A stretch of 63,991 bases of DNA, filler included, from an uncultured Methanoregulaceae archaeon (lineage in GTDB: Archaea; Halobacteriota; Methanomicrobia; Methanomicrobiales; Methanospirillaceae): assembly GCA_964530035.1 (NCBI GenBank). It is 6 parts of 6 records of this genome, joined end to end, with 100 filler letters (N's around TTAATTAATTAA, not from the genome) between each part and the next. Parts side by side here need not be neighbours in the genome. Positions count along the whole stretch, not along the records: positions 22,703 to 33,759 come from CAZGXZ010000076.1; 5 more parts are not named here. One strand, given 5' to 3'. The number at the start of each line of letters is the position of its first letter. The stretch's first letter is position 1. The notes under the pieces were generated by a model. It ran no database searches. It was not told the DNA's origin and worked only from the letters and a program-made list of their open reading frames with translations. Position numbers and translations under genes: made by a program. Below, one piece after another: positions 1-63,991 of the stretch.

Positions 1-52
1 TGCTAAACCTGTGTCCCCCTGGGACTCGAGGGTTCAAATCCCTCCCTCAGCG
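1..52 (+). tRNA. tRNA-Ser(GCT), 3' part (5' end outside window)
   Basis: Begins in the anticodon loop (T-GCT-AA), has a long variable arm (gtccccctgggac), T-arm GAGGGTTCAAATCCCTC and acceptor 3' strand; a tRNA-Ser commonly precedes rps13 in archaea. Confidence 0.85.
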
Positions 53-90
53 CTTCGAATACATCTTACAGCAGACCATGAGGGATTTTA

Positions 91-543
91 ATGGCGCAGG
101 AAGAAGATATCAGATATTTCGTCAGGGTTGCCAACACGGACCTCGATGGAACTAAAACCGTGCAGATTGCACTGACTGGCATAAAAGGAGTGGGAAGACA
201 CACTGCCCAGTCTATCGCACGGCTTGCCGGTGTTAATGAACATGACATCATGGGGAAGCTCCCCGAGGAGCAGGTTGAAAAATTGCGCGGCATCGTTGCC
301 GAATATGCCTCGAAGGTACCTTTCTGGATGGTTAACCGCCAGAAAGACCTGTTCACCGGTGAAAGCCGTCACCTTTTCGGTAGTGACGTTTCCCTGACCC
401 TTGAAGAAGACCTGAACCTCATGAAAAAGATGCGGTGTTACCGCGGAATACGGCATGAGACCGGTCAGAAGGTGAGGGGCCAGAGGACGAAGTCCACAGG
501 AAGGACCGGTATCACGGTCGGTGTCCGCCGGAAGAAGGAGTGA
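91..543 (+). CDS. rps13: 30S ribosomal protein S13
   Basis: [14 protein letters not shown]...ALTGIKGVG...[22 protein letters not shown]; first gene of the archaeal alpha-like operon. Confidence 0.98.
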
Positions 544-552
544 GATGGTCAG

Positions 553-1098
553 ATGGGATATCCTGGAAAGAACCACAAATCATACCAGACCCCCAAGCGT
601 CCGTTTGAAAAGGCAAGGATCGAGGAAGAAACCCGCCTTGTCATTGAATACGGCCTGAGGAACAAGCGTGAGGTATGGAAAGCAAAGAGTTACCTGAGGA
701 GGTACCGCAAAGCAGCCCGTGAACTCCTTGCACTCATGTCAACGGGAGCCGAGTCACGCCTGTTCCAGGCCAAGATGTCTGCTCTGACGGAGCACCTCCA
801 GAGAATGGGGATCCTTGGTCCCGAAGGCGATATCGACGATGTCCTTGCCCTCAAAGTCCAGCAACCCCTCGAACGCAGGCTCCAGACAGTCGTGTACCGG
901 AAAGGACTTGCACGGTCTCCGAAACAGGCGCGCCAGTTCATCACACACGGGCACATCGCGGTAGCAGGCCGTGCGGTCACGATCCCCGGGTACCTTGTCA
1001 CCCGCGAGGAAGAGAACGCAATCGGTTACTATGCGCGGTCCGGGCTCACAAATGAGACCCATGCCGAACGCGCCCGGATAGCCAAGGTCGGGAGGTAG
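553..1098 (+). CDS. rps4: 30S ribosomal protein S4
   Basis: MGYPGK...[10 protein letters not shown]...[15 protein letters not shown]...[10 protein letters not shown]. Confidence 0.98.
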
Positions 1099-1103
1099 GT
1101 ATC

Positions 1104-1499
1104 ATGGCGAACGAGAAGGAAAAATGGGGTGTAGCTCACATCTATGCCTCGTTCAACAACACCATCATAACCGTTACCGACCTTACGGGAGCTGAAACGG
1201 TTACGAAAAGCAGCGGTGGAATGGTCGTAAAACAGGACCGGAATGAAGGCTCACCCTATGCAGCCATGCAGATGGCAGGAAATGTCGCCAATGCAGCCAG
1301 GGAAAAAGGATTCGTCGGTCTTCACATCAAGGTCCGTGCTCCGGGGCGGGGAAAACAGAGAAGCCCCGGGCCTGGTGCCCAGGCCGCAATACGGGCGCTT
1401 TCCCGTGCCGGGATCAGGATAGGCCGGATAGAGGATGTGACTCCCGTTCCGCATGACTCAATCCGCGCCAAGGGCGGTCGGCGGGGCAGGAGAGTCTGA
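1104..1499 (+). CDS. rps11: 30S ribosomal protein S11
   Basis: [19 protein letters not shown]...[12 protein letters not shown]...[10 protein letters not shown]. Confidence 0.98.
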
Positions 1500-2329
1500 T
1501 GGAGATTATCTTCGCGAGCCTTAATGATCAGGATACCCGGTTTACACTTTCAGGAGCAGACATATCGTTTGCGAATGCGTTCCGCAGGGCGATGTATGCC
1601 GAAGTCCCGACTCTCGCCATCGAGTATGTCAGGATTTATGACAACACGAGCGCCTTGTTCGACGAAATGCTCTCCCACCGCCTCGGTCTGATACCAATCA
1701 TCACCGAGCCAGGGATGTTTGTCAGGGAAACCGAATGCAGCTGCAACGGGGCAGGATGTCCGGGCTGTTCCATAACCTTCTCGATGAGTGTTGAAGGACC
1801 GAGGATGGTAACATCAGGAGACCTGATATCTTCTGATCCCGCCATCAGGCCGGCCCTTGACACTATCCCCATCGTGAAGCTGGAAAAGGGACAGAAAATC
1901 GTAATTGAAGCACGGGCGACACTCAGCACCGGCAGGGAACATTCCAAGTGGCAGCCGGTGACGGTGTGCGGTTACAAGAATTATCCTGTCATTGACGTAG
2001 CCTCCAACTGTGATGCATGCGGGTTGTGTATCGAGGAGTGCCCCCGTGCCATCCTCGTGAAGAAGAATGGAAAGGTCGGTGTCGTGGATGGCAAACTTGA
2101 AGACTGCTCATTATGCAGGCTTTGTGAGAAGGCCTGCCTGAACAGTGGGATAGGTGAAGAACCGGCCATCAGGATCACCAGTGATCCGAACCGTTTCATC
2201 TTCGTTGTGGAAAGTGATGGCTCGCTGAAGGTAAAGGAAGTGATGGAGGGCGCTGCCAGGTTTCTTAAGAACCACTCGGAGGCGCTCGCACAGGAACTTG
2301 AAGAAGTATCAGGGGTGACTTTCGAATGA
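1499..2329 (+). CDS. rpoD: DNA-directed RNA polymerase subunit D (Rpo3) with ferredoxin-like Fe-S domain
   Basis: ANAFRRAMYAEVPTLAI...NTSALFDEMLSHRLGLIP...HSKWQP; CDACGLCIEECP and CSLCRLCEKAC motifs. Confidence 0.97.
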   Translation: MEIIFASLNDQDTRFTLSGADISFANAFRRAMYAEVPTLAIEYVRIYDNTSALFDEMLSHRLGLIPIITEPGMFVRETECSCNGAGCPGCSITFSMSVEGPRMVTSGDLISSDPAIRPALDTIPIVKLEKGQKIVIEARATLSTGREHSKWQPVTVCGYKNYPVIDVASNCDACGLCIEECPRAILVKKNGKVGVVDGKLEDCSLCRLCEKACLNSGIGEEPAIRITSDPNRFIFVVESDGSLKVKEVMEGAARFLKNHSEALAQELEEVSGVTFE

Positions 2330-2691
2330 AAGGAATAGAGAATAAGACTAATCCGCGCCTCATTAACCTGATCAATCTCTTAAAAAGGACGTCCAGTGAA
2401 AACGGGGCGAACATCTGGCGTGAGATTGCAGACCGGCTTGAAAAACCGGGACGGAACTATGCCGAGGTCAACATCGGCAAGATCAACCGCTATGCGAGTT
2501 CCGGTGAAACAGTCATCGTTCCGGGCAAGGTCCTTGGCAGCGGTGTACTGGAGATGCCGGTCAATGTTGCTGCACTGCAGTTCAGTTCCTCCGCCAGCAG
2601 CAAGATCCGGGGGGCCAGCGGTTCATGCATGACAATCGAAGAACTCGTCCAGAACAACCCGAAAGGGAGCAGCATACGGATCCTCAGGTGA
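2326..2691 (+). CDS. rpl18e: 50S ribosomal protein L18e
   Basis: KTNPRL...AEVNIGKINRY...VPGKVLGSG; operon position. Confidence 0.97.
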   Translation: MKGIENKTNPRLINLINLLKRTSSENGANIWREIADRLEKPGRNYAEVNIGKINRYASSGETVIVPGKVLGSGVLEMPVNVAALQFSSSASSKIRGASGSCMTIEELVQNNPKGSSIRILR

Positions 2692-2697
2692 TCATGC

Positions 2698-3120
2698 ATG
2701 GTAACTGTTATTGATGCAGACGGGCTCCTCCTTGGAAGGCTTTCGAGTATCGTTGCAAAACGGTCGCTTGAGGGGGAGGAGATTGCCATTGTGAATGCAG
2801 AGAAGACCGTTATCTCCGGCAGCCGGGCCCGTGTGATCGGCATATACAAGAAAAAGCGGAGCCGGGGGTCGGTTGAGGGCGGCCCGTTTTTCCCCAGAAG
2901 GCCGGACCAGATCCTGAAAAGGACTATACGAGGCATGCTTCCCTACAAGCGGGAACGCGGGCGTGACGCCTTCAAGAGGATAAAGGCCTATGTAGGTATG
3001 CCGAAGGAGTTCTTGGAGATGGAGAAGGAATCGATCGAGGAAGCACACATGAACCGGCTCTCAACACCGCAGTATGTAACCCTTGCCGCAGTGAGCCGTT
3101 TCCTCGGGGCGAAGTTCTAA
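2698..3120 (+). CDS. rpl13: 50S ribosomal protein L13
   Basis: [14 protein letters not shown]...IVNAEK...[11 protein letters not shown]. Confidence 0.97.
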
Positions 3121-3131
3121 GGTGAACTCTC

Positions 3132-3536
3132 ATGGTCAGCAAGGTTGTAAATACAAGCGGAAAAAGAAAGACTTCGATTGCCCGGGCCACCTTGAAACCT
3201 GGCAAGGGCGTCATCAGGATCAACTCAGAACAGCTTGATGTGTATGGGACGGATCTTGTCAGGATGAAGATTAGTGAACCCCTCGTCCTCTACCCGGCAG
3301 CAGTCGATGGTGTGGATGTTTCAATCGATGTCAAGGGCGGAGGTGTCATGGGCCAGGCTGAAGCAGTACGGACCGCTCTTGCGCGCGGGATAGTCAAGTG
3401 GCATAATGACCCCCAGATCAAGGATATCTACGTAGCCTATGACCGGGCACTCCTTGTGAATGATTCCCGCCAGAAAGAAGCCAAGAAACCACACGGTCGT
3501 GGTGCGCGAAAGAAGTTCCAGAAATCATACCGTTAA
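3132..3536 (+). CDS. rps9: 30S ribosomal protein S9
   Basis: SGKRKTSIARA...GGGVMGQAEAVRTALAR...GARKKFQKSYR. Confidence 0.98.
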   Translation: MVSKVVNTSGKRKTSIARATLKPGKGVIRINSEQLDVYGTDLVRMKISEPLVLYPAAVDGVDVSIDVKGGGVMGQAEAVRTALARGIVKWHNDPQIKDIYVAYDRALLVNDSRQKEAKKPHGRGARKKFQKSYR

Positions 3537-3553
3537 CCATATAAGAGGTCACC

Positions 3554-3742
3554 ATGATACCAGTACGGTGTTTCACCTGCGGAAAAGTAATCTCAACCGC
3601 ATACGAAGAGTTCAAGAAGCGCCGTGAGGCCGGCGAGGATTCCAAAAAAATCCTCGATGACCTCGGTTTAGAGCGCTACTGCTGCAGGCGGATGCTTCTT
3701 ACGCACAAAGAGATAATTGACGATCTCAACCCGTATCAGTAA
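3554..3742 (+). CDS. rpoN: DNA-directed RNA polymerase subunit N (Rpo10)
   Basis: [13 protein letters not shown]...[11 protein letters not shown]. Confidence 0.98.
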
Positions 3743-3754
3743 AAAGAATGATGT

Positions 3755-3829
3755 GGGGTCGTAGGGTAGCCTGGACCATCCTATGGCGTTCGGGACGCTG
3801 TGACCTGAGTTCGAATCTCAGCGACCCCA
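3755..3829 (+). tRNA. tRNA-Pro(CGG)
   Basis: GGGGTCG/CGACCCC acceptor stem, D arm GGGTAGCCTGGACCATCC, anticodon loop TT-CGG-GA, T arm CTGAGTTCGAATCTCAG; conserved position between rpoN and rpoK. Confidence 0.93.
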
Positions 3830-3863
3830 TCCCTATGGTAAAGTTTCCAGGTTTTGAGGACGG

Positions 3864-4037
3864 ATGACGCAGAATTATTCTCGTTATGAAAAGGCCAGAA
3901 TCATTGGGGCCCGAGCGCTGCAGATCTCAATGGGGGCTCCCGTGCTGATCAGGACCACGCGGTCCGATCCACTGGAGATTTCACTAGAGGAGTATGCACA
4001 GGGGGTCATCCCCATCACCGTGAAACGGAAGAAGTGA
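3864..4037 (+). CDS. rpoK: DNA-directed RNA polymerase subunit K (Rpo6); absent from the ORF track (57 aa)
   Basis: Manual translation [29 protein letters not shown]...[11 protein letters not shown]. Confidence 0.96.
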
Positions 4038-4043
4038 TTTTGG

Positions 4044-5240
4044 ATGACGGCAATCCGGATGATCCAGGTACGGACAATCCTTGACAGCAGGGGGAACCCT
4101 ACCGTCGAAGTGGATGTCCTTACGGAAAATGGCTTTGGAAGGGCTGCAGCGCCAAGTGGTGCCAGTACAGGGATTTTTGAGGCGAAGGTCAAAAAACCCG
4201 CTGAAGCAGTACCTTTTGCACGAAAAAATGTGATTCCACAACTGATCGGTGAAGATGCGGGAGACCAGACCGGGTTCGACAGGACGCTCCGGGAGATCGA
4301 TGGTACTTCCGACTTCAGCTCCATCGGGGCAAACGTTGCGGTTGCATTGTCACTTGCCAATGCAAAGGCGGCTGCCAGCGAGAAGGGACTTCCGCTGTTC
4401 CGGTACCTCGGTGGTATCTTCTCCATGGTACCTCCCCTGCCGCTGGGAAACGTCATCGGCGGAGGAGCGCACGCGGAGGGAGCGACGGAGATCCAGGAAT
4501 TCCTTGTGGTCCCGACCGGGGCATCGAGCGCCTATGAGGCTGTTTTTGCGAATGCCGCAGTTCACCGGCGGATCAAGGAAACACTTCTTTCTCGGGGGCA
4601 GATGTCGGGGAAAGGCGATGAAGGAGCATGGGCCCCGCGGATAGATGATGCAACAGCATTCGAGATTGTTTCATCGGCTGTCAAGGATGTGTCCCGTGAT
4701 ATCAACGTCGGGATCGAGATGGGGATCGATGTCGCAGCAAGCCAGCTCTACGACCCGGTTACCAAGACCTACAAGTATCGCGAGACAACCCGGAGCACTG
4801 AGGACCAGATTTCCTACATGAGTGAGCTGGTGGACAGGTATGGGCTGATTTACGTGGAGGATCCGTTGTATGAAGAGGATTTCTCCGCTTTTGCAGAGCT
4901 GACCTCCCAGGTTGGCGATCGCTGCCTCATATGCGGTGATGACCTGTACGTGACAAATCCTGAACGAATAGAAAAGGGTATCGAGGTGGGTGCTTCAAAT
5001 TGTGTCCTCATCAAGCCAAACCAGATCGGGACGCTCACCGACACCTACACCGCGGTCAACCTTGCCCACACCCATGGCCTGGACACGGTAATGAGCCACC
5101 GCTCTGGTGAGACAACGGATGAAACAATTGCACACCTTGCAACAGCATTCAACTGCATTTTTCTGAAAACTGGTGCAGTGGGTGGAGAACGAATAGCCAA
5201 GTTAAATGAACTGATTCGAATCGAGGAGATTCTTGCATGA
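4044..5240 (+). CDS. eno: Enolase (phosphopyruvate hydratase)
   Basis: [37 protein letters not shown] motifs. Confidence 0.97.
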
Positions 5241-5845
5241 ACGAGAACGAGATGGAAATAGAATTAAAAGAACCGCTGATTTCAGTAGAAGAGTACCTTG
5301 CAGCAGGTATCCATATCGGTACCCAGCAGAAGAGCAAGGATATGAAGGATTTCATATACCGGGTCCGGGGAGACGGGTTGTACATCCTTGATATCCGTTC
5401 AACCGATGAACGCATCAAGACTGCAGCACGGTTCCTCCACCAGTTCAACCCCTCTAATATCCTCGTGGTCACCTCCCGCCAGTACGGCCAGTACCCGGCC
5501 AAGACCTTTGCTGACACCGTTGGAGCAATGTCTGCAATCGGGCGTTTCATCCCAGGAATGCTGACCAATCAGAACCTCAGGGGATACCTTGAACCCGAAG
5601 TCGTCATTGTTACCGACCCGATCGGAGATGCTCAGGTGATAAAGGAGGCGGTAATATCCGGTATCCCTGTAGTCGCACTCTGCGATACCAATAACATGAC
5701 TTCCTTTGTCGACCTTGTCATCCCCACGAACAACAAGGGACGCAAAGCCCTGAGTCTTGTATATTATCTCCTGACACGTGAGATGCTCCGTCTCCGCAAC
5801 GTGGCGACCTCACTCACACCTGAGGACTTCGAGACTGAGTTCTGA
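5237..5845 (+). CDS. rps2: 30S ribosomal protein S2
   Basis: [13 protein letters not shown]...[10 protein letters not shown]...VALCDTNN...IPTNNKG. Confidence 0.97.
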
Positions 5846-5887
5846 CGGGAGAAGTTTATTCTCTCATGAAAGAGAGGATCAGGACGC

Positions 5888-6688
5888 ATGAGAACGAGAC
5901 CCGCCTTTCTGGCAGGGACCTGGTATCCAAGGGAGCCGAGTCACCTCGAGCAGTTGCTGGGAACGTTCTTCGAACGTGAAGCGACAATCCCCGGAGTACG
6001 CGGGATTGTCGTCCCACATGCCGGGTATGTATACTCGGGGTCGATAGCGGCAAAGGCGTACAGCACCATCCCAAGAGACTTTGACGGAACAATCGTTCTG
6101 ATTGGCCCCTCCCACCGAGCTCCTGTGACTGCCACCTCCCTGTGTTCCTGGGAAACCCCAATCGGAATCGTCAACTCTGACGAGGTATTCATCCGTGCAA
6201 CAGGAATTCCTATTGATGATGCGTTATTCTTCCAGCAAAAAAATCCGGAGAACTCACTGGAGGTCCAGATGCCCTTCATCAAGTACCGGTTTCCAAGAGC
6301 ACGGGTTGCCCCGGTGATCATGGGTGACCAGAGCCTGGTCAGTGCTGTTGCCTTGTCAGAACGGATCCTTGAAGCGGTCAGCGCCACGGTACGGGATATC
6401 CGGATTGTTGCATCGAGCGACTTCTCCCATTACGTCCCTGCACTGAAAGCAAAAACCTCCGACCTGCAGGCCATAGAAGCCCTTTCAACCCTGAACATGC
6501 CCCTCTTCTATGAACGCCTCATAAAGGCCGGGGTGAGTGCCTGTGGATATGGGCCGATTGCAGCCATGTGCCTGGTTGCTCAGGAAATGGGAGCAACAAA
6601 GGGAAATCTCATTGAATACGGAACCAGTGGTGATATAACGGGAGACCAGTCTGAAGTGGTTGGGTATGCCGCACTTGCGGTGGTGTAG
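5888..6688 (+). CDS. MEMO1 family protein (AmmeMemoRadiSam protein B)
   Basis: RPAFLAGTWYP, VPHAGYVYSG, GPSH, ENSLEVQMPF, ASSDFSHY, SACGYGP. Confidence 0.92.
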   Translation: MRTRPAFLAGTWYPREPSHLEQLLGTFFEREATIPGVRGIVVPHAGYVYSGSIAAKAYSTIPRDFDGTIVLIGPSHRAPVTATSLCSWETPIGIVNSDEVFIRATGIPIDDALFFQQKNPENSLEVQMPFIKYRFPRARVAPVIMGDQSLVSAVALSERILEAVSATVRDIRIVASSDFSHYVPALKAKTSDLQAIEALSTLNMPLFYERLIKAGVSACGYGPIAAMCLVAQEMGATKGNLIEYGTSGDITGDQSEVVGYAALAVV

Positions 6689-6690
6689 CA

Positions 6691-7560
6691 TTGGCCACCT
6701 GGTCTGCTCCGGGGAAGGTTTTCCTCTTCGGGGAACATGCGGTCGTATATGGCAAACCTGGAATGGCTATGGCCATTAAGCCGAGGGTGTTTGTCACGGT
6801 CAGACGGAGCAAGAATCCTCACCGGGCAAAATCCCCTTATATCGATGGATGCTTCGAAGAGACCGGTGTGAAGGGAAGTGTCTATATCAGCTCGCAACTC
6901 CCGAGTGCTTCAGGACTGGGTTCATCGGCAGCGGTTACGGTAGCGACCCTCGCTGCAATCAATGACGAATTCGGCATGGGATTTTCGCGTGAACAGGTTG
7001 CAGAAAAGGCATTTGCAATAGAGAAAAAGGTTCAGAAAGGGAAGGCAAGCCAGACCGACACCGCAGTATCAACATTTGGCGGCATGGTTCTTATTACCGG
7101 GTTATCCCGGCGCAGGCTTCCACCACACCATTTTTCTCTTGTAATCGGCAACACCCTGATCGCGCATAATACGGCACGGCTGGTCGAAACCGTTGCCGAG
7201 TTCAGGAAAAAAAATCCCGATATATGCAACCCGGTCATTGATGCCATCGGTGCGATTACCATGGAATCCATGTATCACCTCTCACGCCCGAGCGAGATCG
7301 GCCGGCTCATGAACATGAACCATGCGCTCCTTGAAGTGCTCGGGGTTGGTCATCCGTCGCTCTCGCGCCTCGTTCTTGCTGCAAGGGCAGCAGGGGCGTA
7401 TGGTGCAAAAATGACCGGTGCAGGAGGGGGCGGTTGCATGATAGCCCTCTGCCATAAGCATCTCAAGACACGCATTGCCGGGGCCATCGAAGCAACGGGG
7501 TCCAAAGCGCTGATTACGACCATTGATACGGAAGGTGTACGAAAGGAACATGAAAACTGA
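6691..7560 (+). CDS. mvk: Mevalonate kinase
   Basis: APGKVFLFGEHAVVYG, PSASGLGSSAA (GHMP motif), KMTGAGGGG; TTG start. Confidence 0.95.
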   Translation: MATWSAPGKVFLFGEHAVVYGKPGMAMAIKPRVFVTVRRSKNPHRAKSPYIDGCFEETGVKGSVYISSQLPSASGLGSSAAVTVATLAAINDEFGMGFSREQVAEKAFAIEKKVQKGKASQTDTAVSTFGGMVLITGLSRRRLPPHHFSLVIGNTLIAHNTARLVETVAEFRKKNPDICNPVIDAIGAITMESMYHLSRPSEIGRLMNMNHALLEVLGVGHPSLSRLVLAARAAGAYGAKMTGAGGGGCMIALCHKHLKTRIAGAIEATGSKALITTIDTEGVRKEHEN

Positions 7561-8314
7561 ACAGGTCATCCTGTTGAAACTCGGTGGAAGCATCATCACC
7601 GACAAGGGGAGTAACTGTACTCCCAGGCATGACCAGATAGAGCAGATAGTATCCTGGATATCTGTCCGCTGGCCGTTACCCCTGATGCTTGTCCACGGAG
7701 CCGATTCATGCGGTCACCCGGAGGCTCATCGTTACGGTCTTGCATCCGGACTCCGTGATGGCAGTTCCATAGGTATCCCCGTTACCCACGAAGCCGTGTC
7801 CCGTCTCAATGATGCAGTGGTCCAGGCCCTGCGGAGGAACGGAATTCCGGCAATCGGTGTCCACCCGCTCCAGGGAATGGTGGCAGACAATGGGCGGCTC
7901 GTGCAGCCGGAAGTACGTCATATCATGGAAATGGTTAGAAATGGCCTTCTGCCCGTTCTTCATGGGGATGTCGTGATGGACCTGTCGAGAGGTGCCTGCA
8001 TCATTTCCGGAGACCAGCTGGTAGTCTTCCTGTCTCAGGCACTCGGTGCCGTGAAGGTGGGCCTGGCCACGGATGTCCCGGGGGTTATGTATGGCAGGTC
8101 TGTGATACCTGTTCTTACTCCGCAGACGGTATCGGATGTTCCGCTCGGAGGATCAGGTCATACCGACGTCACCGGAGGTATGCAGGGGAAGATTCAGGAG
8201 ATGCTCGTCCTGGCGGTGGCCGGAAAAGACTCGGAAATTTTTCATGTTTCCAGGATTCCGGAATTCCTTGACGGAAAAAGCACAGGTGGCACGAGAATCA
8301 CGGGGGAATGCTGA
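7550..8314 (+). CDS. ipk: Isopentenyl phosphate kinase (amino-acid kinase fold)
   Basis: LKLGGSIITDK, VHGADSCGH, PVLHGDVV, ISGD, DVTGGM; between mvk and fni; ATG 7550 preferred over the ORF-track start. Confidence 0.9.
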   Translation: MKTEQVILLKLGGSIITDKGSNCTPRHDQIEQIVSWISVRWPLPLMLVHGADSCGHPEAHRYGLASGLRDGSSIGIPVTHEAVSRLNDAVVQALRRNGIPAIGVHPLQGMVADNGRLVQPEVRHIMEMVRNGLLPVLHGDVVMDLSRGACIISGDQLVVFLSQALGAVKVGLATDVPGVMYGRSVIPVLTPQTVSDVPLGGSGHTDVTGGMQGKIQEMLVLAVAGKDSEIFHVSRIPEFLDGKSTGGTRITGEC

Positions 8315-9405
8315 TGACTTCCCGGCGTCAGACTGCTTCGCGTAAACTGGATCATCTCCGCATCTGCCTTGAAAAGGATATTGAGCGTGGAAATGCAGGG
8401 TTCGACGATATCCGTCTCCTGCATAATGCCGTCCCTGAATGTAAAATGGACGACATCCGGCTGCAGGTCCGCTTTCTTGGAGCGTGTTTCGGGTCCCCCC
8501 TTTTCATCTCTGCCATGACGGGAGGGCACCCTGAAACGACAGAAGTAAACCGCACTCTGGCCAGGGCTGCTGAAAAATACCGTCTTGGCATGGGCGTCGG
8601 TTCGCAACGGGCGGCCATCGAAGATCCCTCCCTGATCGATACTTTTACGGTTGTCAGAGACGAGGCCCCTCACGCATTCATTGTTGCCAATCTCGGGATC
8701 GTGCAGCTGAAGCGCCATGGCATTGACTGGGCACGTGAAGCCGTCCGGATGATCAGGGCTGATGCCATCGCAATTCACCTGAACTTTCTCCAGGAGGCAA
8801 TCCAGCCGGAAGGTGACCATGATGCGACAGGGTGCCTTGCAGCGCTCTCGGCACTCTGTCGCGAATCTCCGGTACCCGTGGTGGTCAAGGAGACCGGGTC
8901 AGGGATATCCTTTGGCACCGCCCATCAGCTGGCATCTGCGGGTGCCCGTGCAATCGATACCGGCGGGTATGGAGGTACATCGTGGGCTGCAATCGAAGCG
9001 GTCCGCGCAGGTGAAAGCGGGAAGCCGGTAGACAAGAACCTGGCGGCACTTGGTAATGACTTTTCAGAGTGGGGGATTTCGACAATAGTAAGTGTATATG
9101 CGGCAAGGAAGGCAGGTGTTCCGGTAATTGCAAGTGGCGGTATCAGGTCGGGAATCGATATTGCCAAGGCCCTTGCAATGGGAGCATCCCTCGGGGGAAT
9201 GGCACTTCCTCTGTTAAAACCCGCATCACTTGGGTTCGAACCACTCTGCGAGACAATTGACCGGATACACGACCAGGTGCGGATATCCATGTTCCTAACA
9301 GGATCATCCCGGGTGTCCGACCTGACCCGGGCAGGGTATCTCGTTTCCGGCGACACCCGCAGCTATTTGAGACAGATAGACAGAATGGAGGAGAAATGGA
9401 AATAG
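8308..9405 (+). CDS. fni: Type 2 isopentenyl-diphosphate delta-isomerase
   Basis: RKLDHL, ISAMTGG, MGVGSQR, HLNFLQE, VVKETGSG, GGTSW motifs. Confidence 0.96.
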   Translation: MLMTSRRQTASRKLDHLRICLEKDIERGNAGFDDIRLLHNAVPECKMDDIRLQVRFLGACFGSPLFISAMTGGHPETTEVNRTLARAAEKYRLGMGVGSQRAAIEDPSLIDTFTVVRDEAPHAFIVANLGIVQLKRHGIDWAREAVRMIRADAIAIHLNFLQEAIQPEGDHDATGCLAALSALCRESPVPVVVKETGSGISFGTAHQLASAGARAIDTGGYGGTSWAAIEAVRAGESGKPVDKNLAALGNDFSEWGISTIVSVYAARKAGVPVIASGGIRSGIDIAKALAMGASLGGMALPLLKPASLGFEPLCETIDRIHDQVRISMFLTGSSRVSDLTRAGYLVSGDTRSYLRQIDRMEEKWK

Positions 9406-10733
9406 AAGTTATTGCCGTTGGCGGGTATGACGAGGTCGGGCGAAATATGACCGCTGTCCGCTGCGGAAAAGAGATAGTTATCTTTGATATGGGCCTCAGG
9501 CTGGACCAGGTCATGATCCACGAGGACGCCGAGGTCGAAAACATGCATTCGCTCGACCTTATCCAGATGAAGGCTATCCCTGATGACACGATAATGAACG
9601 AGATCGAGGGGACGGTCAAGGCGATTGTATGTTCCCACGGGCATCTTGACCATATTGGTGCAATACCGAAACTTGCTCACCGGTATAACGCACCAATCAT
9701 CAGCACCCCGTACACGACCGAACTCATACGGCAGCAGATATCGTCCGAACAAAAGTTCGTTATCAACAACAAGCTGGTATCACTGAGGGCAGGGCAGAAA
9801 TACACACTTTCTGCGAACCTGACTCTCGAATTTGTCAAGATGCAGCACTCCATCATCGATACGGCGACACCCGTTCTGCATACCCCGCATGGTGCGATAG
9901 TGTATGCGTGTGATTACAAGCTCGACCGGACTCCTATTATCGGAGAGCCTCCTGATATTAACCGTCTCAGGCAGATCGGCAAGGAAGGAGTGCTTGGCCT
10001 GATATGCGAGGCTACAAATATCGACCTTCCGGGGCGCTCGCCCAGTGAAAGGATAGCCAGGGACCTGGTCAGGGACACGATTACCAGCTATGAGGATGAC
10101 AAGAACGCGATTGTGGTCAGCACCTTTTCATCACACATCGCACGTGTAAAGACCATTGCCGAGTGTGCCCATGAAATTGGCAGAAAACCCATCCTCCTCG
10201 GCCGGTCGATGGAACGGTATTCATCGACTGCGGAACAGATGAAACTGGTTGGATTTCCTGAAACCATGAGCATGTTTGGAAACCGCCGTACTGTTGACCG
10301 GACCCTCCGCAGGATGATGAAGATGGGGAAGGATAAGTTCCTGCCGATAATTACTGGACATCAGGGGGAACCAGGTTCAATACTGACACGAATCGCGCTG
10401 GGCGACACTCCCTACAAGATTGACAAGGGTGACAAGGTTATCTTTAGTGCCAAGGTAATTCCGAACCCGATGAACTATGGTCAGCGATACAGGATTGAAA
10501 CCCACCTGAAAATGGCGGGCGCACGGATTTTCCAGGATCTGCATGTCAGCGGGCACGCGTATCGCGAGGACCACTACGAATTCATCAACCTCCTGAACCC
10601 TGAACATATCATCCCGGCACACGGATCGGTAGCGATGACCGCCGGATATCTCTCGCTCGCAAAGGACCTTGGCTATACTCACAACAAGGATGTCCATGTC
10701 ATGTCGAACGGTCAGAAACAGAGGATAAACTAG
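9396..10733 (+). CDS. rnj: RNase J family beta-CASP ribonuclease
   Basis: GGYDEVGRNM, SHGHLDHIG, HVSGHA, IPAHG. Confidence 0.94.
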   Translation: MEIEVIAVGGYDEVGRNMTAVRCGKEIVIFDMGLRLDQVMIHEDAEVENMHSLDLIQMKAIPDDTIMNEIEGTVKAIVCSHGHLDHIGAIPKLAHRYNAPIISTPYTTELIRQQISSEQKFVINNKLVSLRAGQKYTLSANLTLEFVKMQHSIIDTATPVLHTPHGAIVYACDYKLDRTPIIGEPPDINRLRQIGKEGVLGLICEATNIDLPGRSPSERIARDLVRDTITSYEDDKNAIVVSTFSSHIARVKTIAECAHEIGRKPILLGRSMERYSSTAEQMKLVGFPETMSMFGNRRTVDRTLRRMMKMGKDKFLPIITGHQGEPGSILTRIALGDTPYKIDKGDKVIFSAKVIPNPMNYGQRYRIETHLKMAGARIFQDLHVSGHAYREDHYEFINLLNPEHIIPAHGSVAMTAGYLSLAKDLGYTHNKDVHVMSNGQKQRIN

Positions 10734-10740
10734 TACAGGA

Positions 10741-11260
10741 ATGAGGAGTATGGACCTCGAATCTTATATCGAACAGTCGGCCGACCAGATTGACCGTATT
10801 ATTGACCGTTATTTTGGCGGAGGAGGGACAGACCTTGCCCGCGCGAGCGCTCACCTGCTCCTTGCCGGCGGCAAGCGGCTCAGGCCGACGGTGACCCTCC
10901 TGTCTGCCGAAGCCGTTCGGAAAGGGGGTTCTGATGCGGCGGTGCAGGCAGCAATCGCCCTTGAACTGACCCATAACTTCACTCTCATCCATGATGACAT
11001 CATGGACGGGGACCGTCTGAGGCGGGGTGTCCCTACCGTCCATGCCAAGTGGGACGAACCCACGGCAATCCTTGCCGGAGATGTCCTTTTTGCCCGGGCA
11101 TTCGAATTCATCACACTTTCCGGCGCACCCGACCCGGCAAAAGTCAGGGCGATTTCCATGCTCGCACGAACTTGTGCTGAGTTATGTGAAGGGCAGCACA
11201 TGGACATGAATTTTGAGAACCGGGACGATGTAAATGAGTTTGAGTACATGGAAATGGTCC
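10741..11260 (+). CDS. Polyprenyl (geranylgeranyl) diphosphate synthase, 3'-truncated by contig end
   Basis: GGKRLRP, LIHDDIMDGDRLRRG (first Asp-rich motif), AILAGD, GQHMDM. Confidence 0.93.
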
Positions 11261-11360
11261 NNNNNNNNNNNNNNNNNNNNNNNNNNNNNNNNNNNNNNNN
11301 NNNNTTAATTAATTAANNNNNNNNNNNNNNNNNNNNNNNNNNNNNNNNNNNNNNNNNNNN
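11261..11360. other. Artificial contig spacer
   Basis: N run with central TTAATTAATTAA (stops in all six frames). Confidence 0.99.
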
Positions 11361-11361
11361 G

Positions 11362-11733
11362 ATCAGCGACCAGATAGGGACAATAGAAATCTATGCTGAC
11401 CCGCTGGCAGACAAGGTCTTCACCCACCTGTTTGAAAATACCAAGAATCATGGCAAAACTGCAAAAAAAATCATGATATCCGCTAACGAAACCGAAGAAG
11501 GCCTTTCAATCATATATATGGATGATGGCGTGGGAATAGAGGAAAAGGAGAAGTCACGCATTTTTTCCAGGGGATATGGGCCGAATACCGGATTCGGACT
11601 TTCTCTGTCACGGGAAATCCTGTCTCTCACCGGCATGGGCATTACTGAGGAAGGCCTTCCCGGTAAAGGGGCCAGGTTCAGGATATCAGTCCCACCGGGA
11701 GTATACAGGTATCGGCGGGAGAGTTTGGATTAG
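11362..11733 (+). CDS. Sensor histidine kinase, C-terminal HATPase fragment (5'-truncated)
   Basis: EIYADPLADKVFTHLFENTKNHG, DDGVGI, GYGPNTGFGLSL, GARF. Confidence 0.88.
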   Translation: MSDQIGTIEIYADPLADKVFTHLFENTKNHGKTAKKIMISANETEEGLSIIYMDDGVGIEEKEKSRIFSRGYGPNTGFGLSLSREILSLTGMGITEEGLPGKGARFRISVPPGVYRYRRESLD

Positions 11734-11847
11734 GTTGCTTCGGCCTTGAATTGAACGTGCAGAGGGACTGGAAGACCGGCGGAGTGTGTCGGACATTCAT
11801 GGCATCAAAAGATAGGGTTTAGAGTCTCTCTGTCAAACTGTTTCACC

Positions 11848-12699
11848 ATGAATGGTTCATTTGCACACAGCTTTCAGCTCGTCAGGAACTCATGGAGCGT
11901 TCTGAAACAGGATAAAAAGATCCTTGTTTTTCCAGTTATTGCCTGTATTGCATTCATAATTGTCCTTGCCTCATTTCTTGCCCCTGTGGTAATTCTGGAG
12001 ATGTTCGGGCAGGGGGATGCTGGCATTATCCTCGGAATAATCTTAATTTTTCTCTTTTATCTTGTTAGTTACGCAATAATCATCTTTTTCAACACCGCCC
12101 TCATCACCTGTGCTTATATAAGGCTCTCCGGAAAGGAACCAACCCTGTCAGAGGGGATATCCAATGCCCTTGCCCACCTGAGTTCCATCATCGTGTGGGC
12201 TGTTATTGCAGCAACGGTCGGCCTGGTCCTACAGGTTATCGCGGAAAAAACGGGCATCATAGGTCAGATCGCAACCAGCCTTCTTGGTGCTGCATGGAGC
12301 CTTGCCACCTTTTTTGTCATTCCGGTATTCGCCTTTGAAGACAAGGGTGTCGGTCAGGCGATGAAAGAGTCACTTGCCCTTGTCAGAAAGACCTGGGGAG
12401 AGGCGGTTATCGGTACAGGTTCTGTCATGGTGATCTTCATCCTGCTCGGGGCTGCCTGTCTCATCCCGCTCGCGGTAGTCATCATCACTCATACCGGACA
12501 TCTTCTTGTCCCTGTTCTGGCTGTCACCTTACCAGCTCTTTTCATTGTTGGAGCGCTTGCGTCCACGATGCAAGGAATCTTTGTTGCCGCCCTGTACAGG
12601 TATGCTAGAAACGGAGAGATTTCAGAATATTTTGATGAATCCATTATTAGAAGTGCCTTTATCCCTCAAAAGCCTGCTATTCGGCCCGGGTCCATCTGA
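11848..12699 (+). CDS. Multi-pass membrane protein (DUF6159-like)
   Basis: About 6 hydrophobic helices; SWSVLKQDK..LVFP, AWSLATFFVIPV, SLALVRKTWGE. Confidence 0.7.
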   Translation: MNGSFAHSFQLVRNSWSVLKQDKKILVFPVIACIAFIIVLASFLAPVVILEMFGQGDAGIILGIILIFLFYLVSYAIIIFFNTALITCAYIRLSGKEPTLSEGISNALAHLSSIIVWAVIAATVGLVLQVIAEKTGIIGQIATSLLGAAWSLATFFVIPVFAFEDKGVGQAMKESLALVRKTWGEAVIGTGSVMVIFILLGAACLIPLAVVIITHTGHLLVPVLAVTLPALFIVGALASTMQGIFVAALYRYARNGEISEYFDESIIRSAFIPQKPAIRPGSI

Positions 12700-12950
12700 T
12701 CCCTGCGGGAACAGCCGCACAAACGGCTTCCGTAATAGAATACCTGGAGGAAGTTCCCCTTCCGCGGGCCATTATCTCCGTATTTAAAATTCGTTTCCTG
12801 GGCCGCGGCAGCCTACAGGGTTGTATCCTTCGATACCCATACGTGGATGCAGCCATAGCCTCACCGGGGTATCGAGACCTTGCGAGTTATCCCCGAAACT
12901 CCAGATGGCTGATCAGGAATACACAGGCTTCCCCGGCAGGATTTGAAAAA

Positions 12951-13616
12951 TTACTTCCCCCGGGAGAGCCAGACAAAAGCGATTACAGGAAAAATATAAA
13001 GGAAGTTGCCCTGGGAGAGGTTGCCGGTATCAAGAAAGATCCCGATTACCGCTGTAGCGGGAAAGATCAGCATCCGGATGTACAGGTCCTTCGCAAAAAT
13101 CCTGGATACCTCGGGGATAGTTAACCGACGATGATCAGTTGCATGCCACCACTGAATCGCCAGGACCGTGCCGCACAGGATGATATTTACATGAAAGGCC
13201 AGTGCGTACGGAAAAACGAGGTCCGTTATACTCATCAGGAGAGAGGTCAGCGGGACAAAGACGATGGCCAGCAGGAAAAGAAACTCGAGATATACGAATT
13301 CCCGATCAACCAGGCGGATATTCCGCATGATTTCAAATGCCAGGACATAGAAAACGGCAAGAATGATAAACGTAAACATGAAGTGAAAGCCGTCGAAACA
13401 GACACGGACAAGATATTCGACTATTTCACGCACATTTGCAGCATCCTCGGCGGTCGGAAGAGGGATATTGTTCTTGACGATAAGGGTCATTGCAAAGGCA
13501 AAGACGCCGTTCATCAGGATCTCAAGCATATCCTGGCCAACCGGCCCACGACAGCACACAGGAGTGCCCTGCTGGCCCGAGGGCCTCCTCTTCAAAAAAG
13601 ATAGCCGGGTGATCAT
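12951..13616 (-). CDS. TMEM175/DUF1211-like membrane protein (second of pair)
   Basis: LEILMNGVFAFAMTLIV resembles TMEM175 helix 1 (RLEAFSDGVFAIAITL); later FLLAIVFVPLTSLL. Confidence 0.75.
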   Translation of the reverse strand: MITRLSFLKRRPSGQQGTPVCCRGPVGQDMLEILMNGVFAFAMTLIVKNNIPLPTAEDAANVREIVEYLVRVCFDGFHFMFTFIILAVFYVLAFEIMRNIRLVDREFVYLEFLFLLAIVFVPLTSLLMSITDLVFPYALAFHVNIILCGTVLAIQWWHATDHRRLTIPEVSRIFAKDLYIRMLIFPATAVIGIFLDTGNLSQGNFLYIFPVIAFVWLSRGK

Positions 13617-14275
13617 TCAAACCTCCTCTCCTCTCCCATGATCCTCCATGACTGCCACGAGGAGACTGCAATAAAGGCAGCCATAGTTCCAAAATAAATA
13701 AACCTGGTGTAATGAACTCCCAGAGATGCCAGTACCATCCCGATGACCGCAGTTACAGGGATGAAAAGCATCCTGACATTCGTGCAATGGATCTGGGCCA
13801 TACCGATATCAGGCAACAGGAGCTGTCGTCGCACGGAAGCGTGCCGCCACTCGAGCAGGAGGAACACTCCGAAGCAGAATACGTTGAGATGGAAAAGGAA
13901 TGCAAAAAATGACTCAAGCAGGAACAGTTCGACGAGGTGGCTGGTGACAGGGATGAAGATCAGCATCATAAGTCCGGCGAAGTGGAGGTAAAGAAAATGC
14001 CGGTCAACCCGGGACAGCTGGTGGAGCATGTGGTACGTGATAATCCAGAACACACCTATTAAAATGAAGGCAAGGATGAAACTCATGATTTGCGGGATCT
14101 GCCCAAAACCGTACTGGGCTATCGTATCATTGACATGATAATCCGCGAATGAGGGGGTCCGGATATTTTTAAAAAGCAGGAGCAGGGTGAAGGCATAAAT
14201 CGCATTCGTCAGCCTGCCAACGTTTACGCGGGTAACAGGCCCTTCCACCAGGAATTTATCCGTCATTGAAGACAA
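13613..14275 (-). CDS. TMEM175/DUF1211-like membrane protein (first of pair)
   Basis: RLTNAIYAFTLLLL, SFILAFILIGVFWIITYH, LMMLIFIPVTSHL; 4-nt overlap with the downstream paralog. Confidence 0.75.
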   Translation of the reverse strand: MSSMTDKFLVEGPVTRVNVGRLTNAIYAFTLLLLFKNIRTPSFADYHVNDTIAQYGFGQIPQIMSFILAFILIGVFWIITYHMLHQLSRVDRHFLYLHFAGLMMLIFIPVTSHLVELFLLESFFAFLFHLNVFCFGVFLLLEWRHASVRRQLLLPDIGMAQIHCTNVRMLFIPVTAVIGMVLASLGVHYTRFIYFGTMAAFIAVSSWQSWRIMGEERRFE

Positions 14276-14369
14276 TAGAAAGTTGACGCTCGGGATGGAT
14301 AAGGTTCACGACAAGACTTGATTATTTTTACCTTCCCTTTCATTCATAAAGACAGGAGGTAGTGGGGAT

Positions 14370-15176
14370 ATGCCGGTTGAACTCCGCGAGTTAAAGACAC
14401 ACAATGAGATGAAGGAGTGTCTGAGGCTCCAGGGAGAGATCTGGGGTCTCACGGATCTCGGAAAAACATCCCCGATAACCCTTTCATCCCTGACCATCCA
14501 ATCCCCGAGGACCGGTTTCATCCTCGGCTGGTTCCTCGGAGGCAGGATGATTGCGACATCCATTATCATGGGGACATTCGAACCAGGAACGGTTTTCGGC
14601 AGGATGTTTGGTATACTTCCAGAATACCGGAACGTGCGGGTCGGACGTGAGATCCACCAGAAGCTCTTTCCCTATCTCGTTTCACATGGGGTGTTGCGAA
14701 TGGTCTGGGCTTATGAACCCCTTGAAGGCCGTAATGCAAACCTCTATCTTAACCGGTCGGGTGGTGAAGTTTTTTCATACAACCCCGACTTCTACATCGA
14801 TGTGGACGAGATGAGCTCGGGTATGCCGACCGACCGTTTTCTTGTCAGGTCAGACCTCAATTCAGAAAGGACACGAACTGCACTATCCCAAGGTCTGCAG
14901 GTCCCCTCTGTTGAAGATGCACTCGCACGTTACCCGGTGGCAACTGCATCGTCTTTTCCTGACAGCCCAGGTATTCTGGTAAGAATTCCCGGTGAGTTAC
15001 AGGATCTCAAGCGATCTGATCCTGCCGCTGCAATGGCATTCAGGACGGAAACCCGGGCTATTTTTTCTGAATACATCAATATACGGCATTATCGTTCCCG
15101 AGCTTTCATAACCGGAGTCACGAACGGGGGACGGGTGAACTGGTACCTCCTTGAAAAAAACGGATTGCCCCAGTAA
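14370..15176 (+). CDS. GNAT-family acyltransferase (resembles N-succinyltransferase-type GNATs)
   Basis: LQGEIWG, GILPEYRNVRVG (acyl-CoA motif A), MVWAYEPLEGRNANLYL, PTDRFLV. Confidence 0.7.
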   Translation: MPVELRELKTHNEMKECLRLQGEIWGLTDLGKTSPITLSSLTIQSPRTGFILGWFLGGRMIATSIIMGTFEPGTVFGRMFGILPEYRNVRVGREIHQKLFPYLVSHGVLRMVWAYEPLEGRNANLYLNRSGGEVFSYNPDFYIDVDEMSSGMPTDRFLVRSDLNSERTRTALSQGLQVPSVEDALARYPVATASSFPDSPGILVRIPGELQDLKRSDPAAAMAFRTETRAIFSEYINIRHYRSRAFITGVTNGGRVNWYLLEKNGLPQ

Positions 15177-15409
15177 ACCGGCTCTTTAAGCGTATTTTCC
15201 TTAATACAGCTCTGAACTATCACATGAAGACAGAGCTGTCCCGGTATCTCATTTCATGGAACTGCCGAGTCCTGCCGGACCTGCACCCACGCGGGCATAT
15301 CCCAGTTGGATTGGCGAAGAAGAGTTGCTTTTAGATGAGCAACTGGGAGAACAGGAGAACCACATCCACATTTCCGCTTCCTTTATACCTTTCCAGGCAA
15401 TTCTTTGAT

Positions 15410-16906
15410 ATGCCTCTTCAACCCCTCCTTGTTGCCAGGGGGTCCAGGGATCTCGGGATCCTGCCTGGCATGGCAAACCGCCACGGCCTTGTCGCAGGTG
15501 CCTCCGGGACCGGGAAAACCGTCACGTTACGAACCCTTGCTGAGAGTTTTTCATCGATCGGTGTTCCGGTGTTTCTTGCAGATGTGAAAGGCGACCTCTC
15601 CGGGATGGCGGTACCCGGCGGTGACAGCCCAAAAATTGCCGAGCGTGCACAACAACTCGGACTGGCGCCCATGGCATACACCGGCTATCCTGTGACATTC
15701 CTTGATGTTTTTGGTCAGCAGGGGCACCCTGTCAGGACCACGGTCTCAGATATGGGTCCCCTCCTCCTCTCGAGGATCCTTGCGCTGAATGACCTTCAGA
15801 CAGACCTTCTGACGGTGATGTTCAGGATTGCGGATGAGCGTAGACTCATCCTCACGGATACCAAGGATCTCAGGGCAATGCTAAGATATATCTCCGAGCA
15901 CACCGCCGAATTAAGGGCTGCATATGGGACAATTTCACCCGCAAGTGCCGGGGCCATCCAGCGGGCTGTCCTCGCCTTTGAACAGGAAGGGGGTTCCGTC
16001 CTTTTCGGCGAGCCCTCGTTTGCGATATCAGACCTCATACGTCAGGACTCATCGGGCAGGGGGGCGATCTCCATCCTCGCTTCAGACAGGCTCATGCGTT
16101 CCCCGAAGGTCTATGCCACATTTCTCCTCTACCTGCTGTCCGAGCTGTTTGAAAACCTTCCCGAGGTTGGAGACCCGGAAAAACCGGCCCTCATCTTCTT
16201 TTTCGATGAGGCCCACCTCCTCTTCACTGACGCTCCGAAAATCCTCCGGGACCGCATAGCGCAGGTTGTCAGGCTGATCAGGTCAAAGGGGGTTGGGGTG
16301 TATTTCGTCACGCAAAACCCCACGGACATCCCTGATGAGATCCTCGGACAGTTGTCCCACCGCTTCCAGCATGCCCTCAGGGCATTTACTGAAAAGGACT
16401 CCCGGGCCATAAAGGCGGCAGCCGGGACATTCAGAAAAAATCCGGCATTCGATACCGCCGAGGTCATCACGACGCTCGGTGTTGGAGAGGCCCTGGTCTC
16501 GGTCCTTGAACCCGGAGGTACACCGTCAGTTGTCGAACGGGCCTTCATCTATCCCCCACACAGCCGGCTCCTCCCCCTGGCTCAGGAGGAACGGCTATCC
16601 GTCCTCCGTTCATCAGTCCTGTATGGTAAATATGACCAGTCCATCGAGCGGGACAGCGCCTTCGAAACCCTCGCACGGGAGTCTGAAAAAGAATCTCAGG
16701 ATAAACAGGAAACTGAGCGTGAAGCAAAACCGGCCTCTCGGGAGAGGAAGCCGCAGACCAGGAAGACCAGTACCCGCAAACCTGCTGAACGAAATATTGC
16801 AGCAGAAGTCGCCGGGACTGCAGCCAAAACAATAGGAAACGAGATAGCCAGGGGGCTTATCCGGGGTGTGCTTGGCTCCCTGACCGGAGGGAGCAGAAAG
16901 CGATAG
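15410..16906 (+). CDS. HerA-like P-loop ATPase (DUF853/YjgR family)
   Basis: ANRHGLVAGASGTGKT, ADVKGDLSG, FFFDEAHLLF, VRLIRSKGVGVYFVTQNP. Confidence 0.92.
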   Translation: MPLQPLLVARGSRDLGILPGMANRHGLVAGASGTGKTVTLRTLAESFSSIGVPVFLADVKGDLSGMAVPGGDSPKIAERAQQLGLAPMAYTGYPVTFLDVFGQQGHPVRTTVSDMGPLLLSRILALNDLQTDLLTVMFRIADERRLILTDTKDLRAMLRYISEHTAELRAAYGTISPASAGAIQRAVLAFEQEGGSVLFGEPSFAISDLIRQDSSGRGAISILASDRLMRSPKVYATFLLYLLSELFENLPEVGDPEKPALIFFFDEAHLLFTDAPKILRDRIAQVVRLIRSKGVGVYFVTQNPTDIPDEILGQLSHRFQHALRAFTEKDSRAIKAAAGTFRKNPAFDTAEVITTLGVGEALVSVLEPGGTPSVVERAFIYPPHSRLLPLAQEERLSVLRSSVLYGKYDQSIERDSAFETLARESEKESQDKQETEREAKPASRERKPQTRKTSTRKPAERNIAAEVAGTAAKTIGNEIARGLIRGVLGSLTGGSRKR

Positions 16907-17089
16907 TCCAGGGTCTTTTTTTCTCCCATTTCCTCATCAGACGGGGTATCCGGCAGTATTGGTAGTACTGATAACCACCCCGATCCATCAGGTACTGGTC
17001 ACTTTCCAGCAGAAAGGAGAGTCCGGGAATAGGTGAAGGGCCCCTCCTGCGATTAGCTGCATGCTTTCGGTGGCCTTGATAACCACTTA

Positions 17090-18072
17090 GTGCAGATCAC
17101 ATCCGCAGATAGTCAAACTCATGAGTCTGAACGGTCTGGGATTCATCGAGCGCTGGCGGTATCTGTTTCCCGAATTTTTTGATGATATCGCCTTGGACAG
17201 GTTGATAGGCTTATAAATAACCCGGGATTACCTCAACGACGATATTCTAGGAAGGACCCTGGATGCATCCGCTGAATATAGGCCGACAGAATTGTTCAAT
17301 GAAATAGTGTCAGAATGCCTCATTCCATAAGAATTCGGTTCAAACTGTGTTCATGTGTTTTCGCCCATCTAAAAGTGATCCAGTAGGCTCACGTAAAAAT
17401 GATGCAGAAGCAGTTGCTGATAAATGGCTAACCAAGCACGCCCGGTATCGTTTCAAGAAGGTTTCAATTGTTCCAATCTCTCGAAAGACCTCCAAAAAAC
17501 GCGGAGGGCCGAAAACAGATGAACCAATGACTGTTGTTTAGTGTCTTGATGCTGAAATAGAGCACAATCCAGAGTTTATCCAAAAGGAACTACAAAAAAT
17601 GGGGAGATTTGTCCTTACACCAAATGGTTCTGATCTTTCTCCGGACACCCTCCTTAAATAATACCGGGACCAGGATGTTGTAGAACGCGGGTTTTGCTTA
17701 CTGAAAGACAAATCTTTTAGAGTTGCTGAAGTCTTTCTCAAGAAAAATTCATCAATCCAGGCCTTGGCGATGATTATGGTGCTTTGTTTATTCATTTACT
17801 CCATGGTGGAATTCCGGTTACGACAGGCTTTGGAAAGTAATGGCTGTTAATGGCAAAATGGTGATCAGCCAGACTAAAAAGCCAACTCAGCGACCGACTT
17901 TGAAATGGGTGTTCTTTTTGTTCCGGAGAGTAAGAGCGTTCTCTGTTTTGGTTGATGATAGATATATGACCAAAATAGATAATTTATCGCCAGATTTGAG
18001 AAAAATACTTGCATTGCTTGGACTATCCTATGAAAAAAAGTATTTTCGACTATCCACCCGCGGATTGGAGGA
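17090..18072 (+). pseudogene. Decayed IS1634-family transposase (internal deletion, stops, frameshifts)
   Basis: Fragments read LNGLGFIER..YLFPEFF..IALDRLIG..LNDDILGRTLD, MGRFVL, QDVVERGFCLLKDKSFRVAEVFLKK..IQALAMIMVLCL, KPTQRPTLKWVFFLF..YEKKYF in shifting frames; AT-rich. Confidence 0.8.
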
Positions 18073-18288
18073 TTATTGGGGGAAAAACCCGGTGCTATCG
18101 ACAGAAATGAAAAGTTCAGGTTTTCCAGGTTTTTTCAATGTTTCAAGTTCCTCGGACCGGTGCTCAAGGCATGTAAGTGTATCAGGTATCTGTTTAAAGT
18201 CCCGCAAGGCGGTCTTCAATATGCTGATAAATTCCCCTGCTCCTGAAGAGGGAGCAGATGGCCAAGGTTATTTTATGCCGGGTCCCTT

Positions 18289-19749
18289 TTACGGGAGATA
18301 ATCCCTGGAGGGTTTCCCTTTTTTCCGGTATATTGCATACCCGCCACCGGCAAGGATGACAAGAATCCCGATCACCGCGAAGCTGGTGGTATAACCGATT
18401 GGTGCCTCCGGCACAAGGGTATTTCCGGAAACTGCGGGAGCCTCCGGAGCTGTGGTGGGTCTGAACTCGATGCGCGCACCGAAATCATAACGCTCTCTCG
18501 ATATATTGCAATCCGCACCTAGTCGTCCTATCCCCGCACCACCGGCATGCTTCCAACCGCCTCCTGAAAGCAGAATATTCGGTGAACTGGGTGAACTTGG
18601 ATCTGTGCTATTTGGCGGCCAATAATAATCCGACACATATGTGGTTTCTGAACCCCCGACGGAGGAGGGCAGGAAGAACGGTCTGGCAACGTCCGAACTC
18701 ATGAAATTCTTTTGCCAGCCATCATCTGGGCAGAGAAGACCGACAGAGATTACATCGCCTGTATCCAGCACGTCCTTGAATACCGTGGGTTTACCACTTA
18801 ATCCTAAGCCCGTTGGGCTGATCACAAACGTTTTTCCCTCAATCGCATTGAACCCGTCCTGGAACTGAAACACATTACCCCAGAGGTTCTCGATGCCCCG
18901 CCATGATACCGGAGTTTTTCCATTTTCACCCGTCCCGCTTCCCGTGGCATTCATTACAGAGACCTGTGTATCGATAGAGTCGGCTCCGGCGAGTTTTGCT
19001 TTAAAGGTCCCATCATATCCTAAATCCACCACTCCTCTTGATTTCGCCCATGCAGTCTGGCTGTCCAGCGTGAGCATTTCGGTGTAGAAGAGTTGACGGA
19101 GTCCGGAAAACGTCCAGATGTTAGTAATACCCCAGCCGGCTCCTTTGTTCTCCGCATACTGCCGTGCCTGACCAATGGTCATCCATACGGCCGGCGCTTT
19201 TCCGGTAGCGCTCTGTAATTTGTTGCCAGACAGACTTGCAGCATATCTGCCTACGTAATAGTACGGTGCTGCTGTGCCTGCAGCGGTTCCGGTACCGCGC
19301 TGAATGAACATCGGTGCCACTGTGAAACCGTCTGCTGGTACAGGAGAGATATAGTAGTAAAAACTCCCGTTGGAATAGGTGCTCCGCGTATAAAACCGAG
19401 GGATCTCTACCATGACATCCCCGGAAGCGCCGGTCAAATCCAGTCCATCTCCACGATTATTTGTACCGTACAGTACTTCGTTCGAGGGAGTGATGACGAC
19501 GGTTTTCATGTTGCCGGTCACTGCCCAGTTGTTCCAGAACCCTGCATCTTTACCTGGGATGGTTGCCCCGGTTGAGTCGATCTGGTCTAATACGGGGGAA
19601 GGTTTCGTTGAGTCCCACCGGAAGCCGATGATCGTCGTGTCGCTTGCTGCACTTCCAACAACTGGTACCCAGAGAATTGCTAAAAAAAGAACAAAAACAA
19701 TCCAGGATTGATGCACTCTGATGTCCTTTCCCTTCCTGCGATCGTTCAT
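18289..19749 (-). CDS. Secreted, C-terminally membrane-anchored protein with phage tail-fibre/Mtd-like (C-type lectin/FGE-fold) domain
   Basis: N-terminal hydrophobic signal; DVMVEIPRFY, YVGRYAAS, GIENLWGNVFQFQDG, GGGWKHAGGAG...FGARIEF; P/T linker, TM helix, basic tail; start ATG 19749 uncertain. Confidence 0.7.
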   Translation of the reverse strand: MNDRRKGKDIRVHQSWIVFVLFLAILWVPVVGSAASDTTIIGFRWDSTKPSPVLDQIDSTGATIPGKDAGFWNNWAVTGNMKTVVITPSNEVLYGTNNRGDGLDLTGASGDVMVEIPRFYTRSTYSNGSFYYYISPVPADGFTVAPMFIQRGTGTAAGTAAPYYYVGRYAASLSGNKLQSATGKAPAVWMTIGQARQYAENKGAGWGITNIWTFSGLRQLFYTEMLTLDSQTAWAKSRGVVDLGYDGTFKAKLAGADSIDTQVSVMNATGSGTGENGKTPVSWRGIENLWGNVFQFQDGFNAIEGKTFVISPTGLGLSGKPTVFKDVLDTGDVISVGLLCPDDGWQKNFMSSDVARPFFLPSSVGGSETTYVSDYYWPPNSTDPSSPSSPNILLSGGGWKHAGGAGIGRLGADCNISRERYDFGARIEFRPTTAPEAPAVSGNTLVPEAPIGYTTSFAVIGILVILAGGGYAIYRKKGKPSRDYLP

Positions 19750-20207
19750 GGGATTATGCCCTATGCTGTTTTGGAATGTTATTGGCAAGATGGATATAAG
19801 TTTTGAAGCAGAATTTTCTGGAACCACCTTTATTACATGAAAGTCCCGGTCAAGATAAAAAGGAGAGAATTTCGATTAATCAACACAATAGACAGTTCTG
19901 ACATCATTTGAGACCTTCAAAATTGCCTAATCCTTCAAGAAAACGCCAAAGTATCATTTTCCGGCGCTAATCAGGCATATTTTTTGTACCCGCGGGATAG
20001 CTCTGCTCGAGAGCTTGCCTGTGTATTGCGAGTAATTGTGTGAGATTGAAAACGAAATCTCCAATAATCGCTTTTATAGACAAAGGATCTTTTGGTGAAC
20101 TTTACAACTCCTAAATACATTCAAACCCATACCCAAATACCATCGCGCTTTTCCCTTTTCAGGACAACCTGAAACCTGATCATGTCCCGCGGTGAGGAGG
20201 GCTGCCC

Positions 20208-22151
20208 TTGGGAAAAAAACCACGTTCATTGCGGACACGCCTGACAATCCTCACCATCCTTGTTATCTGTCTGATAGTAACCGGCACTATCGTCTTTGCC
20301 ACCCTCGACACTCTTTCGGCTACTGAAAATGAGTACATCCTCCTGAAAAATTATACTGAACGAAATGCCGTCATCATGGCTGGCCTGACCGATCGTGGAA
20401 TGGCGCTTGAAGATGCCCGGTTTGACCCGCTCATGGAAAAGGGCCTCCGTGAACTTGAAGAAGCATTTACCGAAAGCGGGGGAGATCCTGCTGGTTTCAA
20501 CCTGACTCCATGGAAATCATGGTTTTCATCCTGGATCAACGGTGAAATTGACCTCTATATCATCAACGAATCAGGAATTATTGTCGCGACAACCAACCCT
20601 GATGTTGAAGGGCTTGATTTTAGAAGGGCACCAGCTTTTTTTTCCACGCTGAGCGAGGTCAGGAACGGGAGTACGTTCAAAGCTGACCGTTTCGTCCCGT
20701 CATGGGCGTCAGCAAATGCAACGGGCGTTCACGGGACAATCCGGAAATTTGCATATTACCCTTCCGCCGACCACCGATATGTGCTTGAGATGGGGGTCAT
20801 TTCCCCGCTGTATACTGCATCAAGACAGGAGCTTTCCTATCAGGTGATGGCAGACGGACTCATGCAGGACAACCGCCTCGTTTCATCTATCAGGATCTTT
20901 GACATCTACAGGAACATTCTTGCGACCACCGGTTCTCCGGTCCTTGCCAACAACAGTCCTGAACTGACTCTCCGACTTGAAAGCGCCCTCAGGGAGAGGA
21001 CAACCACAGAGTTCAGAAATCCTTCGGGAGACTCGGTGACACGCTACCAGTACATCGACCTGTCGAACAACAATACCGTGACAGACCCAAGCATCGTAAT
21101 GGAACTGACCTACCGGACAACACCGCTTACCAGTGCGGTAAAGGGCGTTCTTGAGCGTTATCTCATCATAGGAGTCGTCTCGATAATCCTTGGTGCAGTT
21201 ATAGCTTTCTTCTCCTCGCGGAGGCTCTCGCAGGAGGTGCGTCGCATGGTTGGTGATATCGAGGTCATCGCAAATGGTTCCCTTGACCATCGGATTGGGT
21301 TGACCACCACGGCAGAGTTCCAGGACCTGACCCGGAATATCAATCTCATGGTCGGGAGGATCCGTGAATATAGTGCAGAAATAGAGAAAGAGAGGTCAGA
21401 AAGGAGTATTGCCGCAAGGATACAACAAGCGTTCCTGCCAAAGGAGATCCCGCAGGTGCAGGGTTATCAGATTGACGCCTTCAGCAAGCCTGCACGGGAA
21501 GTCGGGGGGGACTTCTATGACATTATTCCTCTTACCGAGGGTCAGGTCGGATTGATGATTGCCGATGTATCGGGAAAAGGGCTGCCAGCATCATTATACA
21601 TGGCTTTCTCCCGGACCATTGTGAGGACAATGGCCAGTATGTCCCGTAAGGCATGCCGGATCATCAGCCGGTCAAATACCGAGTTTTGCAATGATGCCGG
21701 AGAAGTCGCCTTTGTAACTTTATTTTTTGGGATTCTTGATCCTGCCAGAGGTCAGCTGACCTATACCAATGCAGGGCATAATCCACCCCTCCTGCTCAGG
21801 GCTGACGGCCAGCTCGAAAGACTCTCCCCTACCGGACCTGCGATTGGAATTGACCCGGAGTCCGTCTTTTCAGAACGCCTCATAGTATTACATGAAGGAG
21901 ACCTCCTTGTACTCTATACAGACGGCATTAGTGAGGCAATGGATGAAAATGGCAGAATTTTTGGGGAAAGCCGTCTCGAGGCACGGATCACGGGCCTGTC
22001 CGGGCTGCCACCTTCAGATGTCATCAGCCGGATTAGAAAAGAGGTGGAGGATTTTGTCGATGGCGCTAATCAGAGCGACGACATTACACTGATGGCCGTG
22101 GTTGTATCCACTCATGGAAGACAAACACCAGACGTCAGGAAGGACTCCTGA
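20208..22151 (+). CDS. Membrane sensor PP2C/SpoIIE (RsbU-like) Ser/Thr phosphatase with extracellular sensor domain and HAMP
   Basis: Two TM helices, HAMP-like segment, IQQAFLP, VGGDFYD, IADVSGKG, NAGHNPP, YTDGISEA, DDIT. Confidence 0.92.
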   Translation: MGKKPRSLRTRLTILTILVICLIVTGTIVFATLDTLSATENEYILLKNYTERNAVIMAGLTDRGMALEDARFDPLMEKGLRELEEAFTESGGDPAGFNLTPWKSWFSSWINGEIDLYIINESGIIVATTNPDVEGLDFRRAPAFFSTLSEVRNGSTFKADRFVPSWASANATGVHGTIRKFAYYPSADHRYVLEMGVISPLYTASRQELSYQVMADGLMQDNRLVSSIRIFDIYRNILATTGSPVLANNSPELTLRLESALRERTTTEFRNPSGDSVTRYQYIDLSNNNTVTDPSIVMELTYRTTPLTSAVKGVLERYLIIGVVSIILGAVIAFFSSRRLSQEVRRMVGDIEVIANGSLDHRIGLTTTAEFQDLTRNINLMVGRIREYSAEIEKERSERSIAARIQQAFLPKEIPQVQGYQIDAFSKPAREVGGDFYDIIPLTEGQVGLMIADVSGKGLPASLYMAFSRTIVRTMASMSRKACRIISRSNTEFCNDAGEVAFVTLFFGILDPARGQLTYTNAGHNPPLLLRADGQLERLSPTGPAIGIDPESVFSERLIVLHEGDLLVLYTDGISEAMDENGRIFGESRLEARITGLSGLPPSDVISRIRKEVEDFVDGANQSDDITLMAVVVSTHGRQTPDVRKDS

Positions 22152-22419
22152 TTTGTTCCCGCGGGCTGTATCCCGGCCAGAGAACCAGTGATTGGAACAA
22201 TTGAATATCCCATAATTGGATACCGATGAATCTTCCCCTGTTCCCATTCCAGGCCTGACAGAGTTCAGAAAGATGGACCAGGATATCAAGTAATACCGTT
22301 TTCTCGTTTTTACAAGTCGTAAAGGTAGTTTCTTTACGATATCGATCACGAAACTTTGCTGCGGTATGCACCATGCAGGTATCATAAAACCTATCAATCC
22401 AATATGTAATGATATTCCA

Positions 22420-22602
22420 ATGGACGCAGAGCCAGGACCATCCGGGAAGCCTGCTGCACTTTCTCGGGAGACCATGGAAACGGACGGATATTCCCACGGG
22501 ACACAATGCGCCTGCTCAGCGAGATACCTTGAGGCAGTCCGGTGGTTTGAACAGGTCCCTTCTGACAGTCCTGATTATGTAGATGCACTTGTTGGAAAGG
22601 CG
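22420..22602 (+). CDS. TPR-repeat protein, 3'-truncated
   Basis: RYLEAVRWFEQV..DSPDYVDALVGKA is TPR-like; runs into spacer. Confidence 0.5.
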
Positions 22603-22702
22603 NNNNNNNNNNNNNNNNNNNNNNNNNNNNNNNNNNNNNNNNNNNNTTAATTAATTAANNNNNNNNNNNNNNNNNNNNNNNNNNNNNNNNNNNNNNNNNN
22701 NN
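22603..22702. other. Artificial contig spacer
   Basis: N run with TTAATTAATTAA. Confidence 0.99.
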
Positions 22703-22858
22703 TGAAGATCCCGCGGGTATGCTGGCGGCGTACGGCGTGTTGCCTGCGGACCGGGTTTCCGGCTGTCCTGCTGCCAGACCGCCGAGTACAACAAGGACCA
22801 TGATGAGGCCTGCCAGAGCGATTCGCAATGTTTTGTGGGTTATTCTATCGGAATGCAA
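22703..22858 (-). CDS. Secreted protein N-terminus (truncated)
   Basis: Signal-peptide-like LRIALAGLIMVLVVLGGLAAG; runs into spacer. Confidence 0.55.
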
Positions 22859-23235
22859 GGGACCTCGGGAAGGTGCATAGGAATATCGTGATGATAGTTC
22901 TTAAACATGAACGGTTCCTCCCATTCGAGGACAGGGAACCGTCCTGTCGAATATTGTGGCTGTTTATCCATTCATAGTTCATTCATTGTCCATTGTCCCG
23001 TATTGCAGGAGGATGGTTCCTGCAGATCGCCTGGTCTGGAGGAGGGATGCAATACCATTATATGCCAAAATGTAAAATAAACTTTACAATATATCAACTT
23101 TAAACTACATCCCGGCACCTGAAAACCTGGGTGCACGTGATGGTCCACTTGAGTCCTGGCTCATGGATACGGGTCTTCGCTCCGGGTTACCGGGTGAGGC
23201 CTGGTCCTTCAGCAGGGGAGGTGAAAGAGGTCATC

Positions 23236-23589
23236 ATGTATCATCATAAAGCGACATTCAAGGAAACCGAAGACATATCCCGCATTATCCGGACGGAAAA
23301 TGCCAGGGGGGCCTTTTCCCAGGCGTATGGACTTTATTCTGCCGTCGGAAAAGGAGACCCGGAGGCGATGGACGTTTTCCAAACCTCCTGGTTGAAGGGC
23401 CCTGCTGCAGAGAAGGGTCTGAATAACGGGAAAATCCAGGGATATACAGGAACGTGCGAAACCTTCGCCGCTGTGAGGCATTCTATGTCTCATGAGCAGG
23501 CCACCCGAGATGAAAGCAGTCACTCCAGAGCGTCCTGTGATCATTCCCGATGTCCTGGACCGTCATCACACCCGGAGGTGACCCGCTGA
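23236..23589 (+). CDS. Hypothetical protein coupled to the VTC gene
   Basis: SD-like GGAGGTGA upstream; its TGA overlaps the VTC ATG (TGATG at 23587-23591). Confidence 0.45.
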   Translation: MYHHKATFKETEDISRIIRTENARGAFSQAYGLYSAVGKGDPEAMDVFQTSWLKGPAAEKGLNNGKIQGYTGTCETFAAVRHSMSHEQATRDESSHSRASCDHSRCPGPSSHPEVTR

Positions 23590-24407
23590 TGGAGGCGTCT
23601 GCCCTGCCAGCTCCCGCAACCGGATGTCCTGATATTCATGTCCTTGTCCCTGACTTGTCAGCATTTGAACCGGTATCCCTCGATGAGCTCGAGAACTCCG
23701 GGGCCCGGCTCATGAGCAGGAAGGAGAAAAAATTCCTGATGACGCTGGAACAGTGCAAAGGACTGCTTTCGGACCTTAAAGACACATACAGGGTCCTGGA
23801 GATTGGAAACAGTAAAATTGGGAAATACGAAACGGTATACTACGACACTGACTCCTTCCTGATGTACCTGCAGCACCACAACGGCAAGGCGCACCGGTTC
23901 AAGGTACGGTCACGGTTCTACTGCTCAACCAACAAGACATTTCTCGAAGTCAAGGAGCGGAAGAACACCGGAAGGACCGTCAAGGAACGCATGGAAACAG
24001 GTGCTCCTGGGCCGCTTACCGAAGAGAAATCAGCGGAGTTTCTGAAAAGAGTGTTTCCCTACGACATCAGCATGTTTCACCCGGTCCTCTCCACTATCTA
24101 TAACCGGATAACCCTGGTATCGAAAGACCTCGCGGAACGGATGACCCTTGATGTGTCCTTATCGTTCCGGAACGAAGAAACCGGGTACTCCCTCCCGGGC
24201 ATCGTTGTGGGGGAGATCAAGTATAACCAGCCTCTCTCCTGTTCCAGGGCGTTATCAGGCCTTAAAAAGCGGGGGATACGGAAGACCCGTTTCTCCAAGT
24301 ACTGCATCGGGGTCTCTTTTCTCTATTCGCAGCAGAAACACAACCGCTTCAAGCAACTGCACATGAAGATCGATTCTCTGTCCGGGGATGGTGGTTTATC
24401 ATGCTGA
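23589..24407 (+). CDS. VTC/polyphosphate polymerase domain protein (CYTH-like)
   Basis: LMSRKEKKF, YETVYYDT, HHNGK..RFKVRSR, FLEVK, YNRITL, ERMTLD, EIKY, FSKYCIG; GGAGGTGA before ATG 23589. Confidence 0.88.
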   Translation: MEASALPAPATGCPDIHVLVPDLSAFEPVSLDELENSGARLMSRKEKKFLMTLEQCKGLLSDLKDTYRVLEIGNSKIGKYETVYYDTDSFLMYLQHHNGKAHRFKVRSRFYCSTNKTFLEVKERKNTGRTVKERMETGAPGPLTEEKSAEFLKRVFPYDISMFHPVLSTIYNRITLVSKDLAERMTLDVSLSFRNEETGYSLPGIVVGEIKYNQPLSCSRALSGLKKRGIRKTRFSKYCIGVSFLYSQQKHNRFKQLHMKIDSLSGDGGLSC

Positions 24408-25063
24408 ACCAGCTCGACGCCCTGTACGTGGCAGGGTTCATTGTCAACTTCATATCGGCATTTATCATCATCAGGTTCATCTATTACCCGAGACAGGGTG
24501 AACATGCCTATCTCTTCACGTTCCTTGCCTTTAACACCGTCATATACTTCATTATGGGGCTCTTTACGAGCATCGAACTCTCCATAGGTGTCGGGTTCGG
24601 ACTGTTCGCCCTTTTCTCCATACTCCGGTACAGGACGGAAACGGTACCGATTCACGAGATGACCTACCTTTTCGTGATGGTCGCCCTCCCGATCCTGAAT
24701 TCCATCATCTTCGGGACCGGCCAGTATGAGAAGCTGGTCCTAACGGATGCCATCATTATCGGAGTCATCTGGGCCCTTGAAAAAGGCTGGGGTTTTGATA
24801 CCGGCCAGTACAGCAAGCAGATCGTGTATGAAAAGATAGACCTGATACAGCCCGGAAAAAGGGAGGAGATGATTGCGGACCTGAAGGCACGGACCGGTTT
24901 GAGCGTGACAAACGTGCAGATAGACATGATCGACTTCCTCCGGGACACGGCAAAGATCAGGATATTCTATACAGATATCGCTGACCCTGGAAAAACGGGT
25001 ACGCCCCGGCCAGAAGACGATTCAGCTTCCGGAACGGCGGCGGCAGAACCACCTGCCGGCTGA
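24401..25063 (+). CDS. DUF4956 membrane protein
   Basis: SIGVGFGLFALFSILRYRTETV..EMTYLF; DLKARTGL; usual partner of VTC genes. Confidence 0.88.
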   Translation: MLNQLDALYVAGFIVNFISAFIIIRFIYYPRQGEHAYLFTFLAFNTVIYFIMGLFTSIELSIGVGFGLFALFSILRYRTETVPIHEMTYLFVMVALPILNSIIFGTGQYEKLVLTDAIIIGVIWALEKGWGFDTGQYSKQIVYEKIDLIQPGKREEMIADLKARTGLSVTNVQIDMIDFLRDTAKIRIFYTDIADPGKTGTPRPEDDSASGTAAAEPPAG

Positions 25064-25070
25064 TTTTTTT

Positions 25071-25346
25071 TCATAGCCTGAACTCCGGACCCTTGTCAAA
25101 GAGTTTCTGATAAAGCCTGGAAAATGGGATGGTATACTCTTCAGCAGCCGCTGTTGATTGAAAGAGGGGCCTGTCTCCTTCATGGATTTTTTGGAGGTAT
25201 CCCTTTGAACACAGGAAAGCGATATATTCCTGCCCTGTTTTTGAATTGAGGTCACACCTGCCGATGACTGCAGTAAATGAACGGGCAGTCCGGCAGTAGA
25301 CGAGAATTTCCCAGTATATCTCGTACGGGGTGCGCCTTCCCTTCAT
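25071..25346 (-). CDS. Winged helix-turn-helix DNA-binding protein
   Basis: RRTPYEIYWEILVYC...CDLNSK..QEYIAFL..KGYL. Confidence 0.8.
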   Translation of the reverse strand: MKGRRTPYEIYWEILVYCRTARSFTAVIGRCDLNSKTGQEYIAFLCSKGYLQKIHEGDRPLFQSTAAAEEYTIPFSRLYQKLFDKGPEFRL

Positions 25347-26023
25347 CCCTGGTTCATCCCCATGTTCACCTCAAGTTCTTCTTCGTACCTCCCGATATCC
25401 TCGAGCCGGCCATCCCATGATTTTTTGAAGTTCCCGAACCGGAGCGAGCTCATCAGGCTTATCAGTGCAATGATAAGGGCAAGGAGTGCCAGGGGTATGA
25501 CACGGAGGCTGTCGAGGGTGATACTGATGGATGCCGGCCCGGCGGACAGCGACTGGATGCCTCCCAGGAGGCCCAGGCCGAGGAAACAGAACCCTCCAAG
25601 GAGACAGACATATCTCATTGTATTGACCTGCTTACGGTTTTCACGATAATGGGCGATCGTCCGGATTATCCAGGAGGTCAGTACCTCGGGTGTCACCTCT
25701 CCCTCGTACTTCCTGCATTCGTTCCGTATTTCCGTTATTCCTGACAGAATTCGTGCGCAGGTAATGACCCAGGAAATTCCGAGCCCGAAACATATCATGG
25801 AGAGCATTGCCATCGCCATTCCGGGGACCCCCGCTTCCACACCACCGGTCCCGTGTATCGTGGACCAGACCATGTATTGAACCCCGGTTGCCACCGCCAG
25901 CGATGCAAAGACGAGGTTTATGACCACCAGCAGAAAATACCCGTTCAACTCGGCTGAAAACCGGGCCCATACGTTCTCATTCATCAGGCGGATTCTCCGA
26001 TCACCAGGTATCTCTGCCGACAC
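25343..26023 (-). CDS. Hypothetical 4-TM membrane protein, co-transcribed with the wHTH gene
   Basis: Four hydrophobic segments; 4-nt overlap with the wHTH gene. Confidence 0.7.
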   Translation of the reverse strand: MSAEIPGDRRIRLMNENVWARFSAELNGYFLLVVINLVFASLAVATGVQYMVWSTIHGTGGVEAGVPGMAMAMLSMICFGLGISWVITCARILSGITEIRNECRKYEGEVTPEVLTSWIIRTIAHYRENRKQVNTMRYVCLLGGFCFLGLGLLGGIQSLSAGPASISITLDSLRVIPLALLALIIALISLMSSLRFGNFKKSWDGRLEDIGRYEEELEVNMGMNQG

Positions 26024-26212
26024 ACATGAATCACCATGAACCTAAGATACACGGTCATCATTTCATGATTTTTTCTGCACACCGAGTTCTTCAGGTGTTT
26101 TTCTGAATGTGTCCGCCCTTACTGATGAGGAAAACCCATGGAAGGGCTTCTTATGAAGTCCCAGCGAAAGGAGGGTCTAAATCATCCGTCCCGCCAATAT
26201 TGACTGGAGAAT

Positions 26213-26692
26213 ATGGATCTTCCTGATGTTGTCATCATTGCCATTGCGTTCTCCCTTGGTTTCATCTTGGCATTTCTTCTGTTCCGCCAGCAATCCCGGT
26301 TGATCCAGCAGCGGGCCATGCTTGACCTTGAGCGCTGGCAGGTAGAGAGCGCGGATGCTATCCGGAAGGACTCGGTCAGTCGTTCGCGGTCCGCCCTGAA
26401 AGGCCGGATATCGGAACAGATGGCTCCCCTGCTCCCTGAATTTCCCTATTCCCCTGCAGATGCCCGGTTCATAGGCAACCCGGTTGATTACATCGTATTC
26501 GATGGATATACGGGGGTGAAGGACGACCGGGATGAGTTCGTGAGCGTGGTACTGGTCGAAGTGAAAAAAGGGAGGGGAAAACTCACGAGGAGAGAGGCAC
26601 TTATTAAAAAGGCCGTTGATGAAGGCAGGGTTTCCTGGAGAACCGTCGTCCTCCCTGATCATGATCCCGGCCAGGATGAACCAGGCTGCTGA
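26213..26692 (+). CDS. Membrane-anchored Holliday-junction-resolvase-like endonuclease (Endonuc_Holl family)
   Basis: N-terminal TM; IRKDSVSRSRSALKGRISEQMAP, DARFIGNPVDYIVFDG, EVKKG (PD-(D/E)xK). Confidence 0.88.
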   Translation: MDLPDVVIIAIAFSLGFILAFLLFRQQSRLIQQRAMLDLERWQVESADAIRKDSVSRSRSALKGRISEQMAPLLPEFPYSPADARFIGNPVDYIVFDGYTGVKDDRDEFVSVVLVEVKKGRGKLTRREALIKKAVDEGRVSWRTVVLPDHDPGQDEPGC

Positions 26693-26909
26693 CACGGGTT
26701 GTCCGACCCGGGGGGATACTGGCAGCATGGTTTCAGGACCGGGTCTTTCCGGCCAGGTACCCGGGGCAGGGGTTGTGAAAAAAAAGCAGGGGATACCGTG
26801 AGGCGGTATCATCTCCACCAAGGAGAGGAGGTCCTTCCACATCCGTCCCCCTTTTTCATGCCAGGTATTTCCATTCTTATTATCTCGATGCACACCCCAC
26901 GGCTCCACC

Positions 26910-27857
26910 ATGAAGCCCGTGCCGCAACTCACCATCATGCTCGCAATCCTGATGGCTACCGTTCTCTTCATTGCCGGCTGCACCCAGCCAGCACCGCAGA
27001 CGAATCTCCCAGAGGCTCCTTCCACACTTTCAGGGCACGCACCGGTCATCGCCCCTTCAACCGCTCTTGATATCAGGGACTATGTGGACAACGCCGCATC
27101 TTATGCACGAAATACCTCCAAGAGCACAGCACTCTCCGCATTTAACAACAGGACAGGGCCATTCGTCACGGGTGACGTCTATGTTTATGCCCTTGACTAC
27201 AATGGCACCGCCCTCGCCCTCCCGTTCCAGCCCGAACTGGTCGGTACAGGTTTCCTGGGGAAGAAAGACGCTACGGGTAAAGCCTACGCCGATATTGAAG
27301 TCCAGCTTGTACGCTCTGGTGGCGGCTACCTCCTGTACCGCTATCCGCGGCCTGATGGCAATACAACCGACAGGCTCAAGATAAGTTACGTACGCCCCGT
27401 GGATGATACCTACTGGGTCGGGGCCGGGGTCTACACGAGCGAGGAGCGCCTGATAGACAGGGGACTCAGGGAATTCCTCGGGGAGGCCAGGCAGTACGCC
27501 CTTGCAAATGGCAGGGAAAAGGCGGCATCGGAGTTCAACGACCTGAACGGTTCGTTTATCCGGGATGACCTCTATGTCTTCGCCTATGATTATAACGGGA
27601 CTGTACTCTCATGGCCCTACCGTCCGGACCAGGTCGGTCTGAACCGGCTCAATGCAACCGACCCCTACGGCTCCCATCATATCGCTGGCATGCTTGCCGC
27701 CGCCAGGAATGGGACCGGGATGGTTGATTATTACTCGGTCAGCCCGGAAACAAACAGGACTGAACTTAAGATAAGTCTGGTTACCGATGTCGATGGGACA
27801 TGGTTTATCGGTTCAGGGCGGTACATAGAGCCGGATATGCGTATCCTTGGGGAATAG
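26910..27857 (+). CDS. Lipoprotein with two single-Cache domains
   Basis: Lipobox-like FIAGC; two repeats YVYALDYNGT..LPFQP and YVFAYDYNGT..WPYRP, ending KISYVRPVD..WVGAG and KISLVTDVDG.WFIGSG. Confidence 0.85.
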   Translation: MKPVPQLTIMLAILMATVLFIAGCTQPAPQTNLPEAPSTLSGHAPVIAPSTALDIRDYVDNAASYARNTSKSTALSAFNNRTGPFVTGDVYVYALDYNGTALALPFQPELVGTGFLGKKDATGKAYADIEVQLVRSGGGYLLYRYPRPDGNTTDRLKISYVRPVDDTYWVGAGVYTSEERLIDRGLREFLGEARQYALANGREKAASEFNDLNGSFIRDDLYVFAYDYNGTVLSWPYRPDQVGLNRLNATDPYGSHHIAGMLAAARNGTGMVDYYSVSPETNRTELKISLVTDVDGTWFIGSGRYIEPDMRILGE

Positions 27858-28077
27858 GCCGGGAAATCCCAGCCGGACAAAGATATCCAGCCTGTGAAGA
27901 CCGCTTCTTCATTTCATCTTTTTTCCGCTTCCGGCAGTCAGGATGCCGGCTATAAAGGGTAGTTTCTGGATGCAGATCGAAGAAACCTGAAGATGACGAG
28001 TTCAAGCGTTATTTGATTCAACCCGTATATTCTCAGGTATATCCATTCATGTGACATCCCCGGTCCGCCTGGGCAGG

Positions 28078-28425
28078 TCAGCAGGTCACATGGAGGACAG
28101 CTGAAAATATACGGCTCTCAACGGTAATTTCGTCGAGGATTTCAGGGGTTGGAGCGACCCGTGCGGTGTAGCCCGAGAGAACAGTCCGGGCATCAGGGGT
28201 AATGGGGAGGTCTCCGTACTGACCGGTACCGATATAGATAACCTCTGGTCTCTCTTCAGCCAGGAACCCAAGTTCGTCGGCAGTGAGGGGGGTGTGACCA
28301 TATTCCTTTTTGAACGGCTTTGATCTTTTTTTCTCCCGTTTCGTCACGGAACGGTCACAGTGAATCACGATATCGTGTTCGTACCGGGTGCCGCCGACCT
28401 CTATCCACCCAAACCCGGTTTTCAT
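28078..28425 (-). CDS. Mth938-like (DUF498) domain protein
   Basis: FGWIEVGGTRYEHDIVI, PEVIYIGTGQYG, C-terminal HVTC. Confidence 0.85.
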   Translation of the reverse strand: MKTGFGWIEVGGTRYEHDIVIHCDRSVTKREKKRSKPFKKEYGHTPLTADELGFLAEERPEVIYIGTGQYGDLPITPDARTVLSGYTARVAPTPEILDEITVESRIFSAVLHVTC

Positions 28426-28493
28426 ATGTCTTCAGGGAAGGGATTGCTCTCCTGCGTGAAGAGAGTTCCTTTCGTACTAAAATTTTAAAAAGG

Positions 28494-30545
28494 TCAGGTG
28501 GTTTCCTTGTCCGGCAGAGCAGGCTGCCGTGCACCGCACTTGTCGCAGAACTTCGCGGTTATAGGGAGGACCGCCTCGCACGTGCTGCAGAGTTTGGTAT
28601 CGACCCCGGACGGCGGGGTGTTCCCGCACTTCGGGCAGGACGGCACCTCGAGTCCCATCGGTGTCCCGCAGTGCATACAGAACCGTTTTGCAGGCTCGGC
28701 AAGGATGATCTCGGTCCTGCCCGATACCTGCCCCGTGGTCCCGGTGATAATTGCCCTCCCCACGGCTGTCCCTGAGGTGAATGAGGCAGATCCCGAAAGC
28801 GTCCTCGGCGGTATCACTACCGAGGGTGTGACATTGCCAAGAGTGGTCGACAGGCTGACCTTCCGTTCGTTCTGGGAAGTGATGAACTTCCCCTTGTCAT
28901 TGAGGATCTTTATCGTAAGCAGAGCCGTGGAAATCCCGTCGGCGATAATCTCTCCGGGGTCGGCGGTAATCTCAATCCCTGCTTCGACACACTCAAATGC
29001 GAGGTTGACCTCAGCCTTCTTCCTGTTCTCCTGGGCGGTAACCTTCACCGGCCCTCCTTCTGTCGATGCCGTGAGGATTGCTTCAACCATCGCCTTTCCC
29101 TTCGGGATGATGACGTTTTGAACGGTCCCGGCGGTTGTCGTCATCGTAACCTCACGGTCTTTTTTCTGTGACCGCATGAGGCCGAATGCATTGTTGAAGC
29201 TGACCTGTATCGGGATGGTCGAACTCCCGTCGCAAGGGACGCTCTTTTTCTGTGGTTTTAAGGTGAGGTTTTCCCGGGTCAGGAGGTAGTAGATAATCCC
29301 GGCCGCCAGGACCAGCCCGATGATGCCTGCCAGTATCGTTGGAAGCCAGTCAGGGAGCCCTCCCTGCTGAGATGGTACGACTGGCACAATCTGAGGTGTG
29401 CCGACCGGCGATGGGGTGGCCTGGGGAGTTTCAACCGCTTTAACGGATATCTGCTGTGCAACAGAACTACCAACACCCAGGTTGTCCTTGACAAGCAGCG
29501 TTACCGTGATGGTGCCACCCTTCGTGAAGAGATGTTTTACCGTTTTTCCAGACCCTGTTGTCCCGTCCCCGAAATCCCAGTTCCAGGACGTGATATATCC
29601 ATCGGTGTCCGAGGACGCTGAGGCGTCGAAGCTGACATTCAGGGGAGCTTCACCCCCAAGGGGGATCATGGTGAAGGACCCCTTCGGGGGGTTGTTCGAT
29701 ACCGCCACCGCTCCTGACTGGGAGCCGCCGCCCCCACCTGAAGATGCTCCCGAAGAGGAAGATGATCCCTGGGATGAGGTGTCCTGCTGCCAGGCCCCTC
29801 CTCCAACCCTTCCCGGTTCAGGGGTCGACTGGGTAAGAACTATCCCCGGAGTTACAGGGGCCCTTGTCGGAGTAATGGTCGGCGTGGTTGCAGGAGTTGC
29901 CGTTTCAGTCGGAGTCGGCTGTGCTTCCGTGACCGTGAACGGAGCAGATGCATATGGCGGCTGTGGGTAGATGAGGAGGACCTGCGGGGAGCTGTACCCT
30001 GACGGAGGGGTTATCGACGTGATGTCCAGGGAAAAACTTCCTGCCTGGACCGGGGAGTAGGTGGCCGTAACAAAGCCCTGGGAACCTGTCGTTACTGAAT
30101 TAGACAGGAGTGTTTCCGATCCGGACATAACCTTGTAAACAAGGCCTGCTCCTGATACCGGTGAACCCCCGGTGTCTGTAACCGAGAGGGTTATTGAAAG
30201 CGTCTGACCAATGGACAGTTCCGAAGGGCTGACCGTTACATGGGGATAGGCATATCTGGGTTCAGTGGGTGTCGGAGAAACTGTCACACCACCACTATAC
30301 ACGATGTCGTAATCCGGATAGCGAACTTGGAGAGCATCTTCCTGTATAGTATTGGCAAAATTCGCTGAATTAATACTGGAGAGATCCTTGCTTATCCTTA
30401 AATCGCCGGATTCTGCAGTTACAGACACAAAAGGAATAACAAAAAAAATAGCTGCGAGGAGGATGATAAGTACCGCCACCATAAGATTCGCCCGGGGCAA
30501 TACCGATTTTTCAACAGGTTTTTTTTCCGCCACGTCCTTCACCAT
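28494..30545 (-). CDS. Membrane protein: Ig-like + T/P/S/G linker + PKD, TM, two invasin/Big_1-like domains, double zinc ribbon
   Basis: PKD motif APLNVSFDAS.S.D.DG.ITSWNWDFGDG; TM near aa 400-423; IIADGISTALLTIKI; C-terminal CMHC..CPKC..CSTC..CDKC. Confidence 0.8.
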   Translation of the reverse strand: MVKDVAEKKPVEKSVLPRANLMVAVLIILLAAIFFVIPFVSVTAESGDLRISKDLSSINSANFANTIQEDALQVRYPDYDIVYSGGVTVSPTPTEPRYAYPHVTVSPSELSIGQTLSITLSVTDTGGSPVSGAGLVYKVMSGSETLLSNSVTTGSQGFVTATYSPVQAGSFSLDITSITPPSGYSSPQVLLIYPQPPYASAPFTVTEAQPTPTETATPATTPTITPTRAPVTPGIVLTQSTPEPGRVGGGAWQQDTSSQGSSSSSGASSGGGGGSQSGAVAVSNNPPKGSFTMIPLGGEAPLNVSFDASASSDTDGYITSWNWDFGDGTTGSGKTVKHLFTKGGTITVTLLVKDNLGVGSSVAQQISVKAVETPQATPSPVGTPQIVPVVPSQQGGLPDWLPTILAGIIGLVLAAGIIYYLLTRENLTLKPQKKSVPCDGSSTIPIQVSFNNAFGLMRSQKKDREVTMTTTAGTVQNVIIPKGKAMVEAILTASTEGGPVKVTAQENRKKAEVNLAFECVEAGIEITADPGEIIADGISTALLTIKILNDKGKFITSQNERKVSLSTTLGNVTPSVVIPPRTLSGSASFTSGTAVGRAIITGTTGQVSGRTEIILAEPAKRFCMHCGTPMGLEVPSCPKCGNTPPSGVDTKLCSTCEAVLPITAKFCDKCGARQPALPDKETT

Positions 30546-30763
30546 CTGGTCGATTACAATGCTTCGCTGATATGGTATTTATAAGATTTGTGGATAAAGG
30601 AAAAGTGGTTTTCACCTGTCATTCACGAACTTTGAAATCGTTATTTTCAAGATCCTTATCTTAAAAAAGGTAAGCCTGTCGAGCTCCGACCGTTTCCGGA
30701 AGAGGGGGTATCTCCGGTTCAACACACAATTTTTTTTAGGGATGCGTCCCTGATTACTACACT

Positions 30764-31744
30764 ATGAAAAGACCTCCGGCAAGTCTGCTTTTTCTCATTA
30801 TTTTAGCAATGCTACTGCCTTTTGCATGTGGCTGCACGATACCCTTCCTTCCGCAGCAGCAGGGAAAAGACAGCAATCCCGTGACCCTGGTCCCCTCTGA
30901 AACCCAGCCTGTTCCAGGGACCACCGCTACCGGAGCCGCTCCGACACAGGGACAAGGTCCTGATTCCGGCAATGTTCCTCCGGCTACCGGTGCACCTGCC
31001 ATTCCCGTGACAGAGGGGGGGCAGGTACCTGCAACACCGCAGGCAACTGGATCCCAGGGAGGAGTGTCGCCATCCGAAACCGGAGGCAATGGACAAAGTC
31101 CTGAAGTAACCGGGAGTATGACTGATGGCCCCGTTACGTCATATATCCTGAGCGAGGACATCAACCGGCATTTCATCAACATCGCTTTTGGCAACAAGAG
31201 GACCGCAATCGACCGGGCCCAGCCAGCAATGCTCGCGGTATCCGTCCGGGACGGATATGTGGATGCCGATATTGCCGCTCTCAAGGGATTCATCCAGGAG
31301 TTCAACAAGCTTTCAAGGACAACGACCCTGTCCGAGAACATTAAGACAGAAACCCCGGGAAAGCTGAACATCCGGTTCCTGAAACAGGACGGCTTAAAGG
31401 AGATCGATATGAAGAACATCCAGGACACCCTCCGTGACCCCCAGAATAATGATATCCAGATCCTGGTATCCACGAAGGCTGCCAATGGCGACATGACTGC
31501 ATATGTAAACGCTGATCTCCAGGGTGAAAGGAAGATCCACTACATGCTGCGTGCCATTATGTACATGCTGGGATTTGCCGGCTATACCGCGGATTATCCC
31601 GACAGCCTCTTCAATACCTATACAGATACAACAACAAAACTCTCGATTATTGACAAGGAAGCCGTGAAACTGATGTACGGCGGGAACAGCATAACGAGCG
31701 GGATGAATATTGATGCCGTGAAGAGAGTGCTGATGATGAAGTAA
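30764..31744 (+). CDS. Putative lipoprotein, P/T/G-rich linker, DUF2927-like C-terminal domain
   Basis: Signal ending FACGC; C-terminal MLGF...PDSLFN...LSIIDKEAVKLMY pattern. Confidence 0.6.
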   Translation: MKRPPASLLFLIILAMLLPFACGCTIPFLPQQQGKDSNPVTLVPSETQPVPGTTATGAAPTQGQGPDSGNVPPATGAPAIPVTEGGQVPATPQATGSQGGVSPSETGGNGQSPEVTGSMTDGPVTSYILSEDINRHFINIAFGNKRTAIDRAQPAMLAVSVRDGYVDADIAALKGFIQEFNKLSRTTTLSENIKTETPGKLNIRFLKQDGLKEIDMKNIQDTLRDPQNNDIQILVSTKAANGDMTAYVNADLQGERKIHYMLRAIMYMLGFAGYTADYPDSLFNTYTDTTTKLSIIDKEAVKLMYGGNSITSGMNIDAVKRVLMMK

Positions 31745-31830
31745 TCGCTTTTCTTCCTTGCTCAGCATTCCTTTTCGTTTTTAAGGATTCCGCATCATTT
31801 TTATGCTTTTTTCCGTTTATTCGCAACGGC

Positions 31831-31847
31831 TGACAAAGCTATAAATA
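31831..31847 (+). promoter_or_regulatory. Putative archaeal BRE/TATA promoter of the tail-sheath operon
   Basis: tgacaaagcTATAAATA about 85 nt upstream of the sheath ATG, after a T-rich terminator-like tract at 31748-31782. Confidence 0.55.
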
Positions 31848-31932
31848 GTCTTATTATGATGCTTTAAGAGTCAGACGGAACCTATTCCATCCAGGGATGC
31901 GAGGATGAAATGGACGGGAGATTGACGATAAT

Positions 31933-33288
31933 ATGACCAGGATTCTTCCAGGTGTCGAGATACAGGTGATCAAGGAGATCGTTCCGCAGCAGCTCAACCC
32001 CTCCGGAGTTGTAGCCATGATCGGGACGACCGAACGGGGCGAAATCCTTGTGCCGACCCATGTCAGCAGCTACCGGGAATTTGTTGACAAGTTCGGAGCA
32101 GGTGAACAGTCATCGATTATCCGTGATGCCAAGCAGGCCTTCCAGAACGGTGTGTTCGAGATCGTCGTCACGGCAATCAGCGGGAAAGAGGGGTCCAAGG
32201 CCGGTTACACGTTCAAGGATCTGAAAAACAGGGACACGGTCCGGCTCGAGGCACAGCAGTCCGCCGAATCGGGAAATGCCATCAAGGTAAAGATCGAGAA
32301 CGGCACAGTGTCGGATTCGGTAAACGTCATCGTTTCAGATGGGGCAACGGTGGAGATCTTCGAGAACCAGGCCATGAACCCCGCCGGTGAAACGTACCTT
32401 GTCGAGCACATCAATACCCATTCCAAACTCGTGACGGCAAAAGACCTCCACTCAACGGCAAAACCCCCGAATAACAACCCTGCCGAGTGCGAGGTGAACC
32501 TGGAGGGGGGGATGACGGGAGTCATAACGAAGGAGGATTTCGAGAAGGCACTCGAAAAACTCGAAGGGGACCCGGACGTCGATATCGTGATGGCCTGCGA
32601 TATAACTGACCCCGAGATCCATGCTCTCATCGAAGCCCACTGCATGAAGATGAGCCTCGATGCCAAGAACCGGATCGGTCTCGGGACGGTTTCACGTGGA
32701 GAGAGCATCGGCGACATCTGCAGGAGGACGACCACGCTGGCGAGTGACCGGTTCGTGCTGATCGCCCCATACGGGAACCTCGGGGCGGTTGCCGGCCTCA
32801 TCAGTCGCCTGAACTACTACGAGTCTCCGACCTACAAGCCCATAAGCGGGATTGCAAAACTTGAACGGGACTACACGCCCTCCGAACAAATGGACCTCCT
32901 CAAGGCCGGGATACTTCCGCTTGAGGCCCAGAGGGGGAGAGGCATTATTGTAGTCAAGGGAATTGCGACGAGCAAGGAACAGATCAGCGTGATGAGGATA
33001 GCCGATCATTCCGTCAGGGGAGTAAAAAGCGTGGCTGACCTCTTTATCGGTACCCTCAACTCGCCGACGGGCAGGTCTGCACTCAAGGGAAAGATAACCG
33101 AGTTCATGATGAGGATGGAAAGCGAGGGTGCGATCGTCCCGAGCACAGACGGGAAGGAACCTCCGTATCTCCTTGACGTCTACAGCTCGGAACTCGATTT
33201 TGCCCAGGGGATCGTCCGGGTCGACATGGCGGTCAGGCCGGTCCGTGCGATGGACTACATCTATGCCACCATCAAGGTGGAGGCGTAA
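31933..33288 (+). CDS. Contractile phage-tail sheath-like protein
   Basis: N-terminus LPGVEIQVI..GVVAMIGTTERG...P..VSSYREFVDKFG and C-terminus GIVRVDMAVRPVRAMDYIYATI are hallmark sheath ends; ISVMRIAD in the conserved C-domain. Confidence 0.9.
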   Translation: MTRILPGVEIQVIKEIVPQQLNPSGVVAMIGTTERGEILVPTHVSSYREFVDKFGAGEQSSIIRDAKQAFQNGVFEIVVTAISGKEGSKAGYTFKDLKNRDTVRLEAQQSAESGNAIKVKIENGTVSDSVNVIVSDGATVEIFENQAMNPAGETYLVEHINTHSKLVTAKDLHSTAKPPNNNPAECEVNLEGGMTGVITKEDFEKALEKLEGDPDVDIVMACDITDPEIHALIEAHCMKMSLDAKNRIGLGTVSRGESIGDICRRTTTLASDRFVLIAPYGNLGAVAGLISRLNYYESPTYKPISGIAKLERDYTPSEQMDLLKAGILPLEAQRGRGIIVVKGIATSKEQISVMRIADHSVRGVKSVADLFIGTLNSPTGRSALKGKITEFMMRMESEGAIVPSTDGKEPPYLLDVYSSELDFAQGIVRVDMAVRPVRAMDYIYATIKVEA

Positions 33289-33309
33289 ACCCCGGGAGGA
33301 TGAACTATC

Positions 33310-33738
33310 ATGGCTGAAGCAACAGGACTTAACGCAACTTTCTTCTCGGCACGGGAAAGCCAGGTCACGGTGGAATCGGAACGGCTTGCAGGCCTGCAGT
33401 CTCTTGAGTACAAGATCGTCAAGAACCCGATAGACATCATTGGAACAGGCTCGGATAAGAGACAGGGATTCGACTACGGAGTCCTCTCTGTTACAGGAAA
33501 GATGAAGATAAAATCTGTTTCCACCACACTTGACACCAAGTTCCAGGAGACCGATCCCGACAAGGCCAAGTTCACCATGACCGCCGAGCTCAAGGGTGGG
33601 GCCGGATCGGGTTCTAAGCCGAGGAAGCTCACATTCGTCGAGTGTTACCTGACAGACAGGGAATTTTCAATGGATGTCAATGGCGTGGGTGTCGTGCTCT
33701 ACAGTTTCACCTGCAAGGAAGTTACCGGGGACAAGTGA
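33310..33738 (+). CDS. Putative tail tube protein
   Basis: 142 aa, beta-rich pattern, 21 nt after the sheath with GGGAGGA SD; KLTFVECYLTDREFSMD...YSFTC resembles tube C-termini; call rests mainly on size and position. Confidence 0.7.
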   Translation: MAEATGLNATFFSARESQVTVESERLAGLQSLEYKIVKNPIDIIGTGSDKRQGFDYGVLSVTGKMKIKSVSTTLDTKFQETDPDKAKFTMTAELKGGAGSGSKPRKLTFVECYLTDREFSMDVNGVGVVLYSFTCKEVTGDK

Positions 33739-33759
33739 GGGATGAAAGGGGCACGGGAT

Positions 33760-33859
33760 NNNNNNNNNNNNNNNNNNNNNNNNNNNNNNNNNNNNNNNNN
33801 NNNTTAATTAATTAANNNNNNNNNNNNNNNNNNNNNNNNNNNNNNNNNNNNNNNNNNNN
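33760..33859. other. Artificial contig spacer
   Basis: N run with TTAATTAATTAA. Confidence 0.99.
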
Positions 33860-34201
33860 TTCGGGTTCCGCCTCTGCGGAGAAGAAGCCGTCGATGAGGC
33901 CCTTCAGCTCCGCTGTTATCCCCATTGAATAAATGGGGGAGGCCAAGGCTATGGCATCTGCTTCAAGGATCTTATTAAAAAGGGGTGGTGCGTCATCATC
34001 AAGGACACAGGTGCCGTTTTTATGGCAGGCGTTGCATCCCCTGCAGGGAGCATAGGAAAGTCCTTTCAATATGATCTTTTCGGTTTTTGCCCCTGCTGAC
34101 GCCGCGCCGTCAATGAAGGCATCGAGCAGCTGTTCGGTGTTTCCATGCCTCCTCGGGCTTCCGGAAATACCCAGTATTTCAATATCTGCTGGCATCGTCA
34201 T
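33860..34201 (-). CDS. Flavodoxin-like iron-sulfur flavoprotein (NADPH-dependent FMN reductase family), 3'-truncated
   Basis: GISGSPRRHGNTE, CRGCNACHKNGTC, ASPIY. Confidence 0.88.
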
Positions 34202-34824
34202 CAGGAGGTTGGTTCTCCCAGTCTTTGACGGGCCGTCGCCACAAGACTATGCCCAAGGAGAGCTGCATCCTGTTTTGCGGTGGGATGATTGAGAATCGCG
34301 CCTTTCTCATCTACCTTTCGGACCATGAGGTAGCTGATGTCCGCATCCCTGATGTCGATGACATGGTAGAAGCACTTGACTGAGGGGATGGCTGCATCGA
34401 ATACATGGGGCCAGTCCTGTCCTGCGGTCGCAAGAAAGGCCCCGAGCCGCTTTCCTTTTCGTGAAGGATCGGTCACCGGCAGCTTCAGGACATATTTTCG
34501 CGACCTGAACACCTGGGCCCGGTCGATGAGGGCTTTGGCCTGGGCGGCGATCCCCATACAGAAAATCGGTGATGACAGGACAATTATATCCGCATTCAGG
34601 AGCTGGTCATGCATGGTGTCCATCCCGTCCTGCTGGATACACCGGTTCAGTTTTTCACAGGCATTACAACCACGGCACATGTTGATGCCTGCCTCATCAA
34701 GGGGAACCTTCTCAATGATTATGCCGCTCTCCGCTCTCATGGTTTCGAGGACCCAGTCAAGGAGCGTTTCCGAATTTCCATGCCTCCTCGGGCTTCCGGC
34801 TATTCCAAGGACCCTGATAGCCAT
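34201..34824 (-). CDS. Flavodoxin-like iron-sulfur flavoprotein (Isf-like)
   Basis: GIAGSPRRHGNSE, CRGCNACEKLNRC, SSPIF..IAAQAKALIDR. Confidence 0.9.
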   Translation of the reverse strand: MAIRVLGIAGSPRRHGNSETLLDWVLETMRAESGIIIEKVPLDEAGINMCRGCNACEKLNRCIQQDGMDTMHDQLLNADIIVLSSPIFCMGIAAQAKALIDRAQVFRSRKYVLKLPVTDPSRKGKRLGAFLATAGQDWPHVFDAAIPSVKCFYHVIDIRDADISYLMVRKVDEKGAILNHPTAKQDAALLGHSLVATARQRLGEPTS

Positions 34825-35004
34825 AGCCTGCGTGTGCCGGCTGACTAAAAAAAGGTTATTTTAATGGCTTTTTCAACCCGGAGATGATACCATCCAATAC
34901 TTCATGCATTGCCCTCACGATGCAGGCCAGTACATATTTGTGAAGCAGGTCTCAAAGACATGGGATTCGTCAATTGCTGCTGGTGACAGGAGGTGAAATG
35001 GTGA

Positions 35005-35304
35005 CTATTTTGAATCTGACTGGAAATCACGAAGTATTAACGAAAAATCGTCAATAAATGCGGTTTCATCCCCCTTGATGAACTGTGCATGGACGATGCG
35101 ATCTCCAATCATCCCCTTGACAGAATACCTCCCCGCGCGCTTAAAAGTAAAAAAAGGAGTATCTGGCGAGTCAATGACCGTTACTATCCCGAAGGCCCGG
35201 AGGTGGGTGATGAACGGACCATCCGTGCTGTCGGAGAGGAGGATCTCTCTGATATCGGAGCCGTCATGGCATCGCTTAAGGAGACGGTCCTGGATGACAT
35301 GCAT
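35005..35304 (-). CDS. Hypothetical protein overlapping the Cys desulfurase 3' end
   Basis: ORF MHVIQDRLLKRCHDGS...; operonic overlap. Confidence 0.55.
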   Translation of the reverse strand: MHVIQDRLLKRCHDGSDIREILLSDSTDGPFITHLRAFGIVTVIDSPDTPFFTFKRAGRYSVKGMIGDRIVHAQFIKGDETAFIDDFSLILRDFQSDSK

Positions 35305-36463
35305 GTGAGGCCACCTTTGTAATGCACTCCACGGCATAATGGCAGTCCTCCTCGGTGTTCATGAAAGAGGGAGAGAGCCGGACCGAACCGCTACCGTTGC
35401 TGACCGTTTCATGGATGAGGGGAGCGCAGTGAAGGCCGACGCGTGCAATGATCCCATATCCTCTTTTCAGGATGAACCCTGTGTCCTCGTTGGGAAGTCC
35501 CTCAATATTGAACGATATCACGGGTATATCGGGCTTCCTGGTATGGAGGACAACTCCGTTAGCTCCCCCGATGTGTTCCGTCAGGATCCCGGTCAGAGTC
35601 CTTCCGTGTGCAGTGATACGGTCAACTCCTTGCTTTTCAATGAACCGTATGCCTGCCAAAAGGGACGCAATTCCCGGGTAGTTCAGCGTGCCGGCCTCGA
35701 ATTTTTCAGGACACGTTGCAGGGGGATAACGATTTGCCGAATCTGAGCCTGTCCCCCCCTGGAAACATGGCTGGACACGGTCAGGGGTACGGATGAAAAA
35801 TCCGCCGGTACCGGGAATCCCGAAGAGGTACTTGTGCCCGGTAAAGACAAAAGCGTCGACAGGCATCCGCTTTAAGTCGATGCGAACCTGTCCCGTGGTC
35901 TGCGCACCGTCTGCAATCACGAAGACCCCTTCGTCGCGGAGACCTGCTCCAATGTTCATAAGGTCCTGAACGGTTCCAAGGACATTGCTGCCCTGCGTCA
36001 GGACGGCAAGCCGGGTATCACGCCGGACGGCGTCGAGGACCTCTGCCGGTGCAAGGTAACCATTCCGTGACGGTATCACGGTGAGATCAATCCGCCCGCC
36101 TCTTTCGAGCGACCAAAGCGGCCTGAGCACCGAGTTATGCTCGAGGTCTGATGTAATCACATGGAACCTGGAGACCTGCCCCAGTGCAAAACCGTGGATG
36201 AGGAGGTTGAGTGCATAGGTGGCGTTGTGGGTGAAGATGAATGAATCCGGGTCAGGTATACTAAAAAAGCGGGCGAGGGCCTCACGGCACTCCGCCGGGT
36301 AGTCTGTGCAGCTACCTGCCGTCGACCTGCCCCCTTCGCCGAACGGTGTGGCGAGTGAATCCGTCACCGCCCTGATTACTTCCGGGGGTTTTGGCCAGCT
36401 GGTGGCGGCATTGTTCAGGTAGACAATGTGTTCCAGAGTTCCCGTCAATCTTTCACCTGGCAT
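35276..36463 (-). CDS. Cysteine desulfurase family PLP enzyme (class V aminotransferase)
   Basis: YLNNAATSWPKP, EHNSV, DGAQ, FTGHKYLFG, EAGTLN, RVGLHCAP (group II-type catalytic Cys). Confidence 0.92.
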   Translation of the reverse strand: MPGERLTGTLEHIVYLNNAATSWPKPPEVIRAVTDSLATPFGEGGRSTAGSCTDYPAECREALARFFSIPDPDSFIFTHNATYALNLLIHGFALGQVSRFHVITSDLEHNSVLRPLWSLERGGRIDLTVIPSRNGYLAPAEVLDAVRRDTRLAVLTQGSNVLGTVQDLMNIGAGLRDEGVFVIADGAQTTGQVRIDLKRMPVDAFVFTGHKYLFGIPGTGGFFIRTPDRVQPCFQGGTGSDSANRYPPATCPEKFEAGTLNYPGIASLLAGIRFIEKQGVDRITAHGRTLTGILTEHIGGANGVVLHTRKPDIPVISFNIEGLPNEDTGFILKRGYGIIARVGLHCAPLIHETVSNGSGSVRLSPSFMNTEEDCHYAVECITKVASHACHPGPSP

Positions 36464-36539
36464 TCCTGGACATCAGGTGATCCCTGTACCGATACCGACA
36501 TCTTCCCGTATGTTTGCCAGGTGCAAAGCATGGTTCCAC

Positions 36540-37436
36540 TCACTGGACAGCCATCATCCTCTCCAGGGCACGCCTGGCCCCGGGTACCACCAACGGGTCA
36601 ACCGAAACGACCGGTCCTTCGTTGATGATCGCCTGCCTTATCCTGGCAAGGGTTATCATCTTCATATCAGGACAGGCAGAGAACGAAGAGGCAGGGATAA
36701 AACGGGTTTCAGGGGAGACCAGCCGCATACGGGGTATTATCCCGGGTTCAGTCCCGACAATAACGGTGCTGAACTTGTTCCCGGCAACAAACCGGACCAT
36801 CCCGGATGTGGAGCCGATGTAGTCCGCGAGTTCCTGAACGACCTGCGTTGTCTCCGGATGGGCAAGGACGACGGCATCGGGATACCGTTTTTTCCTGACA
36901 AGGATTTCCGGTCCGGTGATTGAGTGATGAACAGGGCAGCAGCCGAATTCAGGGACCGGGATGACATTGACCCCGGTCTTCCGGGCGACGTACAGGGCGA
37001 GGTTCCGGTCCGGGGCGAAGAGTACCCGGGGCACACCCAGGCTTTCGACCACCCTGACCGCATTCGCGGATGTACAACAGATGTCGGAGCAGGCCTTGAT
37101 CCGCGCAGAGGAATTGACGTAGGTGACGACCGGTACACCAGGGTGCGCTTCACGGGCTTTTTCAAGAACCTCAGGGTTGAGGCGTGTGGCCATCGCACAC
37201 TGTGAGAAGGGTTCGGGGTGAATAACCCTGCTCGTAGGCGAAAGGATGGCAGCCATTTCAGCCATGAAATCCACTCCGGCGAGTATAATTGTCCCGTTCC
37301 GCACCTCTCTGGCGATTTTTGCGAGTTCCAGCGAGTCACCGACATGATCTGCCGCTCTCTGGACCTCGGGCCGTACATAGTTATGTGCGAGGAGGAGGAT
37401 CTGTTCACCGCCAGGGGTCTTTTTCCATTTTTTCAC
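36540..37436 (-). CDS. nadA: Quinolinate synthase A
   Basis: LAHNY, CAMA, YVNSS, CTSANA, CPVH, HPE, GSTSGM, CPDMK. Confidence 0.93.
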   Translation of the reverse strand: MKKWKKTPGGEQILLLAHNYVRPEVQRAADHVGDSLELAKIAREVRNGTIILAGVDFMAEMAAILSPTSRVIHPEPFSQCAMATRLNPEVLEKAREAHPGVPVVTYVNSSARIKACSDICCTSANAVRVVESLGVPRVLFAPDRNLALYVARKTGVNVIPVPEFGCCPVHHSITGPEILVRKKRYPDAVVLAHPETTQVVQELADYIGSTSGMVRFVAGNKFSTVIVGTEPGIIPRMRLVSPETRFIPASSFSACPDMKMITLARIRQAIINEGPVVSVDPLVVPGARRALERMMAVQ

Positions 37437-37715
37437 CGTTATTCACCTTTTATTCGGGATGAATTGCATTTTAGTTGGGTAGTGTGGAATGATGTACTTT
37501 TGTGTTATCTCCACAATGGTGAAATTTTTCCTTATCCCCATAATGATACCAGGCAAGAATCCAACAGGTGACCGTTTCGTCTTCACTATGCCTGAGTAGT
37601 TGCATATATCCGGGAGAACAGCCCTCATGACGGATCATTCATGTGAGGAAGGATAACTGAAGCACGGGGAGCGGAATCTTTGGAGGCCCGTTACCCGAGG
37701 TGGGAGGTATGGTTG

Positions 37716-38534
37716 ATGGAAGGGCGGAGTGCGGACACCAGGGTCATTAATGCGGAAATAAGAATTGAAAGTGTTCTGAAGGGCTATGAAAATGTGGTCG
37801 TGGCCTTTTCTGGCGGCGTTGACAGCGCACTCCTCGCCGTGACCGCATCCCGGGTTCTCGGCGACAGGGCTCTCTCCTGTATCATCGACAGCCCCCTCCT
37901 CCCCCGACGGGAGCTCCAGGATGCCAGGGAGCTGGCGGCAGAGTACCATGTCCCGCTTGAGGTTATCCCGGTTGACATCCTTAAAATCCCTGAGGTCCTT
38001 GGGAACCGGAAGGACAGGTGCTACTACTGCAAGATGGAACTTTCCAGGGTTTTGCTGTCCCGTGCACGAGAGCTGGCTGGTGCCGTGGTGGTTGACGGAC
38101 TGAACCTGTCCGACCTTGGTGAATACCGTCCGGGCCTTGCCGCAAGCAACGAAGCTGGTATTCAGCACCCGTACATCGCAGCCGGGATAGACAAGGAGTG
38201 TATCAGGAGGATCGCTCACAGTCGTGGTTTCGCATTCTGGGACAAACCACCCGCTGCCTGCCTCGGGTCCCGTTTTCCGTATGGTGAAACGCTTGAAATC
38301 TCCAGGCTGGCAGTGGTTGAGGAAGCAGAGAACATGCTGTCACAGGCAGGGCTCTCACCCGTCAGGGTGAGGTATCATGGTCCTGTTGCGCGTATTGAGG
38401 TTGATATCGCTGACTTTCAGAACGTCGTGGCGATGCATGAAACCCTGGTCAGAAAAATGAACGCGCTTGGGATCCCCCATGTGACCCTTGACCTGAAGGG
38501 TTTTCGGAGCGGGAGCATGGATGAGTCCCTGTAA
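37716..38534 (+). CDS. larE: ATP-dependent sulfur insertase LarE
   Basis: PP-loop AFSGGVDS, RCYYCK, YRPG, KPPAACLGSRFPYG, RVRYHG..ARIEV, LKGFRSGSM. Confidence 0.92.
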   Translation: MEGRSADTRVINAEIRIESVLKGYENVVVAFSGGVDSALLAVTASRVLGDRALSCIIDSPLLPRRELQDARELAAEYHVPLEVIPVDILKIPEVLGNRKDRCYYCKMELSRVLLSRARELAGAVVVDGLNLSDLGEYRPGLAASNEAGIQHPYIAAGIDKECIRRIAHSRGFAFWDKPPAACLGSRFPYGETLEISRLAVVEEAENMLSQAGLSPVRVRYHGPVARIEVDIADFQNVVAMHETLVRKMNALGIPHVTLDLKGFRSGSMDESL

Positions 38535-38789
38535 TACCGGTTACGAAATTTCAGGTCTGTTTCGCCGCCCTTGGGAGGATCTCTTCAGTAAAATGCATGT
38601 ATTCGTCAGGGACACCCCCATCGGGCAATGGCAATGCCCGGCCCTGAACCCCCGAGCCAGTGAATTAAAGGTCAAAACCCCAAAGAAAGGTCTGATAAAG
38701 CCGGGTCATAACCGGTTAAAAGGCGTCGCCAGGTTCTCATTCCGCGATACTTTATAAAAGGGGGCCTTGCGCACCTTCGTGAGCAGGGG

Positions 38790-39740
38790 TTATGATTCCT
38801 GCACATTGCTCCCTGCCGTGCCTTCTTCGAGAAGAGTGCAGACCCTGCAGAACATACCGGATGCTGGTGCGCCACACTGTGAACACCGGCCAAGGGGGAG
38901 TGGTGGGGGGGATTTTTTCCGCATGCACTTCCGAAATGATTCATACCTCCGCATCATGAGCCGCATGGCACCAGGGCTGTCCATTTCAAAGAGGTTGAGC
39001 AGTTCTCTGACTTCTGCCCGGAGCGCGTGACGGGTGTAAGGGCATTCCGGGAGGTCCCTGTAGAGTCCGGAGAGCATGGCATACAACGCGACCTCCCGCT
39101 CCATGAGCCTGTGAAGAGGCTTGATCCTGGGGATGAAAGGGCCGCGCCCCTGATCAGGGAGTTTCCGGGTGATTCTTTTCATATCCGCCTTGAGGACGTT
39201 CATGGCCGCCGCCTGGACCTCATCATCAAGACAGTGACCGGTTGCCACAAGCGTTGCACCTGCCTGTCGTGCGCCCTCCTCAAGCAGCCTTTTTCTCAAG
39301 GTGCCGCAATAACTGCATGCCCTGGACTCCCGGCCGGCAAGCATCTGGTCAAGAGTTTTTCCGAACCGATCCTTGAACGAGAGGCATACCATAGGTATTC
39401 CAAGACCGTGGCACAGGTTGCTGGCAGCTTCCAGGGTTTCATCGCGGTATCCGGCGATACCCTCATCCACCGTGACGGCGACAAGGCCGGTAATCCCGAG
39501 CCGGTCCTTCAGGCGGTGGAGGAGGTACAGGAGTACTGAACTGTCTTTCCCCCCTGACAGTGCTACGGCAATGCGACTACCGGGCGGCACCAGGTTTCCT
39601 GCCCTGATGGTTGTAATGGCCTGCTCTTCGATGTAGCCTGAAAAATGCGAGGCGCAGAGGTGGCGCGCATGTTCCCTGTCGAAAAAAACCGCGGGGGTGG
39701 TACATTCCGAACAGAGGGGAGAATGACCCGGGGAGACCAT
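38790..39740 (-). CDS. TtuA/Ncs6-family tRNA 2-thiolation protein (TIGR00269-like)
   Basis: N- and C-terminal Zn fingers, ALSGGKDS, VDEGIAGYRD, CSYCG, TGHCLDD, PRIKPL, ECPY. Confidence 0.9.
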   Translation of the reverse strand: MVSPGHSPLCSECTTPAVFFDREHARHLCASHFSGYIEEQAITTIRAGNLVPPGSRIAVALSGGKDSSVLLYLLHRLKDRLGITGLVAVTVDEGIAGYRDETLEAASNLCHGLGIPMVCLSFKDRFGKTLDQMLAGRESRACSYCGTLRKRLLEEGARQAGATLVATGHCLDDEVQAAAMNVLKADMKRITRKLPDQGRGPFIPRIKPLHRLMEREVALYAMLSGLYRDLPECPYTRHALRAEVRELLNLFEMDSPGAMRLMMRRYESFRKCMRKKSPPPLPLGRCSQCGAPASGMFCRVCTLLEEGTAGSNVQES

Positions 39741-39744
39741 GTAT

Positions 39745-39939
39745 TCAGCCCCCATGTACGATCCGGGTGATAAGGATCTCGTCATGTTCAAAGAGCCACG
39801 TATCATCAGGGATTATTGTCCCAGAGCGGGAAACGATCACTTCAACCGGGTTTATACCAAGATGTTTCAGGAGGTCCTCGACGGCACCCCCCCTGAAGTC
39901 AACGTTTTCGGTTTTTCCTCCACTGAACCTGACCTGCAT
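39745..39939 (-). CDS. ThiS/MoaD (SAMP-like) sulfur carrier
   Basis: 64 aa beta-grasp-sized protein ending in HGG, directly upstream of the TtuA-like gene. Confidence 0.9.
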   Translation of the reverse strand: MQVRFSGGKTENVDFRGGAVEDLLKHLGINPVEVIVSRSGTIIPDDTWLFEHDEILITRIVHGG

Positions 39940-40028
39940 CGTCGTGTATGGATTGGAATGCAATCCCTCATCACAGTGTAGGGTGCTCATCGCCGCGATG
40001 CCTGCGCGCGGGGGCCCCCGTTTCTCCT

Positions 40029-41187
40029 CTACAGGTCCTTCAGTTTCCGGAGACGACCACACGCCTGGATGAGTGTTTCATCCTCCTTTGAGAAGGTGAA
40101 ACGGACAAATGCATTGGGCCCGTCATGGAAGAACGACGATCCCGGCACTGCGGCCACTCCGATCTCGCGGACGAGGAACCCGGCAAAGCTGGTGTCATCC
40201 ATCCCGAAGCCACCTGCATCCGCAAGGATGTAGTACGCCCCCTCGGGGAGCGTGACCCCGAACCCTGCCTCCTTGAGCCCTTTGTACAGTATCATCCGTT
40301 TCCGGTCGTAGTCCCTGGCAAGGTCTGAATAATAGGACTCAGGGAGGTCAAGGGCTGTGATACATGCATGCTGGAGCGGGGCGGGGGCTCCGACCGTCAG
40401 GAAATCATGGACCTTCCTGATCTGCGAACTCATCCCTGCATCTGCAGCCGCGTATCCCACCCGCCAGCCCGTTACACTGTATGTTTTCGAAAAACTACCA
40501 ATGGTTGACGGTCCTGTCGTGCATGTCCCCGATCCGGGCGATTGATACGTGCCCGTGCCCATCGAACAGGATGTGCTCGTAGATCTCGTCAGAAATGGCG
40601 ATAGCGTTGAAATCTTCACACAGGTCCGCAATTACCCCAAGTAGTTCCCTCCCATATACCTTTCCCGAAGGATTGTTGGGCGTGTTGAGGACGATGGCAC
40701 GGGTTGACCGTGAAAAGGCCGCGGTCAGTGCATCCATATCCGGTAACCAGTCCTTTCCGACGGGTATGAACCTCGGCCTTGCGCCGGAGATAATACTGTC
40801 CGGCCCGTAGTTTTCATAGAACGGTTCGGGGATGAGCACCTCATCGCCTGGTTTCGTCAGGGCAAGCAGTGAGGCGATCATGGCTTCCGTCGAGCCGCAC
40901 GTCACCGTGATTTCTGACTCCGGGTTGTAGTGGATCCGGTTGTATTCAGCAAGCCTCCGGGAAAGCCCGGCCCTGAGCCCCGGGACACCCCAGGTGACGG
41001 CATACTGGTTGTAATCATCGGTTACCGCCTGGCATGCCGCCTGTTTAAGTATGTCCGGCGCAGGAAAGTCTGGAAAACCCTGGGCGAGGTTGATTGCGGA
41101 ATAGGTTTGGGCAAGCCTCGTCATCTCCCTGATCACCGACTCAGAGAAGGAGAATCTCCCCGTTACTATCCTGGAATGGTCAACCAT
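40029..41187 (-). pseudogene. PLP-dependent class I/II aminotransferase split by a +1 frameshift near 40505
   Basis: 5' part INLAQGFPDF..NTPNNPSGK..SDEIYEH..DRTV; 3' part TIGSFSKTYSVTGWRVG..VPGSSF..RFTF; one extra A in gtc-A-acc. Confidence 0.85.
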
Positions 41188-41289
41188 CGTGACAGCTCCG
41201 TCTTTGTTGCCTCTAACTGCCCGCGCGGGCAGTGTTTTGATTTCGTTCAACGATAGGCCTTGCTCCGGGGAGCGCACAGAAGACGGGTT

Positions 41290-41937
41290 TCATGGGCTCT
41301 TTTCCGCAAGGAACCGCTTTCTCTCCCTGATAATCCGCTTCAGACGGGCTGCTGCGGCGGTGATGTCCTGCTCCCCGACAACTGCAGAAATGACGGCAAC
41401 ACCGTCAGCCCCGGTATCAAGGACATCAACGACGTTTTCCGGTCCTATCCCCCCGATGGCGATCACCGGAACATCCACTGCCGACCGGATCACCCGGAGG
41501 GTGTCAAGACCTTTTCCCGGGCCTGCATCACCCTTGGATGCGGTGTCAAAGGTGGGGGAGAGTGCGATGTAATCGGCGCCTTCTGAAACGACGGATATGG
41601 CCTCCTCCAGCGTCCCAACCGATGCCCCGATGATGAAACCCGGAGGAGTGATGCGGCGGGCCTCCCTGACCGGCAGGTCGTCCCTGCCCAGGTGCACACC
41701 ATCGGCACTGGCAGCAAGGGCAAGGTCAAGACGATCGTTCACGATGAATAACACCCCGGAAACCGAGGTAATCCCCCGGATTGCACGTGCCGCAGCAAGG
41801 AGAGCGGCTCCCCCTGCCTGCTTGTCCCTGAGCTGGATGACGTCCGCGCCCCCGGCGACCGCGCGCAAGGCGATCTGTTCGTGGGAAAGCCCTCCCGCTA
41901 TCGAGGGATCTGTAATAACATAGAGGTCAAGGATCAT
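41290..41937 (-). CDS. thiE: Thiamine-phosphate synthase
   Basis: LYVIT, IQLRDK, IVNDRLD, DGVHLG, AIGGI, GVAVISA. Confidence 0.96.
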   Translation of the reverse strand: MILDLYVITDPSIAGGLSHEQIALRAVAGGADVIQLRDKQAGGAALLAAARAIRGITSVSGVLFIVNDRLDLALAASADGVHLGRDDLPVREARRITPPGFIIGASVGTLEEAISVVSEGADYIALSPTFDTASKGDAGPGKGLDTLRVIRSAVDVPVIAIGGIGPENVVDVLDTGADGVAVISAVVGEQDITAAAARLKRIIRERKRFLAEKSP

Positions 41938-41947
41938 GCCTGCCGCT

Positions 41948-42748
41948 TCATTTCACCCTGATCCGGGCATGGTTCCTGATGTCAACGGGCATAAGGGCGG
42001 CCAGTTCATCAAAGAGGCCTGTCCTGAAGGAGCAGGGGCCTGAAGACTTCATGGCGGAGCGTTCCGCGGCCAAGCCGAATGCGGAAAGGGCTGCTGCAGA
42101 GGCGATGACGGTATCCTCGGAGACGGCTGAAAACGCACCGACGAGCGAGGCAGCCATGCACCCGGTCCCTGAGAGGTTTTCCATCCACGGGTGACCGTTT
42201 TCCACGATGAATGTCCTTTTTCCATCTGAGATGACATCTTCAGGCCCGGTCATCACCACGGTACAGCCGCATTCATCAGCAAATGCGGACGTTACCCGGA
42301 CGGGATCCCCGATGAGCCCTGCAGAATCCACGCCCCTCACAGTCGCCTCCTCCCCTGCAAGGACACCTATCTCGCCGGCGTTCCCCTTCAGCACTGCAAT
42401 TTCCATCTTGCCCATGAGGCTTCGTACGGTCGTCGTCCTGAACTGCGTTGCTCCGGCCCCGACCGGGTCGAGGATGATCGGAATACCCTTCTCGTTGGCC
42501 ATTTTTCCGGCGAGGACCATCGACTCGACCTGTGTCCTGTTCAGGGTCCCGATATTCAGGACGAGGGCGTCTGCGAGGGCGGTCATCTCCCCGACCTCCT
42601 CAGGGGCCTCGGCCATCACCGGGGCAGCCCCGCAGCAGAGGGTGATATTGGCACAGTCGTTTATCGTCACGGTGTTCGTGATGTGGTGGACGAGCGGACG
42701 GTCTTCCTTCACGCGTGCGAAACATGCCGCATATGATGTAGTGTCCAT
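41948..42748 (-). CDS. thiM: Hydroxyethylthiazole kinase
   Basis: [35 protein letters not shown]. Confidence 0.96.
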
Positions 42749-42966
42749 GTGGTTCACCGGGAGAACCCTCCCTGAAGATGCGCAATCGGCGTTACTCGGG
42801 AGTCTAATATCCATTGTCCTTGTAAATTGTTAGAGTATTCTCTCAGTACCCGGCGAGGATCCTAATCCTCCGGGAGCGTGCTGGGCAGTTCCGGGAAACC
42901 CCATGCTCATGGTGCCGCGGGTATTGCTCATACAACGCGGAAATATTTAGTGGTTTTTTCATTCCG

Positions 42967-44163
42967 TCATGAACCAACGGACTTATCAGGGCAGTACTCA
43001 TTCCGATAGAACCAGTTCCGGTAGATAATGGGGGTAATGATAGTCGTAAGGAGGCTCATCAGGACCAGGGCGACATACACCCCCTGACCAATAATTCCCG
43101 ACTCGAGACCGATGAGGGCGACGATCATTGCGACCTCCCCCCTTGGAGCCATTCCGAAACCAACAATAAGGGCGTCCCGCGTGCAGAGGCCGCCAAGCCG
43201 GGCTGGGATCCCGCAGCCGATGACCTTGGTGAGGATTGCGACGGCCGTAAGAACTATGAGGAATACGAGGATTTCCGGAGTGAAAGCGTGGAGATCCACG
43301 AGTATGCCGAGAGAGACAAAAAAAATAGAGGCAAAAATGATCTGAAGGTATTCCGCACCCTCCTTCAAGCTTCTGCTCTGGTGCAGCTCGACATCCTTGA
43401 AGGACACCCCTGCGATGAAGGCTCCCACGATAGCGGAGAGACCGACAGCTTCGGCTCCCATTGCATAGAGGAATGCAAGCATCATCGCGAATATGAAGAT
43501 GAACTCCGGGTATTTCCGGGCGAACCCGGTCCTGTCAAGGCGGACGAGGTACTTTGCGATGACAAAAAGACCGAGTGCCGCTCCGATCACGATGAATGCC
43601 ACAGCCTTCAGTGTTATCAGGGCTATACCGGCATAGGAGAACGATCCATGGACAATATCCGTGCTGATTGCCAGGACCATGAGGGCCAGGACATCATCAA
43701 TGACGGCAGCACCTATGATGGCCTTTGCGGCCTCGGTATGGAGTTTTCCTAGTTCTCTGAGAACATTTGCCGTTATCGCGATGCTTGTCGCGGTCAGGGC
43801 GGTACCGATGAAGATGGCACTCGATGGATCGTACCCTGACAGGGTCGCGAGTCCATACCCTCCAATCCACGGGACGACCACCCCGAGTGATGCGATGGCC
43901 CAGTTTCTTGGAGCGATGATGTCCCTGAGGCTGAACTCGAACCCTATGACAAACAACAGGATGACGGCGCCGAGGTGTGCCAGGGCACTCACAAAGTCGG
44001 TATAGGTTATCAGCCCGAAAACGCTCGGTCCGACCAGGATGCCCACCAGTATGAGCCCTATGACCGCTGACTGGTTAATGCGGGATGCGACAAGGTACCC
44101 TGCGAGGGCTACAAACAGGAGAAGACTCATCTGGAATTCCGGCAGGGATACTAGCGATTCCAT
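42967..44163 (-). CDS. Cation:proton antiporter (CPA2/NapA-like)
   Basis: About 12 TM; TATSIAIT, GAAVIDD, GAFIAG, PRGEV. Confidence 0.93.
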   Translation of the reverse strand: MESLVSLPEFQMSLLLFVALAGYLVASRINQSAVIGLILVGILVGPSVFGLITYTDFVSALAHLGAVILLFVIGFEFSLRDIIAPRNWAIASLGVVVPWIGGYGLATLSGYDPSSAIFIGTALTATSIAITANVLRELGKLHTEAAKAIIGAAVIDDVLALMVLAISTDIVHGSFSYAGIALITLKAVAFIVIGAALGLFVIAKYLVRLDRTGFARKYPEFIFIFAMMLAFLYAMGAEAVGLSAIVGAFIAGVSFKDVELHQSRSLKEGAEYLQIIFASIFFVSLGILVDLHAFTPEILVFLIVLTAVAILTKVIGCGIPARLGGLCTRDALIVGFGMAPRGEVAMIVALIGLESGIIGQGVYVALVLMSLLTTIITPIIYRNWFYRNEYCPDKSVGS

Positions 44164-44366
44164 GGTATGAAATCAGGTTTTAATGGACAAACCCTTTTGG
44201 TATCTGACTTATGACTGTCGCTTAACCCCAGGTTTTACCTTTAAAATTGCGTAACCGCGAGGGGGAAAAACAGCCTGAACCGGGCTGGCCATGCGGTTGC
44301 TTCATGACCGGATGGTATAGGAAGATCAGGCCATTGATCCGGCTGAACAGGTTTTCAGGTGGGAAA

Positions 44367-44819
44367 TCATGTTTTTATCGCATCTCCCGTTATCCGCACG
44401 CCACATTCACGGGCGAGTTCGAGCATCTTCGGGGGGAGGCTCCGCCACCTCCAGAACCCGTACCTGATGAACTCCGGTGAAAAACCATTCTTTTCTCCCC
44501 AGCCTGTCAGGAATGAGAACCATCTCCTCTCAAGTTCGGGATGGGTCTCCTTCAGGAGCTCGAACTCGAACTCAAGCTTCGCCGGGCAGAGATAACATCC
44601 GATCCGCTCGAGGCCCATCTCATACAGTGGGTTGCATGGAATTTTTTTCCACCAGATGTAGAGCCATACTTCAAGCGCCCGCCAGTTCCGGATGGGCGAT
44701 ATGTTCAGCTGGTCAGGGTTGAAGGCATTTTCTGCTGTCCCCGAAAGGCTTGCCCTTGCAAACGACTCGTACCAGCGGTTTCCCTGGACGGTGACACACC
44801 TGCCCTGGGGCTTTAACCA
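44367..44819 (-). CDS. PAPS-reductase-family protein, C-terminal part (5'-truncated)
   Basis: Manual translation VQGNRWYESFAR..SPIRNWRALEVWLYI..NPLYEMGLERIGCYLCP. Confidence 0.85.
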   Translation of the reverse strand, partial: WLKPQGRCVTVQGNRWYESFARASLSGTAENAFNPDQLNISPIRNWRALEVWLYIWWKKIPCNPLYEMGLERIGCYLCPAKLEFEFELLKETHPELERRWFSFLTGWGEKNGFSPEFIRYGFWRWRSLPPKMLELARECGVRITGDAIKT

Positions 44820-44919
44820 NNNNNNNNNNNNNNNNNNNNNNNNNNNNNNNNNNNNNNNNNNNNTTAATTAATTAANNNNNNNNNNNNNNNNNNNNNNNNN
44901 NNNNNNNNNNNNNNNNNNN
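44820..44919. other. Artificial contig spacer
   Basis: N run with TTAATTAATTAA. Confidence 0.99.
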
Positions 44920-45762
44920 GAGGGAGACCTTGTTGATGATGGCGAAGCTCTGGAGGACCCGTCCCATCCCCTTCGAGAGGAGGTCGGCAGTGGTCTGGAC
45001 CCGCGGAGAAACCCCGTAGCTCTGGAGCATGTCCTTCACGAACTTTTCGGAGTAGCCCGGCTTGACCTTTACGGTGATGTAATCCGCCTTGTCGAGCGTG
45101 TTTCCTTCGACCTGCTCCATGTCCGTCCAGGTCACATAGCCCGTGCTGTCCGCGGCGTTCCACCCCGTCTCGTAGATGCCCTTGACCCGGTAGTCCCTCG
45201 TAAAGCCGTTCCCGTACTCGACGGTGACCGAGTCCCCGACTCTTACGCCGCCAAGGGAGGCCTGGAACTCGTCCTCCTCCCTGACCGATGAGTCGCCGGC
45301 GACGGTCTTCCCGATGATGATCTCGCCAGTGTCCCCTTCTCCGAGGTAGCTGCCCGCGATGATCTTCGAGTACAGGGGGGAGATGTACTTCTCGTCGGTG
45401 GGCCGTATCGCCCGTATCGAGGCACCGAGGATCCGCTGGCGGTACTTGAGGGTCGCCCCCTTGGAGAAGTGGGGTGTCGCCCGTTCGACGCCGGGCATGC
45501 CGTTGATGAGGTCGAGCGTCGCGTCGAGATCGGTGACGTACTGGTTGCCCGACTGGGGGCTGACGAGGACGTTCCCGATCTCGTAGTCGACGATCTGTTT
45601 CGTGATGCCCTGGCCGATTCCACTGAAGAGGGCGGGGAGGAAGATCATGTTGGTGAAGCACATCCCGATGATAAGGATGGTCAGGAGTGCGCTCGACCTG
45701 CTCCCCCGCTTCAGCGACCGCCACGCAAGGAACAGGGAGACCTTCAGCTCTTTTTTACCCAT
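44920..45762 (-). CDS. ABC transporter permease (MacB/FtsX type), 3'-truncated
   Basis: FLAWRSL..S.LTIL, large extracytoplasmic domain, GSYL....GEIIIG, YRVKGIY. Confidence 0.88.
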
Positions 45763-47000
45763 GGAAGGGCTCCGTTCCCGTTCTTGCGGGGGAGGTACCA
45801 GTACCGGTAGGCGAGGAACCCGCCGATGAGGATGATGATGACGAGGAGGATGATGGTGCCGGTGTAGTCCTCGGGTACGACCCGGAGGGACATCGGCTTC
45901 GATATGGTATGGGTACCGAGGTCGTCGGTGTAGGTGATGGTGGTGGTATAGTCATAGCTGCCCCCGGCCGCTCCATCGAGTGAGAATATGGCCGGTGCAT
46001 CGTTTCCTGGCTTGATCTTTCCGATGAACGACTGCTTCGTGCCGGTCATGGGGAGGTCCACGGTCGCCGAGACCTGTTTTGCTTCGCCCGTACCGGTGTT
46101 TTCGATCCTGATGGTGATGTCAAACGGCTGGTTTGCCGTCACCCTGCGGGGGCTCGTGTCGACCGAGACGAAACCAAGTTCGGCCTTGCCCTTCATGATG
46201 ACATCAATCGAGGAACTCTCGGTGTAGGGCGTCCCGTCGAGCCAGATATACTGCAGGGTGACCGGGATCCGGATGAGGCCGGGCTCGGTCTTCTTGTCTG
46301 AGAGCAGCACGAGGTCTACGGTCTTCTGGTCGTTCCCCTTCACCTCGCCGATATGGTACAGCGCCGTGTTCTTCGGGGCGATCATGCTGCTGACGTTGTC
46401 AATTCTGAGGGTGACATCGTCGGCAAGGGTCTCCCCGCTGTTCCTGACGGTCAGGGTCACCGGGATCTCGTCACCCGGGTTGACCGTGTCAGGGAACCTG
46501 CTCTCAAGGATCATGATCGCCTGCTTCTGGACCCCGACCGAGGTGTTGACGTTCACCGGTATCGGGTACCGGGTGCTCCGTCCCCCGCTTGTAGCGATCC
46601 AGACCTCGGGGTAATACATCCCGCTCTTTGGCGGGGCCTGGATGGTGAAGGTAAAAGGCAGGGACTGTCCCGGTCCGATCTCACCGACACGGTCAAAGTC
46701 CTTCGAGAGGAGCTTCACGCCATTTCCAAACAGCTGGACCTTCTCGATGTTCACGTTGATGTCGGTTACCTTGGTCGTGGTGAACTCGTTCGTGTAGTAC
46801 CCCGAGTTCTCCTTCATCGTGGCGCTGTTTGCGGTGTTCTTCACGATGATGCTGATGGTGCCCACAGAGTCGGGCATCATGATCGACGGGTTCACCCGGT
46901 ACTCGGTGACCATCACCGTGGGTGAATCGGCCGCAGGTACGGAAATTACCAGCGTAGCGATGGCTACGAGGATAATTGCCATAATTGAAATATTTTTCAT
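45744..47000 (-). CDS. COG1361 S-layer-like/CARDB-repeat membrane-anchored protein
   Basis: Signal peptide, repeated Ig-like VRNSG..A/IENTG..A motifs, C-terminal TM; typical partner of MacB-type ABC genes. Confidence 0.82.
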   Translation of the reverse strand: MKNISIMAIILVAIATLVISVPAADSPTVMVTEYRVNPSIMMPDSVGTISIIVKNTANSATMKENSGYYTNEFTTTKVTDINVNIEKVQLFGNGVKLLSKDFDRVGEIGPGQSLPFTFTIQAPPKSGMYYPEVWIATSGGRSTRYPIPVNVNTSVGVQKQAIMILESRFPDTVNPGDEIPVTLTVRNSGETLADDVTLRIDNVSSMIAPKNTALYHIGEVKGNDQKTVDLVLLSDKKTEPGLIRIPVTLQYIWLDGTPYTESSSIDVIMKGKAELGFVSVDTSPRRVTANQPFDITIRIENTGTGEAKQVSATVDLPMTGTKQSFIGKIKPGNDAPAIFSLDGAAGGSYDYTTTITYTDDLGTHTISKPMSLRVVPEDYTGTIILLVIIILIGGFLAYRYWYLPRKNGNGALPWVKKS

Positions 47001-47216
47001 CTGTCAGATCTTCCCCTTGGGTGAATGATGTCTGGTCCTCTTTGTTTAAAGGATTTCACCCTGTTCCCCGGGTGAAGGATGGCTTCTTCTTTCACCCTGC
47101 ATACTGTTCCTCCCAGCAGCAGGGGACAGCGTTCTCCCCGGGGTGAAAGAGCAGGGCCCCCGCGAAGCCTCCTATACCTGACACCATAAAGGCGGGCAAA
47201 CTTCCCGTGCCCAGGA

Positions 47217-48806
47217 TTAGATCGGGAGGGTATCAGGGGTGAACCTGTACCCGTCCCTTGGTACCTGTATCTCGAATCGTGCACCCTTTCCGGGTTCCCC
47301 GGTCTCCCTGATGCTCATCCCGGTGATGGACAGGACCTCCCGTACCAGGAAGAGACCGAGGCCGCTGTTCTTCCCGTACCCACGGTCAAAGATCATGTGT
47401 TTCTCCTCGGCAGGGATTCCGACTCCGTTATCCTCGATGACAAGGACCAGTCCTTCGGCCGTTTCCCGGCATGAGATGGTCACGTCAGTCGCGTGCCCTC
47501 CGTACATCACGATGTTCTGCATCATGTGGAACAGGACCTTCTCCAGCAGGGGATCGGCATACACCTCGAGGCCGTCTGCAAGAAAATGCCGGTTGATCCG
47601 GGAAAAATCCATGTGCGAGATGGCAAAGAGGAACACCTGCCCGACGTTCTGCCATTTCGGGGGGTTGACCCCCATGTCCTGGTAGTTTTTGGCGAAGTTC
47701 AGGGAATCGGTGATCTTCTGGATTGATGACATTTGTTTTTCGAGGAACTCCCTTTGTTTTTCGCCGGTGACAACAGTCTTCAGGAGCTCCTGGTAGGCCG
47801 TTAAGGTGAATGCAGCTGTCTGGATGTCCTGGAAGGTAACCTGGTTCAACAGGCTTATTTTATTCCTTGCGAATTGCAGCGCTTTCTCCATCCGCCTGCC
47901 TTCGGTGATGTCCTCGGAGATCCCCATGAGGTACCCGGGCTTTCCGGTTTCATCGGGAATGGAGATCTTCTTGGTATGGAGAATGCGAGTGCCTTTTACC
48001 CGGGTCTGTATCTTCTCCTCGGGAATATCCATGACCATCTGGTGTTCAAGGACATCACGGTCCTTCCTGGTGAAAAAGTCAGCCTCATCCTTTGGAAAGA
48101 AATCGTAATCGTTTTTTCCGACGAGTTCTTCGCGTGAATACCCGAGAAGCTCCTCGCCGGCCCGGTTCAGCCGTACGAACCTGAGGTCGCGGGCGTCCTT
48201 GATGAAGATCATGTCCGGGATGTTTTCTACCACGTTGTTGAGGAACCGTTCGCTCCGCTGAAGGGCTTCCTCGGCATTTTTCTGCTCGGTGATGTCCTCA
48301 AGGGTCTCTATCACCCCGATGATGGATCCCTGTACGTCCCGGATTGGAACCGCTGTGCTATGGAGCCATTTTCCCGAGGTTCCCATGTCAGGGAAGAAAT
48401 CAGTGATTTCATACCCCTCCTTCACGAGCCGCGATGTGCTCCATCTGCCGGGGTACCAGACGGATAACCGGTCTGGCGTGTTGTTCAGTACGATGTCGGC
48501 AAGTACAGGTCTTTTTTCACGGTAAAAAGCCTTCCATTGTCCATCCGTCCCCAGGATATCCTCTTCCCGGATCCCGCTGTAGGTCTCAATCGTCCTGTTC
48601 CAGGAGATGACCCTGTGGTCCTGGTCGAGAACGAACTGCATGACCGGCGAGGCGTCCAGGATAGATTTCAACCGGGCCTCGCTTTTCTTCAACGCTTCCT
48701 GCTGCTGCTGGAGCTCAGGGTAATAGCTCTTCCGGATGGACCGTTCTCCGAGACCAATGATCTTCTCCCTCTGGATCTCGAAGTCCGGCTCGTCATCAGA
48801 GGGCAT
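47217..48806 (-). CDS. ErcS-like PAS-PAS sensor kinase lacking the H-box His
   Basis: N-terminal IIGLGERSIRKSYYPEL; two PAS/PAC; VTFQDIQ at the H-box position; DNGVGI, GLGL; start overlaps the ADH stop. Confidence 0.85.
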   Translation of the reverse strand: MPSDDEPDFEIQREKIIGLGERSIRKSYYPELQQQQEALKKSEARLKSILDASPVMQFVLDQDHRVISWNRTIETYSGIREEDILGTDGQWKAFYREKRPVLADIVLNNTPDRLSVWYPGRWSTSRLVKEGYEITDFFPDMGTSGKWLHSTAVPIRDVQGSIIGVIETLEDITEQKNAEEALQRSERFLNNVVENIPDMIFIKDARDLRFVRLNRAGEELLGYSREELVGKNDYDFFPKDEADFFTRKDRDVLEHQMVMDIPEEKIQTRVKGTRILHTKKISIPDETGKPGYLMGISEDITEGRRMEKALQFARNKISLLNQVTFQDIQTAAFTLTAYQELLKTVVTGEKQREFLEKQMSSIQKITDSLNFAKNYQDMGVNPPKWQNVGQVFLFAISHMDFSRINRHFLADGLEVYADPLLEKVLFHMMQNIVMYGGHATDVTISCRETAEGLVLVIEDNGVGIPAEEKHMIFDRGYGKNSGLGLFLVREVLSITGMSIRETGEPGKGARFEIQVPRDGYRFTPDTLPI

Positions 48807-49959
48807 GCGTGTACATCCGCTCCAGGTCGCTGATGGTGACCTTCCTGGGGTTGGTCGCCAGGCAGGGGTCGCGTATCGCCTTTTTAACAAGATCAGGAAT
48901 GTCATTCCTGGTGACACCCAGGTCTGCAAGGGTCAGGGTGTCCCTGAGCGATTCGCGGATCGACCTTATGGCTGACAGTAACGCCCTCTTTTCATCTTCA
49001 GGGGACGAGGTTGCGGTACCGGCTCCCAGCAGCCTCCCGATCTTCATGAAGCGTTCCGGGGTAGCCTCAAAGTTGAAATCGACGACGGATTCCAGGAGGA
49101 TGGAATTGCAAGCCCCATGGGGGAGGTCGGAGAGGCCCCCGAGGGCATGCGCCATTGCGTGCACCGCTCCGAGACTGGCATTGGAAAAGGCAAGGCCGGC
49201 AAGGAGGCTGCCGATCATGGTCTGGTTCCGGTATTCAATAGTCTCGGGATTGGACTGTGCAAGGAGCAGATGCCTGCTCAGCTGGGAGATTGCCTCACAC
49301 GCAAGGGTATCGGTGACCGGTGAACTGGCGTTCGAGACGTACGCCTCGATGGAATGCGTCATGGCATCCATGCCTGTCTGGGCGGTGAGGTCCGGTGGCA
49401 TCGACATCAGGGGCACAGGGTCGACAAGGGCGATATCGGGGACGATCTTCTTGCTGATGATGGCTATCTTCACCTTTCGTGCGACGTCGTTGATGATGGC
49501 GAACTGCGAGACGTCCGCACCCGTCCCGGCGGTTGTCGGTATGCAGATCAGCGGGGGCGGTGGGATAGGGATGGTGTCGACACCTTCAAAAGTAAGGATG
49601 TCCTGCCTGTTCGAGACAACGATACCAACCCCCTTGGCGCAGTCCATCGGACTCCCTCCTCCGACTGCGATGATGGCATCGCACCCTGACTGCTGGTACC
49701 GTTCCACCGCATCCATTACTTCGTGGTCTCTCGGGTTTGGAGTCACATCCTGGAACAGGGTGTACCCGGTTTCCTCGGCATCGAGACTTGCGGTTATATC
49801 CGCGACCCAGCCTGCTTTTATGATGCCAGGGTCGGTGACCACGAGAACATTCGTGGCGCAGAGATTTTTTGCATACCTGCCAGCCAGCAGGCGGGCGTCC
49901 TTTCCCATGATAAATTCGGGAGCGACGAACTTCCGCATCTCCAGACCTGCAAAAACCAT
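48796..49959 (-). CDS. Iron-containing alcohol dehydrogenase-like protein (ErcA-like)
   Basis: RKFVAPEF, VTPNPRD, GGGSPMDCAK, PTTAGTG, DAMTHSIE, HAMAH, HG. Confidence 0.9.
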   Translation of the reverse strand: MVFAGLEMRKFVAPEFIMGKDARLLAGRYAKNLCATNVLVVTDPGIIKAGWVADITASLDAEETGYTLFQDVTPNPRDHEVMDAVERYQQSGCDAIIAVGGGSPMDCAKGVGIVVSNRQDILTFEGVDTIPIPPPPLICIPTTAGTGADVSQFAIINDVARKVKIAIISKKIVPDIALVDPVPLMSMPPDLTAQTGMDAMTHSIEAYVSNASSPVTDTLACEAISQLSRHLLLAQSNPETIEYRNQTMIGSLLAGLAFSNASLGAVHAMAHALGGLSDLPHGACNSILLESVVDFNFEATPERFMKIGRLLGAGTATSSPEDEKRALLSAIRSIRESLRDTLTLADLGVTRNDIPDLVKKAIRDPCLATNPRKVTISDLERMYTHAL

Positions 49960-50091
49960 GAGGATCCTCCGGTTATCCTACTGACCCATTCTGTTCCCGA
50001 TTTAAATATCTATCTGGGGACAGGAGGCGGGACCGTATGTGCCCCGTGTAACGCCATGGCACAATAAAATGCCAAAAAAAGGTTTTGGAGA

Positions 50092-50652
50092 TTATACCGC
50101 CTTGTAGGCGGCCCGGATGATTGCTCCGGTGATTACGCTGATGATGCCCCATATGACGAAGAAGGTGCCGATCAGGATGACGGCGATCGCAATCCCGATG
50201 AGGGGCCCGATGATGATGAGGAGCCCGAGGACCAGCGACAGAACCGCCTGGAGGGCGAAGAGGCCCCGGTGTGTCATCTGTTTTTCAGAAACCGCCAGGA
50301 CCAGGCCCATGAGGCCGGCGATAAACAGGGCGATCCCCACCAGGGTGAAGATGACCTTGCCCATCACGGTCGGGGACAGCATGGTCGCCAGTCCGAAGAA
50401 GAACCCGATGACTCCAAGGATTGCCAGGAGAATGGAACCCTTGACACCGCCGGGAGCCACGACGGCCATCATGATCACCGAGAACGAGAGAATGATGATG
50501 AACATCCCGATAAGTTCGATCAGCACCGCCGCGGTTATCTGCGGAAACATCGCGATGACGAGGCCGAGGACGATAGCCAGGAACCCAAGGAGGACAAGTG
50601 CTCCCCACTTTATCTCGAGGGCCTGGCCCTGTGAAAACCCACCGTTAGCCAT
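50092..50652 (-). CDS. HdeD/DUF308 membrane protein
   Basis: Six short TM helices with G.LAIVLG...P repeats. Confidence 0.8.
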   Translation of the reverse strand: MANGGFSQGQALEIKWGALVLLGFLAIVLGLVIAMFPQITAAVLIELIGMFIIILSFSVIMMAVVAPGGVKGSILLAILGVIGFFFGLATMLSPTVMGKVIFTLVGIALFIAGLMGLVLAVSEKQMTHRGLFALQAVLSLVLGLLIIIGPLIGIAIAVILIGTFFVIWGIISVITGAIIRAAYKAV

Positions 50653-51018
50653 AAGAATACTCACAGTATTTTCAGGAAATGAACTATATAAACGTACCTT
50701 CAACCCAGGGACGGATTTTGTTAGCCTGCTCTCGAACAGACGAGATCGACGTCCTGTGTCTAGTATGGACCTGCTCTTTTCCCGGTGCTTTGACCTTCAT
50801 GGGACCATCCCCCGGAAACCCTGCTGGAACAATATTCCCCGCGGTTCCTTGCAGGAGACGGGTAAGGGAACAGGCATTTTTTTCAGTTCAGCCGCATGAA
50901 TCGTCCCGTTCCTCCATTCAGCCGTTGTGCCTGGGGAAATGAGGCAATAACGGATTGATATTGTTGCATGCCAAAAAGAAAGGATTTCCTGGGCGCTTAT
51001 CACTGCCGGGATCCGCTG

Positions 51019-53028
51019 TTACGGGATCGGGCCGGTCGAACTGCTCACAACTGCCCCGTTCCTTATCGTCAGGAGCCTGAACTCATCGGTGACGACCGGT
51101 TCGTCGTTGTCATAGTACGCCATGATGCCAGCTGCATAAGTTCCGTCAGGGAGCATCGCGTACGACATGGTCGTCTGTGGTCCTGCAGTGCCCGTTGCGA
51201 GGACACGCTCGACAGTGTTTTTGGAGGCGGTATTATAGGCATCCGTGAAGGTCGTGACCCTGGTGCCCTGGCCGAATGCATTCATCCCGTCCCCCAGCAC
51301 CTCAGCCCCGTCATCGGTCCTGTAACAGGGACTGATCATGATCTGGGGGAGGTTCGTACCCTGTTTAATGAAGGTCACCAGCGAGGCATTCGTTGAATAA
51401 CCGCCGTTTTCCATGGATATCCAGGAGAAATGCGTATTGTGCCCGTCGACGGTGTCGTAGTTGTAGACCAGGTCGACCAGGAGAGGTTTGCCAGTCCCCG
51501 CGGTGTCCTTCAGGTAATACCACCGGCCGTCCCAGGCAGGGATCCGGTACAGTCCGTCAACACCTTTTTCTATGGGCAATGTCCCGATCTCGAGGAGTTC
51601 TGGTCCGTTGACCTTGTAGAACGCCGCATAGATACTGGCGTCCTGGAACGGGTCCTGCAGCTGGAATGCTCCGTTCCCCTTCCCGGCAAAGACGGGCCGT
51701 GAAAGGTCTGACGCATCGCTCATCGTAGGTATGATGGTCCCGCTGCCGGCCTCTGTCACTGCTATTTCGGTCGTCTTCTCCTCTTCGGCCGGTCCGCTCT
51801 CCTGCACGCCTTCCTGGGAGGTGATGACCATGGTCCTGAAGAATTCGTCCCACTTTGGTCCGATCTTCACTCCCTGGCCGTACTTATCATACTGTTTGAT
51901 ATCCATCGCGTCAGGGGCGGCGATCGAGATCCCACACACACTCTGGCTGTACGAGTTGTGTTTCTCGAATACGACCGCCTTTTTGGTCAGGGCAATTATT
52001 TTTTGAGTATCTGAGTTCAGTTCGGGACGCTTCTTCCCGATATTCGTCATAAGCGACACCAGGTCGACCGATGTCCCCGCGTCCCCGTCAGTGACCCCGA
52101 GGCGGATGGCGTTGTTGTAGGCCGCCTTGATATCATGCAGCCCCTCCTCGGTCTTCACGACCTGGATGAGCTTTGCGCCCAGCTTGTCAAGGCCGTCCCG
52201 TATCGCCGGGACCTTCGTGGCATCGATGATCGACGAGGTCTTGATATTGGCATCCTCGGCATTCCGCCTGATATAGGCGTCAGCAAGCAGGGTACTCAGC
52301 GTCCTGGTATCGGTCGAGGGATTTTTTATCAGGGGCCCGACGAGGTTCTCGTAATCATAACTCCCCCACTGGATCTCTTCCGAACCGAACATGAGTTTCG
52401 TATATGGCTTAACCGTTTTCGCGACCTCGACGGAGCCCATGAGACAGGCGTCAAAGATGATCGGGTCGAAGCTGACGGGATGCTGCTTCAGCGCCGTGTC
52501 GATATCGTCCATGAGGAGCAGGTTCGAGGTGCGCTCGTCCATCCCGATGCCGGAGTACGACCCTCCATGGTCAGAGATGATGAGGATGTTCCGGTCACCC
52601 GTCCGTGAAGCCATGGCCGTGGAGAGGAACTGTGAAAAACTCCGCCCCGAACCCATGTCAGCCTGGAGGTCGGAGTAGAGATACTCCCTGCCATTGCCGA
52701 ACTGTTCGTCCCTGGCATCCTCCTTGAGCTGTTCGATGGTAGCTACCTTCATCCCGTTCCAGCCTGATTTCTTCGACCCTCCGAACGCAACGATGAAATC
52801 GAGTTTCTTTGGATCGGTTGATCCGTAGGAATTGAGAATGGTGAGGAGGTCCGAGGTGCCGGCGCCGTTCTTTGATTCAAGGTCGCTTCCGACCATGTAC
52901 AGCAGCACCAGGGCCTTGGTATGGTTCGCCGACGAATCCGCGGCAGCACATCCCGTCATCCCCACGGTAAGTACGAGAATGAGGACGAGTATCCCCAACC
53001 CCATGCATGGTGTTCTCCTGTTCATCAT
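51019..53028 (-). CDS. Secreted clostripain-family (C11) cysteine peptidase
   Basis: Signal peptide; LYMVGSDLES; SDHGG and FDACLMG catalytic motifs; GSEE. Confidence 0.88.
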   Translation of the reverse strand: MMNRRTPCMGLGILVLILVLTVGMTGCAAADSSANHTKALVLLYMVGSDLESKNGAGTSDLLTILNSYGSTDPKKLDFIVAFGGSKKSGWNGMKVATIEQLKEDARDEQFGNGREYLYSDLQADMGSGRSFSQFLSTAMASRTGDRNILIISDHGGSYSGIGMDERTSNLLLMDDIDTALKQHPVSFDPIIFDACLMGSVEVAKTVKPYTKLMFGSEEIQWGSYDYENLVGPLIKNPSTDTRTLSTLLADAYIRRNAEDANIKTSSIIDATKVPAIRDGLDKLGAKLIQVVKTEEGLHDIKAAYNNAIRLGVTDGDAGTSVDLVSLMTNIGKKRPELNSDTQKIIALTKKAVVFEKHNSYSQSVCGISIAAPDAMDIKQYDKYGQGVKIGPKWDEFFRTMVITSQEGVQESGPAEEEKTTEIAVTEAGSGTIIPTMSDASDLSRPVFAGKGNGAFQLQDPFQDASIYAAFYKVNGPELLEIGTLPIEKGVDGLYRIPAWDGRWYYLKDTAGTGKPLLVDLVYNYDTVDGHNTHFSWISMENGGYSTNASLVTFIKQGTNLPQIMISPCYRTDDGAEVLGDGMNAFGQGTRVTTFTDAYNTASKNTVERVLATGTAGPQTTMSYAMLPDGTYAAGIMAYYDNDEPVVTDEFRLLTIRNGAVVSSSTGPIP

Positions 53029-53354
53029 TCATCCTTCACGAAACAGGAGTTGGTGACACCGGGTAAATAGATTCACTGAAATGAGTTTTGCACCTATCCG
53101 GGTCATGGATCCTGTGTGAATAAACCGCAACGGCAAGGGGTTGACGAGTAGCGGGATGCCTGGAATGTGCCCGGATGAGAAGAAGACCCCATCTGAAAAC
53201 AACCCTGCACACATGAAACAAGGTTTCCCTGGAAGGACGCCACCGCTCCGCTACCTTTATCCGTGAGAGACCATGAACATCATGTCTGAATCCGTTATTA
53301 CCGACCGTAATTCCCGGATTGGAATATATGATCGGATTCAAAGGTGTGAGACAT

Positions 53355-54338
53355 ATGAACCGGAAAACACGCATAACCTGCCTGATCCCTGTCCTTGTCG
53401 TCATCATGACACTCCTGGGGTCACCCGCTCTGGCGGCATCCCCTGGGGCGATCGGAGGAAACGAGGGCTGGTACTCCGTCCATGCAAACGTCGACGGGGC
53501 CCAGGTCTACTTTGACAGCACGTACCAGGGAGTCATCAACGCCGGGGTGCTCAATGTCCCGGTGTACTCGACCGGTACTCCGTACAAGACCTACAAGGTC
53601 GAAATGACGGGCTATACGACCTATACCGGCAGCATGCCCGGAGTCCCCGGAAAGGGCGAGACGATTGACCTGTATGCGACCTTAAATCCAGCCCCGCCAA
53701 CGAAGTCCCCGGTCATCGGGGGAGACCAGGGCTGGTATGTCGTCCATGCGAACATCGACGGGGCATCGGTCTACTTTGACTCCACGTATGAAGGGGTTAT
53801 CAGCTCCGGGGAACTGAGCGTTCCTGTCTATACGACCGGCACACCGTACAAGACCTACAAGGTCGAGATGACAGGGTACACAACCTATACCGGCAGCATG
53901 CCCGGAGTCCCGGGAAAGGGCGAGACGATTGACCTGTATGCGACCTTGAACCCTGTCGCCCCGACGAATCCTCCGGTCATCGGGGGAGACCAGGGCTGGT
54001 ATGTCGTCCATGCGAACGTCGACGGGGCATCGGTCTACTTTGACAACCAGCTTGAAGGCCAGATCTCCCAGGGCACTCTCACCGTACCGGTCTATACAAC
54101 AGGAACGCCCTTTAAAACCTACACGGTCTCCATGGCCGGGTATACGACATTTACCGGGCAGATCACCCAGTTCCCATCGAAAGGACAGACGGTCGACCTG
54201 TATGCGACCCTGAATCCCCAGCCGACGACAGTCCCGACAACCGTTCCCACCACAAAGTCCCCGGTACCGGTCCCTGTCATCCTTGCTTCTCTCGCACTTG
54301 CGGGGACATGCGCCGCTTTTTTCAGGAACCGCCCCTGA
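53355..54338 (+). CDS. Surface protein with three PEGA-like repeats and a C-terminal sorting/TM signal
   Basis: Signal peptide; 3 x 88-aa repeats (GWY.VHANVDGA.VYFD...); T/P linker, KSP.P + TM + basic tail. Confidence 0.85.
   Translation: MNRKTRITCLIPVLVVIMTLLGSPALAASPGAIGGNEGWYSVHANVDGAQVYFDSTYQGVINAGVLNVPVYSTGTPYKTYKVEMTGYTTYTGSMPGVPGKGETIDLYATLNPAPPTKSPVIGGDQGWYVVHANIDGASVYFDSTYEGVISSGELSVPVYTTGTPYKTYKVEMTGYTTYTGSMPGVPGKGETIDLYATLNPVAPTNPPVIGGDQGWYVVHANVDGASVYFDNQLEGQISQGTLTVPVYTTGTPFKTYTVSMAGYTTFTGQITQFPSKGQTVDLYATLNPQPTTVPTTVPTTKSPVPVPVILASLALAGTCAAFFRNRP
53451..54220 (+). repeat. Three tandem intragenic repeats, 264-nt period
   Basis: Units start at 53451, 53715 and 53979 with long near-identical DNA blocks. 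Confidence 0.9.
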
Positions 54339-54686
54339 AACCTTTTTCTCGAGACGTTATCGTGGACAACTGGCCATGATCATGGGATAAGATAGCCGGG
54401 GAATCTTTTTGCCCGGGACATCTTCCGGACAGGGACCGGATGGAGCTCAAATACATTAAAACAGGCTCTGTTAAAATTCCCCTGGCCGGAATTGCAGCGG
54501 ATGGAGATCTTTCATAAAAGGGTCAATGAAATAGAAGAGATGAAGGATTTCACCAGAGCTGAAAAAACTAACAATGGCCCCTCATTCAGGAGATTCTGGA
54601 TGGGTTTTTCATGGTTCGAATGCGAACCCCCGTTCATGTATGGTTCAAGAGAGCTTTAAACCAGGATAAATGGAAAAAAAGGTTGT

Positions 54687-55289
54687 TCAGGCCTTGACAT
54701 CCACCCCGATAAGGATGACGGTCTTGTTCGATGAGGTCCTGACGGGGGCGTAACCGGAAAGGAAGGTGCCCCAGGAATCGGTATAGGGCCCGACGCCGAT
54801 GGGTGCGGTGACCCGGGTCTTCAACTCAGCAGGTGCATCATTGTACTCGTCCAGGTACTCCGATCCGTCCGGGAGCCCGTGGTTTGCATCGATGATGAAC
54901 CGGGTCGTCCCGTTCACCTGTTCAAGGACATAGACGTACCGGATGAGGGCATCTGTCGCCTTGAATGCTTTTAACTGGTCGAGAACGAGGATGAAGGACG
55001 TAGAGTTCTGGCCCTCCCTGACTACCGCCTCAAGGGCCTTCACATCGATCTCACCTGCAAACCTGCCTGCAAGGGTGGCAAGGTCCTTCTTCAGGGTCTC
55101 ATTGACCGTAAGGTCCGGGGTGACCCCTGCAGGTTTCAGGGTGGTGGCCACAGGTGATGGCGTGACCGTCACAGAGGGGGGCTGCCCGGTACATCCGGCT
55201 GAGAGCAGGACCGCTCCGAGCAGGAGGAGCACGGACCCGAGTATGACTCCCTGGTGCATCTTCATGGAGAAGGATGCAGTCTTGTGCAA
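54687..55289 (-). CDS. Lipoprotein with Cache/PDC-like sensor domain
   Basis: Lipobox-like LSAGC; IRYVYVL, PYTDSWGTFLSGYAPV..VILIGVDV. Confidence 0.7.
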   Translation of the reverse strand: MHKTASFSMKMHQGVILGSVLLLLGAVLLSAGCTGQPPSVTVTPSPVATTLKPAGVTPDLTVNETLKKDLATLAGRFAGEIDVKALEAVVREGQNSTSFILVLDQLKAFKATDALIRYVYVLEQVNGTTRFIIDANHGLPDGSEYLDEYNDAPAELKTRVTAPIGVGPYTDSWGTFLSGYAPVRTSSNKTVILIGVDVKA

Positions 55290-55430
55290 ATAAAGCGGTT
55301 GCGATTTTTATTCAGGGAGCCATGACGGCTAGGCATGATGCCCGGGGGAGATACTGTTTCCTCCGCCTTTATATCATCACCTTTGCAATAGTGTGGACAT
55401 GGATCCAGACAGTCCGGGAGAGACCACTTC

Positions 55431-55817
55431 ATGAATGACGTTCACGAGGTGTCGCGTTTCAGTCGTCTGAAGGAGTCCTTCTGCGATTCATTCGGAGAGA
55501 TCGTCTTCGGCATGTCGGACGGAACGGTTTCGATATTCGGTCTTGTGGCCGGGATGATGGCCGGCGCCCAGTCCGGGAGCGTTATTCTCCTCGCCGGGGC
55601 CACGGCGGCGATCGCCGCAACGGTCTCGATGATGGCCGGAGTCTTCCTTGACCTCGAGTCCGAGCAGGACAGCGCCCGGGTCGAGGCCGCTCTCCGGGAG
55701 GCTGAGATCAGGAGGGACCCGGCTGCAGCCGTTACGAAGATGATAAGTGACTTCCGGGGTGCGGGGTTCAGCCAGGCAAGCCTCGAGGCGATCAGGAACG
55801 ACCTCGAGAAGGAACCC
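55431..55817 (+). CDS. VIT1/CCC1 transporter family protein, 3'-truncated
   Basis: EIVFGMSDGTVSIFGLVAG...AATVSMMAG. Confidence 0.88.
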
Positions 55818-55917
55818 NNNNNNNNNNNNNNNNNNNNNNNNNNNNNNNNNNNNNNNNNNNNTTAATTAATTAANNNNNNNNNNNNNNNNNNNNNNNNNNN
55901 NNNNNNNNNNNNNNNNN
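55818..55917. other. Artificial contig spacer
   Basis: N run with TTAATTAATTAA. Confidence 0.99.
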
Positions 55918-55972
55918 TCAACGGTATGCCTATCTTACCCTCTGCGATTTACCACTAAGGCTGAACAGTTAC
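55918..55972 (+). mobile_element. Right end of an IS66-like element
   Basis: Reading frame NGMPILPSAIYH* followed by CTGAACAGTTAC, the reverse complement of GTAACTGTTCAG (IS66-type GTAA terminus); at a contig edge. Confidence 0.55.
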
Positions 55973-56455
55973 GATTTTCCTTCATAAGGCCGTTGCAGTG
56001 ATTTTTTGCAATTTCCCTGGCTTCTGCCAGAGATATATGCGTATACGTCTCCCTCCAAATAAAATCTTTATAATCACCCATTAAATTCTCTCCTGAACCC
56101 TGACAGGGTATCAGATAAAAAATGAATGATACTGAACCACGATTAAATAACTGCTTTTCTCCCCGGGGATATCTTTCGTCTTAATGAATTTTCGGAAATA
56201 TGCAGTTATGGCTTTTTAAGATCGCCTTTTCCTGGATTTGGAAATTATACCTCGCCCAAAAGCAGGTCTCCCCAAACACATTCTGAAAAAATGACAGTCT
56301 GAATGCTTGGGATACTTTCAACTGACAGATAATGCAGGCAGATCAGAATGTCTCATCTCAATCCTTCTAGTGCAGATAAAAAGACGCTATAACATGCCTT
56401 AGGGATGTCTTTCCTTGTGATGAACCCGGCATTTGCCCGTCCAGGGGATCACGTT

Positions 56456-58294
56456 TCAGGGCGAACGATTTCCGGAAGTGGCGTACCGAAACACCTCCCT
56501 GGGCACGGAGATAACAAACCGTACCCCCTTGCCCGGCTCACCCTCCTCGGTGATGGTTATTCCCGTGATGAACAGGATCTCCCGGGAGAGGAACATGCCA
56601 AGGCCGGTATGTCTGCCAAACCCCTTCGTGAACAGATGGGACTTGTCTTCGCGGCTGATGCCCTCTCCATCGTCTTCGTAGATAATGTGAAACTTCTTCC
56701 CTTCCTGCTGTCCCGTGATGCGGAGGGATGTCAACTTCGGACCACCGTAGTGCAGGGAGTTGTCAATGAGGTTATAGAAGACCTTCTCAAGCATGGGATC
56801 GGCATATATTTCGATGGGTGGGAGGTCAATGCTGTACTGGAGCCCATGCAGGTCGAACGATGGCGCAACACTGCCTGCAACCATCCCCACGTCCTGCCAT
56901 AAAGGAGACGTCACGCCGAGTTCTTCATAGTCTTTTGTAAAACTGATCTGCTCGTTGATGGTATCCGCGATCATCTCCTCTTTCTTAAGAATTTCACGGA
57001 GAAGCTCGGGGTTTCCGATGGACTCTTCACTCAGGGCGATGTAGGCCTGGAGTGCCTGCAGCTGGTTCTTGATATCATGCCGGGTTATGCCGGTGAGGAG
57101 GTTCATCTTCCGGTTTGCCATCCTTAAGGCCTCCTCTCCTTTCTTGTTTTCAGTGATATCCTCGTAAGTCCCGAGGACTCCGATGATTTCACCCTTGCTG
57201 TTCCGCAGGGGGACCTTGCTGGTCCTGAGCCAGGAGGTGCTCCCATCAGGGCGGATCTGCGGTTCTTCGAAATTGATCTTGGGGATGCCGGTCTCGATGA
57301 CCTCCCGGTCATCCTCCCGGAATTTCTCTGCAACCGCGGCGGATGCATGGTCATAATCGGTTTTACCAACCAGATATGCAGGGTCAGCATACCCGACATC
57401 GTTGGCAAGGGGCTTGTTGCACCCGAGAAAAATTGAATTCGTGTCCTTCCAGAAGACCCGCTGGGGGATGGAATCAAGGACCAGGCGGAGCATCTGCCGG
57501 GACAGGAAAATTTCCTCCTGATCCTGTATCTGTCTTGTGATATTGCGGAATACGACCATGGTGGCCGGCCTGCCACCATACTGTGTCATAGTCGCCATGA
57601 CTTCAACATCAGGTGCAGAACCATCGAGGCTCAGAAATTTCTCCCGATTGGGGGGGAGCGTGATGTTAGGAGCTTTTTCGACCTCCTTCATCCTCTCGGC
57701 CACGATCCCGTGGTACTCCGGGTGGACAAACTCAATCGGAGACCTGCCAATGATATCCCCTGCATCGGTGCCGCCTAACATCCGGACGGCGGAATCGTTC
57801 GCGATCAGGATCCTGTCATCCTGGTAAACGACGATCGCGTCAAAGGACTGCGAGAGGAGCCTTTGAAACCGTTCGTTGCTCACGCGGAGGTCCTCATCCG
57901 CCTGTTTGAGTTCCGTGATATCGGTGAGACTCACCAGAAGACAGGACCGGTTGTTGACAACAACGGGATTTTCTGAGGTGAGGATCGACAGCGTTTCTCC
58001 GTTCTTTCGTACCAGGACCGTTTCAGAAGAGCCACCCCTGTCGCCATGATCATGTGCCGGGGGATTCCTGGTTTTATCAGGGCAGACGAACGTAAGGCAG
58101 CCTTTTCCGATAACATCCCCCGGTTCAGCCCCGATCATGCGAAGGGCACTCTGGTTTGCATCTATTATGGTCCGGGTCGCCGGGTCGACCAGGAACAGAC
58201 CTGTCTGCTGGTTTTGAAAGATAGTGTAAAAACCGTCTTCGCTCTCACAGAGTACTTCCCTGTTACCCGGCGAGTCCGCTGACGGTGCCTGCAT
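56456..58294 (-). CDS. Cytoplasmic triple-PAS sensor histidine kinase
   Basis: Three PAS/PAC; H-box ITRHDIKNQL; YNLIDNS, DDGEGI, GLGMFL; start uncertain (58294 or 58354). Confidence 0.92.
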   Translation of the reverse strand: MQAPSADSPGNREVLCESEDGFYTIFQNQQTGLFLVDPATRTIIDANQSALRMIGAEPGDVIGKGCLTFVCPDKTRNPPAHDHGDRGGSSETVLVRKNGETLSILTSENPVVVNNRSCLLVSLTDITELKQADEDLRVSNERFQRLLSQSFDAIVVYQDDRILIANDSAVRMLGGTDAGDIIGRSPIEFVHPEYHGIVAERMKEVEKAPNITLPPNREKFLSLDGSAPDVEVMATMTQYGGRPATMVVFRNITRQIQDQEEIFLSRQMLRLVLDSIPQRVFWKDTNSIFLGCNKPLANDVGYADPAYLVGKTDYDHASAAVAEKFREDDREVIETGIPKINFEEPQIRPDGSTSWLRTSKVPLRNSKGEIIGVLGTYEDITENKKGEEALRMANRKMNLLTGITRHDIKNQLQALQAYIALSEESIGNPELLREILKKEEMIADTINEQISFTKDYEELGVTSPLWQDVGMVAGSVAPSFDLHGLQYSIDLPPIEIYADPMLEKVFYNLIDNSLHYGGPKLTSLRITGQQEGKKFHIIYEDDGEGISREDKSHLFTKGFGRHTGLGMFLSREILFITGITITEEGEPGKGVRFVISVPREVFRYATSGNRSP

Positions 58295-58523
58295 CCTTAC
58301 CCCCTGCCTTCTTAAGACTTCCCATAGATCTGGTGGGTGATATAGGTTTCTCATAACCCGGGCGCCTGATTCAGAACCCCCAATGAGAACGTGCGGCAAT
58401 CACGAAGTGATCCCCGTTTTACCCCCCTGGCAGGACCATGGAAAATCCCCCGGGCCCGACACGCTCCTCTCCCAACCCCCCGACGGCAAACCTTGATGGG
58501 GCTCTCCCTGCAACCAGAATAGT

Positions 58524-60194
58524 ATGTCGCCTTCCCGTCTTGCCTTCGTCCTGGTGCTCGCAGCTGCCCTCGTTTTCCTATCCGGCTGTGTCCAGGAGCA
58601 GAACGACCCGAAAACCGTGGAGATGAAACTGGTTGCCGGCGACCTCAAGACCTCCATCAACACCGGCCTCGGGGAAATCAAAGGAGGCCTCGGGAACACC
58701 TCCCGGGTCCTTTCGACAAGCGGCCTTTCCGGGGACCGGGCTGAACAAGCCCTGTCCGATAACCTCATGAAGCACCCGTGGGCGGTTTCCTCGCTCGTCG
58801 TCTCCCGGAACGGGACGGTCGCCGCCGCGGTCCCCAGGCAGCATGCCGGTTCGGTCGGAGCCGACCTCAGCCGGGACCCCCACTTCCTTGCTACCACTGA
58901 GAAAAAGTCGCCCCTTGTCAGCCCGGTCTTCCGGCTCGTCGAGGGCTTCAACGGGGTTGTCCAGAGTTACCCCGTCCTGTCGCCCTCGGGGGAGTACCTC
59001 GGCTATGTCGACATCACCTATGCCCCGGAGGTCTTTCTCAGGCAGTTTATCGAACCAGCAATGAACGGGACATCCTACGAGATCTGGGTAGCGCAGTCGG
59101 AAGGCACCCAGCTCTATGACGTAACCGGTGAAGAGATCGGCAGGAACATCCTCACTGACCCGCTCTATGCAGACCCGGTCCTCCACCAGGTCCTGGCCCG
59201 GATTGCCAGGGAGCCCTCGGGCACCGGGTCGTACACCTTCTATGACCGGGACTGGAACCGGAACATCACCAAGCTCGCGGTGTGGGACACGGCCGGGATC
59301 GACGGAGCGGAGTGGCGGGTCGTGGTGACCCGCGAGGACACCGGTACCCGAATGGCGGACGTGAGGACCCTCCAGGCTGGTACCGCACCAGCGGCATCCC
59401 GGACCGGAAACCTCATCCGGTTCGTACAGGAGGCACAGCAGTTCGCGAAGGACCACGGAAAGGCGGCTGCCCTTGCCGAGTTCAACAACCCTGAAGGGAG
59501 ATTCATCGACAAGGACCTGTATATATTCGCGTACGAGATGAACGGGACGGTCATTGCCCTCCCGTACCAGAAGGGCGTGCTCGGGACCGACCGGTCTGCG
59601 GTCACCGACCCGAACGGCGTCGCCTTCGTCGCCGGGCTCGCCGAGGTCGCCCGGGAAGGCGGGGGATATCTCTACTATATCTACCAGAACCCGGCTGACA
59701 ACTACCGCGAGGAGTTCAAGATCTCGTACGTCCTGCCGGTGGAGGACGGCTGGTTCCTGGGATCAGGGGTGTACCTTCCTGAGCTGCAGGCCAGGTTCAA
59801 TGTCACGGAGCGGGAAGGACTCGTGGAGCGGGTGAAGCAGGCCAGGCGGTATGCCGAGGCAAACGGCCAGGAAAAATCGGTTGCCGCATTCAACGACCGG
59901 AACGGAGTGTTCGCGAACGGCAGCCGGTACATCTTCGCGTACGATTTCAACGGGACCACGCTGGCCATGCCGTTCCAGCCGGAGACTATCGGCACAAACC
60001 GGATGAACTTCACCGACGACCACGGTGTCAGGATCGCGGCCTGGGAGGTAGCGACGGCAAAGCGGGGCGGAGGGTTTGTGTACGTGGATTATTACAACCC
60101 GGACACCGGGACGAACGGGATGAAGCTGTGCTACGTCGTACCGGTTGATGACCACTGGCTTGTGGGGTCGGGGATATACGCCGGACGGACGTGA
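58524..60194 (+). CDS. Lipoprotein with a double-Cache and two single-Cache domains
   Basis: Lipobox-like FLSGC; YIFAYEMNGT..LPYQ and YIFAYDFNGT..MPFQP, KISYVLPV..WFLGSG and KLCYVVPV..WLVGSG. Confidence 0.87.
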   Translation: MSPSRLAFVLVLAAALVFLSGCVQEQNDPKTVEMKLVAGDLKTSINTGLGEIKGGLGNTSRVLSTSGLSGDRAEQALSDNLMKHPWAVSSLVVSRNGTVAAAVPRQHAGSVGADLSRDPHFLATTEKKSPLVSPVFRLVEGFNGVVQSYPVLSPSGEYLGYVDITYAPEVFLRQFIEPAMNGTSYEIWVAQSEGTQLYDVTGEEIGRNILTDPLYADPVLHQVLARIAREPSGTGSYTFYDRDWNRNITKLAVWDTAGIDGAEWRVVVTREDTGTRMADVRTLQAGTAPAASRTGNLIRFVQEAQQFAKDHGKAAALAEFNNPEGRFIDKDLYIFAYEMNGTVIALPYQKGVLGTDRSAVTDPNGVAFVAGLAEVAREGGGYLYYIYQNPADNYREEFKISYVLPVEDGWFLGSGVYLPELQARFNVTEREGLVERVKQARRYAEANGQEKSVAAFNDRNGVFANGSRYIFAYDFNGTTLAMPFQPETIGTNRMNFTDDHGVRIAAWEVATAKRGGGFVYVDYYNPDTGTNGMKLCYVVPVDDHWLVGSGIYAGRT

Positions 60195-60213
60195 GCGGGT
60201 CCGGGACCAAGGG

Positions 60214-60510
60214 GTGTGGAATGACAGGGATTCCTTCCATCCCTCGGAAGGGATTTATACCGTGGAACGGTTTTATTGTCTATCCCTAACCGGACCTCGC
60301 TTTTCGGTGGGTTCTCACAGTTTGGGAGGGACAACCTTGGGAGATTATACATCGTCGTCTGGACCAGACACGCACATGACGCTGGATGATGCAAGAGAAA
60401 AGGCCAGGGACCAATGTAATGGTTTCATGAAAGAGTCCCGGGAGGGCTACACCACGTACTTCATCGAGGAGGCCACGGGAAGGATTGTTGGCGAATACTA
60501 CGAACGGTGA
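60214..60510 (+). CDS. Small hypothetical protein (start uncertain)
   Basis: Open frame ending ...YTTYFIEEATGRIVGEYYER; convergent with the next gene. Confidence 0.35.
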   Translation: MWNDRDSFHPSEGIYTVERFYCLSLTGPRFSVGSHSLGGTTLGDYTSSSGPDTHMTLDDAREKARDQCNGFMKESREGYTTYFIEEATGRIVGEYYER

Positions 60511-60546
60511 ACAACGAGGGCATTGTGTCAGGGACCCTTCGACAGA

Positions 60547-60882
60547 CTATCCCCGGTTTTTATCTTCCCCCTGATTCTCATTGGTTTGCTGAATTTCAGC
60601 GAGGTACTCACTCAGTCGGTTATAGTATTCCCCGAGGAGCATGAACTGCACCTCTGCCGAACCGCTGCAGGTGCACCTCGGGACCCCCATGCTCCTGACC
60701 TCCTCCGGATAGCTGCATTCCGGTCCGTAGATCTCATCTATAAGAGTCCAGACCCGGGAGCACCACCCGACAAAGTCGTAATATTCAAGTACCTTCCTGG
60801 TCCGGAGCATCTCTTCGGTTTCTTCGAGTTTTTCGCCCAGGAGACGGACAGCAGTTTCGGGAGGGACTTTTAGTGATGGCAC
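60547..60882 (-). CDS. Hypothetical protein
   Basis: 111-aa helical acidic ORF, GTG start. Confidence 0.55.
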   Translation of the reverse strand: MPSLKVPPETAVRLLGEKLEETEEMLRTRKVLEYYDFVGWCSRVWTLIDEIYGPECSYPEEVRSMGVPRCTCSGSAEVQFMLLGEYYNRLSEYLAEIQQTNENQGEDKNRG

Positions 60883-61145
60883 AGGGATAGTACTTGAATC
60901 AAATCATGGATAAAGGTTATTTAGTTAACTATCCGGGTGAGGCCGGCCAGGTTGCGGGCGGGTACCGGTTCCCGTGTAGTGTTGTCAGGGAACGAAGGGA
61001 CGAGACTTCATGCCCGGAAAGGAAGTTTCCCGGGCTCTCCTGAATGGTACCATCATATGACAACCCTTTTCATCATGAGCCGGCACCTTTCCTTATACCC
61101 TGCCATGGGAAGGCCGGCACGGTATTCCGAAGTAATGAGGTTGTC

Positions 61146-62558
61146 ATGAACTGGAAGGTTGCATGTTTTTTCATCATCCTGGGGATCTGTACCGCCGGAT
61201 GTGTTTCATCGTCCCTCAAGACTGAAAACGGGCAGCAGGCCGTCGGCACCGGGGTATCCCCGTCTTTGAACGCTTCGGATGCCGCGGTATCCCGGAACCT
61301 CGACGCTTACATGACGGCTCTCACTGATGCCGGGAGGTTCAGCGGGACGGTCCTCGTTGCACGGGATGACACCGTTCTCCTCTCGAAAGGGTATGGCATG
61401 GCGAACCAGGAGTTCTCCGTCCCGAACACCGTTGAAACCGTCTTCCCCATCGGGTCGAACACGAAACAGCTGACCGCCGCTGCCATCATGAAGCTCCAGG
61501 AGCAGGGACGGCTGAACATCAGCGACCCGGTCACCTGGTACCTGCCCAACGCAACGGGGTGGAAGGAGATACGGGTCCACCAGCTGATGAACCACACCTC
61601 CGGGATACCCACAGACGGGGGTTTCCTCGCAACCGACCCTGAGGACCTGTCGCTTCAGGAAATTATCCCGAAAATTTCCGCCCTTCCGCTCACATTCAGG
61701 CCTGGGACGGACTATTCCTACTCCAACAACGGGTATATCGCCCTGAGTGCCGTTGTTGAACAGGCATCTGGGATGCCGTACGAGGAGTACCTGAAGGAGA
61801 ACATCTTCCTGCCGCTCGGGATGAACAACACCGGGCAGGACAACGCCCGGGAGGTGTTCACCAACCGTTCGTCAGGGTATACCATGGTGAACGGGAAATA
61901 CATCCACTACGACCTTCAGAACATTCACAATACCTGGGGTGCCGGCGCCATCCACTCGACCTCAAAAGACATGTTCCGGTGGGTACGGGCCCTTCACACA
62001 CCCGGGGCCGTCCTTTCGTCGGAATCAGCCCGTGCAATGTTTGACAGCCGGTACGGGATAGAGAAGCTCGAGGTGGCCAACCAGACGGTCACGTACCACA
62101 GCGGTCGCAACTTCGGGTTCATCTCGCACACGCAATATTTCTCAGACGGAAACGTAACCCTGGTTTTCCTGTCGAACTATGACCGGACCCCGATGGGCTC
62201 CCTCCCGGCAGCCCTGTCGGCGGTTGTCTATGACAAGCCGTACTCCCTCCCGCAGAAGCTTGATAGAAAGGCCATCAACCTGACCCCGGAGCAGATCAGG
62301 GAGTACTCCGGGATATATGAACCCCCCTGGGAAAAATCATGGACCTTCACCGTGTATCCCAGGGGCAACCGGCTTTTCTATGACTCGGTCGTACCGAAAG
62401 AGACCGTCGAGCTCTTTTACGAGGGAAAAGACACCTTTTTCGTGACCCCCCAATCAAACGACGCAATCTTTTTTGCGCGAGATGCCAATGGAAAGGTCAC
62501 AGGAATGGACATGTACACCCTTGAGGGCATGGTTGACCATATCAGGAAGGCTGCCTGA
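61146..62558 (+). CDS. Serine hydrolase (beta-lactamase/AmpC-like) lipoprotein with DUF3471-like C-terminal domain
   Basis: TAGC lipobox-like; FPIGSNTK (SxxK), HTSG, YSN, HSG; C-terminal EYSGIY domain. Confidence 0.92.
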   Translation: MNWKVACFFIILGICTAGCVSSSLKTENGQQAVGTGVSPSLNASDAAVSRNLDAYMTALTDAGRFSGTVLVARDDTVLLSKGYGMANQEFSVPNTVETVFPIGSNTKQLTAAAIMKLQEQGRLNISDPVTWYLPNATGWKEIRVHQLMNHTSGIPTDGGFLATDPEDLSLQEIIPKISALPLTFRPGTDYSYSNNGYIALSAVVEQASGMPYEEYLKENIFLPLGMNNTGQDNAREVFTNRSSGYTMVNGKYIHYDLQNIHNTWGAGAIHSTSKDMFRWVRALHTPGAVLSSESARAMFDSRYGIEKLEVANQTVTYHSGRNFGFISHTQYFSDGNVTLVFLSNYDRTPMGSLPAALSAVVYDKPYSLPQKLDRKAINLTPEQIREYSGIYEPPWEKSWTFTVYPRGNRLFYDSVVPKETVELFYEGKDTFFVTPQSNDAIFFARDANGKVTGMDMYTLEGMVDHIRKAA

Positions 62559-63114
62559 GGACCGGGTGTCACCACCGGGAAGAACCTCCTCTTTTTCAAT
62601 ACCCGTCCAGGCATTGTGAACCGGGTTCCGTCAGGCAGATGTGCAGGTATCGGAATTTCAGTATTGATACGTAACAGTCCTATGGATCTCTATCGGGTTA
62701 AACCTCCCTTTATCAGGACCTCTGATCACAGACTGTGGAAATCACCACGAAACTGCGTTTCCTTTAATGAGAGCAGACCTGGTTTCAACGTACGGGGAAA
62801 AATCTGCAATTAAGATTGAACAGCATTCCCCTGCAATCTCTCAATCCCTGCTCATGAGGTATCCCGGGATTTTTTCTATGAATTTCCTTCGACCAGGGAT
62901 ATTCCCATGAATACAACGTATTATTCCCTCACAACGCACTATAATAAACTAGATATGAATAACCGGGCCTTTTGTTCGCCGTTAACAGGCTGAATACAAT
63001 CAAAAGGCGCTCATCACGTGGCTTATCTGCCATGGCGGTGGCCATGCACAGGAAGATGACTTTTCAGATCCAAGTATTCGACAGATTCCATCCATTTGTA
63101 TCGGGACTATCATC

Positions 63115-63309
63115 ATGATAAAAAATGACACAAAATCTACGATTTTCGGGATGAGATCCGGCAACACCATCCAGTATACCTGCCCCAATTGTTTAAAGGA
63201 GAATACCATTACCTTCAACATGCCACAGGCTTTTTACAAGGAGTCCAGGAATGTAACCTGCAGCAAGTGCAGGAGTCCGCACATCATCCTGACCCCCGGG
63301 CGGTACTAG
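63115..63309 (+). CDS. Small zinc-ribbon protein
   Basis: 64 aa with CPNC and CSKC. Confidence 0.65.
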   Translation: MIKNDTKSTIFGMRSGNTIQYTCPNCLKENTITFNMPQAFYKESRNVTCSKCRSPHIILTPGRY

Positions 63310-63578
63310 AGTCTCCGGCCGCTCCAACGTTGGTATTTTATCAGACCATTGGCCCTTTTTAGATTCCCTTGTTCTGCGTCTGATGAAATCTATCTTTGCA
63401 TTCCTTCATTCTATGGCAATTACCGGTTTTTAGAAACAGGAAGATTGTATAGGACCATTACCAATCAACTCCATGGTATCCTGAAAAGCATAGGGCAGGA
63501 AGGAAGAAACAGACGGGTCCCGTTTACTCACAAACGCTCCTTTGTTGAGTGCATCTCTGTCCTTTCAATTATGGAGGC

Positions 63579-63991
63579 TCATGCCGTTTTTTCCCGACCC
63601 TCCATGAGATCGTTCCTGACCTTTCTTGACAGAACTGCCCCGGCAATGGTACCGATGGTTGAGTAGAGGGGATTGACCGGGACATCCGTGTAATACCTGG
63701 CATTGGAGGATAACCATCCCTTTTCTTTCCAGTACTGGTAATCGCAGGGTGATTCCTTTTCCATATTTGAGAAGGCCGCCCGTTGGGCATGGAAAATGAA
63801 TACCTTCCTTATCCCGGGACTCACCTGGGTCGTTCCTCCCAGGGCGGCTGCAAACCCGGAAGCGGTCTGACCGATTATTTTTTTGTTTATTTCCGACCTG
63901 CGGGGCGATATCCCTGATGGCGGTGTAATCAGGGCGGCTTTGCCGGCAACCTCGCATCCCCAGACCGATGCGACCATGTCCAGGTACCGGA
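63579..63991 (-). CDS. Probable flavodoxin/NAD(P)H-dependent oxidoreductase family protein, C-terminal part (5' end outside window)
   Basis: C-terminal DYQYWKEKGWL...YYTDVPVNP tail typical of this family. Confidence 0.6.
   Translation of the reverse strand, partial: RYLDMVASVWGCEVAGKAALITPPSGISPRRSEINKKIIGQTASGFAAALGGTTQVSPGIRKVFIFHAQRAAFSNMEKESPCDYQYWKEKGWLSSNARYYTDVPVNPLYSTIGTIAGAVLSRKVRNDLMEGREKTA

Follow-up and report, generated by a model that had tools for sequence, protein, structure and literature searches.

A probable headless, tailocin-type contractile injection system with a linked membrane protein in archaea

Results

Contractile tail genes at the locus

The window analyzed here, a stretch of 63,991 nt from an uncultured Methanoregulaceae archaeon, consists of six contigs joined by N spacers, and contig C76 occupies its positions 22703-33759. 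A preliminary description of this DNA reported a gene for a 451-aa sheath-like protein and, 21 nt downstream, a gene for a 142-aa tube-sized protein; both ORFs and their spacing were confirmed. The contractile tail sheath gene (31933..33288, plus strand) opens the cluster and is followed by the tail tube gene (33310..33738, plus strand), and the contig does end at 33759, as had been stated. In an end-overlap comparison, the last 52 nt of C76 were identical to the first 52 nt of contig C19 (G000:C19, locus L004), and the gap between the tube gene and the next gene across this join, 19 nt, is the same as on the single contig L011. A DNA contig of 40,657 nt (run X8) covers 30700-33759 and extends beyond 33759. 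On the continued sequence, the third ORF that had been proposed (ATG at 33742, MKGARD) is a 21-aa dead-end frame, and the true third gene, with an ATG that begins at 33758..33759 (C19:51, plus strand), encodes a 119-aa tail assembly chaperone (PHROG 344) with a predicted -1 frame extension.

The remainder of the cluster spans positions 51-16547 of C19, and the whole comprises approximately 18 kb split over the two contigs, with cellular genes on either side. The chaperone gene is followed by genes for the tape measure (C19 716-2728; Pfam/PHROG), two hub proteins (2725-3879 and 3967-5937; DNA_circ_N and Phage_GPD), a lineage-specific insert (5952-11204), the spike (11176-11856; Phage_base_V), a PAAR protein (11875-12267; Pfam, 6.4e-16), gp25 (12279-12716; the PBSX-type Sheath_initiator/gp25 family), J (ORF 12557-14260; Baseplate_J, 2.4e-29), a P2 gpI-like I protein (14261-15181), a fibre-position protein with a lectin-like jelly-roll (15218-15841), and a terminator-like protein, named from language-model features (15849-16547). 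The recovered contig supplies the baseplate, spike, PAAR, and tape measure genes that lay beyond the reach of the preliminary description, with no capsid, portal or terminase gene, and continues past the cluster with a histidine kinase and surface proteins. The full contractile tail set is present, namely sheath, tube, chaperone, tape measure, hub, spike, PAAR, gp25, J, I, an outer protein and a terminator-like protein, and the Mu-type Pfam families DNA_circ_N, GpP-like, GP46, and Phage_GPD are represented. A 686-aa protein encoded in the insert matched unnamed bacterial clusters alone in a feature-similarity search (0.90-0.92), and no effector/immunity pair was identified.

The sheath protein matched Pfam PF04984 (Phage_sheath_1; 6.9e-23) and, over residues 3-450, the PHROG 279 'tail sheath' family (8.6e-46); its match to Phage_sheath_1C (7.8e-06, 26.3 bits) fell slightly below the cut-off of 26.9. 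We found 914 sheath homologs, the best 120 of which share 59-96% identity with it. A comparison with 50,697 phage records gave a maximum of 27.8% identity over at most 65% of the sheath length, and the matches listed, 15 of 16, are bacterial phages throughout and include no archaeal virus. The tube protein had no match to the T4-gp19 family (PF06841) in the Pfam scan and merely a sub-threshold match to Phage_tube_2 (3e-4), in agreement with the earlier impression that it does not show the gp19/Afp1-type pattern. Its AlphaFold (AF2) model (pLDDT 72.9) gave 41 Foldseek matches in the PDB at E<=1e-3; those listed are tail-tube/Hcp proteins or chains of phage-tail or CIS complexes, headed by the diffocin tube (8v3t), the phage 812 tube, and Hcp1. 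As modeled, the 142-aa protein has a generic tail-tube fold, consistent with its original designation as a tube.

A TATA-box-like sequence, TATAAATA (31840..31847, plus strand), is a predicted promoter element located 93 nt before the sheath ATG, and T-runs follow the upstream stop codon at 31744, as previously noted. The same box occurs at -93 in L008, and similar boxes occur at -110 to -157 in L009, L012, L010, and L015, with none upstream of the sheath in L013 and L017. The suggestion that the cluster is driven by a host promoter is not supported, since the TATA-like box travels with the cluster, at a similar distance, in other genomes.

A run of six to ten A residues is found at the end of the chaperone gene in seven of nine loci, and in six of those seven the -1 frame is open past the run for 212-227 nt (110 nt in L016). 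This combination of a poly-A run and an open -1 frame appears to be the hallmark of a tail chaperone frameshift. The tape-measure ORF has a Pro/Ser/Arg-rich look, and the possibility that it represents a wrong frame was considered and rejected, as it is open for 670 codons in two genomes. A conserved C-terminal motif is present in four of the five tape-measure ORFs compared and absent from that of L014.

The fibre-position and terminator-like proteins belong to no Pfam or PHROG family, and a Pfam search at E<=10 with the terminator-like protein and its three homologs returned nothing useful. By language-model features, the terminator-like protein is similar to the SP10_terminator cluster (0.93) and to Mu Gp37 (0.80), so that the product of the last cluster gene looks like a terminator of a family differing from Pvc16. 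The fibre-position protein (205 aa) has an N-terminal helix and a jelly-roll resembling sugar-binding modules, for which the structural matches are weak (TM 0.3-0.43).

Genomic context and absence of head genes

The approximately 9.2 kb of C76 upstream of the sheath gene (22703-31932) encode VTC, DUF4956, Cache sensor, and DUF498 proteins, a PKD/Ig/zinc-ribbon membrane protein, and a DUF2927-like lipoprotein, and the Pfam/PHROG family scan detected no head, packaging, or integrase family in this region. The PKD/zinc-ribbon gene, counted as cellular in the preliminary description, belongs to the system, as described below. The upstream flanks of L008, L009, L010, and L012 (8.8-10 kb) and both flanks of the cluster in the complete genomes G068 and G058 contain housekeeping genes, for example those for Cdc48, FtsZ, fumarate reductase, an ammonium transporter, SHMT, an RNase P subunit, chemoreceptors, FdhD, and MoeA. 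No head, packaging, or integrase family was found in these flanks, in scans that covered 30 of 40 upstream ORFs in the L loci and 52 of 63 ORFs in G058/G068 (7 of the other 11 being core cluster genes); several flank ORFs of G058/G068 match no family. The source genome flanks likewise contain no integrase family. There is no tRNA gene on C76 or C19, and in G068 and G058 the nearest lies 5-6 kb away with none abutting the cluster.

At the level of whole genomes, Terminase_6N, TerL_ATPase, Phage_capsid, and Phage_portal were each found in none of five carrier genomes, three of them complete, in searches for which the positive controls worked (profiles PF05065, PF04860, PF03237, and PF03354, which a divergent archaeal capsid or terminase could escape). 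The searches for Portal_Mu, and for Pvc16_N in the five carriers, the latter giving no match, were uninformative because their controls were silent too. Screening of IMG/VR with the sheath as a single sequence found no relative, and an alignment-based scan found three, which have the same tail cluster and no head genes. In these respects the initial proposal of a headless contractile machine was borne out. No AAA family was detected in the cluster or its flanks in the source genome, G068, or G058; the only AAA protein near the cluster of a relative, encoded approximately 4 kb before the sheath gene in L008, is an ordinary Cdc48 that carries CDC48_N domains. Lysis families (holin, endolysin, or others) were not detected in or next to the cluster in the source genome, G058, or G068, a result to be read in light of the fact that archaeal lysis proteins are poorly known.

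Distribution and selection

The same headless cluster is found amid housekeeping genes in the complete genomes G058, G068, and G078, and in contigs of named Methanoperedens and Methanocella. Its 14 core genes have an identical order in these three genomes and, as far as the contigs extend, in L008-L012; they recur with the same boundaries in at least ten loci of several archaeal families, and their matches are free of internal stops wherever a contig extends. The cluster is present in 2 of 41 relatives, in 7 of 15 sampled genomes of family f14, and in 9 of 401 genomes sampled from the phylum; Methanocella, Methanoperedens, and Methanothrix are among the named carriers. This distribution indicates that the cluster spreads horizontally. 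The preliminary description had proposed a distinct lineage in Methanomicrobiales: the distinctness is supported by the low sheath identity to phages, but conservation in Methanomicrobiales is not, given its rarity among relatives and the affiliation of the other carriers. In comparison with a same-genus copy (dS 0.5-0.8), dN/dS was 0.027 for the sheath, 0.05 for the chaperone, 0.10 for the tube, and 0.10 for the hub, which indicates that the cluster is under purifying selection.

These data bear on the possibility that the cluster is a decaying or inert remnant of a defective Mu-like or PBSX-like tailed provirus that has lost its head module. The cluster has the gene order, and several of the families, of Mu-type tails, IMG/VR lists the three relatives as viral contigs, and the spread is patchy. 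Nevertheless, we consider such a remnant very unlikely in view of the conserved boundaries and intact reading frames across families, the low dN/dS values, and the lack of head, packaging, or integrase families in the flanks (and of the head families in the five carrier genomes) and of an abutting tRNA.

Affinities to known contractile systems

The solved chains nearest to J are those of the phage 812 baseplate (3.3e-19) and diffocin TRI-2 (6.5e-15), with no eCIS chain among the matches at E<=0.1, and gp25 likewise matches phage 812 and diffocin more closely than it does any eCIS chain. Among solved structures, the sheath profile matches the sheath of the haloarchaeal CIS (9ezm) best (1.7e-14), over the N-terminal ~110 residues only; matches to Streptomyces CIS chains (2e-08 to 4.4e-08) cover ~160 residues, and those to PVC (6.1e-06) and Afp3 (3.3e-04) are both weaker than that to phage 812. 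No cluster protein matches PF14065 (the Pvc16_N/DUF4255 cap) by hmmscan.

The cluster shares with Mu-like phages and phage 812 the order sheath-tube-chaperone-tape measure-N-P-spike-gp46-J-I and the chaperone poly-A frameshift site, and phage 812 provides the closest solved counterparts of its baseplate proteins; in contrast to Mu-like and Firmicute myophages, it is devoid of genes for a head, connector, packaging, replication, or integration. R-type tailocins (diffocin, PBSX-type, and R-pyocin) are similar in being chromosomal and headless and in having a full contractile tail including an outer binder. The present cluster differs from them in its archaeal hosts, in having no recognizable lysis cassette or regulator, in a very short, highly conserved fibre-position protein and a linked Ig-like/zinc-ribbon membrane protein, and in the remoteness of the similarity throughout.

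An ordinary Afp/PVC-type eCIS (PLTS), as catalogued in archaea such as Methanomethylovorans hollandica and in ANME clusters, would also be headless and have a PAAR-tipped spike; sheath, tube, tape measure, hub, spike, PAAR, gp25, J, and I are common to both, in much the same order. The 9ezm match fits this reading, as does the location of the GPD and base-V domains on separate genes, reported for archaeal PLTS (PMC4122934). However, the cluster is without an AAA+ ATPase, a Pvc16/Afp16-family cap, and a gp19-type tube, and its J and gp25 point away from eCIS chains. In addition, Methanocella arvoryzae MRE50 and M. paludicola SANAE are scored eCIS = 0 in Supplementary Data 1 of PMC8213781, and both species are named carriers of the sheath. 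We therefore give this explanation very little credence.

A linked membrane protein

The membrane partner (28494..30545, minus strand) is a 683-aa protein with matches to Pfam PKD, Big_1, Invasin_D3, and DZR. Hydropathy indicates a transmembrane segment at residues 22-40, a variable PKD/Big_1 ectodomain, a second transmembrane segment at 397-415, and a conserved C-terminal domain (416-683) consisting of Ig-like repeats and a double zinc ribbon, which is predicted to be cytoplasmic only from hydropathy and the positive-inside rule. In three complete genomes, six of six partner copies adjoin the cluster. Within the 401-genome sample, the partner is present in 8 of 9 sheath-positive and 2 of 392 sheath-negative genomes, the exceptions being G109 (220 contigs), with a sheath and no partner, and G196 and G073, with a partner-like gene and no sheath. 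Adjacency by chance from a large paralog family was rejected because the C-terminal domain is single copy in the source genome. A transmembrane segment directly precedes this domain in 34 of 36 partner homologs, and the ectodomains vary (PKD, Big_1, CarboxypepD_reg, NosD, and Calx-beta), often with two or three copies per cluster. The partner is thus strictly linked to the cluster and is part of the system. Complex prediction between its C-terminal domain and the fibre-position and terminator-like proteins gave a median of 0.27 against a mark of 0.32, and we attach no weight to it either way.

The cluster could also be a suicidal intracellular CIS of the Streptomyces type, in which the partner would recruit free cytoplasmic particles to the cell's own membrane under stress, and the particles would fire into it and bring about regulated cell death. 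Filamentous or aggregate-forming growth in several of the named carriers counts in favor of this. In Streptomyces, firing requires the bitopic membrane protein CisA (PMC12237407), and the partner is likewise a separate membrane protein with a conserved, predicted cytoplasmic domain, a likeness by description. The sheath, however, resembles the Streptomyces chains just weakly and J matches no CIS chain. Moreover, the Streptomyces CIS kills its producer (PMC12237407), whereas the variable, multi-copy ectodomains suggest recognition outside the cell, and the PAAR-tipped spike and lectin-like outer protein suggest an external target. We regard a suicidal role as improbable.

Discussion

The evidence from gene content and comparison makes it likely that the locus encodes a complete, chromosomal, headless contractile injection system of tailocin type, belonging to a Mu/PBSX/diffocin-like lineage rather than to the Afp/PVC eCIS, under selection and horizontally shared. 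Gene content, synteny, absence of head genes, selection, tube fold, and partner linkage are directly supported here; assembly, firing, and target are extrapolated from what is well known about contractile tails in general. The baseplate would be built from a hub of DNA_circ_N-like and GPD-like proteins, a gpV-like spike, the PAAR tip, and a wedge of gp25, J, and I, and the chaperone, with its -1 frameshift, would load the 670-aa tape measure. The usual rule for tail length is 1.5 Å per tape-measure residue. Tube and then sheath would polymerize on the tape measure, setting a length of roughly 100 nm, and the terminator-like protein would cap the assembly. Upon a trigger, the sheath would contract and push the tube, spike, and PAAR protein through a membrane, probably puncturing neighboring cells.

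As to the mode of action, we tentatively favor one in which the producer's own cytoplasmic membrane is the site where the partner docks the machine or triggers it. Its conserved Ig-like/zinc-ribbon domain, predicted to be cytoplasmic, would serve for docking or triggering, the variable ectodomain would sense the outside, and firing would be contact-dependent, as in the haloarchaeal T6SS. The haloarchaeal CIS is described as membrane-bound, the clade with this mode always has a conserved membrane protein gene, and the putative anchor has six transmembrane helices and a cytoplasmic domain of ~150 residues (PMC11566945). The T6SS-like CIS of Halogeometricum borinquense described there and the present cluster are both archaeal, tied to a membrane protein gene, and likely involved in cell-cell antagonism. 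The former belongs to an Afp/tCIS-related lineage and has the six-helix anchor, whereas the cluster here, for which membrane attachment is proposed, has a two-TM partner with an Ig-like/zinc-ribbon domain (the anchors being compared by description).

It is conceivable, if somewhat doubtful, that a 'type VI-like' weapon has here arisen in archaea for a second time and independently, with a modular receptor that tethers a tailocin-type tail to the producer membrane. The constant cytoplasmic domain would then hold or trigger the baseplate, and swappable ectodomains would decide when, or at whom, to fire. Were this true, it would mean contact-dependent antagonism for methanogens and Methanoperedens in digesters, paddy soils, and sediments.

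A released R-type tailocin is a possibility that we take seriously but hold less firmly than docking at the producer membrane. R-pyocins and diffocins kill by membrane puncture. Here, particles would assemble in the cytoplasm, some cells would lyse, and the particles would bind related archaea via the lectin-like protein and puncture their membranes, with the partner serving release, regulation, or self-protection. A full tail module including a tape measure and a frameshifted chaperone, which is absent from T6SS, argues for release, as do a baseplate and tube nearest to those of diffocin and Firmicute myophage, the lack of a recycling ATPase in cluster or flanks, and the absence of an obvious cargo gene from most cluster copies. 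The modeled lectin-like fold of the fibre-position protein is what an outward-looking receptor binder might have, and is therefore no less compatible with a released tailocin than with docking. On the other hand, this protein is 61-62% identical between the present copy and the f14 (Methanocella-type) copies, which belong to another family in the phylum, a degree of conservation that would be unusual in a receptor binder. In known tailocins there is no role for a strictly linked membrane protein with a conserved part that is predicted to be cytoplasmic, and no lysis family lies in or beside the cluster, a weak point given how poorly archaeal lysis genes are known.

To our knowledge, the Afp/PLTS lineage accounts for all contractile injection systems known in archaea, and just the haloarchaeal one has been studied. 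Its authors call the methanogen and ANME systems unexplored (PMC11566945). We found no published description of the present lineage in the literature searched, which did not include subscription papers or the eCIS catalogue of Chen et al. (2019). The lineage would differ from the Afp/PLTS systems in combining a tailocin-type tail with a membrane partner of its own, and it has been overlooked by at least one large eCIS catalogue. If active, it would serve killing or cell-cell contact among archaea responsible for a large part of the methane produced or consumed worldwide, and it would also be a compact, 14-gene archaeal delivery device. The carriers include cultured Methanocella with complete genomes, which make the lineage directly testable.

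Library X15 is probably DNA, and the RNA libraries X19 and X20 yielded no contig that covers either the upstream gene or the tube, an absence of cover that carries no weight. Three sheath-internal contigs of 151-198 nt, 100% identical, occur in two metatranscriptome libraries of two studies; they may be carried-over DNA and do not show transcription, and we take them as a weak hint of expression.

A headless contractile tail gene cluster across two contigs

The Methanoregulaceae genome G000 encodes a real, complete, selectively maintained and headless contractile injection system (CIS), an archaeal tail of tailocin type that has its own membrane partner. The assembly comprises 229 contigs (2.36 Mb, 86% complete), and the window is six of these with N spacers, not one molecule: spacers at 11261-11360, 22603-22702, 33760-33859, 44820-44919 and 55818-55917 part C74, C75, C76, C77, C78 and C121, the linker has stops in all frames, and adjoining segments are not neighbours in the genome. 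The cluster starts at the end of contig C76 (22703-33759) with a tail sheath gene (31933-33288, + strand, 451 aa). The preliminary description had called this gene sheath-like, which was borne out by matches to Pfam Phage_sheath_1 (6.9e-23) and, over almost the full length, to PHROG 279 (8.6e-46). The tail tube gene (33310-33738, + strand, 142 aa) starts 21 nt after the sheath. Its product had no match to the T4-gp19 family in Pfam and only a sub-threshold match to Phage_tube_2, in keeping with the proposal of a tube outside the gp19 type. A model of this protein, built from an alignment with eight homologues (pLDDT 72.9), has a predicted tube fold and gave 41 matches at E≤1e-3 in a Foldseek search of the PDB; every listed match is a tail-tube protein, an Hcp protein or a chain from a phage-tail/CIS complex, with the tubes of diffocin and phage 812 and then Hcp1 at the top. 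The fold check thus agreed with the suggested tube assignment.

A TATA-like box, TATAAATA (31840-31847, + strand), lies 93 nt 5' of the sheath ATG and is preceded by T-runs that follow the upstream stop. Such a box was seen 93-157 nt 5' of the sheath ATG in 6 of 11 loci (this genome, L008, L009, L012, L010 and L015), at -93 in both this genome and L008. The leader implied by the position of the box is long and might be regulatory.

The third ORF described at ATG 33742 proved a dead end of 21 aa; the real third gene opens with the last two bases of the contig. The final 52 nt of C76 are identical, on the same strand, to the initial 52 nt of contig C19 (coordinates L004). The join is supported because the resulting spacing of 19 nt between the tube and the next gene equals that on L011, a single contig of the same-genus genome, because the gene order is conserved in every relative, and because a 40,657-nt DNA contig from run X8, which may be the source sample and hence not independent, covers 30700-33759 and continues past it.

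C19 supplied the downstream components that had been called for, including baseplate J, gp25, a spike, PAAR, a tape-measure-position protein and a hub, and extends the cluster to ~18.3 kb. A tail assembly chaperone (L004 51-410, 119 aa; weak PHROG 344 match) is followed by a 69-aa ORF in the -1 frame (425-634), the tape-measure-position protein (716-2728, 670 aa), a DNA_circ_N-like hub protein (2725-3879) and a Phage_GPD/GpP-like hub with a long coiled coil (3967-5937). Beyond an insert (5952-11204) lie a gpV-type spike (11176-11856), PAAR (11875-12267; 6.4e-16), gp25/Sheath_initiator (12279-12716), Baseplate_J (12557-14260; 2.4e-29), a P2 gpI-like protein (14261-15181), a 205-aa protein at the fibre position (15218-15841) and a 232-aa terminator-like protein (15849-16547), the last two matching no family. 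The order of the fourteen core genes is the same in three complete carrier genomes (G058, G068 and G078) and, as far as the contigs extend, in the relatives' contigs L008-L012 and L019-L021.

The chaperone gene ends with an A6 run and a stop, and around this end the -1 frame is free of stops over 100 nt upstream and 224 nt downstream. An A-run with an open -1 frame at the end of a chaperone gene is a well-known mark of tail chaperones of the G/GT type. A run of A6-A10 was present within the last 36 nt of the gene in 7 of 9 loci; beyond it, the -1 frame stays open for 212-227 nt in six of these seven and for 110 nt in L016; L010 and L018 did not fit a simple -1 extension. From this pattern we infer -1 frameshifting of the chaperone.

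The tape-measure-position protein is rich in Pro, Ser, Arg and Gly and has a much higher rate of evolution than the neighbouring proteins (54% identity and dN/dS 0.44 to the same-genus copy, against 97% and 0.03 for the sheath); across genomes only a C-terminal motif of ~40-60 residues is common. The insert (L011 7392-10773 in the same-genus genome) is lineage-specific and common only to these two genomes. It encodes a 686-aa protein with an acidic disordered N-terminus and no family, a helical protein of 182 aa and a secreted NosD/CARDB beta-helix protein, the last of these on the opposite strand; all three may be cargo or passengers. The 84-aa and 101-aa ORFs of the insert look spurious. No effector was identified.

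Among 1.84 billion representatives, just 20 relatives of the 205-aa protein (L004 15224-15841) were found; G000 and the three complete genomes of family f14 (Methanocella-type) have copies of it that are 61-62% identical. Its model (pLDDT 83.3) combines an N-terminal helix with a jelly-roll, and most resembles sugar-binding Fbs1, the heads of haemagglutinin and CBM35/CBM15, with low TM-scores (0.3-0.43). We read it as a putative short receptor-binding or adaptor protein at the tail-fibre position. The 232-aa protein gave no Pfam family even at E≤10; its language-model features adjoin the SP10_terminator cluster (0.93, 187 shared features), with Mu Gp37 farther away (0.80), making it a candidate tube-sheath terminator, as a lead rather than a test.

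Absence of head genes

The genes upstream of the sheath on C76 (VTC, DUF4956, two membrane proteins, a Cache sensor, DUF498, a PKD/Ig/zinc-ribbon membrane protein and a DUF2927-like lipoprotein) include no head genes, as had been described, and are cellular-looking apart from the PKD/Ig/zinc-ribbon gene (28494-30545), which had been counted as cellular and is here assigned to the system by its linkage to the cluster. Past the last cluster gene, C19 carries a histidine kinase and then large surface proteins. The kinase (PAS/HATPase, L004 17532-18533) had tblastn matches of 22-49% identity on ~40 other contigs of the genome, a sensor family unusually large for a 2.4-Mb archaeon. Neither C76 nor C19 carries a tRNA.

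Upstream flanks of 8.8-10 kb on four contigs (three Methanoperedens, one Methanocella) likewise hold cellular genes (Cdc48, D-aminoacyl-tRNA deacylase, FtsZ, fumarate reductase subunits, an ammonium transporter with P-II, an HtrA-type protease, KaiC-like ATPases, a pilin-domain protein and others), with no head genes among the 30 of 40 ORFs scanned; the remaining ten are short ORFs, and six of these lie within 2.2 kb upstream of the sheath of L012. In the complete genomes G068 and G058 both flanks are housekeeping (SHMT, CBS proteins, a GTPase, OapB/OapC, an RNase P subunit, chemoreceptors, FdhD, MoeA, a methyltransferase and a histidine kinase; 52 of 63 ORFs scanned, seven of those omitted being core cluster genes). 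Whole-genome searches of five carriers (G000, G068, G058, G078 and G283) found Terminase_6N, Phage_capsid, Phage_portal and TerL_ATPase in none, and the positive controls worked; Portal_Mu and Pvc16_N were also at 0/5, with silent positive controls that make this result uninformative. Three IMG/VR "viral" contigs with sheaths 48-59% identical have the same tail cluster, head genes being absent on the available DNA. One of them, L020 (12,316 nt), carries a cluster end (hub to terminator-like gene, 487-7129) 1.8 kb upstream of a second cluster start (sheath-tube-chaperone, 8959-11269), and would be either two tandem clusters or a circularly permuted small element of tail genes alone.

Affinities of the tail

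The best sequence matches of J are the baseplate of phage 812 (3.3e-19), TRI-2 of diffocin (6.5e-15) and the triplex of phiCD508, with no eCIS chain at E≤0.1. Those of gp25 are led by phage 812 (1.8e-08), ahead of Streptomyces and Algoriphagus CIS. A sheath profile of 28 sequences best matched the haloarchaeal CIS sheath 9ezm (1.7e-14; a structure cited in PMC11566945) over the N-terminal ~110 residues, followed by phage 812 (2e-10), Streptomyces CIS (2e-08), phiCD508, PVC (6.1e-06) and Afp3 (3.3e-04). Against 50,697 phage records, the sheath reached at best 27.8% identity over at most 65% of the query; 15 of the 16 matching records were listed, all from bacterial phages. The DNA_circ_N, GpP-like, GP46 and Sheath_initiator families point to a likely kinship with Mu-type and PBSX-type tails. 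Unlike Afp/PVC eCIS, the cluster lacks, in Pfam searches of its proteins, their AAA+ ATPase, Pvc16_N cap and gp19-family tube.

Within archaea, CIS of the Afp/PLTS lineage have been described in haloarchaea, M. hollandica and ANME (PMC4122934, PMC9012536, PMC12180501, PMC11566945). Supplementary Data 1 of the Geller et al. survey (PMC8213781) gives eCIS = 0 for Methanocella arvoryzae MRE50, M. paludicola SANAE and M. conradii, and the survey counts Methanomethylovorans hollandica and Methanoperedens nitroreducens as eCIS-positive. The passages of Sarris et al. (PMC4122934) covered here name as archaeal examples only Halobacteriales and M. hollandica, with no mention of Methanocella. The literature covered (tail sheaths, contractile systems, tailocins and proviruses of Methanocella, methanogens and archaea) does not describe the present lineage; one of the two PLTS types reported in ANME (PMC9012536) could overlap with it.

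Distribution and selection

Among 8000 scored candidates, 914 sheath homologues were found at E≤1e-3, the best 120 at 59-96% identity; named carriers are Methanocella (with complete genomes of cultured strains), Methanoperedens, Methanothrix, Methanomethylicia and Methanomicrobiaceae. The sheath occurs in only this and one same-genus genome among 41 close relatives, and in nine genomes of a 401-genome phylum sample (7/15 in f14, 1/7 in f4). Of the named records, an uncultured Methanospirillaceae MAG comes closest, at 97% across the portion present.

Across archaeal orders the sheath is 69-78% identical in unrelated cellular neighbourhoods, which indicates horizontal spread of the cluster together with strong constraint. 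The cluster is thus no remnant in decay. Relative to the same-genus copy (dS 0.5-0.8), dN/dS was 0.027 for the sheath, 0.05 for the chaperone and 0.10 for both tube and hub, with faster values for the first hub protein (0.25), the 686-aa insert protein (0.24) and the tape measure (0.44).

An exact 1960-nt stretch was present in 14 DNA runs from six studies of anaerobic digester, bioreactor sludge, wastewater and biogas fermenter metagenomes, all 14 flagged as possible sources. Two metatranscriptome libraries from two further studies held three contigs (151-198 nt, 100% identical) inside the sheath gene, a weak hint of expression, as such libraries can contain DNA.

A linked membrane protein and the mode of action

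The gene at 28494-30545 (- strand, 683 aa) belongs to the contractile system. Its product has a TM segment (22-40), a PKD/Big_1 ectodomain, a second TM segment (397-415) and Ig-like (Invasin_D3/Big_1) repeats with a double zinc ribbon (416-683). Conservation across other genomes is confined to the C-terminal part (38-50% identity), a domain that is single copy in G000. All copies in the complete genomes adjoin the cluster (G058 1/1, G078 2/2, G068 3/3), just 5' of the sheath or just past the last gene and on either strand; in G087 and G095 the partner is on the sheath contig, within 16 kb. Eight of the nine sheath-positive genomes of the phylum sample carry it, the exception being G109 (220 contigs), compared with only 2 of 392 sheath-negative genomes (G196 and, weakly, G073); these genomes are kin. 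Of 36 homologues, 34 have a TM segment directly before the conserved domain, 34 an N-terminal TM segment and 32 four CxxC in the last 70 residues, and the ectodomains vary (PKD, CarboxypepD_reg, NosD, NHL and others). Hydropathy and the positive-inside rule place the conserved domain, by prediction, in the cytoplasm.

Assembly and firing would follow the sequence established for contractile tails. As to how this machine meets its target, we lean, tentatively, towards a linked protein that docks or triggers it at the membrane of the producing cell, because the conserved part of the partner is predicted to face the cytoplasm, where the tail is built, because the ectodomains vary and have multiplied, as would be expected if they served sensing or targeting, and because lysis genes are not evident. 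Nearly as likely is release as a free tailocin, for which speak the phage/diffocin-like tail with its tape measure and chaperone, the absence of a recycling ATPase and the presence of an outer protein that resembles a lectin. A suicidal role inside the producer appears improbable. Docking or triggering has two precedents. Haloarchaeal CIS are attached to the membrane, and a gene for a conserved membrane protein is present throughout the clade that works in this way (PMC11566945). The Streptomyces CIS cannot fire without the bitopic CisA (PMC12237407).

Between the partner gene and the sheath, the gene at 30764-31744 encodes a lipoprotein-like product (Cys-containing signal peptide, linker rich in Pro/Thr/Gly; weak match to DUF2927, 6.7e-04); it has no counterpart adjoining the cluster in other genomes and one paralogue on C8. 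At the start of C76, the VTC-domain and DUF4956 genes are adjacent (23550-25063), a pair that may be linked to polyphosphate handling.
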